DNA of 55,291 nt, from NCBI GenBank assembly GCA_011524855.1, contig WTJK01000033.1, positions 32,792 through 88,082 of the forward strand, read 5' to 3'. This DNA is from Methanobacteriota archaeon. Its GTDB lineage: Archaea; Thermoplasmatota; Poseidoniia; Poseidoniales; Poseidoniaceae. A model generated the notes under the pieces. That model had not been told where the DNA came from and searched no databases. It saw only the letters and a program-made list of their open reading frames with translations. A program made the position numbers and the translations under genes. Shown here one piece after another: positions 1 through 55,291 of this stretch. The first letter of the stretch is position 1. Each line of letters starts with the position of its first letter.

Positions 1-2582
1 ACAGCAAACACGGCGCCTGCGAACACAAAGAGCCAACCTGCGAGGCCCAGACCGCCTTCATCGGTTTCACCCTCAACGGCCAAGGCTTGCGTGCATCCCC
101 GAACGTCGACAACCGCACCTTCCGGGCTGTTCAAACAGAAATCGTCGGCATTGGACACGCCGTCGTTGTCGTCATCGAGTTGGACCTGGCTGCAACCCGT
201 GCTCGAGACCTCCGCTCCTAAAGCGGTGAGCGGGCAGGCATCCACCGGGTCGAAGACGCCATCTGCGTCGTCGTCGTCGTCTTCTACCGCATCGATGCAT
301 CCGTCACCGTCGCGGTCTTGACCCGCAGCTGCTGGACCGAGCACGCCCCGGGGGCAGCCGTCAACAGGGTCAAGCAATCCATCGTTGTCGTCATCGTCGT
401 CTTCCAAGCCATCCGCACATCCATCGCCATCGTGGTCAACTTCACTGGCGTTGTCCTCCCAGTTGCGGGTACCGTAGGGGCACACATCCTCGTCGTCGTC
501 CACACCGTCGCCGTCATCATCGTCGTCGCTCCCCTCGTCCAAACACCCGTCGGCATCGTAGTCGGTTGTGGGGTTTGAAGACCAAGGTTCTGCGTCGTTG
601 GGGCAGTTGTCGTCGACGTTGTTGATGCGGTCACCGTCTTTGTCCTCGTCGCAGGGGTCGCCGGTGCCGTCGCCGTCAAGGTCGGTCTGTGTTGGATTGC
701 TGATGGTTGGGCAGTTGTCTTGCTGGTCAATGTACCCGTCTTCGTCGATGTCGGTGTCGGAACATCCGTCCTGTTCAATGTCGTTTTCTGGGGTGGAGAC
801 CCAGCCGACCGGGCCTTTGGGGCACAGGTCGTTGACGTCAAAGATACCATCTTCGTCGTCATCGAAATCCTCGTTGTCGTCGATGCACCCGTCGCCGTCG
901 TGGTCGTTGCTCTGCAAGCGGCTGTCCCAGCCTACGTTGCCCCGCGGACAGGCGTCTTGGTCGTCGGGGAGCAAGTCGTTGTCGTCATCGTTGTCGCACA
1001 GGTCGCCAAACGCATCCCCGTCACGGTTCAACTGCTCGGGGTTGTTGATGTTGGGGCAGTTGTCCTCGCCGTCCAACACACCGTCGGCATCGATGTCCGT
1101 GACGTACATCCAAGCTCCGAAGTCGTAAGCATACCGTTGTTCAAAGGCGTGGATACCGAAGGCGCCGTCGTCATTGGCAATGAATGAAATCACGGGTGAA
1201 CCTGAGGAGCTGATAGCCAGCCGAAGAGGGAGGTCGTTGCCCATACCTCCCCCATGGACCGCCCAATCCCATGCGCCGTCCGACCGATGTTGAGCAAGGA
1301 ACAGGTCGTAATGGGCACCGTCGTTGATGCCGTCCAGATCGGTCAACGTGGTGTTGCCCAGCGTCAACGTGGAGGACGTTCGGCCCAACACCAAGGTTTC
1401 GCCTTGCTGTGTGACGTGAACGCCCACGGCATGGTCGGCCCCGCCTCCTCCGTACCCTCTGCTCGAGGTCCATGCACCGCCCGACGAAAGGGAGGCTTCG
1501 AAGATGTCCACCCACACCGCTTCGGTGATCACGGTTCCCGAGAAATTGGCTCGCTGGTAATAGTCTCCGACCACGGTTACGCCGTCGTCGTTTGATGCTA
1601 CGCAATCGGAGATGGATTGTTCACCTTGTCCTGAAACCACCGTGGACCAGGCCCACCCATCCTCGTCGTACTGGGTTAACACACCGTCAGCAGCGCCTTG
1701 GCTGGTGTGTTCGTTGTTGTCGTCAAACAAAATGACGCCCAGGAACGTGGTGCCGAAATAGGTTCTCCCAAGACGGTCTTCGCACAGGACGCCACCGTAC
1801 TCGAGTGAATCGGTTGATGTCACGGTGTGGAGGAACAAATCCTCTCCGTTGTGATCCATCCCAAAAAGGGCAATCGTTTCGAACTCGGTCGAGCCCGGTG
1901 AGGTCTCGTTGTTGAACAGAAATTCGCCGCGGTGCGAAATGGCCACGTGAACGGTGTTGCTGCTTGTTGCTTCAACGTCCAAAACGGTCATGTCGAAAGC
2001 GTTGCTGAAAGCTCTGGCCCACAACCAGGTCCCGTCGGGTGACATGGCGGCGACCATCAGCGCACTGGGGTCGTCATCGGCGGACTTGTTGATCGAACCA
2101 AAACCGTCGAGGGTGAGGTTGCACGATTCCCCATACGACAGGTCGCAAAACCGCCCAGCGAGGATGAGGGTGCCGTCGGTCATGCGCTCGACCTCTTGGA
2201 GTCCGTCAAAGTACCCCGAGCTTGCGGAAAGGCTCCGAGCCCAGGTGCCGTTTTCGGCCACCCAGGCGATGAACATGTCTTCCCCAAACGAGCCAAGGTC
2301 CGTGTCGTTGGTGGAAAAGCCCTCGACGTCGCCATGGAAAGCGATGTTCTGTTCAAAGGACCCGACCATCACCATCTGCCCATCGTCCAAGGCCACCATG
2401 TCGTTGATGCGTTCACTGCTCTGTCCGTCACCGGCTGCTAACCAACCCGCCAACGACGCAGCGGTGTCCGATGAAAACGGATGAATCTCCTGGGCATCGT
2501 TCAGTGGCACTGGGGTGTGCTGTACCAACGACAAGAGCAACAGCACGACAAGGGTGGTGGCCGTGCGCTGCGTCAACCCCAT
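1..2582 (-). CDS. Secreted surface protein, C-terminus cut by the window edge: signal peptide, beta-propeller-like region, tandem thrombospondin type-3 (TSP3) Ca-binding repeats, hydrophobic C-terminal anchor
   Basis: Missing from the ORF track because this minus frame stays open to position 1. Hand translation from ATG 2582..2580 gives MGLTQRTATTLVVLLLLSLVQHTPVPL (signal-like), then repeated D.FIAW/G.W segments. 140..1100 translates without stops to units such as DNCPNINNPEQLNRDGDAFGDLCD and DNCPTISNPTQTDLDGDGTGDPCD. The residues nearest the edge, ...GLGLAGWLFVFAGAVFAV, are hydrophobic. Track ORFs 284..862(-), 1171..1605(-), 568..1128(+) and 1954..2484(+) are shadow frames. Confidence 0.85.
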   Translation of the reverse strand, partial: MGLTQRTATTLVVLLLLSLVQHTPVPLNDAQEIHPFSSDTAASLAGWLAAGDGQSSERINDMVALDDGQMVMVGSFEQNIAFHGDVEGFSTNDTDLGSFGEDMFIAWVAENGTWARSLSASSGYFDGLQEVERMTDGTLILAGRFCDLSYGESCNLTLDGFGSINKSADDDPSALMVAAMSPDGTWLWARAFSNAFDMTVLDVEATSSNTVHVAISHRGEFLFNNETSPGSTEFETIALFGMDHNGEDLFLHTVTSTDSLEYGGVLCEDRLGRTYFGTTFLGVILFDDNNEHTSQGAADGVLTQYDEDGWAWSTVVSGQGEQSISDCVASNDDGVTVVGDYYQRANFSGTVITEAVWVDIFEASLSSGGAWTSSRGYGGGGADHAVGVHVTQQGETLVLGRTSSTLTLGNTTLTDLDGINDGAHYDLFLAQHRSDGAWDWAVHGGGMGNDLPLRLAISSSGSPVISFIANDDGAFGIHAFEQRYAYDFGAWMYVTDIDADGVLDGEDNCPNINNPEQLNRDGDAFGDLCDNDDDNDLLPDDQDACPRGNVGWDSRLQSNDHDGDGCIDDNEDFDDDEDGIFDVNDLCPKGPVGWVSTPENDIEQDGCSDTDIDEDGYIDQQDNCPTISNPTQTDLDGDGTGDPCDEDKDGDRINNVDDNCPNDAEPWSSNPTTDYDADGCLDEGSDDDDDGDGVDDDEDVCPYGTRNWEDNASEVDHDGDGCADGLEDDDDDNDGLLDPVDGCPRGVLGPAAAGQDRDGDGCIDAVEDDDDDADGVFDPVDACPLTALGAEVSSTGCSQVQLDDDNDGVSNADDFCLNSPEGAVVDVRGCTQALAVEGETDEGGLGLAGWLFVFAGAVFA
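140..1100 (-). repeat. Intragenic tandem array of at least 8 TSP3-like Asp-rich calcium-binding units
   Basis: Hand translation shows recurring D.D.DG..D..D.CP modules: DNCPN, DACPRG, DLCPKG, DNCPT, DNCPND, DVCPYG, DGCPRG, DACPLT. The + strand shows matching gtcgtcgtc runs. Confidence 0.8.
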
Positions 2583-2678
2583 GAAATTTCATTCATCATG
2601 TTGCATTTGAACCAATCGTCAACGTGACCCGACGCTTCGCGTCCAAGGCTTCATTGGGCGTCGGTCCGAGGCACCCAC

Positions 2679-3731
2679 ATGAGTCAACGGGACCAACGGC
2701 GTTCTTCGAGGCAACGACGGCCCCAGGGCGGTCGACGCCAACGATACGGAGGACCCAAGCGAGCCACCCTTGAGGAGCGGGAAGCGTTTCGTGTCAAGGT
2801 CATGGATGGTCGCGCCAAAGACCGCTTCAAACGGTCCCCGCCTCCGATGGGTTTTCCGGACGAGCCGGTTGAACCGACTTCATTTTCATTCGACTGGGCG
2901 GTTGAGCCAGTCCCGCTGGCTTGTGAGGAAAAGGTCGCTGGAAAGGTGGTTCGCCGAGGTGAGTTTGGTTGGGTGAGCGATGAGCGCGTGGATGAAATCG
3001 CCCGCTTTGTCGACGCAGAGCCCATGAACACCGATCAGGCGCTCTCCCTCCGGTCGGCGCTTTTGCAACAAAAGACCGTGTACTCCCACGGGCGACTCAA
3101 AAGCAAGGGCAAAGAATTGGCCAAGCTGTACCGCAACGGCACCAGCATCCTTGATCTCTCGAAAAAATTCGATTTTCCACCCATGAACGTGTTTCGCGTC
3201 GTGCTGGAAGCCAACGGTTGGTCAAAAAACAAAATCAAGGAAAGTTTTCGAGACCCTGCATCAATGAAAGCGAGGGAACAAGCTGAATTTGAAGCGGCTG
3301 AAGCGGCGGATCGAGTGTCGAACGTTGACCAATCCGAGACCCAACTGCGTGCGGATTTGTTCGAAGACATTCTCTCGGATTGGTTTGAAACGCAAGGTGT
3401 GCGTTTGCGCCGTCAACCTGAGATGGTCAAAGAACAGCAAGAGGCCCACGGCAGGCCTGTTCGAACGCCAGACCTCCTCTTTTTGGACGATGTCACGATC
3501 AACGGCCAACCGGTTGCATGGATCGATGCCAAGCACTTCTACGGTGCGGACGTTGACTTTCAACGAAAGAAGATGAAGAAGCAAATGCAACGCTACATCG
3601 ACGAATGGGGTTCAGGGGCCATCGTGTTCCGTCACGGCTTTTGCGAGAACCTCTACCTGCCAGGCGTGTTGATGCTGGACGCCAGCCCGCTTGACCTCAG
3701 TCGGTTGAGCGAGCCGAACCCAGATGTGTGA
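2679..3731 (+). CDS. TPD-motif PD-(D/E)xK nuclease-like protein (CDIN1/C15orf41-like) with Arg-rich N-terminus
   Basis: C-terminal RTPDLLFLDDVTINGQPVAWIDAKHFYG ... WGSGAIVFRHGFCENL gives a PD ... DxK core in the arrangement I recall for the TPD family. The N-terminus RRSSRQRRPQGGRRQRYGGPKR is strongly basic. Confidence 0.65.
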   Translation: MSQRDQRRSSRQRRPQGGRRQRYGGPKRATLEEREAFRVKVMDGRAKDRFKRSPPPMGFPDEPVEPTSFSFDWAVEPVPLACEEKVAGKVVRRGEFGWVSDERVDEIARFVDAEPMNTDQALSLRSALLQQKTVYSHGRLKSKGKELAKLYRNGTSILDLSKKFDFPPMNVFRVVLEANGWSKNKIKESFRDPASMKAREQAEFEAAEAADRVSNVDQSETQLRADLFEDILSDWFETQGVRLRRQPEMVKEQQEAHGRPVRTPDLLFLDDVTINGQPVAWIDAKHFYGADVDFQRKKMKKQMQRYIDEWGSGAIVFRHGFCENLYLPGVLMLDASPLDLSRLSEPNPDV

Positions 3732-4728
3732 GGAGGGTCGCCACGCCGGCTGTTTGACAGCGGGTTGCGAGCTCATCGAGAACGGAAGCATTCACCGTCG
3801 AGGGGATGGAACGCGGCACGACCGCCACGGATGTTCCCAGCATGCACAAACGAACAGCCACTGCATCGCTCAAACCCGAGGCGTCCACGGCTGCTTCGAC
3901 GGTTGACAACAACGATGCACGCATCGGCTCGTTCACCATGCCAGAAGCGGTGGCAAACGTCGTCGCTTCATCGAGCAACATGGGCCAAACTTCGGTTGAC
4001 CACGCCTGTGCTTTGAGCCGTTCAACGCTCGTTTGGCCGGCTTCGGTGATGGCTCGCTTCCATTCGGGGTGGTTGATGTACGAGGAGGTATGGCGCTGTT
4101 CGTTCGGTTTCCACACCAGCAACACGGGCATCTCTGCTTCAAACGAGCGAACTTGACCGGGCCATCCGGGAGCGCCCGGTTGCGTTCGCAGTTCAACGCC
4201 CCCTGCCGAAGCCCCCAACACATCACCCAACCCACCGCTGTGTTGGCGCTCAACTTGGTGAGCGATGATGAGAAATTGACGGCGTGTGCCTCGGCCCGTT
4301 AATCCGTGCACCAGTTCCCCCAGGGCCATCAGCCCGGCAGCGGACATCCCGAAGCCTTGACTCAACGGGCATTCGAGCTGCAATTCAAGATGAAGCGACT
4401 CGTTGGGTCGAAGCAGTTTGGCGTACCGGCACACTTCAAGGTACGACCTGTAGATGGTGTCATCGTTGAACGGTTGGCCGAGCCGGTCGACAACGGTGAT
4501 GACCGAAGGGCTGGGGGTTGGAGGGTCGGTTCGCTCGTCGGGGTCTTCCCCCTCGGAAGGTGAACCGTCGGTGGGTTGGACCACCAACCGACCGGTGGCC
4601 TGAACCCCATGGTGGATGGAAAAGCCCGATCCGCAACTTCCTTGGTCGCGAGGCAGGCGTTGGTCGCTCTCCACCGTGAAAAGGAGGGTGATGTGGCCAC
4701 CTTGGCGTACGGTTAATCCATCGGCCAT
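3697..4728 (-). CDS. GHMP-family kinase, probably archaeal pantoate kinase (CoA biosynthesis)
   Basis: Motifs GGHITLLF, GSCGSGFS, PLSQGFGMSAAG and GGLGDV. The GHIT..F N-terminus is typical of COG1829 pantoate kinases. It carries an acidic/Pro-rich insert (SPSEGEDPDERTDPPTPSPS). Confidence 0.65.
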   Translation of the reverse strand: MADGLTVRQGGHITLLFTVESDQRLPRDQGSCGSGFSIHHGVQATGRLVVQPTDGSPSEGEDPDERTDPPTPSPSVITVVDRLGQPFNDDTIYRSYLEVCRYAKLLRPNESLHLELQLECPLSQGFGMSAAGLMALGELVHGLTGRGTRRQFLIIAHQVERQHSGGLGDVLGASAGGVELRTQPGAPGWPGQVRSFEAEMPVLLVWKPNEQRHTSSYINHPEWKRAITEAGQTSVERLKAQAWSTEVWPMLLDEATTFATASGMVNEPMRASLLSTVEAAVDASGLSDAVAVRLCMLGTSVAVVPRSIPSTVNASVLDELATRCQTAGVATLLTHLGSARSTD

Positions 4729-4771
4729 GCGGTGTCACCACCGGTTGGGCTCATCAATGATGTGAAGCGAA

Positions 4772-5713
4772 TCAAGCCAGGGCGCCATCGAGTTGTTCCT
4801 TGATGGTGTCAAAGCGACCGGCCAGTTCGTCGAGGGCCATGTTGAAGGCCGTCACGGGGTCCAAACTGCCGTCGGTCTCGTAGGAGAACACGTAAGCGTT
4901 GTCGACGGTCTCCATCACGATGCTCTCTGCGAAATCGGCTTCGCGACCGGTGCCGTGACCCACTTGGTGGAGCGCCTTTTCGAGGTCCATCACGTGGTTG
5001 ATGTCGGTGACTTTCTTGCCTTTTCCAAAGAGCTTGGCGTCGATGGGCGTGCCGTCCGTGGTGGTCAAGCCGAGGCCAAACAGGGTCTCGGCGGCTTTGG
5101 CGTCCTTGAGCACGGCCACTTGTTGCGGGCGGAAACCCACGGCGGCGACGGGGGACCACTTGGCATGGTCTCGGCCGCGGCCCAGCACAGCGAACGCGTA
5201 GAATTCGAGGAATTGGCCCTTTGACAGCACGGTCAAGGGGATGGTTTTGTGCTCGTCTCGGATGTCAAACACGGGGTCGGAAATCGTGGTGATGTCGCCG
5301 GCGTACACCGTTCGAAGTTCTTCGTCCGAATCGGCCGATGGGCCACGGGCGGAGAGGGTGTAGAGGACCTGGCACATGGGGCAACCCTTGTCCTTTTCAA
5401 CAACGTCTTTGCAGTTCTCGCATGCATCGGGGAACACAAGGCCTTCGTCCATGTTGGTGGGGATAGGGATCATGGCCAAACGGTGGGCAAGGACCTCATC
5501 GGGAAGCACGTTAACCGATTCCACCACTTCGCCTTTGTTGTCTTGCGTCACGCCTTGGGAGAAGTCAACACGGGTGATGGCAAGTTTGGGAACATCAGCG
5601 ATGAGGGCACGACGGATGGCGTTCACCTGAGCGGCATCGGTGTCCGTGATGAGAATGCGGATTTCGTGACCTTGGGGCCAGCCTTGGACAATTTCAGTCT
5701 TCATGTTGCTCAC
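4772..5713 (-). CDS. rpoD: DNA-directed RNA polymerase subunit D (Rpo3)
   Basis: NAIRRALIADVPKLAI and Cys cluster CENCKD...CPMCQ. It lies directly downstream of S13-S4-S11, as in archaeal operons. Confidence 0.9.
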   Translation of the reverse strand: MSNMKTEIVQGWPQGHEIRILITDTDAAQVNAIRRALIADVPKLAITRVDFSQGVTQDNKGEVVESVNVLPDEVLAHRLAMIPIPTNMDEGLVFPDACENCKDVVEKDKGCPMCQVLYTLSARGPSADSDEELRTVYAGDITTISDPVFDIRDEHKTIPLTVLSKGQFLEFYAFAVLGRGRDHAKWSPVAAVGFRPQQVAVLKDAKAAETLFGLGLTTTDGTPIDAKLFGKGKKVTDINHVMDLEKALHQVGHGTGREADFAESIVMETVDNAYVFSYETDGSLDPVTAFNMALDELAGRFDTIKEQLDGALA

Positions 5714-5722
5714 GCTCCGTCC

Positions 5723-6109
5723 TCAGACGCGTCGGCCACGTCGGCCGCCCTTCTTCTTGGTCCCGTCGTGGGCGATGGGGGTGACGTCTTCGATGCGGGT
5801 GATGGTCATGCCAGCACGGGTCAAGGCGCGGATGGCGGCTTGGGCCCCGGGGCCGGTGTTGTTGGAGAGGTTGCCGCCGGGTGCACGGTACTTGACGATG
5901 AGTTCGGTGAACTCCTTGTCGCGCAGGGCATCGGCCATGCGCTCGGCTGAGCGGGTGGCAGCGAACTGGCCGCCCTTGTCTTTGCCAGCCTTGACGACCT
6001 CACCGCCGTTGCAGGTGGTGATGGTTTCAGCGCCGGTCAAGTCGGTCGCCGTCATGAGGATGTTGTTGTAGGAACTGAAGATGTTGACAATGGCTTTGCG
6101 GGACATCAC
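5723..6109 (-). CDS. rps11: 30S ribosomal protein S11 (uS11)
   Basis: [17 protein letters not shown] ... [11 protein letters not shown] ... [21 protein letters not shown]. Its ATG overlaps the S4 stop by 4 nt. Confidence 0.95.
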
Positions 6110-6759
6110 TCATCGCCTCCTTGCTTGATGGCTTCGTTGGAGGCTTCGGCAGCCACACGGACTTCCTCAGCAAACTCGGGGGTTGCCTCGGGGTCAACGC
6201 CTTCCTCGGCGTACTCGGCCATCTCACGGCGGCCTTCAATGGCTTGGCGAATGGCGTGGTTGGGATCGTTCAAGGCCGAGGAGGGGTGGTAGCGCAAATC
6301 GCCTTCTTCGTCACGGGTCACAGGGTAGGAAGGAATCGTGACCTTTTGATTGCCGATGCAGATTTGGCCGTGCGTCACCAGCTGGCGAGCTTGCTTCATG
6401 GAGCAGGCCAATCCCTTGTAGTACACTTGGGCTTGCAGGCGTCGGCTGAGAACGTCTTCGGTGCCCAACGACAAGATGTCGCCGAGCTCGGCGTTGTTCT
6501 CGATGAGGCCTTTGTTGTAGAGGGAGTGGAGCAGGTCCTCCATCTCTCGCTTGCCGTGACCCTCAGAGGTGTCCACCATACCGATGAGGCGCATGGCTTG
6601 GCGTCGGTAACGGCGGAGCTGGGACTTGGCCTTCCAAATCTCCTTCATGTTCTTGAGGCCGTGATTGGCCTTGATAGCGTGCTCTTCTTCGATGCGGTCA
6701 GCCTTCCAAGGGTGCGAAGGCGTGTCGAATTTAGGTCGTGAAAACTTTGGCTCTCCCAT
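6106..6759 (-). CDS. rps4: 30S ribosomal protein S4 (uS4) with acidic C-terminal tail
   Basis: [26 protein letters not shown] ... [35 protein letters not shown]. Confidence 0.95.
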
Positions 6760-6774
6760 GTTCTTCCCTCCTCA

Positions 6775-7242
6775 TCACTTCTTCCGGCTCACACCCAAGG
6801 TCAGGCCGCCACGGCCGTTGGACCGACCGCGCTGGCCACGAACTTTGTTGCCCGAGGCGTGGCGGATACCACGGTAGGCTTTGATGGTGCGCAGGCGACT
6901 GATGTCGTCCTGGGTGGTGAAGCGAACTTGTTGGCCGGTGACGTGGAGGTCACGGCCACTCTCGAGGTCCCATTCGCGGTTGAGCATCCAGCTGGGGACC
7001 GAGTCGGCGTAGGACTCGATGGCCACACGGAGTTGCTCCTGCTCGTCCGTGCTGAGGAAGCCGGCGAGTTTGTACGGGTCGAAGCCGGTGTTCTTGCAGA
7101 TCTGAATGGCGGTTCGGGCACCAACGCCCTTGACGGAGGTCAGGGCGGTCGCCAGGGGCTTCAGCCCGTCCATGTCGGTATCTGCCATACGCAGAATGTA
7201 TGAAAAGTCGTCGCCAAGGTCCTCATCCTTCGGTCGTGCCAT
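6775..7242 (-). CDS. rps13: 30S ribosomal protein S13 (uS13)
   Basis: ALTSVKGVGARTAIQICK ... IKAYRGIRHASGNKVRGQRGRSNGR. Confidence 0.95.
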   Translation of the reverse strand: MARPKDEDLGDDFSYILRMADTDMDGLKPLATALTSVKGVGARTAIQICKNTGFDPYKLAGFLSTDEQEQLRVAIESYADSVPSWMLNREWDLESGRDLHVTGQQVRFTTQDDISRLRTIKAYRGIRHASGNKVRGQRGRSNGRGGLTLGVSRKK

Positions 7243-7247
7243 GGTTT

Positions 7248-7306
7248 CACCTCAATGTTAACACACAGTGTCAAGCATCCCTCCGACCAACCTCCCATAT
7301 ATCAAG
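7248..7306 (-). promoter_or_regulatory. Putative promoter and RBS of the S13-S4-S11-rpoD operon
   Basis: On the minus strand, GAGGTG (7248..7253) sits 5 nt upstream of the S13 ATG, and a TATA-like CTTGATATATGGG lies at 7294..7306. Confidence 0.4.
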
Positions 7307-7352
7307 ACCGCGATGGCCAAATTGAGGCCCCGAGGCGCGAACTGCACCACGG

Positions 7353-8633
7353 TCAGCGGCCGTTGTGAGCATCCACACAGAGCAGCAGGGTGTGACCGTT
7401 GGGGTGCTGAGCGAGGAACCCTTGCCGGTCACCCGAGCGACCGGTCAACTGCCTGTCAAGCGCCCCTTGCCACGCAGGCTGCCGTTCAGGAGGGGTCGCA
7501 AGGCGCAGTTTGACGGATGAAAAGCGGTGCTCAATGGCCAGTTCCACCACGTCCTGCACGGTGGTGTCGTCCAGTGACCCTTGATACAAGGCCACCACGC
7601 GACCGGTGGCTTGCACGAGACCCTGGTCCATTGGCCTCAACCTCAACGGGTGGGGGTGATGCAGTTGGGGTCGCCGGCCATGGAGGACGCCCCAACGCAG
7701 ATCCTTGTCCTTGGTCACATTGGCCAACCACTGGGAGACAAGTCCACTCTCCACGAGTGCGGCGTCCAACAGGCTGACGTGTTCACCGCGTTGCGGGGGG
7801 TGAACGGTGATCTTCAGCGGTTCAGTCGGGTGATGCGTGGTCACCGTGAACGGGCGCTCGCCCAGTTGAGGTGGAATCCGGACAAAGCGTCGCAAGGCTC
7901 CATCAGCAGCCAACGGCCCTGTCCACAAGGCAAGTCGGTCCACCCGTCCTCGGCCGCGCGAAGTCCACACCCACGTGCGACGAAGCCCCGGCCAGCGTTC
8001 ATCGACCATCGATTCGACTTGACGCCGCTGGTCGGTGCTGAGCCTGGGCGAAAGGTCAAGCAGCATGGCAGGACCTAGCTCGTGGGGTGCAAACCAAGGC
8101 CGCCATGCATCAAGGACATGGTCGAGCGCCGGTCGCATCTCGCTGAGGTCGTGGTGTCGGCTGTTTCGAGGACGCGCAGGGTCCAACTGGAGCATCGCCA
8201 CGCAAGGGGAGGCTTGGCCGAGGGCGGTGGTGAGGGCTTGTTCAGCGTCCAAACCGTCTCCTGCCAGCACCACTGAATCGCTGCACCAAGGTGACGTGAT
8301 CTCGCCTGACATGGCGCCAACGGTACGAAGGTTGAGAGCACTGGCAAGGGCGCGTGCCGGGTCAAGTTCGATGCCGATGGCCGGACGACTCAGCGTCAAG
8401 GCATGGGCCCAGACCTGAAGTCCGCTGCCGCAGGCGGGATCGATGATGTATCCGTCGGCGAGAGGTTGGTCGACAAGCGCCATTGAACGCTCGGTCGCCA
8501 CCTGCCAGGGCGTCGCGAGGGGGCGCCCATCGTTGGCGTGATGAAAGACGGTGCCTTCGGGAGCGGTCGAATCGGGACTGGTTTGCGTGGTTCCGTTGTC
8601 CTCTGCATCGTCGGCCGTGAACCGTTGGTGCAT
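7353..8633 (-). CDS. Class I SAM-dependent methyltransferase with a long C-terminal (possibly THUMP-like) domain
   Basis: SAM motif I is YIIDPACGSGLQV, followed by IGIELD. The remaining ~280 aa are unassigned. Confidence 0.55.
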   Translation of the reverse strand: MHQRFTADDAEDNGTTQTSPDSTAPEGTVFHHANDGRPLATPWQVATERSMALVDQPLADGYIIDPACGSGLQVWAHALTLSRPAIGIELDPARALASALNLRTVGAMSGEITSPWCSDSVVLAGDGLDAEQALTTALGQASPCVAMLQLDPARPRNSRHHDLSEMRPALDHVLDAWRPWFAPHELGPAMLLDLSPRLSTDQRRQVESMVDERWPGLRRTWVWTSRGRGRVDRLALWTGPLAADGALRRFVRIPPQLGERPFTVTTHHPTEPLKITVHPPQRGEHVSLLDAALVESGLVSQWLANVTKDKDLRWGVLHGRRPQLHHPHPLRLRPMDQGLVQATGRVVALYQGSLDDTTVQDVVELAIEHRFSSVKLRLATPPERQPAWQGALDRQLTGRSGDRQGFLAQHPNGHTLLLCVDAHNGR

Positions 8634-8642
8634 GGAATCACC

Positions 8643-9251
8643 TCATGCTTGAGCGATGTCGGAACGGTTGACCAAGCACTCAAACGGAATACCAGCGGCT
8701 TCGAAGGCTTCGTGAGCACCTTCTTGGCGGTCAAGAATGCTGATCACGGCGACCACGCGACATGCTGTCGCCTCGTGGAGGCGCTGCACTGCTTGAATCG
8801 AGGAACCGCCCGTGGTGGTGACGTCTTCAACAATGACCACGTCGCCGGGTTCAGCCAAGGATGAACCTTCGATGCCGGGAGGGTTGTTGGTCTTGCGTCC
8901 GCCACGGCCCTTGGGGTTTTTTCGGACCATGAACCCTCGAAGGTTGTCGTCAGCATTCGGTGAACCGATCACCAACGCGGTGAGCGGCACGGCTCCCAAT
9001 TCTAAACCCCCGACATAGGTGGCTCCGAGGTCGGCGATGCGGAGGTTGAGCAGTTCGCCGAGGATGGCTCCCGCCTCGGGGTGCATCATGACAGGTTTGG
9101 TGTCAAAAAACCACCTGGATTGGCGACCGCTTGCCAACGTGAAGGCTTCGTCGTGACCGCCGTCCAAAAACGCCAGGTCATGCACCAATTCAACCAACCG
9201 AGGCCAACGGGGGTGATTGCGAACATCGTCGTGGACCGTCATGGTTCCCAT
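8643..9251 (-). CDS. pyrE: Orotate phosphoribosyltransferase-like PRTase
   Basis: PRPP-binding loop VVIVEDVTTTGGSSIQAV; FTLASGRQSRWFFD; VRKNPKGRGG. Confidence 0.75.
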   Translation of the reverse strand: MGTMTVHDDVRNHPRWPRLVELVHDLAFLDGGHDEAFTLASGRQSRWFFDTKPVMMHPEAGAILGELLNLRIADLGATYVGGLELGAVPLTALVIGSPNADDNLRGFMVRKNPKGRGGRKTNNPPGIEGSSLAEPGDVVIVEDVTTTGGSSIQAVQRLHEATACRVVAVISILDRQEGAHEAFEAAGIPFECLVNRSDIAQA

Positions 9252-9336
9252 TCAGCGAGCCAAACGCTTGAACTTTCGGTCATGGCCTTCAACCGCTCGG
9301 ATGATAAAGGGTCGCCGCCGTGTGATTTTGAGCACC

Positions 9337-12300
9337 ATGCCTCCTGCCCCGGCCTCGCCACCCCGCCTTGACCACGACCCGTTGTTGGGCGTGGACATTG
9401 AGCGGCTTGAGGCGGAGATGGAACGTTACCATCAGTGGATGGACGAACGAGCTGACGACGCCTACTTGCTCGCTGAACAAGCGCGACAAAAGGGCTACGA
9501 TCACAAAGATCGGGTCGAAATTCCCCGGGCGGCGGACCTGGCAGGTCGAACGGAAAAATTGCTGATCGAGCACCTGGACGGTTATCCGGTGGCGGACGAC
9601 ATTCGCACCATGTTGGAGGAGCACGACCGTGAAACCACATCGATCATGATGGCGCAATCCGTTGCCCGCGGGTTTCGAAGCAAAGGCTACGATCTCGAGC
9701 GTTCCATCGACGTCGGCCTTCGTGTGGGCTTGGCCATTTTGACCGAAGCCGTGTTGGTTGCTCCTCTGGAGGGCATCAGCGAAGTCCGTTTGCTCAACAA
9801 CGTCGACGGCTCACAATTCGTCTCCGTGCATTTCGCCGGGCCCATCCGAGCAGCCGGAGGAACGGCTCAAGCCCTTGCCGTGCTGATCGCCGACATGATC
9901 CGTCGGGAACTGGACGTCGGCCATTACCAACCCACGGACCCCGAGGTCGAGCGCGTCAAGGAAGAATTCGGGCTGTACCGTGGCAACCTGCAATACCGAC
10001 CTTCGCCCCCGGAAATCGATGAAATTGTGCGGGCTTGTCCTGTCATGATCAACGGCGAGTCCACCGAACGCATCGAATGCGCCGGATACGGAAACGTGCG
10101 GAACATCGACGAAGCACGCATTCGGGGTGGCGTGTTGTTGGTCATTGGTGAAGGCATGTGCCTGAAAGCGCCAAAAATTCAGAAGCACACCGAGCGTTTG
10201 AACGTGCCCGGATGGGATTTTATCTCCAAGTTTGCCCTGAGAGGGAAGGCCGATGCGGGGGAAAAGAAAGCGGCGTTCAAGAGCAAGAAAGTCCCCCCCA
10301 TCACCAAGTTCATGCGTGACATCATCGCTGGGCGCCCGGTTTTCGGCGGACCCCTTCAGCCGGGCGGCTTTCGCCTCCGCTACGGGCGCGCCCGGCCTTC
10401 CGGATTGGCAGCGGCCTCGTGCAACACCGCCTCGATGCTGGCCATGGACGACTTCATCACCATCGGGACACAGATGAAGATTGAGCGTCCCGGAAAAGCC
10501 TGCGCCATCACGCCATGCGATGATTCAGAGGGGCCTTGGGTGGTGCTCGCCGATGGTCGTTTCTCACGCTACGACCATGCTTCCGTGTTTGCCGGTGTAC
10601 GCCACGATGTCAAACAGATTTGGGACAACGGGGAGCTGGTCATCGGTTACGGGGAATTCATGGAGAACAACAAGAACCTGGTACCGGCGGGTTATGGAAT
10701 GGACTGGTGGGCCAGCGACCTCATTGAGGCCTTGGCGACGGAAGAGGACGTGGACGAGTTCACCTCGGTGTTTTCCAACGAAAGCGAAGCATGGCCGACA
10801 GGTACACCGGGCCTTTCCGTGCACGAGGTTGAAGACCCGCATCACCAGTACCGAGTGCGTCGCTCATGGCATGAGCGCTTGCGCGGTTTGAACCCCACAT
10901 GGGCGCAGGCCAAACGCATTGCTCAGCGATTTGGCACATCGCTCCCACCGCCTCACAATCCCTGGCTGCTGGATTTGCCGCTCGAATGGGTACCAGCGTT
11001 GCTTGAACAGCTGAAGCAAGCACGCATCGAGGCCCCCTCATCCGCGGTGAACGATCGAGAACGCCCGCTGCCCAGCGACCGCTATCTTCGATTCAAAGAG
11101 GGCGCAAAAGGATGGACTTCGGCCACCATGGACGAACTCCAACCCGAACGGTTGCCAGCGTTCAGTGAACGTTCAATTCCTGGCCCACAAGCGGCGCTGG
11201 CCGAGCCGCTGTTCAGCGATGCCATGCCGGAGGGCTGGACCTATTGCCAGCACGGTCTGGTCAAGGGAAGCATGATGCTGCTGGGGCTTCGCCACCACCA
11301 CGAAGGCGACGACGTGGTGGTCACGGCGGGTTGGGAAGGCATGTGCGAGGCCCTTGGCTTCGCTGTGGACGGTGACCGTCTCGTTCAAACGGATGACTTT
11401 GGCCAGGCCGCCGAGGACCGCATGGCTGCGTTGCGTCACAGCAAAACCGTGCTTGACGAGGAGCGTGAACGTCTGCGAGCCCTGGAAAAAGAACGCTCAA
11501 CGGTTCGCATCGCTGCGGAAACCAACGCCCGCCAACGCGGTCTGGGCATCGCCGAAACCGACCAGGTCGGTCAGCGGGCCGCAGACGAAGTGGTGGACGT
11601 GGGGCCACGCGACCCGAATGCGTACCTTTCAGCCCAGCGGCTCGAAGACGACCATGCGGTCAACGGTATCATGGTCCTCGTGCGACAACTCGCCTCGTTG
11701 CGCTGGGAGCACAGCGCACCCGTGCGGGTCGGTTGCCGAATGGGCCGGCCGGAGAAGGCTGCCCCGCGCATCATGAACCCCATGACCCACGCCTTGTTCC
11801 CCATCGAACTCAACGGCGGTAATCAGCGGCTGCTGGCTAACGCCCTGAACAAGCAAACCATTCGCGTCCAGCTCGGTCGGCGTCGGTGCTCGACCTGCGG
11901 CCAGGAGACGCCGTTTTTGCGCTGTCATCACCGAGTGGTGGATGAATATGGCGAGCGCCGTGCCGGAGAGGTGTGCGACGGTGCCACCCAACCCGTGGCC
12001 TCAGAATCGACCGCACGCCGACGCGGTGAGGTGCAAAGCGTTCGAATGGACGATATGGTGGAGGATGCTCGTATTCGCCTGGGCATCGACCGTTTGCCCC
12101 AACAGGTCAAATGCATGAAAAAATTGTCCAGCCGTGACCAAACGCCTGAGCCCATTGAAAAAGGGATTTTGAGGGCCAAGCACGGGTTGCCCGTCTTCAG
12201 GGACGGGACGGTTCGTTACGACATGAGTGACGTTCCCATTACGCACTTCACGCCCCGAGAAATTGGTGTGACGTGGAAAAAACTGCACGGCCTGGGCTAC

Positions 12301-13428
12301 ACGCACGACCATCGCGGTGACCCCCTTACGCACGACGAACAGATGCTCGAAATCTTCCCGCAGGACTTTATTGTGGCCAAGAACGCTCAGGATTTCTTGC
12401 TTCGGACAGCCAAATTCGTCGATGAACTGCTGGTTCGCTACTACGGCATGGACCCGTTTTACAACGCTCAACATCCCGACGATCTGGTGGGCCACCTCAT
12501 CTGCGCCCTTGCCCCCCACACCAGCGGTGGCGTTCTCTCCCGAATCATCGGATGGGCAGACTGTTCGGGGGGTTATGCGCATCCACTGTTCCATGCAGCG
12601 AAGCGACGAAACTGCGACGGCGATGAAGACGCGATCATGATGCTCATGGACGGGCTGCTGAACTTCAGCCGTGACATCCTGCCAGCGAATCGCGGTGGTC
12701 AGATGGACGCGCCGTTGGTGCTGACGACCCGACTCAACCCCACCGAGGTGGACAAAGAAGCGTTGAACGTTGATGCAGCATGGTTCTACGAGCGTGATTT
12801 CTACGAAGCGACCTTGGAACAACCGCATCCGAAGGACGTCTCCAAACGAATGGATTTTGTTGAGCGCCGACTGGGCAGCGTGGCTGCGGTCCGCGGCTAC
12901 GGCTACACTCACGACTGCCGAGCGCTGGATGAGGGCCCTGCCCTCTCGGCGTACAAAACACTCGAAACGATGATTGACAAAATGAACGGGCAGTTGGCCA
13001 TCGGGCACCGGTTGCGAGGCGTGAACGTTCGAACGGTGGCGTCCAGCGTGGTTCGTTCCCACTTCCTGCCCGATCTTCGGGGGAACCTCAACGCCTACGG
13101 CCGTCAGAAAGTTCGTTGCCTCAAATGTGCGCATTCCTATCGCCGAATGCCGGTCTCCGGCAAGTGCATTCAACCGCGTAAAGCGACGGGACGGGGATTG
13201 GCCTCCATGGGCGTGGCCAAATCCGAGGGGGAACAGTGCGGGGGCAACTTGGCGCTGACCGTGTCCCAAGGTGCGGTGCGGAAGTACATCGATGTGATGC
13301 GCTACGTGATGGATCACTACGGTGTGGACCTGTACACCCGCCAGAATGCGGATTGGCTGGCCAACAGCGCTGATTCCTTGTTCAACAACGACCGGGCGAA
13401 GCAACTCTCCTTGGCGGATTTCTTGTGA
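9337..13428 (+). CDS. polC: DNA polymerase II (PolD) large subunit DP2
   Basis: N-terminus parallels Pyrococcus DP2 (EIPRAADLAGRTEKLL, HFAGPIRAAGGTAQAL, LQYRPSPPEI). Late region has CDGDEDAIMMLMD and C-terminal Cys pairs RCLKCAH...GKC...QCGG. I chose ATG 9337 because the track start at 9217 overlaps the pyrE start; ATG 9301 is also possible. Confidence 0.9.
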   Translation: MPPAPASPPRLDHDPLLGVDIERLEAEMERYHQWMDERADDAYLLAEQARQKGYDHKDRVEIPRAADLAGRTEKLLIEHLDGYPVADDIRTMLEEHDRETTSIMMAQSVARGFRSKGYDLERSIDVGLRVGLAILTEAVLVAPLEGISEVRLLNNVDGSQFVSVHFAGPIRAAGGTAQALAVLIADMIRRELDVGHYQPTDPEVERVKEEFGLYRGNLQYRPSPPEIDEIVRACPVMINGESTERIECAGYGNVRNIDEARIRGGVLLVIGEGMCLKAPKIQKHTERLNVPGWDFISKFALRGKADAGEKKAAFKSKKVPPITKFMRDIIAGRPVFGGPLQPGGFRLRYGRARPSGLAAASCNTASMLAMDDFITIGTQMKIERPGKACAITPCDDSEGPWVVLADGRFSRYDHASVFAGVRHDVKQIWDNGELVIGYGEFMENNKNLVPAGYGMDWWASDLIEALATEEDVDEFTSVFSNESEAWPTGTPGLSVHEVEDPHHQYRVRRSWHERLRGLNPTWAQAKRIAQRFGTSLPPPHNPWLLDLPLEWVPALLEQLKQARIEAPSSAVNDRERPLPSDRYLRFKEGAKGWTSATMDELQPERLPAFSERSIPGPQAALAEPLFSDAMPEGWTYCQHGLVKGSMMLLGLRHHHEGDDVVVTAGWEGMCEALGFAVDGDRLVQTDDFGQAAEDRMAALRHSKTVLDEERERLRALEKERSTVRIAAETNARQRGLGIAETDQVGQRAADEVVDVGPRDPNAYLSAQRLEDDHAVNGIMVLVRQLASLRWEHSAPVRVGCRMGRPEKAAPRIMNPMTHALFPIELNGGNQRLLANALNKQTIRVQLGRRRCSTCGQETPFLRCHHRVVDEYGERRAGEVCDGATQPVASESTARRRGEVQSVRMDDMVEDARIRLGIDRLPQQVKCMKKLSSRDQTPEPIEKGILRAKHGLPVFRDGTVRYDMSDVPITHFTPREIGVTWKKLHGLGYTHDHRGDPLTHDEQMLEIFPQDFIVAKNAQDFLLRTAKFVDELLVRYYGMDPFYNAQHPDDLVGHLICALAPHTSGGVLSRIIGWADCSGGYAHPLFHAAKRRNCDGDEDAIMMLMDGLLNFSRDILPANRGGQMDAPLVLTTRLNPTEVDKEALNVDAAWFYERDFYEATLEQPHPKDVSKRMDFVERRLGSVAAVRGYGYTHDCRALDEGPALSAYKTLETMIDKMNGQLAIGHRLRGVNVRTVASSVVRSHFLPDLRGNLNAYGRQKVRCLKCAHSYRRMPVSGKCIQPRKATGRGLASMGVAKSEGEQCGGNLALTVSQGAVRKYIDVMRYVMDHYGVDLYTRQNADWLANSADSLFNNDRAKQLSLADFL

Positions 13429-14040
13429 TCATTGCAGCGGGTCTCGCCACGGTGAATCATCCCCGTGGACGGTATCGGCGTCGGGCATGCCGCGACGGAT
13501 GGGTTTGAACGGTGCTCGTTCCGTCGCTTCCGCAGGGGCATGCCGCACCCGGTTCCGAACGAAATTTCGCACCGCTTGGTCGATGAGCGACACCACGACC
13601 AACCCCAACGTCAACCCCACGTGCCCCCATGCCCTCAGCGGTTCAAAAGGAGCCACGTACAGCGTTTGTTCGGTGACGAGTCCTTCCTCAAGTTGCGTTT
13701 CCAGCACGTAGGTGCCCGGCTGAAGCTCACCCTGCCAGACGGGCGGTTGGTTTTCGGTGGTCCCGACCCACCGGTGCACCTCGGTTTCGTTGTTGAAGCG
13801 AAGCACGTAGGAGACGTTGCCTTCGTCCACGGTTCGGGCGGCAAAGGTCACCTCGAGGGACACGGGAAGCGGGGCGCTGGAGCCGAGGGCCCCCTCAAGG
13901 TTGAACGAACGCCAGGTTTCGGTTTGCTCGGTGTTGTTCAATTCCTTTGGCGCTTCTTGTTTGACCACGGTGCCCCACATGAGGTTCACCACGACCACAG
14001 CGGTGACCCACAGCGCAGGGTTGAGCCACTTGCGCTGCAT
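13429..14040 (-). CDS. Hypothetical membrane protein (N-terminal and C-proximal TM helices flanking a beta-rich ectodomain)
   Basis: WLNPALWVTAVVVVNLMW and HVGLTLGLVVVSLI are hydrophobic segments. No recognisable motif. Confidence 0.55.
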   Translation of the reverse strand: MQRKWLNPALWVTAVVVVNLMWGTVVKQEAPKELNNTEQTETWRSFNLEGALGSSAPLPVSLEVTFAARTVDEGNVSYVLRFNNETEVHRWVGTTENQPPVWQGELQPGTYVLETQLEEGLVTEQTLYVAPFEPLRAWGHVGLTLGLVVVSLIDQAVRNFVRNRVRHAPAEATERAPFKPIRRGMPDADTVHGDDSPWRDPLQ

Positions 14041-14104
14041 GGCATTGGCTCAAGGTGTTCGTTTTTAGGTCGTTGTTCAGAACAACAATTGCGGCGCACG
14101 TGCT

Positions 14105-14824
14105 TCATTCCATGCCGGGCAACGCAAGGCGAAGGACGGCGTCCATCCAACGCAGCTTTTCCAGCTTGCGCGCAGGGTCCGTTTGGCCCGACCACCGCCC
14201 CAGACGGCTGGAATCAAACCCAATGCAACGAATACGGTCAGGATTGACGCCCCAATGGAGGAGGCAGCACACGGCACGATCGCCGTCGGTGAAGCCCCCG
14301 GGGTTGTGCATTCCAGGTAAGGTCTCGTCCGTTTGATGGGTCAGGATCAACGGGGGTGGCTGCTCAAGGACGGACCAACGGGCGAAACAGGCCTGCCATC
14401 GCTCGTGGTTATCGCCATGGGCATGGACCACGAGGGTTGAGCCGTTCTGTGCTGCCCGCTCAAGATGTTCTGCCCCGTCAAGGTCAGTGACGACAGCATG
14501 GGGGCGGACGATGCCTTCGCATGCACCTGCGGCTCCGTCGGCCGCCACCACGCACACGCCTTCTTCCAATGCCATCCGCACGGCCTCAGGCTCGGCGGCT
14601 GCGCCGACCACCAACACGTCCGAAGAACCGATGGCGAGGGTCAGCGCCTCCAGTGCATCCACCCTGGCTTCCGGTGACCATGAAGGGGTGTTGAACGGAG
14701 CGTCCAGGTTCATGGCGCGTGCCAGTTGGGCAGCGCTTTCCACATCGTCTTCATAGGACCAACCAAAGAAGGCGCGAACGTCGTGCTGGATGCTCACCAA
14801 CCGAGCACGCACCTCATCGTTCAT
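14105..14824 (-). CDS. 6-hydroxymethylpterin diphosphokinase MptE-like (DUF115) protein
   Basis: VVTDLDG ... VVHAHGDN ... GGFTDGDRA is the motif order typical of DUF115/MptE. Confidence 0.6.
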   Translation of the reverse strand: MNDEVRARLVSIQHDVRAFFGWSYEDDVESAAQLARAMNLDAPFNTPSWSPEARVDALEALTLAIGSSDVLVVGAAAEPEAVRMALEEGVCVVAADGAAGACEGIVRPHAVVTDLDGAEHLERAAQNGSTLVVHAHGDNHERWQACFARWSVLEQPPPLILTHQTDETLPGMHNPGGFTDGDRAVCCLLHWGVNPDRIRCIGFDSSRLGRWSGQTDPARKLEKLRWMDAVLRLALPGME

Positions 14825-14903
14825 GGTGGGGCGAAACGACCGATGCTCATCATCTCACCGATGAAAGCCGACCTTGATAACGGGTGGAACGGGTGGGCAA
14901 CGC

Positions 14904-16154
14904 ATGCCCGTGCCCCCTTCCTCTCCCTCCATCGAGGACGAGGTGACGTTGGCACGCTACCCGTTCCTGCCTCAAGCCTCCGCATGGATACGTTCCTTGG
15001 CGCATCGCCACGCCATTGACCTTGACGAACTGCTGGAGGGGTCGTGGATGGACAAAGCCCGACAGCGTGCTCGACTTCGTTTGGTGGACACCGTGCAGTC
15101 AAAGGAAGGGGTGCAGGTCGCTGGGGGGGACATTCACACCGAAGAAGGGCGGCTTGTGGAAGCCTTCTCCTTCTACTACGCACGCCTGGTCGTCTGTGCC
15201 AGCGAGGACGAGCGTTTGGTGGCGCGTTGGGCTCAAGCTGAGGCGGCCCGCGCCGAGCAACTGCTTATCCTTGACGAGGCCAACCTCGAGGTGCTGGCCA
15301 ACACCTACCTCAGCGAAATCCGTCGCTCGCAGAAGGTGGCTGCAACAACGGTGGTTGGTGCACCTGGCATGACCCTTCGTCAGCAGCGACAAGGCGCCTC
15401 CGATGTTTGGCAGATCGGCTTGTCCGATTTCATCGAGATTTGTCCCAAAATCACCGGCCATCGATGGCGTCTTCCCAACGCGGATGTGAGTGAGGGCTGG
15501 GTGACCCTCCACAACGAACGCACCTACGCTTCCTCGGCGAAAGTGGCGAGGTTGCTTCGGGAGCGCATCAAAGCCAGCATCGAAGCCGACGCGTTGGAAA
15601 AGATGGCCGATATCAACACCGATTTGGCTGTTCGATTGGCAGAACCGGTCGGGATGGTTCGCAACCTGATGGCCAGCAAAGCCAGCGAGGCCATCGCCTT
15701 GGTCGGTGCTGATGAGCAGGATTGGCCGCCGTGCATGCAACGCATCGTGGCGGACCTGTCTGCCGGCGTCAACGTCAACCACTTCGGTCGTTTGTTCCTC
15801 GCTTCCATGGCATCAACGCTGGCTCTTCCGCAGGAATCCTGCGTGAATTTCTTCCGAGGGGCGCCGGATTTCAGCGAAGCCACCACCTCCTATCAGGTTC
15901 AGCACGTGTATCAGCATGGATACACGCCCTCGGGGTGCGGGAAATTGAAGATCAACCACAACTGCCCGGTGTTGCCAGGTGACAATCGCACCTGCGATCA
16001 ACCCTGGATGGACCACCCGCTGAAGTACATCCGAGCAACGCAACGGTGGAAACGACTGACCCAACCCTCCCCGGCCGCTGAGCCATCTGCGTCACCAACC
16101 GCCCCTGATTCAACGGCCGAGGACACGCCCGGCAACGACAATGACCGGGCATGA
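14904..16154 (+). CDS. priL: DNA primase large subunit PriL
   Basis: WPPCMQRIVADL ... VNHFGRLFLASM ... GCGKLKINHNCP...CDQPW (Fe-S cluster cysteines). I prefer ATG 14904 to the alternative-codon track start at 14874. Confidence 0.8.
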   Translation: MPVPPSSPSIEDEVTLARYPFLPQASAWIRSLAHRHAIDLDELLEGSWMDKARQRARLRLVDTVQSKEGVQVAGGDIHTEEGRLVEAFSFYYARLVVCASEDERLVARWAQAEAARAEQLLILDEANLEVLANTYLSEIRRSQKVAATTVVGAPGMTLRQQRQGASDVWQIGLSDFIEICPKITGHRWRLPNADVSEGWVTLHNERTYASSAKVARLLRERIKASIEADALEKMADINTDLAVRLAEPVGMVRNLMASKASEAIALVGADEQDWPPCMQRIVADLSAGVNVNHFGRLFLASMASTLALPQESCVNFFRGAPDFSEATTSYQVQHVYQHGYTPSGCGKLKINHNCPVLPGDNRTCDQPWMDHPLKYIRATQRWKRLTQPSPAAEPSASPTAPDSTAEDTPGNDNDRA

Positions 16155-16184
16155 GCCTTTAGGGCATGACATGGGTGTCGCCGC

Positions 16185-17768
16185 ATGGCGCTGGAGCGTG
16201 CGGTGGGAACAAGCGTTTCACGCTTGCCCGTTCTGTACCGCCTCTTTCGTTCCTTCTTTCGCTTTCTCACCAACGTGTGGTTTCGCGAGGTCAGCGTCGT
16301 TGATGATGAGTGTCCGGAGGACGACGCAGGTGTCCTGTTTGTGACATGGCATCCGAACGGGCTGGTCGACCCGATGTTGATGACCGCACGCCTCGAAGGC
16401 CAATTGACCACGCTCGTGCACCATCGGCTGTTCGCCTTCCCCGCTGTTGGCTGGTTGTTCAGGTCGGCAGGGGTGGTCCCCATCGGCATGACCGATCGCG
16501 TTGGCCTCAACCTCGGGGGGAACTTGGCCACCTCTACCGTGTTGGCTTCGACGGCCACGCACCTTGCCAACGGTGGACGTGTGCTGATGTTTCCCGAGGA
16601 AGCCACGCATGGCCGTGCCTCGGTTCAAAACGTGCGATCAGGTGCGGCCAGGTTGCTTCTTTCGGCTTACCGAGAGGCAGTTGCATCCGGTCGCCCGTTC
16701 CCTCATGTGGTCCCGGTGGGTCTGCACTACTCCGATTCCAGCCGCTTCCGCGAGCGAGCAGCCATCGTCCTCGACCGCCCCATGACGCTGCCTTCACTCC
16801 CAGAGGCGACCACGGAAGCCGACGACCGGCGTTGGGTGCTCGAGGTGACACAGGCCATCGGCGTGGAACTTCAACGGGCCAACCTTGCCAAAACCACCTG
16901 GGAGGAGCGGACGTTGATTTGGAAGGGGCGAAGTTTGGTGCAGGCCGAGAAGGGTCGTCAACAAGGCGAGCGCATGGAACGCCACGATTACGCCACTTCG
17001 CTCATGGCGGCCCGTCGATTGCGCGCAGGTTGGGAGTTCATGCGTCGTCATGATCCATCGGTTGCCGATGCGTTGGCGGCCCGTTGCCGGTCCCACTTCG
17101 ATGACCTTGAATCCCGCTCACTGACCCCCTACGATGTCGACGCGCGTCCAGAAACGGTGACTGCACGCGGTGCCGCTCGTGCCATGGCATCCTGGTCCTG
17201 GGCCGTGGCGTGGATGTTCGGCCTCATGACCTGGGGGGCAATGCTTGGCAATTACGCCCCGTACAAATTTCAGTCACTCCTTGAGCGTTGGACGCGACGG
17301 GCAGGCGTGGACGACACGCTGCAGGGCAGCATCAAAGTCCTCTCTTCGGTCGTCGTCTTTCCGATGTGGTGGCTTTCCCTTTCGTTGGCCATCACCTGGG
17401 TGTTGCTCGACACCTCAAGTCCGGTGTATCACGCGTTCTCCACCCATCAAATCCTGCAGTACCTCACGGTCCTCCCGCCGCTGGGGGTTGCGGTGGTGCT
17501 CATGTTGTTTTGGCCCCTGAGCGCTCGAGCACACATGGAGCTCTATGCTCGGTTGGTTCGTGCCACACGGTCCGTTCGACGTTGGGTGGCATGGCGCGAC
17601 GAAGCCAACGATTGGGACGACCTGGTCGCCACACAGCGCGAATTGGCCGAGGCGCTGGTGGCGTTGGGGTCGGGATTGGTGCTGCCAGGCGACCCTGACT
17701 GGCAGGACCCGCCCTCGGGCAGGGACGACGCCGATGTTGTTCAGCGCCGTTCAGCGCCTGTGTTGTGA
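16185..17768 (+). CDS. Glycerol-3-phosphate/lysophospholipid acyltransferase family protein (GPAT/PlsC superfamily) with C-terminal TM region
   Basis: Motif I VTWHPNGLVDP (compare PHANQFVDP of Sct1/Gpt2-type GPATs). Motif III MFPEEATHGR. C-terminal hydrophobic helices: WAVAWMFGLMTWGAML and VVVFPMWWLSLSLAITWVLL. Confidence 0.7.
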   Translation: MALERAVGTSVSRLPVLYRLFRSFFRFLTNVWFREVSVVDDECPEDDAGVLFVTWHPNGLVDPMLMTARLEGQLTTLVHHRLFAFPAVGWLFRSAGVVPIGMTDRVGLNLGGNLATSTVLASTATHLANGGRVLMFPEEATHGRASVQNVRSGAARLLLSAYREAVASGRPFPHVVPVGLHYSDSSRFRERAAIVLDRPMTLPSLPEATTEADDRRWVLEVTQAIGVELQRANLAKTTWEERTLIWKGRSLVQAEKGRQQGERMERHDYATSLMAARRLRAGWEFMRRHDPSVADALAARCRSHFDDLESRSLTPYDVDARPETVTARGAARAMASWSWAVAWMFGLMTWGAMLGNYAPYKFQSLLERWTRRAGVDDTLQGSIKVLSSVVVFPMWWLSLSLAITWVLLDTSSPVYHAFSTHQILQYLTVLPPLGVAVVLMLFWPLSARAHMELYARLVRATRSVRRWVAWRDEANDWDDLVATQRELAEALVALGSGLVLPGDPDWQDPPSGRDDADVVQRRSAPVL

Positions 17769-17838
17769 CGGTTCCAACCTCGGGACAATCGCACAAGGGT
17801 TTGAATGAAAGAACCTGTGTGGGCACAGCGAGGGCGAC

Positions 17839-18960
17839 ATGACACGAACGCTGGTATTGACGGTTGACCGGGACGACGACCTCGGCAGCAAGACGTCGAT
17901 TCGCGGCCCTGTGGTGGGCCGGCGGCAGGTGCTGACCTCCGCCTTGAAATTGGGCGTTGCCGACCCGGAAGAAAGCGACACCAATGCCATCCTGGGCGCT
18001 CTGCGTCAGTACGACTTGCTGGCCGAAGCCAAGAGCGAAGACGACCAAGTGGAAATCGCCATTCTCACCGGTGATGAAAAGGTCGGCGTCCGCTCGGACC
18101 GAGCCATCGCTGCCCAGTTGGAGGAAGTGGTTTCAGCGTTCCAGCCCGACCAAGCGTTGCTGGTGACCGATGGGGCCGAGGATGAAAGCGTGTTGCCCAT
18201 CATCCAGTCTCAAGTTCGCATCGACCACGTTGAGAAGGTCATCGTGAAGCAATCCAAGGGCATCGAGGGTACCTACTATTACATCGTGAAGGCGCTGGAG
18301 GACCCCAAATGGCGCTCGAAAATCATGGTCCCGCTCGGTGCCGTGATGGCGATTTTTGGGCTGGGGATCATGCTGCCCAACGAAATTGGTGGTGTGGTGA
18401 TCGGGGCGCTGCCCCTCGTGCTCGGCTTGTACATTCTCAGCAAGGGCGCAGGCTTGGAATCCACGGTGGCTCGTGTCGTTCAGGAAATGCGAGAAAACGC
18501 CGATGCTGCCATGTTTTCCTCGCTGCTGTGGACAGCGACGGTGTTCAGCGCAATTTTTGCCGTGGCCGAGGGTTGGCGCGAATTCGGCACGTACGGTGTC
18601 GGCCCCACGGCCTCTTCGGTCATGTGGCTCAACGTGATTCACTCTTCGCTGGCATGGACCATCATCGCCTTCCTGACCTCGACGGCCGGCTTCATGTTGT
18701 TGCGTCTGAAGCGCGGTTCGTTTTCGGGCAGCCTCATCGTCCTCAGCGTGTTTGGCATGGTGGTGTACTCCTTCCTCAACACGGCGCTTGACATCGCCAT
18801 CCGTGTGCTTGAGGGCGAGGCTTACACCTTCGGCGTCCAAACCATTCTCAACGATTTGGCCACGCCGATCATCTGGATCGTGGTCCTTTGGACGGTGACC
18901 ACGGTGGTTCGGTCCCTCCAAGCCAAGCAGGCTCAGGGCGAGCGATACTGGGGCATTTGA
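17839..18960 (+). CDS. DUF373-family archaeal membrane protein
   Basis: N-terminal LVLTVDRDDDLGSKTSIRGPVVGRR...LKLGVADPEESDTNAILGAL matches my memory of DUF373. Multiple C-terminal TM helices. Confidence 0.6.
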   Translation: MTRTLVLTVDRDDDLGSKTSIRGPVVGRRQVLTSALKLGVADPEESDTNAILGALRQYDLLAEAKSEDDQVEIAILTGDEKVGVRSDRAIAAQLEEVVSAFQPDQALLVTDGAEDESVLPIIQSQVRIDHVEKVIVKQSKGIEGTYYYIVKALEDPKWRSKIMVPLGAVMAIFGLGIMLPNEIGGVVIGALPLVLGLYILSKGAGLESTVARVVQEMRENADAAMFSSLLWTATVFSAIFAVAEGWREFGTYGVGPTASSVMWLNVIHSSLAWTIIAFLTSTAGFMLLRLKRGSFSGSLIVLSVFGMVVYSFLNTALDIAIRVLEGEAYTFGVQTILNDLATPIIWIVVLWTVTTVVRSLQAKQAQGERYWGI

Positions 18961-19009
18961 TCGAACAACGCCCCTCAACGCCTAAATCCCATCCCACCAT
19001 CGTTAGGAT

Positions 19010-19432
19010 GTGTCTCCCGTTCCAGCGCATGAAATCGACAAACTCCGTTCACTGAACGGCTACGATTTGATGCTTGAAACCGATCGCATCACCCGGACCT
19101 ACAACGTGGATGAAGCGACCTTGAAGGCCATGATGGCCGCCGCCCCGGGCACGGGTCACGCAGGTTTGCCGGGTTCCTCTGTGGGGGCGCCACCTCCTCC
19201 CCCACAAATGGCACCCGCTTCGACCCCTCCACCTCCCAAGCAGGCGAGCGTCATCAACAAAGACCAACTTCGGTTTGAATACGACCCCAGCCGAGAGGCG
19301 GCTGAGCGCCGTCAGGCCATCAACCAAGCCATCCTCTGCTCCGCATGCGGTGTTGCGCTGGGCATTCCCGATGTCCGACCCATCAAGGTCACTTGCCCTG
19401 CTTGTCTGTTTGAAACGACCTACACGCACTAA
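19010..19432 (+). CDS. Hypothetical protein with Pro-rich linker and C-terminal CxxC...CxxC zinc ribbon
   Basis: GTG start. ...PPPPPQMAPASTPPPP..., then ILCSACGVALGIPDVRPIKVTCPACLF. Confidence 0.55.
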   Translation: MSPVPAHEIDKLRSLNGYDLMLETDRITRTYNVDEATLKAMMAAAPGTGHAGLPGSSVGAPPPPPQMAPASTPPPPKQASVINKDQLRFEYDPSREAAERRQAINQAILCSACGVALGIPDVRPIKVTCPACLFETTYTH

Positions 19433-19469
19433 TCGGTGCGTTCTTGAGGACGAACCTCGGCCCCATCGC

Positions 19470-20285
19470 ATGGAAGACATCTCGCCGCGGTTGTGGCCCT
19501 ACAGCCCCAACAACTCTCCGGCACCGCTTCCTCCCCGGTCGTTTCTGTTTACATCCGCCAAGGTGCTCGTGCTTTCTGCCCCTCGCGATTCGGAAACCGA
19601 TGAAGCGTTGAACATCGATGGGCTTCGTCAGATGGCTGCCGGGTACCAACATTCAACCGGCGCCCTTTCTGCGTTGCTTCAAGCAGCCGATGCACCGGGA
19701 TTGGACGCTCGTAAACCGGTGCTCTTGCTGGGTGAATTGGCCAACCCGTACCGCTTGCGGGACATCAACATCGGCGTATTGCCGGTGCTTCGTGTGCGTC
19801 TTGAAGGCGTCTGCACCACATGGTCCGACGGGCTTGATGCTCGGGACATGCAACCCGGTGTTCACCACGTGACGTTGGCAAGAACCCCCGGTTGGTGGGA
19901 GACCGTTCACCTTGGTTTGGCCACGGTGGAGCAACTGAAGCGTATCAGGACCTGGATTGAGAACGGTGTTCCCGGCTCTTGGCGCCCTGTTCGATTGGAT
20001 GAAGGTTCCTTGCGATTGGAGGGCGATGCTCCTCTTGACCCACCGTTGGTCGATGATGTTGCATGGGACGGTACGGTGGAACGGGTGGAACGGCCCACAC
20101 CTCCGCCCAGCGGTTCCAGCATTGATCTGTCGGCCGTGATGGCACTGGTGCACACGCGTCAGGGCTGCTACAACAATCGCGGGCGTCTCGCACGTTGTGC
20201 TCACCTACAGCAACGGGCGTTCCATGAGGGGCTGTTCCGCCGGGGGTCATCGCACCGATGGGACGCCGTGCTCAAGGTGCGTTGA
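19470..20285 (+). CDS. Hypothetical protein
   Basis: ATG 19470 (MEDISPRLWPY...) is in frame within track ORF 19275..20285. The upstream part of that ORF overlaps the zinc-ribbon gene. No motif recognised. Confidence 0.5.
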   Translation: MEDISPRLWPYSPNNSPAPLPPRSFLFTSAKVLVLSAPRDSETDEALNIDGLRQMAAGYQHSTGALSALLQAADAPGLDARKPVLLLGELANPYRLRDINIGVLPVLRVRLEGVCTTWSDGLDARDMQPGVHHVTLARTPGWWETVHLGLATVEQLKRIRTWIENGVPGSWRPVRLDEGSLRLEGDAPLDPPLVDDVAWDGTVERVERPTPPPSGSSIDLSAVMALVHTRQGCYNNRGRLARCAHLQQRAFHEGLFRRGSSHRWDAVLKVR

Positions 20286-21303
20286 TGCGAAGGAAGCGAC
20301 GAACCTCTTCCTCGCCCCACACCAGCGACTCGGTGTAGCGCAGACCGGCCGCTTCAAGCACCTCGTCCGTGATGCCGGAGGGCACCGGGTCTTGGTGTTC
20401 GACATCGGCTACAACCAGGAGGAACTCGTCCACCGCTTGTTCGTCCAACCAGCGCTTGACCGTCGTGGGACCACCCTCCACCAGAAGACGTTGAATGTCC
20501 TGGTCGCCCAACTCATTCAGCAGACGGTCAATGGAGACAAAATCCGACTGGAGCAGACGCGTGGGGTGCTCATCGTTGAGCAGGGCAGCGTCGACCGGGG
20601 TCCTCGCGTTTGGGTCCAGCACCAAGCGGAGAGGTTGACGGGTGTGAGGGACACGACGCACGGTCAAGGCAGGGTCGTCACGAACAACGGTGTTCACGCC
20701 CACCAACACAGCGTCGCAATCCCTTCGAAGCTCGTGCACTTTCTCAAGACAACCCTCGGAGGTGAACCGTCCAGCGTTGGCTGACAAATCGTCGACCGAG
20801 CCGTTGCGGTCCACGGCCAATTTGACGGTCACCATGGGCCGGCGATGCTCGCACCAATGCAGGAACCCCTTCATCTGCTCGTTCGCTTCGGCCTTCATCA
20901 GGCCAAATCGCGTCGGGATGCCGTTGGCCAACAACACATCACCGCCTTTGCCACGGACCGTCGGGTTGGGATCCTCGTGAGCGACGATGACGTTCCGCAC
21001 GCCGGCCCACATCAGCGCCTCGGTGCAAGGGGGCGTCCGCCCAAAGTGGTTGCACGGTTCAAGGGTCACGTACGCCGTGGCCCCGTTTGCTGAGCGTCCT
21101 TTGGCTTCTGCATCGTGGATGGCCATTTGTTCAGCGTGCAACCCACCCAAGTGGTCGTGCCATCCTTCGGCGATGATTTCGCCGTTCTTGACAAGAACAC
21201 AGCCCACCATGGGGTTGGGGCTCACACGACCGCGTCCGCGTTCGGCCACGAGCAGTGCATGCTCCATGAAGCGACGGTCGTCGTCTCCCCACGGTTCCTC
21301 CAT
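20272..21303 (-). CDS. ribD: Bifunctional riboflavin biosynthesis protein RibD (pyrimidine deaminase / uracil reductase)
   Basis: FMEHALLVAERGRGRVSPNPMVGCV ... HAEQMAI ... TLEPCNHFGRTPPCTEAL (CDA zinc motif), then a reductase half. ATG 21303 (MEEPWG...) or 21345 is preferred; the 21399 start would put an AT-rich promoter-like tract into the coding sequence. Confidence 0.85.
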   Translation of the reverse strand: MEEPWGDDDRRFMEHALLVAERGRGRVSPNPMVGCVLVKNGEIIAEGWHDHLGGLHAEQMAIHDAEAKGRSANGATAYVTLEPCNHFGRTPPCTEALMWAGVRNVIVAHEDPNPTVRGKGGDVLLANGIPTRFGLMKAEANEQMKGFLHWCEHRRPMVTVKLAVDRNGSVDDLSANAGRFTSEGCLEKVHELRRDCDAVLVGVNTVVRDDPALTVRRVPHTRQPLRLVLDPNARTPVDAALLNDEHPTRLLQSDFVSIDRLLNELGDQDIQRLLVEGGPTTVKRWLDEQAVDEFLLVVADVEHQDPVPSGITDEVLEAAGLRYTESLVWGEEEVRRFLRINAP

Positions 21304-21372
21304 GGTGCAACCAACCCTCAGCGCTTCATCACACCTTGCATCCATGGCTGCGGCATTTGCGCATGTATGCAG

Positions 21373-21393
21373 TTTAAATTTTTGAATTTCAAA
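21373..21393. promoter_or_regulatory. AT-rich divergent promoter region with a TATA-like box and a 6-1-6 palindrome
   Basis: tttaaattt (21373..21381) followed by TTTGAAtTTCAAA (21381..21393), between the divergent ribD and lipid-kinase starts. It is the only strongly AT-rich tract in this neighbourhood. Confidence 0.45.
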
Positions 21394-21447
21394 GTGCATA
21401 AGGTGGTCTTAGAGGAGCATTCTAAGGTGGAACCGGCATGGTCAACC

Positions 21448-22506
21448 ATGGCCGGACCGCCCGATGATGCTTGGCCAACACCCCTCGAGTTTGCGAAGGA
21501 CGAGCGCTCCAAGCGGCGAAAGGGCACCCTCCGGCCTCAGTTTGCGAAGGTTTGGACGCAACCTGGCGTTGTCCTCCCACGACCTGTGGCCGCCCACGTG
21601 TTCGTGAATCCTTATTCTGGACGGAAAAAAGGGGACACCATCGCGCAGGAAGTCTGCAAACGGCTCGAGCAAGCCAATGTGGTGACGACCGTGCACCGTT
21701 CCAACGCACCGGGTCATTTGGTTGAACTTGCACGAGAGGCCGACGTCCCCTCCGGCGCCGTGCTCCTTGTGGTTGGCGGTGATGGGAGCCTGTCGGAAGT
21801 GATCACCGGCCGCTTTGAACGCGGTTCTGCAGCCGACGATGTCTTCGGCATTGTGCCGGGCGGAACCGGCAATTCCCAAGCACACGACTTGGCCATTCAC
21901 AGCATTGATGATGCGATCAACACCGTGCTGGGGGGGCGTACTCAATCCCTCGACATTGGAAAAGTCGTTCTCACCGAGGGCCTACCAGGCCACGAAAAAG
22001 AACCGATTGTTCGCTACAGCCATAATTTGGTGACGTGGGGCCTGGGTGTTGATTCAACCATCAAGGCAGAACGCATGCGCTGGATGGGCCCGTTGCGTTA
22101 CGACGTTGGAATTGTGATGGCCATCCTGGCCAATCAACGACGGACAGCCGTCTTGGAGATGGACGGCGTGCGCCTTGAGGACGATTTCACGTTGTTGCTG
22201 ATTCAAAACAGCCAGACCGGGGGGTCACGGTTACCCTTGGCTCCGGGCGCCAGCCTCGATGACGGCAGCATGGACATTGGCATCTTGAAGAGCATGACGC
22301 GTCGCCAAGTCTTCCGCGCGTTTGGCATGCTGAAAGCTGAAGGACGTCACGTGTATCATCCTCGCGTGGATTACCACCGATTCAAAACGCTCACCATCAC
22401 CACGGCGAAGCCCACGGCCATCAACGTGGACGGTGAGAACCTCGGCTCAACCCCGCTCGAATTGACGGTGCTTCCGCGCGCCGTCCGACTGATGGTTCCC
22501 CCTTAG
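21448..22506 (+). CDS. Diacylglycerol-kinase catalytic-domain lipid kinase (YegS/BmrU/sphingosine-kinase-like)
   Basis: HVFVNPYSGRKKG, LLVVGGDGSLSEVI, GIVPGGTGNSQAHDL. ATG 21448 is in frame, with GTG 21427 as an alternative; the track start at 21115 overlaps ribD. Confidence 0.75.
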   Translation: MAGPPDDAWPTPLEFAKDERSKRRKGTLRPQFAKVWTQPGVVLPRPVAAHVFVNPYSGRKKGDTIAQEVCKRLEQANVVTTVHRSNAPGHLVELAREADVPSGAVLLVVGGDGSLSEVITGRFERGSAADDVFGIVPGGTGNSQAHDLAIHSIDDAINTVLGGRTQSLDIGKVVLTEGLPGHEKEPIVRYSHNLVTWGLGVDSTIKAERMRWMGPLRYDVGIVMAILANQRRTAVLEMDGVRLEDDFTLLLIQNSQTGGSRLPLAPGASLDDGSMDIGILKSMTRRQVFRAFGMLKAEGRHVYHPRVDYHRFKTLTITTAKPTAINVDGENLGSTPLELTVLPRAVRLMVPP

Positions 22507-23984
22507 AATGAAAAGTCCGAGAAGGAATCCTCGTCCTCGTCGTGGCTCGGTGGACGTTCCGCGACCGGTTCAGGTGCTGCGGGCTTGGCTTTTTTCGCCA
22601 CTCGCTTTCGGCGAACTGGAGGCGAAGAGGTTGCAGCTTCGGGCTCGTTTCGAACGGCACTGGGTTGAGAAGAACGCTGGGGGGGGCCGCCCCGTTGCTG
22701 CGGCGGCCCGGTGCTCCGTGGGGCGCTGCTGACCGGTGCTTCGCTCGCTTGCATCCGGTCCATGTTGGCGGCAGCATCGGTCACCACCACCGACGATGAA
22801 CGGCCCGAGGATGTGGAGGGTCCACTGGACTTGGAGGGCACACCAGCAGAGGCCAGCACGCTGTCGAGGTCGAAATCGCCGAGGCCAGCGTCCGTCGATT
22901 CTTCCTCTTTCTTTGCCTTCTTTGGGGGTTTGGTGCGTTCGGTTTGGCCTTCACGCTCCCGTCGTTCACGGTCCATGCGGGCTTTTCGCTCCGTGGGGGA
23001 TTCCATGCCGGCTTCTTTCGCCGCAGCAGCGTCTTTGCTTACTTTGCCCGCCTTTTCCATGCCTTCGCTTCCAACCAAGATGGCCATCGTCTTGGTGGCT
23101 GACTTCAGCACCATTCGGGATGAGGTGACGTACGCACCCACGAAACCACCGACTCCGCCGACCAGGAACAACAGCACGAACAGGGTTCGACCGATGAGCG
23201 GAACATCACCGTGCACCCATTCATCATCGGCCTCACCGTCCAAGCTGACCGTGCCGCCTTCAAGTTCAATGCTCGTCACAAGGACGTAGAATTTCTCGTA
23301 GTTGGTCGATCCCACCTCCATGGAACAGTCGTTGCCGACTTCGTAGGCCCGGAGACTGGACCACAAGCCTTCCTTTGTGGCATTGGCTGAAACCAAGTAG
23401 CCGCTGATCGACACCGGTTGGTGCCATTCGTTCAACGCCTTCATGCCGTTGAGCACGTTTTCGGAGACCGGAATCAAACCCAGAATGAACCAGCTGGTGC
23501 TGGATTCGGAATCAAGATCGTCAAGGTCCGCCGTTCCAGCACCGGTTTGGGGCATGAGTGGATTGCCCCAATTTTTCACGTTGACCCTTGAACCGTCCCC
23601 GTCTTCGATACTTGCGGCTTGAGCGAAGGGCATCTCCTCGATGCCCACCGCTGTCGTTACACCGAAATCAAGACCGCGTGCCCCGGTGATTTCATCGTGC
23701 GAATCGTACAATTGGCTCGCTGCAAGGTAACCCTCGAAGGTCACTTCTGTACCGTTACCGGGGGCGAGACTTCCACCCTCCGTGCCCGGTGTGCAACCGA
23801 CAGGGACGAGGTCCGAAGAGGTGGTCGAAGCGCCCGTGAGGGTGCTCTTGACGGTTGTGTCGTCCATGGCAAAGGACACTTCCACTGAGGATGAGCCGGA
23901 GCCCCACGACGCCGTGGCAGGCCCCAGGCATCCAGCCGTGACCATGGTCAGGAACACGCACACGGCCAGCGCTCTGCCTCGCAT
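22503..23984 (-). CDS. Membrane-anchored extracytoplasmic protein (lipobox-like signal, one C-proximal TM, long charged low-complexity cytoplasmic tail)
   Basis: MRGRALAVCVFLTMVTAGCLG signal. TM TLFVLLFLVGGVGGFVGAYV. Tail is rich in K/E/R/S/P and ends DEDEDSFSDFSF. Confidence 0.6.
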   Translation of the reverse strand: MRGRALAVCVFLTMVTAGCLGPATASWGSGSSSVEVSFAMDDTTVKSTLTGASTTSSDLVPVGCTPGTEGGSLAPGNGTEVTFEGYLAASQLYDSHDEITGARGLDFGVTTAVGIEEMPFAQAASIEDGDGSRVNVKNWGNPLMPQTGAGTADLDDLDSESSTSWFILGLIPVSENVLNGMKALNEWHQPVSISGYLVSANATKEGLWSSLRAYEVGNDCSMEVGSTNYEKFYVLVTSIELEGGTVSLDGEADDEWVHGDVPLIGRTLFVLLFLVGGVGGFVGAYVTSSRMVLKSATKTMAILVGSEGMEKAGKVSKDAAAAKEAGMESPTERKARMDRERREREGQTERTKPPKKAKKEEESTDAGLGDFDLDSVLASAGVPSKSSGPSTSSGRSSSVVVTDAAANMDRMQASEAPVSSAPRSTGPPQQRGGPPQRSSQPSAVRNEPEAATSSPPVRRKRVAKKAKPAAPEPVAERPPSHDEDEDSFSDFSF

Positions 23985-24041
23985 GGACGGGAATGGAGGG
24001 ATGAGTTTGAGAACCCTTCCCTCGCTGTTGGTCGGTGAAAG

Positions 24042-24127
24042 TGGCGCAGTCGGAGAGATTTGAACTCCCGAGTCACGGGGACACCGGATTTCAAATCCGG
24101 CGCAATACCAGGCTATGCGACGACTGC
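24042..24127 (-). tRNA. tRNA-Ser (anticodon UGA), long variable arm, 3' CCA encoded
   Basis: Minus strand reads GCAGTCG-TC-GCATAGCCTGGTATTGCG-C-CCGGA-TTTGAAA-TCCGG-TGTCCCCGTGACTC-GGGAG-TTCAAAT-CTCTC-CGACTGC-G-CCA. The 7-bp acceptor stem is perfect, the anticodon loop carries TGA, and the T-loop is TTCAAAT. Confidence 0.9.
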
Positions 24128-24151
24128 TTGGTTCGGGGGGTGAGGTTCCTC

Positions 24152-25684
24152 TTATTCGCCTTTCCTTCGGGTGTGTTCACCCTCGGCATGGGCACTTCGT
24201 GGCACGGCTGCTGCCATCATCATGGCACCTGCGGTCAGAGCAAGCGATGCCCAAGGGGTGTCGTTGTCTTCATAGCCTCCTGCACCTTGTTTGCGGAGCA
24301 GTTCGCGAACGTCTTCCGTGAAGTCCTCAGCGTGCCAGCGGTCACCCGTCCATGCCACCACGGGTTGCTTGCGGTCGTTGAGCAGGTAGGTGATGGTGGA
24401 ATGACCAACGGTGTAGTCCTCCGTCACCTCGGGCACGCAACTCAGGCGATCATCGTCGTCCCAAGCGTACCCTTCGTCGCACATGCAGTGCAGGGAAGCG
24501 CCGCTGCCCATCTCCCAGCCGTGGCCGTTACAGGCACCTTCCGAGGCGGGCTGGGTGGGTGCGGGCAAATCCGTTGCGTTCACCGTTGATGGTGCCCACG
24601 CCACGTGGTCGAGCTCCACAAGCCCGTCCATGCCCACTTCGCTGGACATCCATGCTTGTGCTGTGGCGTTCCACTGGTAGAGGTTCCACCACCAGCTTCC
24701 GTCATCGGGAGCGGTAGCGTTGTCGATGGTGGTCAAGTAGTGGCCGAAGGAGGATGATTCGACGTTGACCGAACGGTTGGCTCCTTCCATCGCCCCCTCC
24801 GTGAGGTGGTAGGCGGTGAAGGCCTCAACCGCAACGGTCTCGCTGGTTGAATTGTTCCATTGCACCGTCACGGAGGAGGCTTGGTCGGTGGGTGGAGCGG
24901 GGATCAACGACCGGTTGGTCGTGGAAGGGCGCCACGCCAGGTGGGCCTCCTCGAGGACGTCCACGTCCTCCATGCCCACCGGTGCCGTCTCCCATGCCAT
25001 GCCGCTGGCATTCCACACGTTCAACTCCCAGTACCACGACCAGTCCGAAGGCGATTCCATGCCGTCGATGCCGTGGAGGAACTTCCCCCACTGCCCATCG
25101 GTGACGTTCAATTCCCAACCGGCCTCTGCGGCCGCCAGGCGGGTGGCCGTCCATCCGTTGTAGGCGAACATGTGCGTGCTGGCGTTGCCCTCCACATCAA
25201 CGACCGTTACACTGGAGGCTCCGGGTTGGTAACCCATCACGTGGGCTTCAATGACGGATTCCTGCACGACCACACCGAAGTTTGCCCACACCGGTTCCAG
25301 CACCGTTTGGTTACCTGTCAAATGCGGCCATTCCACGCCGTGGAGGGCCGTGTACGCCGCCAACTGCTCAGGCGTGTCGTAAGCGGGGTCCACGGTGATG
25401 GAGATGAATTGAACGTCCGCGGCTTCTTCTTCCGTCAGTTCCAATTCCACGGATTTCAGCAGTTGCGTGATGACCGGGCACACGTCTGTGCAGCGGGTGA
25501 ACATGAACGACACGACGACCACGGAATGGGATTCAAACTCCAGGTCGTAGGTTGACCCGTCCTGCATGGTGAGTTCGAACGGCTCAACCGCTGTTCGGCT
25601 CAGTTGTTTTCCTGTGTAACCGGCGACAGGCGTCACCAACAGGGCCGTCACAAGCAGGACGACCAAGGTGGCTCTTGCGTTCAT
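24152..25684 (-). CDS. SCO1/SenC-family copper chaperone with a large internal insertion and C-terminal TM anchor
   Basis: SFMFTRCTDVCP (CxxxC) ... DYTVGHSTITYLLNDRKQPVV (His-ligand region), separated by ~360 aa. N-terminal TM ATLVVLLVTALLV. ATG 25684 is preferred; 25732 would overlap the CoxIV-like gene. Confidence 0.75.
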   Translation of the reverse strand: MNARATLVVLLVTALLVTPVAGYTGKQLSRTAVEPFELTMQDGSTYDLEFESHSVVVVSFMFTRCTDVCPVITQLLKSVELELTEEEAADVQFISITVDPAYDTPEQLAAYTALHGVEWPHLTGNQTVLEPVWANFGVVVQESVIEAHVMGYQPGASSVTVVDVEGNASTHMFAYNGWTATRLAAAEAGWELNVTDGQWGKFLHGIDGMESPSDWSWYWELNVWNASGMAWETAPVGMEDVDVLEEAHLAWRPSTTNRSLIPAPPTDQASSVTVQWNNSTSETVAVEAFTAYHLTEGAMEGANRSVNVESSSFGHYLTTIDNATAPDDGSWWWNLYQWNATAQAWMSSEVGMDGLVELDHVAWAPSTVNATDLPAPTQPASEGACNGHGWEMGSGASLHCMCDEGYAWDDDDRLSCVPEVTEDYTVGHSTITYLLNDRKQPVVAWTGDRWHAEDFTEDVRELLRKQGAGGYEDNDTPWASLALTAGAMMMAAAVPRSAHAEGEHTRRKGE

Positions 25685-25692
25685 CAAATCAC

Positions 25693-26064
25693 TCAGCGGT
25701 TCGTGGCGTAATCCCAGCTGGGCTTGCACCACCCTGGCAAAGCGTCAACGCCGTCGGGGTTGGACAGGCCAATGCCCCAAAGCATCAACAGCACGAACAA
25801 CACCGGGAACAGTGCGGTTCGAGTGTAGATGCGAGGGTCGCCCTTCAAGTGCATGAAATAGGCGGCGATGCCGTACCCCTTGACGATGCCAACACCGATC
25901 AAAATGGCCCACACCGCAGCCAGCGGGATACCAACAAAGAAGACGGCACCCACTTCAGCGAGCGTGAAAATCATCAAGATGATGAAGTTCCAGAAGTAAA
26001 TGTCCTGCCCGAGCAGGCCATCGAAGGTTTTCTCAAAAATTCCAGACGGTTCGTGTTCTCCCAT
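25693..26064 (-). CDS. Small heme-copper oxidase subunit (prokaryotic CoxIV-like)
   Basis: Three hydrophobic helices and the GIAAYFMHLKGD motif typical of COX4_pro-type subunits. Lies inside the cox cluster. Confidence 0.65.
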   Translation of the reverse strand: MGEHEPSGIFEKTFDGLLGQDIYFWNFIILMIFTLAEVGAVFFVGIPLAAVWAILIGVGIVKGYGIAAYFMHLKGDPRIYTRTALFPVLFVLLMLWGIGLSNPDGVDALPGWCKPSWDYATNR

Positions 26065-26073
26065 GATCTCACC

Positions 26074-27489
26074 TCAATACAGATAGAAGGCTGGGAAGAT
26101 GACCACCCAAGCCAAGTCAACAAAGTGCCAGTACAGGCCGAAGTACTCAATGCCCTGGCCGTTGTTTTCATCGTAACCAACGGTGTCAGCCTTGAACACC
26201 AGGTAGAGCATGATGAGCAACCCAACAAACACGTGCAAGCCGTGAGCGCCGGTTGAAATGTAGAAGATGGAGCCGGCCTGGGTGCCGATGGTGAAACCTT
26301 CCGCTACCAAGTGGCTCCACTCGATGAGCTTCAGGACGATGAACATCGAACCGAGCAGGAACGTGGCCAGGAGGTAGTTGCGGACAGCAATCTTCTGCGT
26401 TGGCATCAACTTGCCCAGGGCGCCCTTGGGTGCCTCCCAGTTCTTGGCCTTGGCTGTCTTGAGGGCAAGGACGATGGTGTAGGAGGAGATGATGAGCGCA
26501 AAGGTGTTGACAGCGCCGGGAAGCATCGTCCAGAAGTCACCGGTTCCTGCGGCACCGTCGGGTCGGAGGTAGTCCGAAGCGGTCATCACGAAGTCGGGGT
26601 GTTCCTCATGGTGGTTGATCACCATGTTCGGGAACTCACGGCACGTGCCTTCGTCGTAGGACCACTTGGTACACCAACCGGTGCGCATACGCAGATAGGA
26701 CGAGAAGAAGGAGGCGAACACCATGATTTCCGACATGATGAACACCCACATACCGGCCTTTCGCAGGTGCTGGCCCTCAAAGGGGGCAGACGTAGCGATT
26801 TGTTCGCCGTTGCCGATGAAGGGCAGATCCTCACGCCACCAGTTGGCGATGCCGAGGGTGATGACGGTGAGCCCGATCATCGAGACCCCGAGGTCACCCA
26901 GTGCGAAGTCATCGCCACTGAGCATGTTGCCCAGCACCGCTTGGAACTTGGGGAAACCCATGAGGAACAGCATGATACCCAACGAGAAAACGATGGGTGA
27001 GCCTGAACCGTGGTGCTCGTGGTCGTCGCCCCCGTAATGGTGGTCATCGTGGCCGTGATCGTCGCTGGGCTGGATGGAATTCACAAATCCACCAAGGGCC
27101 AGGAAGGCAGCGTAGGTGATGCACATCAACAGGATGGTCACACCGGCCGTTCGCCAGGTCAAGTAGGACAGGTGCGCCTCGATTTCGTCGTGGTGGGCCT
27201 TGTCGTAGGCTGCTTTTGCCTCTTCTTTGGCGGTTTTGAGTGCGCTCAGTTCAGCAGCCGTGGTGTTGTCGTCACCTTCCGCCAACTCGTAGGCGTTTTT
27301 GGCATCGTAATACACCTCCTTCGCTGCATCGTACTTGACGAGTTCTTCCTCGTAGTCGTGGTGCTTCACGTTGGCAACGCCAACACCCATGGTGGCGAAC
27401 GCCAACACACCAACGACCAGGAACACACCGCCCCAAACGACGGCGCGCATCCAGATGCTGTTCTCGACGTGTGCTTCTCCGCCGCTCAT
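26074..27489 (-). CDS. coxC: Cytochrome c oxidase subunit III with ~225-aa N-terminal extension
   Basis: C-terminal FYISTGAHGLHVFVGLLIM ... EYFGLYWHFVDLAWVVIFPAFYLY. The N-terminal extension has extra TM helices, a coiled region and DDHGHDDHHYGGDDHEHHG. Confidence 0.85.
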   Translation of the reverse strand: MSGGEAHVENSIWMRAVVWGGVFLVVGVLAFATMGVGVANVKHHDYEEELVKYDAAKEVYYDAKNAYELAEGDDNTTAAELSALKTAKEEAKAAYDKAHHDEIEAHLSYLTWRTAGVTILLMCITYAAFLALGGFVNSIQPSDDHGHDDHHYGGDDHEHHGSGSPIVFSLGIMLFLMGFPKFQAVLGNMLSGDDFALGDLGVSMIGLTVITLGIANWWREDLPFIGNGEQIATSAPFEGQHLRKAGMWVFIMSEIMVFASFFSSYLRMRTGWCTKWSYDEGTCREFPNMVINHHEEHPDFVMTASDYLRPDGAAGTGDFWTMLPGAVNTFALIISSYTIVLALKTAKAKNWEAPKGALGKLMPTQKIAVRNYLLATFLLGSMFIVLKLIEWSHLVAEGFTIGTQAGSIFYISTGAHGLHVFVGLLIMLYLVFKADTVGYDENNGQGIEYFGLYWHFVDLAWVVIFPAFYLY

Positions 27490-29828
27490 TCTTCAGCACC
27501 TCCTGCAGGTGAGGCGGACCAAAGCCGTTCTTTCAGCCCCGGCTCGTCCTTCTTCTCATGGTGGTGACCGTAGATCTCGTTCATGTCACGCTGCACGGGG
27601 AGGGCGTGGAACGAAGGCGTTGGCGGAGGTGAGGTGGTGGACCACTCGAGGGACCAACCGCCCCAGGGGTCCTTCCCGACTTTTTCGCCGCGACGGGCCG
27701 AGTACAGGATGTTCCAAACGAGGAGCAACTGGCTCAGACCGAAGATGAATGCGAAGGTGGAGACCGCAGCGTTGTACTCGGCGAAGCCGGACTCGATGGT
27801 GTACGAGTGGGTGCGCCGAGGCATGCCCATGATCCCCAAGGCGTGCATGGGCCAGAAGGCAGCGTTGTACGAAGCAAAGCCGATGAGGAAGTGCCAGAGG
27901 CCGAGGGTTTCGTTGAGCTTGCGTCCAGTGGCCTTGGGGTACCAGTAGTACACGGCTGAGAACAGCGCGAAGACGGTACCGCCGATGAACACGTAGTGGA
28001 AGTGCGCCACCACGAAGTACGAATCGTGGAAGTGGATGTCAAGACCCGCCACGGGGAAGAACATCCCCGAAATGCCACCCAGGGTGAACGTCACGAGGAA
28101 GCCCAAGGACCACAGGGTGTGGGTCTTCATGACGAGGGAACCGCCCCAGAGGGTGGCCAGCCAGTTGAAGATCTTGGCACCGGTGGGGATGGCGACCAGC
28201 ATGGTCATGATCATGAACAGCGCTCGCCAGAACGGATCCATACCGGAGGTCAACATGTGGTGGCCCCACACGATGAAACCGACGATGCCGATGCCGGCCA
28301 TGGCGATGACCATCGACTTGTAACCAAAGATGGAACGTCGAGCGGAGGTGGCGAGGACTTCGGACACGATGCCAAAGGCGGGCACGATGACCACGTACAC
28401 CTCAGGATGGCCGAAGAACCAGAACAGGTGTTGGAAGAGCAACGGATCGCCGCCGGCCACGAAGAACGTCGTTCCAATGGTGTGGTCGAACAGGAGGAAG
28501 GCCACGCCGATGATGAAGGCAGGCAGGGACATGAAGAGCATGAACACGCTGATGAAAACCGACCACGAGAACAGAGGCATCTTCATCCAGGTCACGCCCG
28601 GAGCGCGCATCGTGAACACCGTCGTGATGAAGTTCACACCACCGAGCGTGGACGAAGCACCCAGCATGACCATGCCGGAGATGAACGCTGTTGTGCCCGG
28701 ATTCGAACCGTAATCCGCCAAGGTTGACCCGAGGTTTGATTCGGTGAGACTGGAGTACGGCGGGTACATCACCCAGGAAATGTCAGCGGCTTCGCCGGAC
28801 CAAATACCGGTGAAGATGAGGGGTGCGGAGAACACGAGCAGCCACAGACCCATGGCGTTGATGCGTGGGAAAGCCAAGTCAGCTGCACCGATTTGGAGCG
28901 GCAGCACGTAATTCATGAAGCCTGCAATCATGGGCATGGCGGCCAGGAAAATCATCGTTGTACCGTGGAGGGTGAAGAACGAGTTGTATTCGTCGTACGT
29001 CAGGAAGTCGTTTTCCGGAATGGCGAGCTGGATGCGGAACAGCAGGGCCAACAACCCACCGACGAGGAAGAAGAAGAACCCGAAGAGGAAGTACATGATA
29101 CCAACTTGCTTGTGGTCGGTGGTGGTGAGCCATGGCTTGAGCGAGCCCCAGAACCGAGCGATGGTGAACGTTTCCGGCGAAGAGCGGTAGAACGTCCACA
29201 GGACACCGGTAAAGATGAGCGCCACGGCGAGACCGATGGCGGTAATGAAGATGACCAGAGCGCTGGCGCTGGGCGCCACGGCACCTGCGTTGACGCCGGG
29301 GATCATGATGTTGGCGACGTTCCAGTAGTCACCGCTTGAGCCACCGCCGCCGCCGGAGTTTCCGTTCACAGCGTTGCCGTAAACGGTCATCTCGACGTTG
29401 AGGTCGTCGGCTGCTGGTGCCGTCCATTCCACGGTCCACGAACGAACCAGGTTCCCTTCAGCGGTGTGGGTGAGGCCGCCGTCCATGATGTGGCTGAGGC
29501 TGTCGGGCACGGTGTTGACTTCACCTTCCGAGACGAGGATGCGGAAACCGCCGTAGGGCACGGTGCGTGCGCCGTCCGTGACGACACCGTCGCCTTCCAG
29601 GGCCATGACATCGTTGACGACCGTGACGGTGAACGTGTAGGTCTCGCTGGCGTTGTAAGTTTCGGGCAACCCGTCGACGATCACCGACGTGTCAGGGCTG
29701 GCGCCGCCGTGACAGGAACAGCCCTGATCACCGGCACCACCGATGCCGCCGGGGGCGGCCGTCATCTGGGGCGTGGCCACCAGGGCAAGCACCACAAGCG
29801 CCAACATCAGCGTGGTTCGGGAGCGCAT
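27486..29828 (-). CDS. coxA: Cytochrome c oxidase subunit I with ~225-aa N-terminal extracytoplasmic extension
   Basis: Canonical core: TDHKQVGIMYFLFG, WFFGHPEVYVVI, GMPRR, HFHYVFIGG. The extension begins with a signal/anchor helix and GDQGCSCHGG. Its ATG overlaps the coxII stop by 1 nt, and its stop overlaps the coxIII ATG by 4 nt. Confidence 0.9.
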   Translation of the reverse strand: MRSRTTLMLALVVLALVATPQMTAAPGGIGGAGDQGCSCHGGASPDTSVIVDGLPETYNASETYTFTVTVVNDVMALEGDGVVTDGARTVPYGGFRILVSEGEVNTVPDSLSHIMDGGLTHTAEGNLVRSWTVEWTAPAADDLNVEMTVYGNAVNGNSGGGGGSSGDYWNVANIMIPGVNAGAVAPSASALVIFITAIGLAVALIFTGVLWTFYRSSPETFTIARFWGSLKPWLTTTDHKQVGIMYFLFGFFFFLVGGLLALLFRIQLAIPENDFLTYDEYNSFFTLHGTTMIFLAAMPMIAGFMNYVLPLQIGAADLAFPRINAMGLWLLVFSAPLIFTGIWSGEAADISWVMYPPYSSLTESNLGSTLADYGSNPGTTAFISGMVMLGASSTLGGVNFITTVFTMRAPGVTWMKMPLFSWSVFISVFMLFMSLPAFIIGVAFLLFDHTIGTTFFVAGGDPLLFQHLFWFFGHPEVYVVIVPAFGIVSEVLATSARRSIFGYKSMVIAMAGIGIVGFIVWGHHMLTSGMDPFWRALFMIMTMLVAIPTGAKIFNWLATLWGGSLVMKTHTLWSLGFLVTFTLGGISGMFFPVAGLDIHFHDSYFVVAHFHYVFIGGTVFALFSAVYYWYPKATGRKLNETLGLWHFLIGFASYNAAFWPMHALGIMGMPRRTHSYTIESGFAEYNAAVSTFAFIFGLSQLLLVWNILYSARRGEKVGKDPWGGWSLEWSTTSPPPTPSFHALPVQRDMNEIYGHHHEKKDEPGLKERLWSASPAGGAEE

Positions 29829-30868
29829 CAGTACGCACCTCCAGCAGGCGGTGCGTTACCGGGCGTCTTCTTCACGCCGGTGTCGACCGCACAGGTGGTG
29901 CCTTCAGCAGCGACCACTTTGACCTGGCCGTACATCACCGAGTGCTGAGCGCCGCAGTACTCGGCGCATCGAATGGGGAAGGTGCCAGGGTCGTCGGCCA
30001 TCACGGTCATGACCGTGCCGCCTTCAATACCAGGGACCAGATCTTCCTTGACACCCCATTCAGGCAGCCAGAACGAGTGTTGAACACCGATGTAGTTGGG
30101 GTTGGAATCGTCCGATGGGCGGGAGTGCATCGTGAAAACGATGTCTTCGTCGCAGGGGATGATCATGTCTTCACCCAGCGCCGAGGAAAACGAGAACATG
30201 TTGCCGTTGGGGTCCATGCCGGGGATGTGCATCCACGTGTGGAGGAGGGCGCCGTCTGCGTCGGTCACTTCAACCGTGGCGAACAGCCGTGGGTTGAACG
30301 TGAGGGCGGCGTCTTGGTCTTGGCCAATGCCGGTGGTGCTGTCGATGCTGACGGGGTCGAGGTCGGCGCCGTCGATGGAGACGGTGAAGTTGGCTGCACT
30401 CGTACCGGTGGCAGTCACGAGGACCGTGTCACCGTTCCAGTCCACGTCGATGCCCGTGGAGGCAGGGTCGTCCTCCCAGGTCAGGGCGTCCTCGTAGTGG
30501 TATTCCCAAAACCATTGCTTGCCGATGATGGTCATGTTGTGAGCGTCTTCGTCGTCGGGAATGCTCCATACGGCGGTGTTGGACGCCAAGGCCATCATGA
30601 TGAGCCAGACCACGATGAGGGTGGGGAGGACGTAAAAGAAGACCTCGACACGGGTGTTGTGACGGTCAACGGGGAAAGCACCGACCTCGATATGGTCGAT
30701 GTGCGTGGTGTCCGGCTCGACGCCTTCTCGGTAGCGCAACACGGCCAAATAGAGCCAAGCGAACGTGAAGACACCCACGATAATGGCCCAGAACATGAAT
30801 TTATCATAGAGAACAGAAAATACCGTGTCTTCAGCGACCACGCAACCACCCTGTTTGACCGGCCGCAT
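29828..30868 (-). CDS. coxB: Cytochrome c oxidase subunit II (CuA) with an insertion in the cupredoxin domain
   Basis: Two N-terminal TM helices, GKQWFWEYHY, VQHSFWLPEWGVKEDLVPG, and CuA site CAEYCGAQHSVM. No cytochrome c (CxxCH) domain. Confidence 0.9.
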   Translation of the reverse strand: MRPVKQGGCVVAEDTVFSVLYDKFMFWAIIVGVFTFAWLYLAVLRYREGVEPDTTHIDHIEVGAFPVDRHNTRVEVFFYVLPTLIVVWLIMMALASNTAVWSIPDDEDAHNMTIIGKQWFWEYHYEDALTWEDDPASTGIDVDWNGDTVLVTATGTSAANFTVSIDGADLDPVSIDSTTGIGQDQDAALTFNPRLFATVEVTDADGALLHTWMHIPGMDPNGNMFSFSSALGEDMIIPCDEDIVFTMHSRPSDDSNPNYIGVQHSFWLPEWGVKEDLVPGIEGGTVMTVMADDPGTFPIRCAEYCGAQHSVMYGQVKVVAAEGTTCAVDTGVKKTPGNAPPAGGAY

Positions 30869-30872
30869 AAGC

Positions 30873-30898
30873 CCCCCTTAAGCGTTTGTTGAAGGGGG
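30873..30898 (-). promoter_or_regulatory. Hairpin in the coxII 5' leader that overlaps the purine-rich RBS-like tract
   Basis: The mRNA sense strand reads CCCCCUU-CAACAAACGCUU-AAGGGGG, followed by GCUUAUG: a 7-bp stem and 12-nt loop. The 3' arm ends 4 nt before the coxII AUG. Confidence 0.35.
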
Positions 30899-31073
30899 TT
30901 AGAATCGCGTACTGTTTCCCTTTCAGGCGAAACCACGAGGCCATTCTGCGCCCTCGAAATAATTGGTATGAACGAGTGAAAGAACCTCACAATTTTCGCC
31001 TCGGCGTGAAGCAACGCCGCAGACTTTGTCAGCCCCGTCCCCACGGTGGAGAAGCATGGACGTTGGGGGGTGC

Positions 31074-31382
31074 ATGCGCCCGACCCTGGATGGGGCCTTG
31101 TTGATGGACATCGATGTCCAACCCGGGGCCTCTCGCCAAGGCATCGTTGGCTTCAACACCTGGCGAGCTCGCCTCAACGTGGCGGTTGGAGCTCAAGCCA
31201 TCGAAGGTCGAGCGAACCGGGCCGTGGTGACGGTGCTGAGCGCGCACCTCGGTTGTGCGCCTGCCGAGGTGAGCATCGTGACGGGTCAAACCTCGCGCCA
31301 GAAGACGGTGCGGTTCGAATCGATGAGGGTTGAAGATCTTCTTCATCGCTTGAGGGTTGTGTTGGAGGCGTTGGACGGGTGA
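31074..31382 (+). CDS. DUF167 (YggU-like) protein
   Basis: LLMDIDVQPGASRQGIVG...LNVAVGAQAIEGRANRAVVTVLSAHLG...VSIVTGQTSRQKTV parallels E. coli YggU. Confidence 0.8.
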   Translation: MRPTLDGALLMDIDVQPGASRQGIVGFNTWRARLNVAVGAQAIEGRANRAVVTVLSAHLGCAPAEVSIVTGQTSRQKTVRFESMRVEDLLHRLRVVLEALDG

Positions 31383-31390
31383 ACGGCTCC

Positions 31391-31861
31391 ATGCCATCCG
31401 GTGGGTCCAACGCCACCGAGCGTTGGTGGTTTGCAGCGGAAGCGCTGGCTGAACAGCGCGCTCGCAATCGACAGCTGAGCGTCCCGTTGTTGGTCGAAGG
31501 GCGACGGGATGTTCGAGCCCTTCGTCACCTCGGTTTCACCGGTCCGCTGGAAACGGTCAACCGTGGATGGCCGCTTGAGCGTCTTGTCACTCACCTGTTT
31601 GAGCAGTACGGCGCCCGTCATCCCGTGGACGGGGGGCCCAGCGTGGTGTTGTTGATGGATTGGGACCGGACAGGGGGGAGGTTGCAACGCACCCTTCACG
31701 ACAAATTTCAGTCCCTTGACGTAACCGTGGATGAGTCCCTCCGACGGCGACTGATGGTCGCGTTGAAACCCGAGACGAAAGTGGTGGAGGGCATGATTGG
31801 GTTGGTCGATGCCTTGCTGCCGCTTATCGACGCCATCGATCAGTCCGAGCCGTCGATGTGA
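31391..31861 (+). CDS. Small Toprim-domain protein
   Basis: PLLVEGRRDVRALRHLGF ... VVLLMDWDRTGGRL (Toprim E ... DxD pattern). GTG 31379, which overlaps the DUF167 stop, is an alternative start. Confidence 0.6.
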   Translation: MPSGGSNATERWWFAAEALAEQRARNRQLSVPLLVEGRRDVRALRHLGFTGPLETVNRGWPLERLVTHLFEQYGARHPVDGGPSVVLLMDWDRTGGRLQRTLHDKFQSLDVTVDESLRRRLMVALKPETKVVEGMIGLVDALLPLIDAIDQSEPSM

Positions 31862-32298
31862 GGGTCCATCGATTCCTTGACCGTGTTCAACACCACGTGG
31901 GTGTAAGATCTGGCCACGCCTTCCAGCGTGAACACCGTTTTGGTCAGGTTGTCCAGGTCCTGCCGGTCTTTCACCCTGGCCAAGACGATGGAATCCCAGT
32001 CGCCCGTCACATCGTACACAGCAAACACGCGAGGGTCGGCTGCGATGCGTTGCTGGACGTCCATCATGCGGCCTTTGACGATGCGCAGACCGGCCATGAT
32101 GGTCATGGTCCAACCCAACGACTCGGGGGCGATGGCGGTTCGGTAACCGGTGATCACACCGTCGGCTTCGAGGCGCTTGAGTCGGTTGGTCACCGTGCCT
32201 TGGGCGACGCCGAGGTGTTTGGCAAGTTGACGTTGACTTGCTCGAGCATCCGACTGCAGCGCTTTCAGCAACCGTCGGTCGGTGGGGTCCAAGGTCAT
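31840..32298 (-). CDS. Lrp/AsnC-family transcriptional regulator
   Basis: LDPTDRRLLKALQSDARASQRQLAKHLGVAQGTVTNRLKRLEADGVI plus a C-terminal RAM domain. Confidence 0.9.
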   Translation of the reverse strand: MTLDPTDRRLLKALQSDARASQRQLAKHLGVAQGTVTNRLKRLEADGVITGYRTAIAPESLGWTMTIMAGLRIVKGRMMDVQQRIAADPRVFAVYDVTGDWDSIVLARVKDRQDLDNLTKTVFTLEGVARSYTHVVLNTVKESMDPHIDGSD

Positions 32299-33437
32299 GC
32301 TTCACGGTCGTGGTTGCTGCCCTTCAACGCTTCCGTTCCGTTGGGTGGAAGGGGTTGGAGCCAGACGTGATGCTGCCATGACCCCATTTCGGCCACATCC
32401 ATCGACACATCGAGGTGACAGTCTTCCTCGCACGAGCTTACGAAGCCGACTTGCAACGTTCGGGTGCTGTGGGGCTGGATGTCCAGGTTCGGTGGGCGCT
32501 TCTTGAATCGCCACGGCGGTTGAACCGACCAAGCGGTGAGGGACGTGGCAGCTGAGCCCGTGGTCACCGTGATGCCGATGCCGGCGTCCTCCGACCACGC
32601 TGCGTGGATGGTGGGCATGGCACGCTCCCGAAGGCGTACGTTGGTGATCACGATGCCCACCACCGTCAAGGCCACGAGCAGCACAGCGACCGTGAACCAG
32701 CGTTCCGAAGCGGGGGCGACGCTGTCGCTGCTTGGCAGTCGGTCCTCGGTGTAGAACAACAGTCCCGGTGCGCTATCATTTTCCAAACTCCCTCCGAACA
32801 CGGCAATGGCGTAGGTCCAGCCCCTGGAGGCTTGTGTGAGGTCAATGCCAGCAGCCAACAAGTGGTCTGCAGGGAACTGGAAGGTGGCGTTGGTGGTGGT
32901 GCCGTTGGTCAACGCAAACCCCACCTCAGGGCGGAGTTCGCGAACCAAGGCAGGTGCGGTCCGCCCGTGGACATCGGTCGCTGCATCGTCTTTCACCACG
33001 AGGTAGAGGATGGTTCGATTGCTGAGGTTGGTTTGCGGGGTCAAGGCCAAGTCAAGTGCCACCCAACGGAGGTCAAGCCCGTCCGACATCACCTTGATGC
33101 TGCCCGAAACATCGATCAGCTCGCCTTCCACCATCGGATGGCTGACCACCAGGGTTTCGTTTCGGTGAGGCACGGTGTCGTTGAATTGCCGAAGCCGATG
33201 GGTGGCGTCGTCGTCGGGCCAGTTGGAGTTGGTTTCATCGCTCCAGGTCCACCACGTCCAGACGGCATGACCGGCTGCCAACTCGGGTGGCGGTTGCACA
33301 TCAGGGGTGAGGAAGACCTCCTCCAAGCCTCGGTGGTTGGATGCGGTGACCGCAGCCTGGGCTTCAACGACGACCTCTTGCGCAGCGGCGGTCGGAGCGG
33401 TCAGAATCAACAGCACCAACACGAGGACGGCCCTCAT
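32295..33437 (-). CDS. Hypothetical secreted/membrane protein (signal peptide, ectodomain, one TM, ~120-aa cytoplasmic tail)
   Basis: MRAVLVLVLLILTAPTAAAQ signal and TM FTVAVLLVALTVVGIVI. The ATG at 33437 forms an ATGA overlap with the upstream methyltransferase stop, and its own stop overlaps the Lrp ATG. Confidence 0.6.
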   Translation of the reverse strand: MRAVLVLVLLILTAPTAAAQEVVVEAQAAVTASNHRGLEEVFLTPDVQPPPELAAGHAVWTWWTWSDETNSNWPDDDATHRLRQFNDTVPHRNETLVVSHPMVEGELIDVSGSIKVMSDGLDLRWVALDLALTPQTNLSNRTILYLVVKDDAATDVHGRTAPALVRELRPEVGFALTNGTTTNATFQFPADHLLAAGIDLTQASRGWTYAIAVFGGSLENDSAPGLLFYTEDRLPSSDSVAPASERWFTVAVLLVALTVVGIVITNVRLRERAMPTIHAAWSEDAGIGITVTTGSAATSLTAWSVQPPWRFKKRPPNLDIQPHSTRTLQVGFVSSCEEDCHLDVSMDVAEMGSWQHHVWLQPLPPNGTEALKGSNHDREA

Positions 33438-35281
33438 GGCGCTTCCTCCTCGGAACGCCAAGGCAACCCCAATTTCCGTCGAAGCACGTCCTGTTCGTTT
33501 CGGTCGATCATCAACGTGACCCGCGCACCCACCCAGACGGAGATGGTTTCGTGATGCCCGTTGACCGTGCAGCGCACCAACCGAGCACCGGGGCTCAAGG
33601 CTTCACAGCCGGTGGCAGAAGCAAACGCCTCAACCAGCGGGGCCCACCCTTGGATCAGGTCACGGAAGACCGCTTCGCTGACCTCGCTCACGTTGGCCGT
33701 CATTTGTTCGCCGAAGAGGTAGAGGCTTTCCTGACGTGAGCGCCATGAATCTTTCTTGAGCGTGAACGCGGGCAGGCCGACGTGAACCGTTTGTACTGGG
33801 TGGAAGGTACCTCCAGGCCATGCATCGCCTTTGTTGGTGGGGCAAGGCGGGTCAAACAACCGGTCCTTCACGGCCGGAGGTGCCACGTTCAGCCGCTTCC
33901 CGCGCATCCATACCGAATGCCCGTCCAAGGGCCATCCGTACAGCGTTTCGATGTTGTTCACCGTCTCCGCGTCGGCTTCCACAACGGAGTTCACGGTGGT
34001 TCGGGGTGCTGGGCGCAGATGGATGGGCTCGCTCGGGTCCCGCTGCCGTTCACGCCGAGAGTGATAGGTCGGGGCTTTTTCGAGCCCGTGGGCCGGATCA
34101 TGAACGAGCAGCGCCAGGAAGAAACCGCCGGTGTCGTGGTCCTCGTGCCAGAGGCGCTTGCATCGTGTGAGGGCATCGGCAATGGTGCGTTCTCGCTGAG
34201 CATCTTCGGCCACCCCACGTTGAAGACGAGCGGCGGGTGAGGCGTGGGCATCCTTGTAGAACGGCAGGTTGGACCACGCCTCGGAAGCAACCGGCTGCCC
34301 GGTCTCGTCAAGCAATGGCCAATCACTCAACCCGTCATGGAGCGTAAGGCCCGGGAACCGCTCGGTTTCGATGGGCAAAAGCGTGAGGTGAGGGCACCGC
34401 CGAAGCACTTCGGCGACCACCGCTTCGTTTTCGATCGGGTCCAGGCTGCACGTTGAGATGACCAGTTGACCCCCAGGAGCGAGCAGGTTGGCACCTCGCT
34501 CAGCGATTTCCACCTGTGTGGTGAACATCTTTCGGCCTTCTTTGGGCGTCCAATCCCACCACACATCACGGTTTTTTCGTGTCGTAGCCGTGCCGGTGCA
34601 GGGCACGTCGGCGACCACCAGGTCCAACCCAGGCGGCGGTACCCTGGCAAAGTGCCGTCCGTCGTGTTGAGCAATGACCATGTTGGCCAATCCCAACCGG
34701 CTTCGGTTGCTGACCAGCATGTTGAGTCGCCCAGAAACGGGCTCGTTGGCGATGACCACCCCGTTGGGATGGAGCACCTCGGCGAGTTGCGTGGCTTTGG
34801 ACCCGGGTGCGGCACACATGTCGAGCGCCAGGTGATGTTGCTCCGGGTTGAGCAAGGGAACGGGGAGCATGCTGGCCGCTTCTTGGCGGGTGATGCGACC
34901 GGTTTCATGGAGGATGGCCATCAATCGCTGAGCATCGCCTTCAGGGGCTCGCCCCCGTGCGAACGGCATGACAAACGCCTGCTCGTCGCCCATCCAGGGG
35001 AGATTGACGGCCCCCAGCGCTTTGACTTGGTCCGCCGTCCACTGGCGGTCTTGCCGGTGTTGGGTCAATCGAAAGGTTTCGGGAAGGGGCTCAAGCGCCA
35101 CCGCTAACCAACGTTCAACATCCCGTCCGAGGGCGCGCACCAAGTTTGCCAACGGCGAGGACGCAGCGTAGCGACGCCGTTCTTCTTCGCGGTCGGTAGG
35201 CCCTCTCACGACCCCGCCTCGGTGCGTATGTCTTTGGGTCTTCCGCCACGACCAAAAGCCACCACCGCCTGCTCTGACCAT
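33434..35281 (-). CDS. NOL1/NOP2/Sun-family RNA cytosine-C5 methyltransferase with C-terminal extension
   Basis: LDMCAAPGSKATQLAE, VIANEPVSGRL, VVADVPCTGTATTRKN, LLAPGGQLVISTCSL. The start is uncertain: M at 35281, 35308 or 35353. Confidence 0.8.
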   Translation of the reverse strand: MVRAGGGGFWSWRKTQRHTHRGGVVRGPTDREEERRRYAASSPLANLVRALGRDVERWLAVALEPLPETFRLTQHRQDRQWTADQVKALGAVNLPWMGDEQAFVMPFARGRAPEGDAQRLMAILHETGRITRQEAASMLPVPLLNPEQHHLALDMCAAPGSKATQLAEVLHPNGVVIANEPVSGRLNMLVSNRSRLGLANMVIAQHDGRHFARVPPPGLDLVVADVPCTGTATTRKNRDVWWDWTPKEGRKMFTTQVEIAERGANLLAPGGQLVISTCSLDPIENEAVVAEVLRRCPHLTLLPIETERFPGLTLHDGLSDWPLLDETGQPVASEAWSNLPFYKDAHASPAARLQRGVAEDAQRERTIADALTRCKRLWHEDHDTGGFFLALLVHDPAHGLEKAPTYHSRRERQRDPSEPIHLRPAPRTTVNSVVEADAETVNNIETLYGWPLDGHSVWMRGKRLNVAPPAVKDRLFDPPCPTNKGDAWPGGTFHPVQTVHVGLPAFTLKKDSWRSRQESLYLFGEQMTANVSEVSEAVFRDLIQGWAPLVEAFASATGCEALSPGARLVRCTVNGHHETISVWVGARVTLMIDRNEQDVLRRKLGLPWRSEEEAP

Positions 35282-35306
35282 GCTGGCCGAGTCGCAGGGG
35301 TGGATC

Positions 35307-36602
35307 ATGCCCCTGTTGTTTCTTGGCTGCTTGCTGTGGGCGTTGTCGCCCATGCTTCCGCTCCATGAGCCCCATCAGCGGTGGCAACGTTGGGCGTTGC
35401 ATGCTGTTCCCCCGTTGCTGCTGTTCGCGTTGCTGATCGACCGTGTGCACGCGTTGTTGACGCACGACGTGAACCACCCCGAGGTGGCCACGTTGTTGAC
35501 ATCGGTCGATGCGTGGCCCGTGCGCTTGCAGGTGTTGTTCACCGGTCAGGGGGCCGTGGAGGGCGCCATGCTGTCGTTCATGGCGTTCTCGGTGCTCAGC
35601 CCTCGGTTGCCGAGTTTGCGCGGCGCGGTTCCCACCACACGATCAGCCATCCAACGACGCATGGTGGCTCATGCAGGTGCATGGTGTGCCGTCCTGATGA
35701 CCACCCTCCTGCCCGAGTCGGCATACGAGTCCTTGACTTTGCTTCCGCCACAGCCCACGCAAACCGTCGGCGCATGGTCCGTTCTTTTCGCCGTTGTGCT
35801 GGCGACGTTGGTGCTCATCATGGCGGGTGAATTGGTGAGCGCCACGGGGTTGATGGCCACCACGCGAGAGCCCCGGCTGCTGCTCCAGCGTGCGGTGATG
35901 AAGATGGCAGTGGCGTTGCCGCTCTTGTGGTGGTGCTGGGCGATTCACGTGGATGTTGAGGCCTGGTGGGCACGTCCGAACGCTGACTCGAAAGCCACAT
36001 TGGGGTTGCTGATTGCGCTGTTCGGTACCGCCGTCACCACCGTCCACGTGCCCGCACAACTGGTCGAAGGCCGTTCGCACACCAACCAGCACCCAACCCG
36101 CACCACGGTGGCCGTTGCCTTCACAGCGCTGCTGATGATGCCTCTTTTTGGTGGTTGGATGTCGGATGCCTTTGGCTACGTCGCTTCCGCCGATGCTCTT
36201 TGGATCGCGTTGCGTCTCACGGCAGTGTTGCTGTTGGTGGCTGGGGCCTTCATGCTGCTGCCGTTGTTGGGCATGGACGGCGCTCATCGTCCCGAACTCT
36301 GGTGGTTCAGGGTGGTGATTGGAGCAGGTGTTCCCGTGGGTTTGGTGTTCACCTCCGACGCGGCGCTGTTGGTTCAGGGAGCGTTGCTGACCGGAACATT
36401 GAGCCTGATGTGGCCGTGGATCCTCGAACACCAGCATCGACCTCAACGGTACGCTGCGGCGGCGAGTCTGAGCGTGGTGCTGGTGGGTTGGGCTTTGATG
36501 TGGCTGCCTTGGCCGCTCACGGTGACGGTTCAAGCCGTTGTCGCTGGAACGGTGGCGTGGTCGGTGGTGGCAAGCGTACCCGGTGCGTGGTCCGGGCGAT
36601 GA
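35307..36602 (+). CDS. Hypothetical polytopic membrane protein (about 10 or more TM helices)
   Basis: Hydrophobic throughout, with no motif recognised. I prefer ATG 35307 to 35280, which would overlap the divergent methyltransferase start. Confidence 0.55.
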   Translation: MPLLFLGCLLWALSPMLPLHEPHQRWQRWALHAVPPLLLFALLIDRVHALLTHDVNHPEVATLLTSVDAWPVRLQVLFTGQGAVEGAMLSFMAFSVLSPRLPSLRGAVPTTRSAIQRRMVAHAGAWCAVLMTTLLPESAYESLTLLPPQPTQTVGAWSVLFAVVLATLVLIMAGELVSATGLMATTREPRLLLQRAVMKMAVALPLLWWCWAIHVDVEAWWARPNADSKATLGLLIALFGTAVTTVHVPAQLVEGRSHTNQHPTRTTVAVAFTALLMMPLFGGWMSDAFGYVASADALWIALRLTAVLLLVAGAFMLLPLLGMDGAHRPELWWFRVVIGAGVPVGLVFTSDAALLVQGALLTGTLSLMWPWILEHQHRPQRYAAAASLSVVLVGWALMWLPWPLTVTVQAVVAGTVAWSVVASVPGAWSGR

Positions 36603-36636
36603 AATTCACCGTTCGTGGCGTGTTTTGTCGCGATGG

Positions 36637-36681
36637 TTATATCGGATGTTGATAATTTCTCTCTGAAATCGCAAGATTTCA
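36637..36681 (+). promoter_or_regulatory. Putative promoter (TATA-like ttatat / tgataattt) followed by the perfect palindrome TGAAATC-gcaa-GATTTCA
   Basis: ttatat at 36637..36642, tgataattt at about 36650..36658, and the palindrome at 36664..36681, which ends 15 nt before ATG 36697. Confidence 0.4.
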
Positions 36682-36696
36682 AGGGATGGGACCCTC

Positions 36697-37056
36697 ATGG
36701 CACGAGCCTTTCGAAGCGGCGTTGACGCGAAGCGCAAACTGAACATGCCGTTGAAGGCGCGTCGGTGGCCGACGGTTGAACCCGTCCTTCGCACGTTGAA
36801 ACGTCGTGCAGAACGCACTCGGGATGCCATGACGCCGCTGGAGGAGGTTCCCTCTCTGATTCGAATCGAACACGACCGCTGGGTGTTTGAACGCATTGAA
36901 GCATCGGTGTTGGATGCTGCATCGCACCGATTGGTGCTCACAGAATCGAGCGGTGATCGGGTGCTTGGCGTGACCCTGACGTTGGACACGGCGTTGGACG
37001 TGGCGCAAAAAATGGCCGAGATCGATGACCGTGTGGTGTTGATCCAGCCGATGTAA
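36697..37056 (+). CDS. Hypothetical protein (basic N-terminus)
   Basis: ATG-initiated 119-aa ORF preceded by an AT-rich promoter-like tract. No motif recognised. Confidence 0.45.
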   Translation: MARAFRSGVDAKRKLNMPLKARRWPTVEPVLRTLKRRAERTRDAMTPLEEVPSLIRIEHDRWVFERIEASVLDAASHRLVLTESSGDRVLGVTLTLDTALDVAQKMAEIDDRVVLIQPM

Positions 37057-37058
37057 GC

Positions 37059-37253
37059 TCAGCCGAACAGGTTCCAAATGGCCTGGACCACGCCTTGGTT
37101 CACGAGGTAAAAGAAGCCACCCAGGCCGATGCAGGCCAAATAGACCTGAGCGGGCGTAATTTTCCAAGAATCTTCCGATTCCTCGTCAAAATAGCGAATC
37201 AAACCGGCAGCTTGCTGAATGCCGCTGCCATCGTTCTTCTTCTTGGATGCCAT
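37059..37253 (-). CDS. secG: Preprotein translocase subunit Sec61-beta (archaeal SecG)
   Basis: AAGLIRYFDEE followed by a single C-terminal TM (VYLACIGLGGFFYLV), as in the M. jannaschii Sec61-beta motif SAGLIRYMDE. Confidence 0.85.
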   Translation of the reverse strand: MASKKKNDGSGIQQAAGLIRYFDEESEDSWKITPAQVYLACIGLGGFFYLVNQGVVQAIWNLFG

Positions 37254-37302
37254 GTGGACCGATTCCTGCGACCGTTCTCCCCCTTATCAACGCGACGCGC
37301 GT

Positions 37303-38181
37303 TCACGCCTCCTCGAGGATGGCTGCGTAATCAACGCTCGTTACGCTGGAGGGGTCGTGGGTGAGGGTCAATTCGGTGAGCGCTCCCTCATCGCTTGGTG
37401 ACCGGTCGGGGGCGGTCTGAGGGTCAAGGAGCATCATGTTGGCTTCCACCCGAGCGAGCGCTCGCTCAACGGCAGCCGTTCGATCTTCGGCAAGTGCTGA
37501 CTGAGCAGCGTGCAGGTCATCGTCGATGTTGACCGCCAGGGCTTCTTGGTCGTCCCCATCCACGAACGGCTGCAACGCGCCCCAGCGGTCGCGATGCCGA
37601 TGGATGTGTTCGAGGAGGTCCGCCCGGCCTGCCTCCATCAGGCCCTTCCATGCGGTTTCGTTGGTTTTCACGTTGACTTCTGGCAACCACCCTTGCATCG
37701 TCCGCTCAGCTTTGGTGGGTCGAACCCACTCCCATGGGCGCCGTCCCAATGCGTTGGCAACGTCAAGGGCCAACCGATTTTTCATGGCACGAGGCCCTTC
37801 CAAACGAATCATGTTGAGGTAGCCCGAGGTCATCAGCCCCCACCCCCAGTACGGGAAGGACCGGATGCTGACCTTCAGGTCGCCACTTTGGGTGCTGATG
37901 CTCCAGCGCTGCTCGTTGAATCCCGGGATTTCATCGACGACGGGGGTTTCAGCATGAGGCAGGTGCGCCAGAACGGCAGCTGCGAGGTCGCCCAAGTACA
38001 GGACGTTGTGAGGGCCGTTGAAATGTCGGTTTCTCAACAGGCGATGTTCCAGGTCAACCTTGTGAGAAGCCGTCGCTTGCCGGACCTGACCGAACAGCAC
38101 CGTGGTGTTCGGGTCGTTGTGCTCTGGTTCACCCGTGGACACACCAACCGCTCCCGTTGTTGTCTCGGGCTTCATCACCAT
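37303..38181 (-). CDS. Hypothetical protein
   Basis: 292-aa ORF with plausible composition (FPYWGWGLMTSGYLNMIRLEGPR...). No motif recognised. Confidence 0.5.
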   Translation of the reverse strand: MVMKPETTTGAVGVSTGEPEHNDPNTTVLFGQVRQATASHKVDLEHRLLRNRHFNGPHNVLYLGDLAAAVLAHLPHAETPVVDEIPGFNEQRWSISTQSGDLKVSIRSFPYWGWGLMTSGYLNMIRLEGPRAMKNRLALDVANALGRRPWEWVRPTKAERTMQGWLPEVNVKTNETAWKGLMEAGRADLLEHIHRHRDRWGALQPFVDGDDQEALAVNIDDDLHAAQSALAEDRTAAVERALARVEANMMLLDPQTAPDRSPSDEGALTELTLTHDPSSVTSVDYAAILEEA

Positions 38182-38290
38182 AAAGCGTGCCGAAGGGGGA
38201 AGGCTGAACGTGCAGAGGGTGGTACGCAGAATCGGCCTGTTGTGGGAAGGTTCAAGAAACGCTTGTTGCCTCTACTGGACAGGTGAGCAC

Positions 38291-38830
38291 ATGGCGAAGA
38301 AGGCAGGAAAGGACGGAGACGGGTTGACAAAACTGCCAGGCGTAGGCGCTGCTACCGCTGCCAAACTCGTGGCCGCCAACTTGGGAACGGTGGCCAAACT
38401 GGCCAAATCAAGCCCCGCCGTGCTGAAGAAAGCCGGCCTTTCGCCGAGCACCGCCACCAAGGTGCTCAAAGCGGCCAAAGCCGCCTCAGTGGTTGAAACC
38501 AAAGCCAAAGCCGTGGGTTCAGCCACCAAGGCCAAGGCCAGCAAAGCCACTTCTGCAACCAAGAAAGCTGCTCAAGGGGTGACTGCCAAAGCCAAATCCA
38601 CCACGAAAAAGGCAGCATCCTCCGCCAAATCCACCGGCACCAAAGCGGCCAAGGCTGGGAAAGGTGCGGCTGCGAAGGCGGTGGCTAAAGGCAAAGCCGT
38701 CGCAGAAAGCGTGGTGGAGGCCACGGAATCTGCCGAAGCCCTGAGCACCAGCAAGGATCCCAACCGGAAGGGCTCTACCATCAAGGTCCCCCGCTCGGTG
38801 AAGGACATGCCATGGTTCAAAAAAGGCTGA
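38291..38830 (+). CDS. Helix-hairpin-helix protein with histone-H1-like Lys/Ala/Thr/Ser-rich tail (candidate nucleoid-associated protein)
   Basis: AGGTGA precedes ATG 38291. LTKLPGVGAATAAKLVAANLGTVAKLA...LKKAGLSPSTATKVL (HhH pair), then about 100 aa of KAKA/TKKA repeats, ending KVPRSVKDMPWFKKG. Confidence 0.65.
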   Translation: MAKKAGKDGDGLTKLPGVGAATAAKLVAANLGTVAKLAKSSPAVLKKAGLSPSTATKVLKAAKAASVVETKAKAVGSATKAKASKATSATKKAAQGVTAKAKSTTKKAASSAKSTGTKAAKAGKGAAAKAVAKGKAVAESVVEATESAEALSTSKDPNRKGSTIKVPRSVKDMPWFKKG

Positions 38831-38872
38831 AACCACCCATACCTTTGTTGACCGAGACGCAAAGTCTTGCTC

Positions 38873-39055
38873 ATGCCTCGACGCAAGTACGGCCGTCTAC
38901 GAAAAACGGTTGAACAACCGTCCAAGGACAACTGCTCCCGTTGCCGTTCAGGAAAGCACTGCCCCATCGAAGGCCACGAGGGTCAAGCCGTGCTGGCCAA
39001 CAAAGGCTGGGTTGGCCCTCAGACCGTCCCCAAACGGAAGAAGCGCCGATCATGA
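38873..39055 (+). CDS. Possible small basic Cys/His protein
   Basis: MPRRKYGRLRKT...CSRCRSGKHCPIEGH...PKRKKRRS. It lies 40 nt downstream of the HhH gene on the same strand. It is short, so coding status is uncertain. Confidence 0.3.
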   Translation: MPRRKYGRLRKTVEQPSKDNCSRCRSGKHCPIEGHEGQAVLANKGWVGPQTVPKRKKRRS

Positions 39056-40246
39056 TGCGTTCAGGCCGGCACCGCTGGTTGACGGGGTGAGGGGTTCGAC
39101 AGCAGCGATCGGTCCATCGGTGTCCATTCGGAGTGCTTGCGCACGATGGTAGACTTCGCGAAGTGTTTGGTCTGAAATTTCGAGGTACACGCGAGTGGTA
39201 GCGATGGTTGCATGCCCCATCAGGCGTTGAATGGTCACCAAGTCTGCGCCTCGCTCGAGCAAGCCGGTTGCAAAATTATGGCGAAGGACGTGAGGCGTCA
39301 GTTTGCCTTTGGGCAAGCCCGCCTCAACCGCAAGGGTGTCCATCATGCGTTGAACACTGCGAGGTTGCAACGGGCGACCTTGCTGGTTCAGCAGGGCAGG
39401 ACCTGCGTCCTTGCCCACCATGGACAAGCGCACCGGTTCCCACGCCTCCAGCGAACGCAAGGTTCGGGCCGTGAACAACACCGTGCGATCTTTATCCCCT
39501 TTTCCACCAAAAACCCGTGCCGAACCGTCCTCCATGTCGATGTCCTCCATGTTCAGTGCGCACACCTCGCTCACGCGAAGACCTGTGTCGAGCATCAGCG
39601 TGACCAGGAGGGCCATGGCGGGGTGTTCACTGCATGACGCCGCTTCAAGCACGGCGGTCAGCTCACGTTTGGTCAAGGTCCTTGGAAGGCGCTTTCCGGT
39701 CCGGACCCGCTGCAGGTGGTCGGGCCATGTCAACCCCAGCCACCGAACGAAGTGGCGGGCGGCGGCCAAGCGGGCGTTGAACGTGGTGGGCCGCAGACCT
39801 GCGATGCTGTGCGCCCATACATCGAGCCGTCCGTTCATGGGCTCCATGCGCTGGGCCATTGCTTCAACACTGAGACCTTCAACGAAATCAGCAGATGGCG
39901 TCTGTTCGTTGGGCAAGGCCGTTTCGATGAGGGCCATCAGTCCGTAAAAGTAGGATTTCTGGGTGTTGGCAGATTTGTTTTCGGCGTGCAACTGGCGTTC
40001 ATAACACGTGCGCCATGGCAGATGGCGAAGGTGAGCCAAGCGAGCAGGAAGGTCGGGGCCGTCGGGCTGGGACAGTCGCATCTGGCTCGGGCGACGGGCC
40101 CGTGGTTGTGGCGTTCGCATCGTGTTCTCGTCCATTGGCGTCACCGCCTCCCGCCGAAGCGGGTGTGCATCCCGTGCCCCGAAGAGCATGTTGCACTCAG
40201 CGGCCTGCTTAATGAAATCATCGTTGAAAGGAAGGAAAGGCGACAT
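39050..40246 (-). CDS. xerA: Tyrosine recombinase XerA-like (phage-integrase family)
   Basis: C-terminal catalytic region ...GLRVSEVCAL..., HVLRHNFATGLLERGADLVTIQRLMGHATIATTRVYLEI. The real start may be M at 40135. Confidence 0.8.
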   Translation of the reverse strand: MSPFLPFNDDFIKQAAECNMLFGARDAHPLRREAVTPMDENTMRTPQPRARRPSQMRLSQPDGPDLPARLAHLRHLPWRTCYERQLHAENKSANTQKSYFYGLMALIETALPNEQTPSADFVEGLSVEAMAQRMEPMNGRLDVWAHSIAGLRPTTFNARLAAARHFVRWLGLTWPDHLQRVRTGKRLPRTLTKRELTAVLEAASCSEHPAMALLVTLMLDTGLRVSEVCALNMEDIDMEDGSARVFGGKGDKDRTVLFTARTLRSLEAWEPVRLSMVGKDAGPALLNQQGRPLQPRSVQRMMDTLAVEAGLPKGKLTPHVLRHNFATGLLERGADLVTIQRLMGHATIATTRVYLEISDQTLREVYHRAQALRMDTDGPIAAVEPLTPSTSGAGLNAS

Positions 40247-40320
40247 CGGGGCCGTGACCCCTGATGGCGCTGTTGTACAACTGGATCAGTTGGAGAAAGC
40301 CGTCGGCTCGGTTCGAGACC

Positions 40321-40587
40321 TCAGAGGTGCTCGATGCCTTGCTTCTTGACGTTGGCCTTCTTGATCTTGTCTGGGAGCCAAGCAGGACCGTTGGCTGGCT
40401 TGTCAACCATCGTGATGCTGCCCGTGAAGACGTGGACACGCTTGGTGCCACGCTCTCGCAGGCGGATGGTCGTGTGTCCGCGGGTAGCGGCCTTCAAGGC
40501 TGCACCACGGGGTTGTTTGCTCGCAAAAACCTGGCTCGTGTCTTTTCCGTTCTCCATGAGAACGAAGTATTTCTTTCCGTCTGACAT
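40321..40587 (-). CDS. Chromosomal protein MC1
   Basis: FASKQPRGAALKAATRG...IRLRERGTKRVHVF...GPAWLPDKIKKANVKKQGIEHL closely parallels Methanosarcina MC1 (GKQPRQAALKAANRG...IRLRERGTKKVHVF...RPAWMPEKI). Confidence 0.9.
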   Translation of the reverse strand: MSDGKKYFVLMENGKDTSQVFASKQPRGAALKAATRGHTTIRLRERGTKRVHVFTGSITMVDKPANGPAWLPDKIKKANVKKQGIEHL

Positions 40588-40593
40588 TGGATT

Positions 40594-40634
40594 ACCTCCA
40601 GTGGGTCGTTTGCACGGCGAGGATATAATATTTT
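40594..40634 (-). promoter_or_regulatory. MC1 promoter: GGAGGT Shine-Dalgarno and TATA box AAAATATTATAT
   Basis: On the minus strand, GGAGGT (40594..40599) lies 6 nt upstream of the ATG, and AAAATATTATAT (40623..40634) lies about 36-47 nt upstream. Confidence 0.55.
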
Positions 40635-40637
40635 CTC

Positions 40638-40659
40638 AAAAAAAGGCGCATACTGCGCC
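40638..40659 (-). terminator. Hairpin plus T7 tract downstream of the RAM-domain gene
   Basis: Minus strand reads GGCGCA-GTA-TGCGCC-TTTTTTT, about 64 nt after the stop at 40723. Confidence 0.5.
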
Positions 40660-40722
40660 ACATATGGTCCGCAGTGCACCGGTCCGAAAGGAAAAACAGG
40701 GCTCAGGGTGAACAGGAACGCT

Positions 40723-40956
40723 TCACAGGTCGGCCCCTGCGAGGGTTTTGGTTTGCTTCACGCCCGGAATGGAGCGAACTTCGTTGACAACGGCCTTCGC
40801 AATGTCACCCAGATCGGGTGCGACCAGCTTGGCGATGATATCGTGGTCCCCGAACAGCACGGTGGCGTCAACCACGCACGTCACGTCTGCCAACGCAGCG
40901 TGCACGTGTTGCTCTGAACCCGGTTCCACATCGATCAGCACGTACCCCACCGCCAT
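40723..40956 (-). CDS. Stand-alone Lrp/AsnC ligand-binding (RAM) domain protein
   Basis: MAVGYVLIDVEPGSEQHVHAALADV..VVDATVLFGDHDIIAKLVAPDLGDIAKAVVNEVRSIPGV. ATG 40956 avoids overlap with the upstream giant gene. Confidence 0.7.
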   Translation of the reverse strand: MAVGYVLIDVEPGSEQHVHAALADVTCVVDATVLFGDHDIIAKLVAPDLGDIAKAVVNEVRSIPGVKQTKTLAGADL

Positions 40957-40988
40957 GTCACTCAGCGCGGGTTGGGGGGCACCACGCT

Positions 40989-43900
40989 TCAACGTTCTTG
41001 CTCGGTTAACCAATGCTGAACCTGGTCTCGGTGGGTTTCAATGTACCCCTTCCATTGCTCCTTGGCCCAACCTTCGGGCATTGGACCGTCCAACCAAGCG
41101 AGGAATTGTTGACCGGTCCAACCCTGGGGGATGATCTCGGGTCGAGGCGAGGAGGCACGTTGTTCCGAAATCACATTGTCTTGGACCATGGTGGGTGCGT
41201 CAAACAGCGTGTCAAAATCCACGGATGAAGACGCCGCCCATGCATCGGATTTCTCTTCTCGGACCCCGTGTCTGTTGCGGGCGAACCGAGCACCGATGAG
41301 GGCGACCGTGGCGATCAGGGCTGCAACACCCAAAACCAGGGTGGGCTGCATGCCCGGACCTGATTTCGCACCGTCGGTTTCCGCAGCATCGGTTGCGGTT
41401 GTGGTGTTGCAGGAGGTGCACGGTCCGGCGGGGCCAACGGTCACTTGGCTTGATTGGGTCACGGTTTGCATCAATTCGTCGACGCAAGTGACGTTCACTG
41501 CGAGTGTTTGGTTGGCAAGGGTTCTGGGGAGCGGGTACATCCATCCCATCAGCGTTGAGAATTGGGTTGCCTCGCCAGCCGCTTGGGACGACTGCATCAA
41601 TTGGGTTCCGTTGCTGTCCATCACGGCCAGGGAACAAATGACGTTGCTCAAGCCGTCCTCATCGCTGACACCGAGGGTCATGTGCAGGTCGGTTTCAGGA
41701 ATCGCCTCGCTGATGTTGAGGGGTTCAAGCAGGGTGGGTGCATGTTGGAACATGAGGTCAAGCGTGAAGCTTCGGCTCAGTCCGTCAACATCGCGCACGT
41801 TGACCAATACGGCGCCCTCACCGTCGAGGAATGAGGGGTCAAGGCGCAATCGAAACAGGTGCCAGTCGACCTCAGAGCCGTTGAGGCTCGTCGGCATTTC
41901 ACATCCCAAAGGCGCTGCACCCTCGTCCCACACCGGTGCTTCAGCCTCCGGTGCAACAACGGCCCACCCGTCTTGGACGAGCTGAGCGGTGACGCGATCC
42001 ACCGGACGGTCGCTGACGATGGCCACGGCAAGGGTGCCCACATCACCGAACGTCATGCTTTCCAACACACCGTTGCCATCGCATGCTTGAGCAGCATCGA
42101 CCTCGGGCGGCGTCAGCAGGAAGGGAAGGCTCATTCCGACCTCGGTGACGGCACCGTTTGGACCACGTCCTGTGACCCGAACACTCACCTCCCCGGCTTC
42201 AAGACCGCCGGGAATTTGTTCCATGCGCCATCGGACGGTGGAGGCGTTTGCTGCGATGTCCACGGGTGTTTGTGAGGGCGCGCCACCGGGCCACTGCACG
42301 TAAGCGTCCCCAACAAAGGTCGGCCTCGGGTCGTCGATGTCACTGACGGTCACCACCAGGTGTTCCTCGCCGTTGTTGACCAACCGGTCCAAGCGTTCTC
42401 CGTTGAGGTGTTCGGCATGGAGGGTCAAGGTTGGTGCGACATCCAGCACAGCGAAGGTCCGTTGGAGGAGCAGGGAGCCTTGCAGGGTTCGAACTTCCAT
42501 GCGTGCGGCATCAAGGCTGGAGCCGGCGCCGAGCAACCACGTGGTTTCGTAGCACACAGCGTTGGTTGACACCGACGTCGATTCCGTGATGTTCGTCACG
42601 TTGCCTCGGTTGGGCAAAAACACCGGCCATGCATCGCCTGGACGCCGATCCTCGTCCTGCACGCAAGCGCGCACCCGCTGCGAGAGGTGTCGTGGAACGG
42701 GCGTGGTAGGCTGAGGAGCGAGCGTGGTGGTGCCCGTCCATGAAGGGTCGTCCACATCGGACACGTGCGGGCCGAACCACCGAGCCGGCGAGTCCACGAT
42801 GGCGGAGGACGCGGTGGGATTCGACTGAACGATCAACCCCAAGTCGTCCTCCACAACGGCTCGAATCACCAAGGTTCCCAACGATGCGTTGGCTGGAATG
42901 ACCAGCGCACTCTCCCATGTTCGTTCGTTGATTTGGCCCAAGGGAAGCAGGTTCCACTCCTCGGTTAGGTTCTCCAGCGTCCCGTTGATGATTTGCCATG
43001 CGAGGGTCACGTTGGTCACGTTGCCATCGTCTTCGGCCTCCACCGAACAAATCGTGTAGGTGCCGCGGGTGATGCTGTTGGCTCGGCACAGAACGGTATC
43101 GACGGAGGGTGGTTCGTTCACCGAAGTCTGGAAGGTCAGCAAGTTGTTGGAAAAAGCACGTTCAGGGGTGCTGTTGGTGTACCTCAGCCGAAGGTCGAGC
43201 AAGCCGGATGAGGGGAGAACGACGGTCAAGTTCACCACGGTCCGGCTTCCAAGAGCATCACCCGCAGGTAAGGAGAGGTTGGTGGTGTTCAGCGTTTGGC
43301 TACCGACCAAGGTTTCCAAACGGAGGTTGCCGTTGGCAGCCGACATGCCCCGGTTTTCGAGCAGCACATGGACGGTGGTTGGTACGCCGAGGTGAACGGG
43401 TTGGGGCACGTGGACATCGAGCAGGGCCACATCGTGGTAAATGTCAGCGTATGCACTCATTTTGGGATCACCCACAACCACGCCCATCCATCCAGAGAGC
43501 AGGTTGGCAGCAGCGTGGCTCTCAGCGAGGTTGTACCCCGAGGCGTAGGTCGGCAACAAAACATCGGGGCGCCCCACAGCGGTCAGGTACGGTTCGTACA
43601 CGTAGCCTTTGACACCTGAAATGCCGTCCTCAAGCAGATCGGCCACGAGCGACTGGCCGTACCCCGTCCCCCAATTGAACGAGCGACCTCCCGTGGAAAC
43701 GGCCGTATCGCCGATGGAACCGTTCACCCACGACATGTGAGGCCGAATCGGCCGCAGTGAAAGGGTGTCAAGGAACAACGTGCCATCGGTGGAGGTGGGA
43801 ACGATGTCGAGAAGGATGGACACCCTGAACGCTACGGCGTTGGCATCGGGCCGGAACCGAACCGTCTCAGCGGTCCATGAAGGGCCAAACGCCTCCTCGC

Positions 43901-46313
43901 CCGAGGCGTTGGTGTTCAGCACGTTGCCTGCTGCATCCAAGGATTGAATGCGGAGGGAAAAGGAGCCGAACACATCGCCCGTGCGTTGTCCATGGGCGTA
44001 AAGGATCCAGGCATGGTCGGTCAGGTTCTGATCAGCCGTGCTGAAATCGTACACGGAGGAGAGTTCAGCGACATCGTTGCCGTGTCCAGAAAACGATGAA
44101 CAATTGTCCACGATTTCTCGGCGTAACACACCGATGTCATGCGGTGTGAGCGTGGTGTTCCATACCCGCACGTTGTCGATGAAGCCGTGGTAGAAGGCGC
44201 TGCCCGCGCGATTGACGCCCAGTTTGATCCGGTCGACGGTCAGCGTTTGGTTGGGCGGAAGCGAGACGTTGTTGACCAACACACCGTCAACGTAGAGCTT
44301 CAAGGTCCCGTTCTCGTGGGTGGATGCCAAATGCGTCCATCGTTGTGCCTCGACCGCTCCAAACGTGTGGGACTGGTTCGTGTGGAAACGCCAGGTGCCG
44401 CTGCTGACCATGTGCTGGAACGAACCGTTTGAGCCGGCGTTGTTGTCCACGGCAAACGTGGATGCATAGGAGGTTTGGTTGGAGGTGTTGGCTTTCACCC
44501 ATTGACTGACCGTGAACGGTCCGGTCCAATCGTCAACCTCCGCCGAGACGACGTCGTCCGAGCCATCGAACGACAAACAACCCCCGTCCACACAGGTGGC
44601 CCAGTTGCTGTTGCCCATCCCTGACGACATGGTGAGGTCAGCGGTGCCGGCCGTGTCCGCTGCGGATGCGCCCGTTCCGTCCTCAAACGTCCATTCGTGC
44701 ATCATGCGATCGGGTTGGGGGAGATGGCCCCCAGCGACGACGAAAGCAGACGCTGGAACGGGTGCCTTGGTCGTGTTTGGACCCGACCAGGAGAAGATCA
44801 AACCGTGCGGACCACCGCCCTGGTAGAACTCGATTCTGAAATCGTGAAGCCCAGCCGTGAGGTTCACCCACCCCGAGCGCTCTCTCATGCCGTGCATGCC
44901 GTGGTTTTCAACCAGACTCACGCCGTTGATCCACAGCTCCGACCCGTCGTCGGAGTTGAGGAAGAAACTCCAGTTGCCAGCGGTTGGGACATCGATGAAG
45001 CCCGTGAAACGGGCGCCCCAGTGTTGCTTAAATCGGTCGTCCAAGCCCGGATAGGCCGAGTTGGAGGAACCTCGATTCACGTCGGCTTCAATTCGCACAT
45101 GGTCGGGTGTTCGTTCGGTCAAATCGGGCATCGGGGAGTTCGTGATCGACACGCCGTTGTTGTCGAAATACTCTGCATACACGCCGTTCAGGTTCCCCCC
45201 GGCATCCTGGTCACAGGTCGTGGAGAGTTCCAACCCCATGGCGAAATTGCCGTTTCGTTTGACCTCCCCCTGATGGAGCCACGTTGCCGTGTCCCCGCCG
45301 CTGACGGAAGGAGCGGTGGCGTTCCAGTACCTCGCTCCGCTCGACCAACCGGTGTTGGCGGTGTCAAATCCTGCGTTGGGCAAGCGGTTGGCGTTCCAGT
45401 TTCCGTCGTTGCTTCCCCATGAGGCGTACCCCATCACGTCGTCCAAACCTGTCAGAAACAGTGTTTCTTCGTCCAGCACGACCGGGAGCCCCATCGTGCC
45501 GTTGAGCGTGGTGTTGGCGTCGTAGAGCGCATCGTTCCAGAATTTGTAGCCTGAGCCGTTTCGGTTGGTGGCCACGTCCAAGACAAAGTCGCCTCGAGCA
45601 CCGAGGCTTTGATTGGCGCGCTCAATCAGTTCAAGGGCGGTGTCCACCGTGTATCCTGTCAATCGAGTGACGAGAAAAAACCCGTATTTGCTTCGAGAAA
45701 AAGGTTCCATCGCTTGCCCTGCGAGCGGACCGTAACCGTGATTGAACCATCCGTTGTTGCCGATTGAACTGTTGTAGCTGCCGCCGAGCAGAGCGAATTC
45801 TTGGTCAAAACTTGCTTTGTCGTTGCCACCGCTGACCCGCAGGGGAACCCCTTTCGTGGTAACCAGGAAATTGATGCCGGATGCGGAGGTTCGGTTTTGC
45901 AGCATCTCCAGGAAGGGTTCAGCGAAGTAGGTGTTGAACTGGTTTCGGTTGATCGTTTCACCCGTTGGTGTACCGCTTTCGTTGAACAAAAACACGCGCT
46001 CGAGTGGAATGTTACGAGCAGCGACGAAGGCCCAGCCAATGGTCCGTGATGCCTCGGAGAGGTTGTTGATGACCACCCCAACATCGCTGTAATCCACGGT
46101 GTCCATGTAGCTGAACCCCGCTGGGCGAGCGGCCCCCCAAGCGGTTGAGGTGTTCCACGGGGCCGTCTCGTTGCTGACGGTGAACCCTTGAAACGCTGCA
46201 TGCTCCAACACCGATGCGTCAGGTTCGTGGAACGGTGTTGGTTTCATTGCGCCGGTCCACGATGCCCCCATCAACAGGAACAGCATGAGGATGCATGCTC
46301 CCTTAGAGGTCAT
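40989..46313 (-). CDS. Giant (1774 aa) cell-surface protein: signal peptide, PA14, LamG-like, CBM-like and CARDB-like modules, C-terminal TM and Trp-rich cytoplasmic tail
   Basis: Signal ACILMLFLLMGASWTGA. PA14: VYAEYFDNNG...GNWSFFLNSDDGSELWINGV...GLHDFRIEFYQGGGPHGLIFSW. LamG-like: LSFDGSDDVV...FTVSQWVK...LKLYVDGVLV...FIDNVRVWN. TM LVLGVAALIATVALIGA. Many N-x-S/T sequons. Confidence 0.85.
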   Translation of the reverse strand: MTSKGACILMLFLLMGASWTGAMKPTPFHEPDASVLEHAAFQGFTVSNETAPWNTSTAWGAARPAGFSYMDTVDYSDVGVVINNLSEASRTIGWAFVAARNIPLERVFLFNESGTPTGETINRNQFNTYFAEPFLEMLQNRTSASGINFLVTTKGVPLRVSGGNDKASFDQEFALLGGSYNSSIGNNGWFNHGYGPLAGQAMEPFSRSKYGFFLVTRLTGYTVDTALELIERANQSLGARGDFVLDVATNRNGSGYKFWNDALYDANTTLNGTMGLPVVLDEETLFLTGLDDVMGYASWGSNDGNWNANRLPNAGFDTANTGWSSGARYWNATAPSVSGGDTATWLHQGEVKRNGNFAMGLELSTTCDQDAGGNLNGVYAEYFDNNGVSITNSPMPDLTERTPDHVRIEADVNRGSSNSAYPGLDDRFKQHWGARFTGFIDVPTAGNWSFFLNSDDGSELWINGVSLVENHGMHGMRERSGWVNLTAGLHDFRIEFYQGGGPHGLIFSWSGPNTTKAPVPASAFVVAGGHLPQPDRMMHEWTFEDGTGASAADTAGTADLTMSSGMGNSNWATCVDGGCLSFDGSDDVVSAEVDDWTGPFTVSQWVKANTSNQTSYASTFAVDNNAGSNGSFQHMVSSGTWRFHTNQSHTFGAVEAQRWTHLASTHENGTLKLYVDGVLVNNVSLPPNQTLTVDRIKLGVNRAGSAFYHGFIDNVRVWNTTLTPHDIGVLRREIVDNCSSFSGHGNDVAELSSVYDFSTADQNLTDHAWILYAHGQRTGDVFGSFSLRIQSLDAAGNVLNTNASGEEAFGPSWTAETVRFRPDANAVAFRVSILLDIVPTSTDGTLFLDTLSLRPIRPHMSWVNGSIGDTAVSTGGRSFNWGTGYGQSLVADLLEDGISGVKGYVYEPYLTAVGRPDVLLPTYASGYNLAESHAAANLLSGWMGVVVGDPKMSAYADIYHDVALLDVHVPQPVHLGVPTTVHVLLENRGMSAANGNLRLETLVGSQTLNTTNLSLPAGDALGSRTVVNLTVVLPSSGLLDLRLRYTNSTPERAFSNNLLTFQTSVNEPPSVDTVLCRANSITRGTYTICSVEAEDDGNVTNVTLAWQIINGTLENLTEEWNLLPLGQINERTWESALVIPANASLGTLVIRAVVEDDLGLIVQSNPTASSAIVDSPARWFGPHVSDVDDPSWTGTTTLAPQPTTPVPRHLSQRVRACVQDEDRRPGDAWPVFLPNRGNVTNITESTSVSTNAVCYETTWLLGAGSSLDAARMEVRTLQGSLLLQRTFAVLDVAPTLTLHAEHLNGERLDRLVNNGEEHLVVTVSDIDDPRPTFVGDAYVQWPGGAPSQTPVDIAANASTVRWRMEQIPGGLEAGEVSVRVTGRGPNGAVTEVGMSLPFLLTPPEVDAAQACDGNGVLESMTFGDVGTLAVAIVSDRPVDRVTAQLVQDGWAVVAPEAEAPVWDEGAAPLGCEMPTSLNGSEVDWHLFRLRLDPSFLDGEGAVLVNVRDVDGLSRSFTLDLMFQHAPTLLEPLNISEAIPETDLHMTLGVSDEDGLSNVICSLAVMDSNGTQLMQSSQAAGEATQFSTLMGWMYPLPRTLANQTLAVNVTCVDELMQTVTQSSQVTVGPAGPCTSCNTTTATDAAETDGAKSGPGMQPTLVLGVAALIATVALIGARFARNRHGVREEKSDAWAASSSVDFDTLFDAPTMVQDNVISEQRASSPRPEIIPQGWTGQQFLAWLDGPMPEGWAKEQWKGYIETHRDQVQHWLTEQER

Positions 46314-46464
46314 GGGTTGACCATTCGTTGCGGTGCTTTAGCCGTGTCGTTCAACGGTTCGTCAACATCAGCGTACGGCGAGGTATTGGGGGTCGCAGTA
46401 AAACGAGGAATTCCAAGCACCAACGGGGCAGAGAATATGTAGGGTGGCCACCCCTGCGCAACTG

Positions 46465-47103
46465 ATGCCCGAACTCTACATGGCTCGTACTTGCAAGTGG
46501 GGCGTCCTCCGCGTGATGGGTGGGGACCTTTGGAACCACACCGCTGATGTTCTGGTCACGCCAGCCAACAACCGCCTTTCAGGCCGCGAGGGCATTGACG
46601 CCATGGTGCATGCCAAGGCGGGCAAAGAATTGACGCAAGTCACACGCAACATTTGTCTTGAAATGAGGAAAATCAACGCCCCTCCCTGTGCCGTCACCAA
46701 CAACGTGGTGACTGAGCCGTTTGCCCTCGAGAGCAATTTCTCTCGCGTGATCCACGCTGTTGGCCCCGATTGCCGCCGCCCCAATCAGGACGAATCTCGT
46801 CGCGAGTTGCTCAAAGCCACCTACGAAAACCTGTTCGACACCGTGGAATCCCTTGGTGACGTCACCTCCATCGTTGCGCCGCCCCTCTCCATGGGCGTGT
46901 TCGCCTATCCTCATCGTGAAGGCGCCCGCCTCACGCTTCAGGTGTTGCTTGACATGCTCGACGGTGAGAAAGATTACGGGGTCAAAGCCTACACCATCGT
47001 GGTCAAGGAAAAGAATTTCATCAACAACATGCGAACGGTGTACCGGGAAGGGGAAGACCAGTTCCCCGGTGTCGACACCACCATGGAAGAATCAGTCCGC
47101 TAG
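46465..47103 (+). CDS. Macro-domain protein (ADP-ribose binding/hydrolase family)
   Basis: GDLWNHTADVLVTPANNRLSGREGIDAMVHAKAG ... VIHAVGPD ... SIVAPPLSMGVFAYP. Possible starts at 46444 (GTG), 46465 and 46480. Confidence 0.75.
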   Translation: MPELYMARTCKWGVLRVMGGDLWNHTADVLVTPANNRLSGREGIDAMVHAKAGKELTQVTRNICLEMRKINAPPCAVTNNVVTEPFALESNFSRVIHAVGPDCRRPNQDESRRELLKATYENLFDTVESLGDVTSIVAPPLSMGVFAYPHREGARLTLQVLLDMLDGEKDYGVKAYTIVVKEKNFINNMRTVYREGEDQFPGVDTTMEESVR

Positions 47104-47667
47104 ACGCTCGTTCATGCCGTCCAGCCGCTGGTTGAGGAACGCCACCTCGCTGGCAAGTTGGTTCAACGAGGCGCTCTCGAGGTTTCGTTCGATGGACAGC
47201 GCCATCCGCTGGAGTTCAACGGTTCGTTGCTTTCGATCCTTGGGTCGATTGCCCTTGCTGCGGATACCCATCAGCCAATCTTCCAGCAAGGCAGCACCCC
47301 ATTCCGGAACACGGAGTTCGCTGGACAAATAGATGGTTTGACGTCGATGGGTGAACCGCGTTTTCCCCTCGGGTGTTCGCAGACCTTGGATGGAGCCAGG
47401 GTTCCATGTTTCCAGCGGGACGTGAAGGTGTTGGTGGATGGCCAGGTCCCCGCGCTCGGTGAGCCGGAAATCGGCGATCAGCACGCCCTGAGACAACCGA
47501 ATGAACACTTGGACGATGTCGTCGTGCGTGGCCCACTCCGAGATTTTCGCCGGTCGTTCGTTCATCTTCTCCTCACACCACGCTTCAATGGCCATCTGAT
47601 GGGTGTGCATGGTGTTTACACCGGATGAGCCGTCATCAAGGTTTGTCCTCTCAACCTTGCTGTGCAC
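47092..47667 (-). CDS. Hypothetical protein with C-terminal coiled-coil
   Basis: No motif recognised. The start may be 47610 or 47595. Its 3' end overlaps the macro gene convergently by 12 nt. Confidence 0.45.
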   Translation of the reverse strand: MHSKVERTNLDDGSSGVNTMHTHQMAIEAWCEEKMNERPAKISEWATHDDIVQVFIRLSQGVLIADFRLTERGDLAIHQHLHVPLETWNPGSIQGLRTPEGKTRFTHRRQTIYLSSELRVPEWGAALLEDWLMGIRSKGNRPKDRKQRTVELQRMALSIERNLESASLNQLASEVAFLNQRLDGMNERLAD

Positions 47668-47701
47668 ACATCTTCAAGTCGGTGGGGGGGCTGGAGGAAC
47701 C

Positions 47702-49159
47702 ATGGTTGGCTCGTGGGGCTCCGTCCAAGCGGATTGGACCTTGGTCTTCGCGCTGCTTCTTGGATGGTACGTGCTGATCAAAACCTGGGAACGAAACGGG
47801 ACCCTTGACCGTTGGAACGCCACGCGTGCACTGGGCATTGTGCTCATGGTGCGAACCCAGCGCGGCCAACGCTTGCTTGAACGCATGGCCAAGCCCCGTC
47901 GGTTCTGGCGGTTCTACGGCGAAGTATCGTTGTGGGTGTGCTCGGTATCGATGCTCATGGTGGGGTTGCTGGTGGTGCTGGCCTTCGTGACGTCCGTGCT
48001 GGCTCCACCCTCCGCCGACCCCCCCACCGCGAGTGAATTGGTCGCTGTGCCGGGACTCAACCCGGTGATTCCGCTCGGGTGGGGTGCGTTGGCCTTCATC
48101 GTCTCCTTGGTGATTCACGAGCTCGGCCACGGTCTGCTGGCACGGGGTCACGGGATGCGTGTCAAGTCGTTTGGATTGCTGCAACTCGGTCCGCTCCCCC
48201 TCGGCGCCTTTGCTGAACCTCAAGGCGAGGAACTGATGCGAGCGCCTCGAAGGGAACGCCTTCGCATGTTTGCCGCAGGTCCCGCAACCAACATCTTTGC
48301 AGCGCTGGTCATGTTGTTGCTGTTGGGCGGTGTTGCTGCCCAATTTGTCGCCGTGGATGAGAGCCTTCACGTGCAGGGCATCGTCAAGGGAGGCGGTGCC
48401 GATGAAGCGGGCATGGAGCCCTGGGACACCATCGTGTCGATCAACGCCAGCCCCGTGACGTCCTTGGATGATTTCAGAACGGTGCTTGACCGGCATCAGG
48501 CCAACGAAACGGTGGAGATCGTGGTCCGACATCAGGACGGCGAACGAGAAACACTCACGGCTGTACTGGGCGACAAGCACGCTTACTACGCAGACCTTGG
48601 TTGGTCGGATGAGATGCTTGCGTCGTTGGAGGTTGAACCCGGCGATGCCTTCCTCGGAGTGGAGCGACTGTCAACGTCCACATCGGGCATCGATCGGCTC
48701 GCAGGTCCCTTTTCGCCACGTTGGGAGGGTTCCATTGGGCAGCGTGCGCTCGCCGCACCGTTTCACGTCCTGAGCGTGCTCATCATCCCCTTCGAACTCA
48801 ACGGTGTGGCCATCCACCCGTTCGAAGAAACCCTGATTCAAGCCGGTGACGGTGTCGTCGGGTCGGTGTTCGGCACGTCCGGGCTTCTTTTCCTCGCCAA
48901 CCTCTTGTTTTGGTTGATGTGGGTCAACATCCTGTTGGGGTTCACCAACCTCATTCCGATGGTTCCCTTTGACGGCGGTCACATGCTCAAAGACCTGCTT
49001 CATGCGGGGTTGAGCGGATTGAAGCGCCTGGGACGTTCACTCAAACTGTGGGACCTCCACCCGATGACGGTGGACCACATCTCGTCGCGAGCATCGAGTT
49101 ATTCCTCCCTGCTGCTGTTGGGGATGTTGCTGTTTACGATGTTCATTCCGTACTTGTGA
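47702..49159 (+). CDS. Site-2 protease (M50 family) with PDZ domain
   Basis: HELGHGLLARGHG (HExxH), a PDZ-like segment (VKGGGADEAGMEPWDTIVSINASPV), NLIPMVPFDGGHML, and multiple TM helices. Confidence 0.8.
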   Translation: MVGSWGSVQADWTLVFALLLGWYVLIKTWERNGTLDRWNATRALGIVLMVRTQRGQRLLERMAKPRRFWRFYGEVSLWVCSVSMLMVGLLVVLAFVTSVLAPPSADPPTASELVAVPGLNPVIPLGWGALAFIVSLVIHELGHGLLARGHGMRVKSFGLLQLGPLPLGAFAEPQGEELMRAPRRERLRMFAAGPATNIFAALVMLLLLGGVAAQFVAVDESLHVQGIVKGGGADEAGMEPWDTIVSINASPVTSLDDFRTVLDRHQANETVEIVVRHQDGERETLTAVLGDKHAYYADLGWSDEMLASLEVEPGDAFLGVERLSTSTSGIDRLAGPFSPRWEGSIGQRALAAPFHVLSVLIIPFELNGVAIHPFEETLIQAGDGVVGSVFGTSGLLFLANLLFWLMWVNILLGFTNLIPMVPFDGGHMLKDLLHAGLSGLKRLGRSLKLWDLHPMTVDHISSRASSYSSLLLLGMLLFTMFIPYL

Positions 49160-49198
49160 GCGCAGGCCCTGCACCCACGGTTTCACCAGCGCTTCACG

Positions 49199-49867
49199 TC
49201 ACATCAACGATGCCGTCAAGTCCTTCGATTGGCGCGCTCGCAGTTCCGCCAAGACATCGCCTACGGCATCGGAGTCTGTTGGTTTTGTTTCACGCTCGAT
49301 GGAGACGGTCCTGCCTTGAAGCCCTTCCATGCTGGTGGGTTTCTTCGTTGGACGGGGACACATCAAACCGATGAACTCGTTGAGGGGCATGCCTTGGTCC
49401 CAGTCGATGAACGGCGACCCTGTTCTGGTCTGTGGGAGGGCTGGGATCCGTGGTTCCAAGGCCTTGAGCACGCCACGAAGTCCTTTGGTTTCCACTCTGA
49501 AGATTCGCCAAGAGTCCCCTCGGACGCCTTTCAATCGATGGGCGTACAGCGGCATCAAACCGGTCCGCTCCGCTTCCTCGATCATGGCGTTGAGCTGATC
49601 TTTTGTCCGGCCTGCAAAGTACAGCTTCTTCACTTTTCGAGTCTTGACCTCAATGGGAAACGAGCAATCGCCTCTCAGGGCCACCAAATCGCCGCTCCCC
49701 TCCATGCCGGAGCCTGCTGCTCTCACGACCAGAAACGGTTTGTTCACGATGCTGCGCATGCGTTGCTTTTCCTCGGCGGAGCAGGTCTTGATGACCTTCT
49801 CAACACCCCGTTCAACGCCGGCGAGCACATCTCGAAGCTCGCGTTCATAAGCGCCCGTCATGAGCAA
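49199..49867 (-). CDS. hjc: Holliday junction resolvase Hjc-like, with an internal insert and ~90-aa C-terminal extension
   Basis: GAYERELRDVL ... VVRAAGSG...GDLVAL ... IEVKTRK parallels P. furiosus Hjc (GAQAERELIK...VVRSAGS..VDLVA...IEVK). Confidence 0.7.
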   Translation of the reverse strand: MLMTGAYERELRDVLAGVERGVEKVIKTCSAEEKQRMRSIVNKPFLVVRAAGSGMEGSGDLVALRGDCSFPIEVKTRKVKKLYFAGRTKDQLNAMIEEAERTGLMPLYAHRLKGVRGDSWRIFRVETKGLRGVLKALEPRIPALPQTRTGSPFIDWDQGMPLNEFIGLMCPRPTKKPTSMEGLQGRTVSIERETKPTDSDAVGDVLAELRARQSKDLTASLM

Positions 49868-49980
49868 AACATTGCGTCAATCGTTCTTCATGACTTCGGT
49901 GGTTGTCATGGCGCCAGACCTCCTTTTTGTCAGGCTGTTCAGAAGCGAACGTTTAGAACCGCGTTGAACGGATTCGTACC

Positions 49981-50739
49981 GTGGCTGGGGTCTTCGTTCG
50001 CACCTCGGATTTTCGGTTGGCTTACCGCCTTCTCCAAGCCCTTGAGCTGAAAGGTGTCTCCCCTGGCTTTCTCGACATCAATGACCCGCTACCGGACCAT
50101 GACGCCTGGTGGTTTGGGACGCCTGAGGAAATTGCAAATGGCCCCGATGCAAGCGCTCGAGGGGTGGCTGCAACGGTGGACACCGTCCACGATGCGGTGG
50201 AGGCGTGGTGGCGTCGCTATCGACTTCGGCCGACCATCCAACGACTGCTGGTTGGCATCGACCCCGGGCCCCGGCCGGGCTGTGCATGGTACGGTGACGA
50301 TGTCCTGCTCGGCAAGCGGTCGTTCGACGGTTGCGGTGCAGCTCTCCATCATGTCCGTGCGATGGTGGATGTTCACGGTCCAAACGACGTCCTTGTGCGC
50401 ATCGGCAGCGGGGCCCCGATTCAGCGCGACCGGTTGGTCAACGCCGCCTTGCGGCGAGGTTGGCGAGTTGAAGTCGTCGATGAGCGGCGGACAAGTCGAG
50501 GCGGTTCACGCCACGAACACGAAGCCTCGGCCACGAAAATCGCACAAAAGTCCGGGCAATCGGTTCACGAAATGCGCATGTTGGCCCCCACCGAAGGTGA
50601 AATCCGCGACCTTCAACAGCGAAGCCGACGTGCCTCCAACGGGGCCATCACCATCAGCGCAGCGTTGGCTGCTGAGGTGTGCACAGGGGCCATGACGATG
50701 GCTGAGGCGTTGCTGGCCTCCGGCTATTCCTCTTCGTGA
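49981..50739 (+). CDS. Hypothetical protein, possible RNase-H-fold (RuvC/YqgF-like) nuclease
   Basis: GTG start. LLVGIDPGPRPGCAWYGDD resembles the first-strand IGIDPG motif of RuvC/YqgF-type folds. Later acidic residues (VEVVDERRTS) fit. This assignment is weak. Confidence 0.4.
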   Translation: MAGVFVRTSDFRLAYRLLQALELKGVSPGFLDINDPLPDHDAWWFGTPEEIANGPDASARGVAATVDTVHDAVEAWWRRYRLRPTIQRLLVGIDPGPRPGCAWYGDDVLLGKRSFDGCGAALHHVRAMVDVHGPNDVLVRIGSGAPIQRDRLVNAALRRGWRVEVVDERRTSRGGSRHEHEASATKIAQKSGQSVHEMRMLAPTEGEIRDLQQRSRRASNGAITISAALAAEVCTGAMTMAEALLASGYSSS

Positions 50740-51704
50740 ACTCGAACGGCAGACTGAAGATGCATTTCCGGCGCTCCTGCGAGCCAGCGTTTGAACAGCC
50801 CCTCGATGGCCACAGGGGCCAACAGGACCGCCCCAATGATGACGCCCAAGTACAAGAACGACGATGTCGGGACGTCCTGTGTTCCGTAGGACCCGGGTCC
50901 TCCGACCATGAGTTTGACAGCCCCCAACCAGGGGATCTCACCACCGGCGACGCCGATGATCCACCCGTCCCGGACAGCACCGACCACACCGCTCTGTCCA
51001 TGCACGCCGTTGGAACCGTTGGTAGCTGAGGCGCCTTGGTCGACCGAACATTTGTTGTTGTCCCCCAAGGTCAGCATGCCTTCGTGAGCAGGCACCCAAT
51101 CCCATACGACGAGATGGGCTTCTGCGTTGCCATGAGCGGGTCGCAAACAATCGTAATGTCCGTTGGCAAGGCCGTCAAAGATGACGGTGATGCGCTCAAC
51201 ATCCGTGGCGTTGGTTCCCGGAACCGTCCACGTGTGGATGCACGAACCCCGCTCACCGTCTTCTGCCAATCGCTCGCTGTCGTAGACGGTTTCCTCCGGG
51301 CAGGGCGTTTCGGATGACCGATCGGGTAACGACGTGGTCGCGGCCACCGCGCGTAGGATCGCACGATGGATGATGGGTGTGCCCTCTTCACCGTTCTTTT
51401 CGTAGATGATGACATCGCCCGCAAGGCCGTGTTGTTCGTATCCGTACGAGGGATGCGTGGGATCGGTTGCCTCAGCGAACGTCACGATGGTGCTGGCAGG
51501 TTGGTCATGAACGAGGATCAAATCTCCAGCGTCGATGGAGCCCACTTCACCGTCAATTTCGTGGACCATGGAACTGGATTCGACCACAACCAGCGGAGGC
51601 ATGGAACCGGTGTGGACGTACATGGCACCGACCAGACACACGATCATGCCCACGGCCAAGGCGAGTTCCAAGACCAGGGTTTTCAGCGGGTCATGGTCGC
51701 TCAT
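50724..51704 (-). CDS. Signal peptidase I, archaeal/eukaryal Sec11 type (S26B), with a large insertion and C-terminal TM
   Basis: N-terminal TM, VVVESSSMVHEI (catalytic Ser box), GDVIIYEK...PIIHRAI (His box), TLGDNNKCSVD (GDNN box). Confidence 0.75.
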   Translation of the reverse strand: MSDHDPLKTLVLELALAVGMIVCLVGAMYVHTGSMPPLVVVESSSMVHEIDGEVGSIDAGDLILVHDQPASTIVTFAEATDPTHPSYGYEQHGLAGDVIIYEKNGEEGTPIIHRAILRAVAATTSLPDRSSETPCPEETVYDSERLAEDGERGSCIHTWTVPGTNATDVERITVIFDGLANGHYDCLRPAHGNAEAHLVVWDWVPAHEGMLTLGDNNKCSVDQGASATNGSNGVHGQSGVVGAVRDGWIIGVAGGEIPWLGAVKLMVGGPGSYGTQDVPTSSFLYLGVIIGAVLLAPVAIEGLFKRWLAGAPEMHLQSAVRVHEEE

Positions 51705-51719
51705 GCAGGTCGCTCCAAC

Positions 51720-52124
51720 TCATCGTCGGAGGCCACGCTCTTCAAGGAATGCGTTCCATCGTTCAAGATGTCCGGCACCCAGAGCCTCAGCCGCCGCGGT
51801 GGCATCGGCTTTGTTCCGACGCAACTCCGCAGTGGATTGAATGGCCATGGTTTCCTCAATCGTCAGGACGTGACCCCGGAACCTCAAGAATTCAGGGAAA
51901 CTGAACAACAAGACGATGAGCGAGAGAACGGCACCCACCAGTGCGGCGCCGGTGGCATCGCCAAACGTGGCGTGATCTTGAAGAAACAACAGCTGCACAC
52001 CAAACGCCACCAACAGCACGGCACTGCCCCCGGATGCGATGGCGGTGATCATGTATTGTCGACCGTGTTGCTTGGCCCACCATCGGCCTGTCATGGAAAG
52101 TTCTCCAGCCATGCGTTTCCCCAA
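51720..52124 (-). CDS. Hypothetical small membrane protein (2 TM)
   Basis: ITAIASGGSAVLLVAFGVQLLF and ALVGAVLSLIVLLFSF. It lies 15 nt upstream of the signal peptidase on the same strand. Confidence 0.5.
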   Translation of the reverse strand: MGKRMAGELSMTGRWWAKQHGRQYMITAIASGGSAVLLVAFGVQLLFLQDHATFGDATGAALVGAVLSLIVLLFSFPEFLRFRGHVLTIEETMAIQSTAELRRNKADATAAAEALGAGHLERWNAFLEERGLRR

Positions 52125-52250
52125 AGGGCATGAGTGTTTTCATCTTCTTGAACCCTCCCACGGTCTGCGTTTGCCGACCCCCTGATGAGCGACGAAAGAG
52201 GGGTGAATTCAAATGGGATGGTGCACCTGCTGAATCCGTAGGTGAACCGA

Positions 52251-55200
52251 ATGAAGAAGGCACTCGCACTCGTTCTCATTTTCCTGTGTTCGGTGATGTC
52301 ACCCTTGGCCGGTGCAGCCACCGTCGAGACACAATTCAAGGACGGCAGCACGTCCTACACGCACACGTTCTCCGGTTCAGGGAACGGGACGGCGGGCGTC
52401 GTGTCCATTCCGTACGGAGCAGAGGTGACCGCGGCCACGTTCAACCTTCGAGGCGAGGCCAGTTCCACCTCGTGGACCAACTTCACCACCGCCGCTCAAC
52501 TGGGCGGTGTTGGCGATACCAACATCAATTCACAGTACGGTTCAGCCCCCTCCCCCTTCCTTTACCTCACCCGCAACAACCTCGAAGTTCAAGGGACTTC
52601 CCTCCAGCTGAAAGGCAACCCCACCCTGTACGGGGCGACCTTTGACAACGCCAACCAGGTGTCCACGCTCAACACGGCAACCATCAACACGACGGGCGAA
52701 TTTGTGTCCCTCGGCGACCAAGGCTACGTATCCCCCACCAAAGACTACGCTCAGTTGACGCTCGCCACCGGTGGCTCGGGTTCGTACCACGGCGTGGTCG
52801 TACCGGTCAACGACGACCAAATCCACGTCGTGAAAACGACCAGTTCCAGCTCATCGGGCACCCCCTACCTTCAGCGGTACAACGCCACCACCGGTGCCTA
52901 CCTCGGAACGGGCTCGTTCAGCACCGGGTCCTGCTCCGGGTCCAACCTTGGGTACTACATCGTGGATGCGGACGTGAACAACGGCTACATCTACACCGCT
53001 CATTACACGTATTCCGGCCGGGTGACCAAGTGGGCGTTGAGTGGCAACAACAACCAAACGTGGCAGTGTCAGAACAACTACCAATACGGCTCAAACAACT
53101 ACATCACGGGCGTTGACATTGACGACAGCACCGGGAAGATGTACATCGGCCATTACAACAGCAACACCAACTCGCATTCCATGCGGGAGGTGAACCCCAG
53201 TTCGCCGACGACCGTCAACGGGACGTGGTTCATGACCTCGACCTCGAACTACTGGGAATACGGCATGGGCCTTTCCGTGAACTTGCCGACGGTGATGTAC
53301 AACATTTACGCCGCCAATTCCAACGGCGGTTGGCGCAGCACCCACCACCATTTCAGCATGCAAAACGGCTTGCTGACCAGCCAAGGTTCCCTGCTGATGC
53401 CCGGAGGCGGTCATTATGGCCTTGTGGGCAACGAGGACAACCAGATCATGTATGCTTGCCATTACTCCTCAACCACCTACTGCACCCAAGGCGTGCGGAA
53501 GGTCTTCACCTACGGCGACGGGTCCCTTTTCGATGCACGCACCCCCACCTCCACCTCTTCCATGGTGGTCGGTGCAACCTCAACGCTCACCAAGTCGGTT
53601 GACTTCGTTGATTTCAATGCCATCATCGGCGCCATGCCCACCGGGACGAGCATCAACGTCGATGTCTCCAACGACGGCGGACTGACGTGGCGTGCGGGTT
53701 CGCCGGGACAGCGAATCAACTTCCCCAGCACCGGCAACAGTTTGGTTTGGCGGGCCACCCTCAACGGGACGTCTTCTGCCACCCCCGTTCTTGGCGATGT
53801 GATGTTGTCCTACGTGACATCGTACACGAGCAGCGGTTACTACAACGCCTACGCCTACAGCGGCGGGGGCTCACCGGTGGCCATCACCGCCGACTGGGAC
53901 GAAGATCGCCCAGCAGGCACCACCGTCCGGGTCATGGTTGGCTACTCCACTTCCACATCGTGTTCCAACGGGGCCAGCGGCGTCAAGACCTTCCTGTCGC
54001 CCAACACCACCCAGACCATCAACCCCAGCAACACGCGCCCGTGCATTCGTATCGACCTCTCCACCTCCAACACCGGTGTGACCCCAACCGTCTCGAACCT
54101 CAGCATTGCCTTCCATTCCAATGCGCCCAGCGAACCCGGGATCAACATCGACAAGCAACCCGCCTACCGGAGGTCGGCACAGGAGGGGGCTTTGGTCGGT
54201 CCGTTGTCCGTCCGTTCAACGCAGACCGGGAACACGTTGGTCGACAAATTGAACCTGGCCATTCCCGACACGGGTGCAGGCATCAAGGACGTGCAAATCG
54301 ATCTCGTTGCAGCAAGTTCCGGCATCCTGATCCTCGAATCGTTCTCCATCACCTACACGATGCAAACGGTTAACCTTGATTTGACCATCCCTGAAGGTGA
54401 AATCTTGCACGAGCGCGTGCTCCCCTACGAGGTCGTGAGCCGTCACGTCATCGGTGAATCGGCCACCACCATCGCCAGCGCTGAATTGACTTTGATGACC
54501 AACTCGCTGGCCAACAACCCCATCCTGTCGTGGCAGTACGGCGACGTGTTCCCCGACCCCAACGATCCCGGCCAATACATCGAGATGGACCCGTCTTCCT
54601 ATTCGACCGAGAACAACGGTATCCTCACCATTTACTGGCGGTTCTTTGTCACCAGTGAATTCCCCGACCAAGACAACGTCCGCTTCAAGGTGGGTTGCCT
54701 CGACGACAGCGGCTCGGCAGGCTTTGCACCGCTGCCGCTGACCTCCTCCGAAGGCCTCGAAGTCAACCGCTCCTTTGGGCTTGGTTGGCTGAACGTTCGT
54801 GACTTTGACGGTGAACTCACTTCGGACGACGTGCCCAACGGTGCGTGGGTGGCTGCGGGTGAGCAGATTCACTTCACCGGTGCCATGTGGTTCCTGAACA
54901 CGGACGATGCACCCAAAGACAGCGCGTTCGACGTCCGCGTGTCAAGAAACGGCTACGTGGAGAGCACCGCACGCGATGTGACCAACAACAACGGTTCGTT
55001 CTTCATCACCGTTGACCTGCCCAACATCAACGTCCCCGACGGCTTGAACTACGAAGTGCAGACTTACAACGAACGCAACCCCGAACACGTTCAACAGCCC
55101 AACACCGAGTGGCGCCGAACCTACAAGGTCGACGCCACCGCTCCGGAGCGGATGGCTGTGCATCCAATCGACGATGCTTACGAAGCCGCTTCCATCGAAC

Positions 55201-55291
55201 AGCCCGTCCAAATCCTCATCCAGGACGATGTGGGCCACCCCATGGAATTGGAGCTCAACTATTGGGTTGAAGCCGACCACGATACGAACCG
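52251..55291 (+). CDS. Very large secreted protein, C-terminus cut by the window edge (over 1013 aa in the window): signal peptide, Asn/Thr/Ser-rich, one Asp-box
   Basis: Missing from the ORF track because it is open to the right edge. GGTGA precedes ATG 52251. Hand translation MKKALALVLIFLCSVMSPLAGAATVETQF... continues without stops to 55291. Contains SNDGGLTW (BNR/Asp-box) and many N-x-S/T sequons. Track ORFs 52130..52645, 53225..53602 and 53687..54373 are off-frame shadows. Confidence 0.85.
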   Translation, partial: MKKALALVLIFLCSVMSPLAGAATVETQFKDGSTSYTHTFSGSGNGTAGVVSIPYGAEVTAATFNLRGEASSTSWTNFTTAAQLGGVGDTNINSQYGSAPSPFLYLTRNNLEVQGTSLQLKGNPTLYGATFDNANQVSTLNTATINTTGEFVSLGDQGYVSPTKDYAQLTLATGGSGSYHGVVVPVNDDQIHVVKTTSSSSSGTPYLQRYNATTGAYLGTGSFSTGSCSGSNLGYYIVDADVNNGYIYTAHYTYSGRVTKWALSGNNNQTWQCQNNYQYGSNNYITGVDIDDSTGKMYIGHYNSNTNSHSMREVNPSSPTTVNGTWFMTSTSNYWEYGMGLSVNLPTVMYNIYAANSNGGWRSTHHHFSMQNGLLTSQGSLLMPGGGHYGLVGNEDNQIMYACHYSSTTYCTQGVRKVFTYGDGSLFDARTPTSTSSMVVGATSTLTKSVDFVDFNAIIGAMPTGTSINVDVSNDGGLTWRAGSPGQRINFPSTGNSLVWRATLNGTSSATPVLGDVMLSYVTSYTSSGYYNAYAYSGGGSPVAITADWDEDRPAGTTVRVMVGYSTSTSCSNGASGVKTFLSPNTTQTINPSNTRPCIRIDLSTSNTGVTPTVSNLSIAFHSNAPSEPGINIDKQPAYRRSAQEGALVGPLSVRSTQTGNTLVDKLNLAIPDTGAGIKDVQIDLVAASSGILILESFSITYTMQTVNLDLTIPEGEILHERVLPYEVVSRHVIGESATTIASAELTLMTNSLANNPILSWQYGDVFPDPNDPGQYIEMDPSSYSTENNGILTIYWRFFVTSEFPDQDNVRFKVGCLDDSGSAGFAPLPLTSSEGLEVNRSFGLGWLNVRDFDGELTSDDVPNGAWVAAGEQIHFTGAMWFLNTDDAPKDSAFDVRVSRNGYVESTARDVTNNNGSFFITVDLPNINVPDGLNYEVQTYNERNPEHVQQPNTEWRRTYKVDATAPERMAVHPIDDAYEAASIEQPVQILIQDDVGHPMELELNYWVEADHDTN

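Follow-up and report, generated by a model that had tools for sequence, protein, structure and literature searches.

How do electrons and copper reach a terminal oxidase when four of the five proteins encoded by its gene cluster carry large noncanonical modules and no electron donor is encoded among them? This question is raised by an oxidase locus in a 55,291-nucleotide stretch of DNA (the window) from an archaeon of the Poseidoniaceae, the family of marine group IIa within marine group II (MGII), which the initial annotation took to encode a self-contained electron-input apparatus. The genes coxII, coxI, coxIII, coxIV, and sco1 form one A-type heme-copper oxidase operon on the minus strand and are tightly coupled, with the junctions TGATG at coxII/coxI and ATGA at coxI/coxIII. 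These genes and a possible sixth one are as follows.

29828-30868, minus strand: coxII, 346 amino acids (aa); Pfam COX2, 42 bits; TIGR02866, 110 bits
27486-29828, minus strand: coxI, 780 aa; COX1, 476 bits (residues 242-695); TIGR02891, 633 bits (residues 233-745)
26074-27489, minus strand: coxIII, 471 aa; COX3 match confined to residues 365-470 (Pfam and NCBIfam)
25693-26064, minus strand: coxIV-like small subunit, 123 aa; Pfam COX4_pro, 46 bits; no add-on
24152-25732, minus strand: sco1, 526 aa as listed; SCO1-SenC, 90 bits (residues 50-164; cut-off, 22.8)
22503-23984, minus strand: possible sixth co-directional gene, 493 aa; lipoprotein-like N terminus, one transmembrane (TM) helix, and a long charged tail leading to FSDFSF

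The open reading frames (ORFs) and their Pfam and NCBIfam matches bear out the earlier description of a five-gene A-type oxidase cluster with lineage-specific modules, which are large and noncanonical in four of the five products. A motif scan of the cluster ORFs finds no CxxCH, and none of the proteins has the subunit II CxxCH cytochrome c domain of caa3 oxidases. There is no type-1 copper protein within the 55-kb window, and the heme O/A synthase families UbiA and COX15 have zero matches among the scanned window ORFs. The initial annotation was therefore correct that the cluster contains no CxxCH, no plastocyanin/halocyanin-like gene, and no heme A/O synthase. The last of these absences is normal; MGII archaea keep the heme O/A synthase genes as an adjacent pair away from the oxidase cluster (supplement of PMC9723583). 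The 493-aa gene, which has no Pfam or NCBIfam matches, directly follows sco1 in 65 loci and also in a more distant locus, L095.

The electron-accepting side of CoxII is ordinary. The protein combines a pair of TM helices with a CuA cupredoxin domain in which the copper ligands are complete, with H264 in HSFW and C301-x-E-x-C305-x3-H309-x2-M312 (CAEYCGAQHSVM, from residue 301). This is the ligand set (H, C-x-E-x-C, H, M) of cytochrome c oxidases, not of quinol oxidases, and the electron-entry Trp strand QWFWEY is canonical. The insert follows the QWFWEY strand and precedes the CuA strand with HSFW.

30089-30487, minus strand: CoxII insert region, residues 128-260, the stretch between two PDB-alignable blocks

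In the PDB alignment, CoxII residues 127-261 match residues 129-178 of Paracoccus CoxII, which makes ~85 extra residues; the initial annotation put the size of the insert at ~105. Its length is kept within the Poseidoniaceae while its sequence is poorly conserved, and it is missing from L094, L095, and L097. It is probably a structural surface decoration.

CoxIII has a core of five TM helices beginning at about residue 225, after four extra helices predicted from hydropathy.

26815-27489, minus strand: CoxIII N-terminal extension, residues 1-225 (hydropathy and alignment)
27004-27069, minus strand: CoxIII His/Asp-rich loop, residues 141-162, predicted cytoplasmic

The extension consists, in order, of TM1, an Ala/Glu/Lys-rich segment, TM2, the His/Asp-rich loop, TM3, and TM4. 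The Ala/Glu/Lys-rich segment is poorly conserved, is predicted to face outward, and is probably also a structural surface decoration. The predicted position of the His/Asp-rich loop is cytoplasmic, which corrects its earlier placement on the extracytoplasmic side; this loop may be a proton antenna or a metal site near the D-channel entrance. The CoxIII proteins of L095 and L097 have a His-rich stretch at the N terminus and no signal peptide.

The N-terminal module of CoxI is the new element of this oxidase. CoxI begins with a signal peptide and a Reeler-like domain, continues with an extra TM helix at residues 191-209, and ends in an A1-type core; residues 1 to 232 comprise the signal peptide, the 155-aa domain, and the extra helix. 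The core has GHPEVY at residue 473, GHHM at residue 522, and HFHY at residue 609, and so has the A1 metal ligands and the helix VI GHPEV(Y) motif with the D-channel Glu and the cross-linked Tyr. Its score against the CtaD/CoxA equivalog TIGR02891 (633.4 bits, model positions 1 to 503 of 504) is just under the cut-off of 670.75, and by sequence CoxI is a divergent member of that family.

29310-29774, minus strand: CoxI choice-of-anchor V domain (NF041895), residues 19-173; NCBIfam, 75.6 bits; Reeler-like beta-sandwich
29709-29720, minus strand: CoxI Cys37-x-Cys39-His40 motif (alignments)
29463-29471, minus strand: CoxI second conserved His, Thr-His121-Thr (alignments)

The domain matches model positions 6 to 148 of the 150 in NF041895 (75.6 bits; cut-off, 42), a cut-off that L094, L095, P0060, and P0061 also pass. 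In the AlphaFold2 (AF2) model (pLDDT, 84; pTM, 0.83), the predicted fold is a Reeler-like beta-sandwich. Foldseek ranks the F-spondin reeler domain first (E, 2e-5; TM-score only 0.42 to 0.54), a PDB profile search gives Spondin-1 at an E value of 1.3, and Pfam gives zero matches of the sequence to Reeler (PF02014). Pfam searches with the excised add-ons at E values of ≤5 returned nothing usable. The signal peptides have no twin-arginine motif, and the domain would therefore be exported by Sec and any cofactor loaded outside the cell. As read from its sequence, it is a Sec-exported module that a single added TM helix anchors at the outer face of the enzyme. We found no literature on choice-of-anchor V, MXAN_6652, or Reeler in combination with an oxidase, and the function of the family is unpublished.

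What the domain may bind is suggested by its conserved residues. G-C-x-C-H-G is invariant in the 80 Poseidoniaceae loci described below; the Cys-x-Cys-His within it is nearly so across the wider domain family, and together with Thr-His-Thr it stays nearly invariant down to ~30% identity. This C-x-C-H is neither the CxxCH of c-type cytochromes nor a known variant of it. An Fe-S cluster was considered, given that Rieske box II reads CPCHG, and was rejected, since there are only two Cys residues and the signal peptides have no twin-arginine motif. Cox11/CtaG, recognizable by a CFCF motif, and PCuAC (DUF461), recognizable by H(M)X10MX21HXM, give no Pfam or NCBIfam match to the domain and are absent from its best 50 fold matches. 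We infer that the domain is most likely a putative oxidase accessory that handles metal, specifically copper.

The fourth decorated protein is itself a copper factor. Sco1 has an N-terminal anchor, CxxxC (CTDVC, residues 81-85, positions 25478-25492), and the His motif GHST (residue 443, positions 24395-24406). It has the thioredoxin fold, CxxxC, and distal His of SCO1/SenC proteins, although an insertion of ~275 aa breaks the fold and places the two motifs ~360 residues apart. Because relatives align only from residues 15 to 39, the true start is probably Met17 at position 25684.

24413-25237, minus strand: Sco insertion, residues 166-440 (alignment; AF2 pLDDT, 83; Foldseek)
24437-24532, minus strand: Sco four-Cys knot (alignment)

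The insertion consists of two Trp-rich domains that resemble DUF4430 and the transcobalamin beta domain, followed by the knot. The best 18 Foldseek matches all have the DUF4430/transcobalamin beta fold, but their E values are 3e-3 to 4e-2; 3u7z and the transcobalamin beta domain are matched at 3e-3, with TM-scores of 0.52 to 0.55 per target. Pfam gives no DUF4430 match at an E value of ≤5. Sco thus appears to contain two beta-grasp (DUF4430-like) domains, and a Cys/His/Met-rich knot lies directly before the Sco His ligand. At the level of fold, these results agree with the initial guesses of a Reeler-like CoxI module and a DUF4430-like Sco insert. Seven knot residues (C401, M408, H415, C416, M417, C418, and C432) are invariant, and an eighth, H404, is almost so. 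A Cu(I) relay is a possible function of this knot.

The add-ons are stable features of the family. All five genes are full length, with their add-ons, in 80 of 80 species-level Poseidoniaceae loci, across which identity is 54 to 97% in the CoxI N-terminal domain and 83 to 99% in the core. Metatranscriptome contigs of ~93 to 95% identity run unbroken over positions 28945 to 30640 (the CoxI core, the N-terminal domain, and CoxII with its insert) and over positions 24152 to 26139 (sco1 and coxIV). Two of the checks proposed in the initial annotation, co-conservation among relatives and expression across add-ons and cores, thus gave positive results. P0341 was considered as a connection to L002 (QQSC01), the nearest species, and rejected, since it is in a different MAG, QQSF01.

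In more distant relatives, the co-conservation that holds for all 80 loci breaks down, and the modules vary independently. A syntenic relative keeps the CoxI module, but its CoxII is a plain protein of 238 aa, its CoxIII is shorter, and its Sco has a single repeat where the present one has two. Fusions of the N-terminal domain to CoxI are found elsewhere with cores that are 62% (L095), 60% (L097), and 36% (L094) identical to this one. L097 at first appears to be a natural split gene, with a domain protein between coxII and coxI; this was rejected because the two ORFs are in the same frame with a single TAG between them, and L097 is therefore another fusion, with a stop codon or a sequencing error. 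In L094, a stand-alone NF041895 paralog directly follows coxI, giving two domain copies per operon. These loci tie the domain to oxidase genes: its fusion to CoxI occurred repeatedly or is ancient, and one distant lineage has an extra copy in the operon. Stand-alone family members give a mixed picture. P0060 is preceded, in order, by COX3, COX2, COX1, and a multicopper-oxidase-like gene, and P0061 joins the domain to a plastocyanin-like one. Most stand-alone members do not adjoin respiratory genes, and the neighborhoods of P0061, P0198, P0211, and P0214 are nonrespiratory, with no informative neighbors. Typical NF041895 members are stand-alone surface proteins of ~200 aa with a C-terminal anchor, whereas here the anchor helix continues into CoxI. 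In bacteria, the domain forms the tip of long surface proteins, an arrangement equally compatible with a general binding module.

Relatives also indicate where the electrons may come from. In six loci (L057, L067, L073, L075, L077, and L079), a gene defined by fasciclin (FAS1), plastocyanin/halocyanin-like (PF00127), and PGF-CTERM matches lies 0.7 to 1 kb upstream of the decorated coxII. The other 74 of the 80 Poseidoniaceae loci have no FAS1-cupredoxin gene within 10 kb. In the Poseidonia MAG JASLVM01, the decorated operon (L023) and a 460-aa FAS1-cupredoxin (L089) are on separate contigs, and the FAS1-cupredoxin family has at least 7,900 members. The cupredoxin of these relatives has the type-1 copper ligands HNV...C-E-P-H-x2-M; it scores 45 to 52 bits against PF00127, above the cut-off of 21.2, and 50 to 51 bits against halocyanin TIGR03102, under the cut-off of 93.8. 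Published MGII "halocyanin/plastocyanin" proteins were rejected as small carriers, since these are Prokka names of multidomain proteins of 777 and 2,641 aa. MGII archaea have cytochrome b and Rieske proteins and no cytochrome c1 (PMC6336850), and they carry ccm genes (supplement of PMC9723583). The most likely donor is a blue-copper surface protein, the gene of which lies beside the operon or elsewhere in relatives, though the FAS1-cupredoxin could instead have another surface redox function. Since relatives encode a candidate donor of an ordinary kind and the add-ons vary independently at distance, a self-contained electron-input apparatus is not supported. These are largely the two outcomes that had been named in advance as speaking against it, and the canonical CuA ligands and QWFWEY strand point the same way as the six upstream genes and the one off-contig gene.

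Comparison with known systems places the enzyme more exactly. Like the aa3 oxidases of Paracoccus denitrificans and Rhodobacter sphaeroides (A1; PDB 1QLE and 1M56), it has subunits I, II, III, and a small IV, the GHPEVY D-channel/Tyr motif, the CuA ligands and Trp strand, and an operon-encoded Sco factor. In contrast to those enzymes, CoxI has an exported N-terminal domain with its TM helix, CoxII has ~85 residues more inside its cupredoxin domain, CoxIII has four more TM helices and the His/Asp loop, and a blue-copper protein probably takes the place of cytochrome c as donor. The ba3 oxidase of Natronomonas pharaonis is fed by halocyanin, and the Sulfolobus SoxM complex is fed by the sulfocyanin SoxE. 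These chains are the closest parallels. They too pair a cytochrome b/Rieske complex lacking c1 with a CuA subunit II, and the probable carrier is again a type-1 copper protein anchored in the membrane. They differ in that the Poseidoniaceae cupredoxin carries one or two fused fasciclin domains and a PGF-CTERM anchor and is absent from the operon in this window. The CoxI domain resembles NF041895, by a score above the NCBIfam cut-off, and more loosely the F-spondin Reeler domain (PDB 2ZOU and 3COO), by a beta-sandwich match. It also resembles Cox11/CtaG as an outward beta-sandwich with Cys-x-Cys (compare the CFCF of Cox11), while the His-x3-Met and His-x-Met of the Sco knot recall the HxM of PCuAC/PcuC (PMC6669012). 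Neither Cox11 nor PCuAC shows homology in sequence or fold, and the resemblance is one of functional analogy only. Sco1/SenC proteins share the CxxxC and His and differ in having no ~275-aa insertion in the fold.

The explanation that we favor, and hold to be reasonably probable, is a proton-pumping CuA-containing A1 oxidase with stepwise-gained modules, ordinary CuA input from a blue-copper donor, and a CoxI module that serves as a copper accessory. It has to be weighed against the idea that electron entry is hard-wired, with a redox cofactor in the CoxI domain (Cys/His copper, or heme held by Cys-x-Cys-His) feeding CuA in the manner of caa3 oxidases, so that a separate donor is unneeded or electrons come straight from the cytochrome b/Rieske complex. 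The invariant C-x-C-H, the conserved second His, the position of the domain on the outer face beside CoxI TM1, its fusion to a plastocyanin-like domain in P0061, and the combination of ccm genes with no cytochrome c1 in MGII are all consistent with this idea. So is the setting of eukaryotic Reeler domains, which in ferric-chelate reductase 1 are found beside DOMON and cytochrome b561 domains. Like a caa3 oxidase, the enzyme has an extra outward module fused to a core subunit, but it has no CxxCH and no cytochrome c fold, and the fusion is at the N terminus of subunit I, not on subunit II. Moreover, C-x-C-H is no known heme c attachment motif, the fold search gives no cupredoxin or cytochrome match, the CuA entry strand is canonical, relatives with the same fused domain still have a blue-copper gene beside the operon, and the two domain copies per L094 operon are hard to square with a single electron relay. 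We consider hard-wired entry quite improbable.

A cofactor-free function for all four add-ons is also unlikely, if somewhat easier to defend. On a surface-exposed enzyme in a cell without an outer membrane, they would have structural roles, as contacts with the envelope or S-layer, as glycosylated shields, or as stabilizers, with the Cys and His residues binding zinc or forming a disulfide. The poor conservation of the CoxII insert and the CoxIII outward segment, the numerous N-x-S/T sequons, the independent gain and loss of add-ons between lineages, and the mostly nonrespiratory neighborhoods of stand-alone family members fit such a function, and Reeler, DUF4430, CARDB, fn3, and EGF-like folds are usual modules of surface proteins. 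It accounts poorly for a Cys-x-Cys-His and Thr-His-Thr that persist to ~30% identity and for a domain repeatedly linked to CoxI, even where the cores are 36% identical. The four Cys, two His, and two Met of the Sco knot, invariant or nearly so and right before the copper-ligand His, favor a functional site.

Under the favored explanation, the extra subunit modules would have been gained stepwise during the evolution of marine Thermoplasmatota. Electrons would most likely enter by the ordinary route, the canonical CuA of CoxII, from a likely donor that is a membrane-tethered fasciclin and halocyanin-like cupredoxin with a PGF-CTERM anchor, and the cytochrome b/Rieske complex, which lacks c1 in MGII, would supply that protein with electrons. 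The CoxI domain would most likely be a putative metal-binding accessory that provides copper for the assembly or maintenance of CuA/CuB, in a role analogous, not homologous, to that of Cox11 or PCuAC. A bolder version, which we rate as less likely than not, is that the CoxI domain is an unrecognized cofactor-binding subunit of marine Thermoplasmatota terminal oxidases, either a built-in copper chaperone or an electron-entry center of a new type, with the Sco knot as its matching Cu(I) relay.

MGII archaea are among the most abundant heterotrophs of the surface ocean and are still uncultured, and published surveys of their genomes record only "cytochrome c oxidase present." Their oxidase is now seen to have conserved, transcribed extra modules and a likely fasciclin-cupredoxin donor. 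For the choice-of-anchor V family (NF041895), the genetic tie to heme-copper oxidases is a first functional context, and the 160-aa soluble domain and the 35-aa knot are expressible targets for work on archaeal copper delivery or electron entry. If the CoxI domain does bind a cofactor and the Sco knot is its relay, then the respiration of the most abundant planktonic archaea would need an undescribed copper-handling system, in which the CoxI domain, as a chaperone, would replace Cox11/PCuAC.

The minus-strand interval 24152 to 30868 contains five co-directional genes (window open reading frames), and the core identity of each is unambiguous:

coxII, minus strand: Pfam COX2, 42 bits; TIGR02866, 110 bits
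coxI, minus strand: Pfam COX1, 476 bits; TIGR02891, 633 bits, whole model covered
coxIII, minus strand: COX3, 64 bits
coxIV-like, minus strand: COX4_pro, 46 bits; plain, without add-on
sco1, minus strand: SCO1-SenC, 90 bits

The coxII/coxI and coxI/coxIII junctions overlap (TGATG and ATGA, respectively). CoxI carries the A1-type motif GHPEVY along with GHHM and HFHY, and CoxII has a complete CuA ligand set and a QWFWEY strand, which in characterised enzymes holds the electron-entry Trp. Based on the A1-type motifs of CoxI and the full CuA set of CoxII, we conclude that the enzyme is a CuA-containing A-type oxidase and not a quinol oxidase. These scores and motifs agree with the five-gene A-type cluster of the initial annotation, which had also described the cluster as lacking CxxCH, a blue-copper gene, and a heme O/A synthase. 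This holds as well: there is no CxxCH in any cluster open reading frame, no type-1 copper protein is encoded in the 55-kb window (the CuA site itself apart), and no UbiA or COX15 family protein was found among the window open reading frames scanned.

With the GTG start as listed, sco1 shares 40 nt with coxIV (25684 to 25732), and residues 1 to 16 are unconserved; the start is more likely Met17 (ATG at 25684, MNARATLVVLL…), giving about 510 aa. After sco1, on the same strand (22503 to 23984, minus), lies a gene for a 493-aa protein; it occupies this position in 65 Poseidoniaceae loci, as well as in the distant locus L095, and may be a sixth operon member. The protein, which has no family match, starts like a lipoprotein and has a beta-rich part that faces outward, a single transmembrane (TM) helix, and a long Lys/Glu/Pro-rich tail with FSDFSF at its end. 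Elsewhere in the window, a phage-integrase-family tyrosine recombinase gene (39050 to 40246, minus; Pfam, 123 bits) adjoins a 1,774-aa open reading frame (40989 to 46313), and the two may mark a mobile-element boundary; 3 to 2582 (minus) encodes a secreted protein with thrombospondin type-3 repeats (Pfam TSP_3, 87 bits, four stretches).

Large non-canonical modules had been described on CoxI, CoxII, CoxIII, and Sco, and domain boundaries, alignment, and predicted helices confirm all four. CoxI residues 1 to 232 comprise a Sec-type signal peptide, a 155-aa domain (the N-domain), a Gly/Ser linker, and an extra TM helix (191 to 209). Since the canonical CoxI N-terminus is cytoplasmic, topology requires this helix if the N-domain is to lie outside the cell. 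The N-domain matches NCBIfam NF041895 (choice-of-anchor V) at 75.6 bits against a cut-off of 42; our literature search found no paper on this family. A search of 1.8 billion representative proteins gave 537 relatives, most of about 200 aa with a signal peptide, the domain, and a C-terminal anchor helix, and C-x-C-H, GGF, T-H-T, W..W.AP, and GNAVNG are nearly invariant in the family, even where identity falls to about 30%. AF2 models the domain with confidence (pLDDT 84, pTM 0.83), and the PDB structures that match the model best are F-spondin Reeler domains (E 2e-5, TM 0.42 to 0.54); the sequence profile has a weak Spondin-1 match (E 1.3). One distant family member, P0061 (L096, 8001 to 9944), joins choice-of-anchor V, three CARDB repeats, a plastocyanin-like domain, and a C-terminal anchor in one protein, and P0122 has the same layout minus the cupredoxin. 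In a related locus, COX3, COX2, and COX1 (722 aa), in this order, are followed by a multicopper-oxidase-like gene and then by a stand-alone domain protein, P0060.

The N-domain could act as an electron relay or in copper handling. Because the signal peptides have no twin-arginine motif, the domain appears to be exported through the Sec pathway, which excludes a pre-assembled Fe-S cluster, and C-x-C-H is, to our knowledge, not a heme c attachment motif. Two Cys and two His on an outward-facing beta-sandwich would make a plausible copper or zinc site, and the partners of the domain are all copper proteins (CoxI, the P0061 cupredoxin, and the multicopper-oxidase-like neighbour of P0060). For these reasons we favour, by inference only, a copper-handling accessory over an electron relay. 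Such an accessory would be analogous to Cox11, which bears a CFCF motif on an Ig-like fold, or to PCuAC; the N-domain has no homology to either.

In Sco, about 360 residues separate CxxxC (residues 81 to 85) from the His-ligand motif GHST (residue 443), whereas the spacing in characterised Sco proteins is about 90. The AF2 model of the insertion (pLDDT 83) consists of two alpha/beta units followed by a small beta knot, and its top 18 Foldseek matches are all DUF4430/transcobalamin beta-domains (E 3e-3 to 4e-2, TM about 0.53 per target), which supports an earlier guess of a DUF4430-like insert, though only at the level of fold. In the knot, which ends about 10 residues ahead of the Sco His motif, C401, M408, H415, C416, M417, C418, and C432 are invariant and H404 is nearly so. 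The spacing in its H-x3-M and H-x-M is reminiscent of the His/Met Cu(I) site in PCuAC/PcuC (PMC6669012), and by this analogy the knot is a possible built-in Cu(I) relay.

CoxII aligns with Paracoccus CoxII in two blocks (query 127 = chain 129, query 261 = chain 178), and therefore its cupredoxin domain holds about 85 extra residues. The 5-TM core of CoxIII comes after four predicted TM helices. The His/Asp loop (residues 141 to 162) had been placed outside the membrane, but helix parity predicts that it is cytoplasmic, and in the distant loci L095 and L097 the protein begins directly with the same His-rich stretch, lacks a signal peptide, and continues with seven helices, the number in canonical subunit III. 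The one part expected to face outward is the Ala/Glu/Lys-rich TM1-TM2 segment, which is poorly conserved.

A scan of species-representative genomes gave 80 loci with CoxI identities of 75% to 99%, all from Poseidonia, Poseidoniaceae, or Poseidoniales MAGs except two obviously mis-binned records. These two, L028 (NZEQ01000060.1) and L064 (CAXRAI010000017.1), are Poseidoniaceae cox operons whose MAGs bear the labels Verrucomicrobiales bacterium and Salinimicrobium sp., probably through binning contamination or mislabelling; the fasciclin (FAS1)-cupredoxin MAH42064.1 likewise carries a Verrucomicrobiales label. Every locus with enough flank has all five genes, with matches spanning the full query lengths and similar open reading frame sizes, so the add-ons are co-conserved in related MAGs, a point that had been proposed as a check. 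The N-domain is 54 to 97% identical, versus 83 to 99% for the CoxI core, with G-C-x-C-H-G invariant, and is under purifying selection. Per-residue conservation is moderate in the Sco insertion and very high in the Cys-rich knot at its end; in the CoxII insert and the outer segment of CoxIII, length is preserved but sequence is not. In a population about 93 to 95% identical, metatranscriptome contigs run without a break over 28945 to 30640 (CoxI core, N-domain, and CoxII including its insert), 24152 to 26139 (sco1 and coxIV), and 26110 to 27274 (coxIII); the full-length decorated forms are thus transcribed, with the caveat that such libraries can contain DNA.

Add-on modules in the window and in distant relatives' loci
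Window: reference CoxI core; N-domain fused, 780 aa; CoxII 346 aa with insert; CoxIII 471 aa, four extra TM helices and His/Asp loop; Sco 526 aa, two repeats and knot
L095 (syntenic with the window): CoxI core 62%; N-domain fused, 776 aa; CoxII 238 aa, plain; CoxIII 391 aa, His-rich stretch and two helices kept, TM1 and coil absent; Sco 384 aa, one repeat and same knot
L097: CoxI core 60%; N-domain fused, broken by a single in-frame TAG; CoxII without insert; CoxIII with His-rich N-terminus; sco not seen
L094: CoxI core 36%; N-domain fused, 727 aa, and a stand-alone 210-aa paralog directly after coxI; CoxII 248 aa, plain; CoxIII 262 aa, plain; operon without sco

The add-ons had been read as one self-contained apparatus. 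They do co-occur within Poseidoniaceae, but beyond the family, in L095, L097, and L094, they come apart, and for this reason their acquisition was stepwise. The CoxI domain, the most widespread, was gained first; the last gains were the insert of CoxII, the second repeat of Sco, and the hairpin of CoxIII. The L097 TAG (1087 to 1089; …DAFDW*HLAPWIAEWLTSTDHKK…), in an otherwise fused domain-CoxI open reading frame on one Logan contig, may reflect a sequencing error, mark a pseudogene, or represent a genuine split followed by re-initiation.

The same reading noted that no electron donor is visible in the cluster, but relatives encode a probable one. When the plastocyanin-like domain of P0061 was searched against all open reading frames of the fetched loci, it matched six Poseidoniaceae loci (L057, L067, L073, L075, L077, and L079), which share the same decorated CoxII and CoxI. 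In each, a divergently oriented gene 0.7 to 1 kb upstream of coxII encodes a protein of roughly 312 aa with a signal peptide, one fasciclin domain (PF02469, 108 bits), a cupredoxin with complete type-1 ligands (HNV ... C-E-P-H-x2-M; PF00127, 52 bits), and a PGF-CTERM anchor (TIGR04126, 29 bits); its best NCBIfam match, halocyanin, scores 50 bits, under its cut-off. This FAS1-cupredoxin family numbers at least 7,900 proteins. One form of 460 aa, named as from Poseidonia and containing two fasciclin domains, lies on JASLVM010000006.1 (L089), and the same MAG, Poseidonia sp. ETNP17_MAG_14, carries the decorated operon on JASLVM010000055.1 (L023, CoxI 85% identical). Judged from the relatives' loci, the absence of a donor is probably local only.

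Marine Group II (MGII) archaea possess cytochrome b and a Rieske protein, whereas c1 is absent (PMC6336850), and their heme O and heme A synthase genes are adjacent to each other elsewhere in the genome (supplement of PMC9723583). Because of these data and the relatives' blue-copper genes, an ordinary archaeal-style chain is the economical reading, in which electrons would pass from quinol through cytochrome b/Rieske and blue copper to CuA. In L084 to L090 and L098 to L100, the neighbourhood of the 454- to 460-aa FAS1x2-cupredoxin gene is fixed (AhpC-like, AsnC, enolase, 80-aa open reading frame, FAS1x2-cupredoxin, and GSDH/TrAA12-like beta-propeller), with an amine-oxidase-like flavoprotein and a small Rieske protein farther downstream; this arrangement hints that the blue-copper protein may be fed by a surface dehydrogenase.

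The enzyme is a decorated A-type oxidase, and its donor is very probably a blue-copper protein. Its main interest is the genetic link between an uncharacterised Cys-x-Cys-His Reeler-like domain family and heme-copper oxidases, followed by the split Sco with its His/Met/Cys knot.
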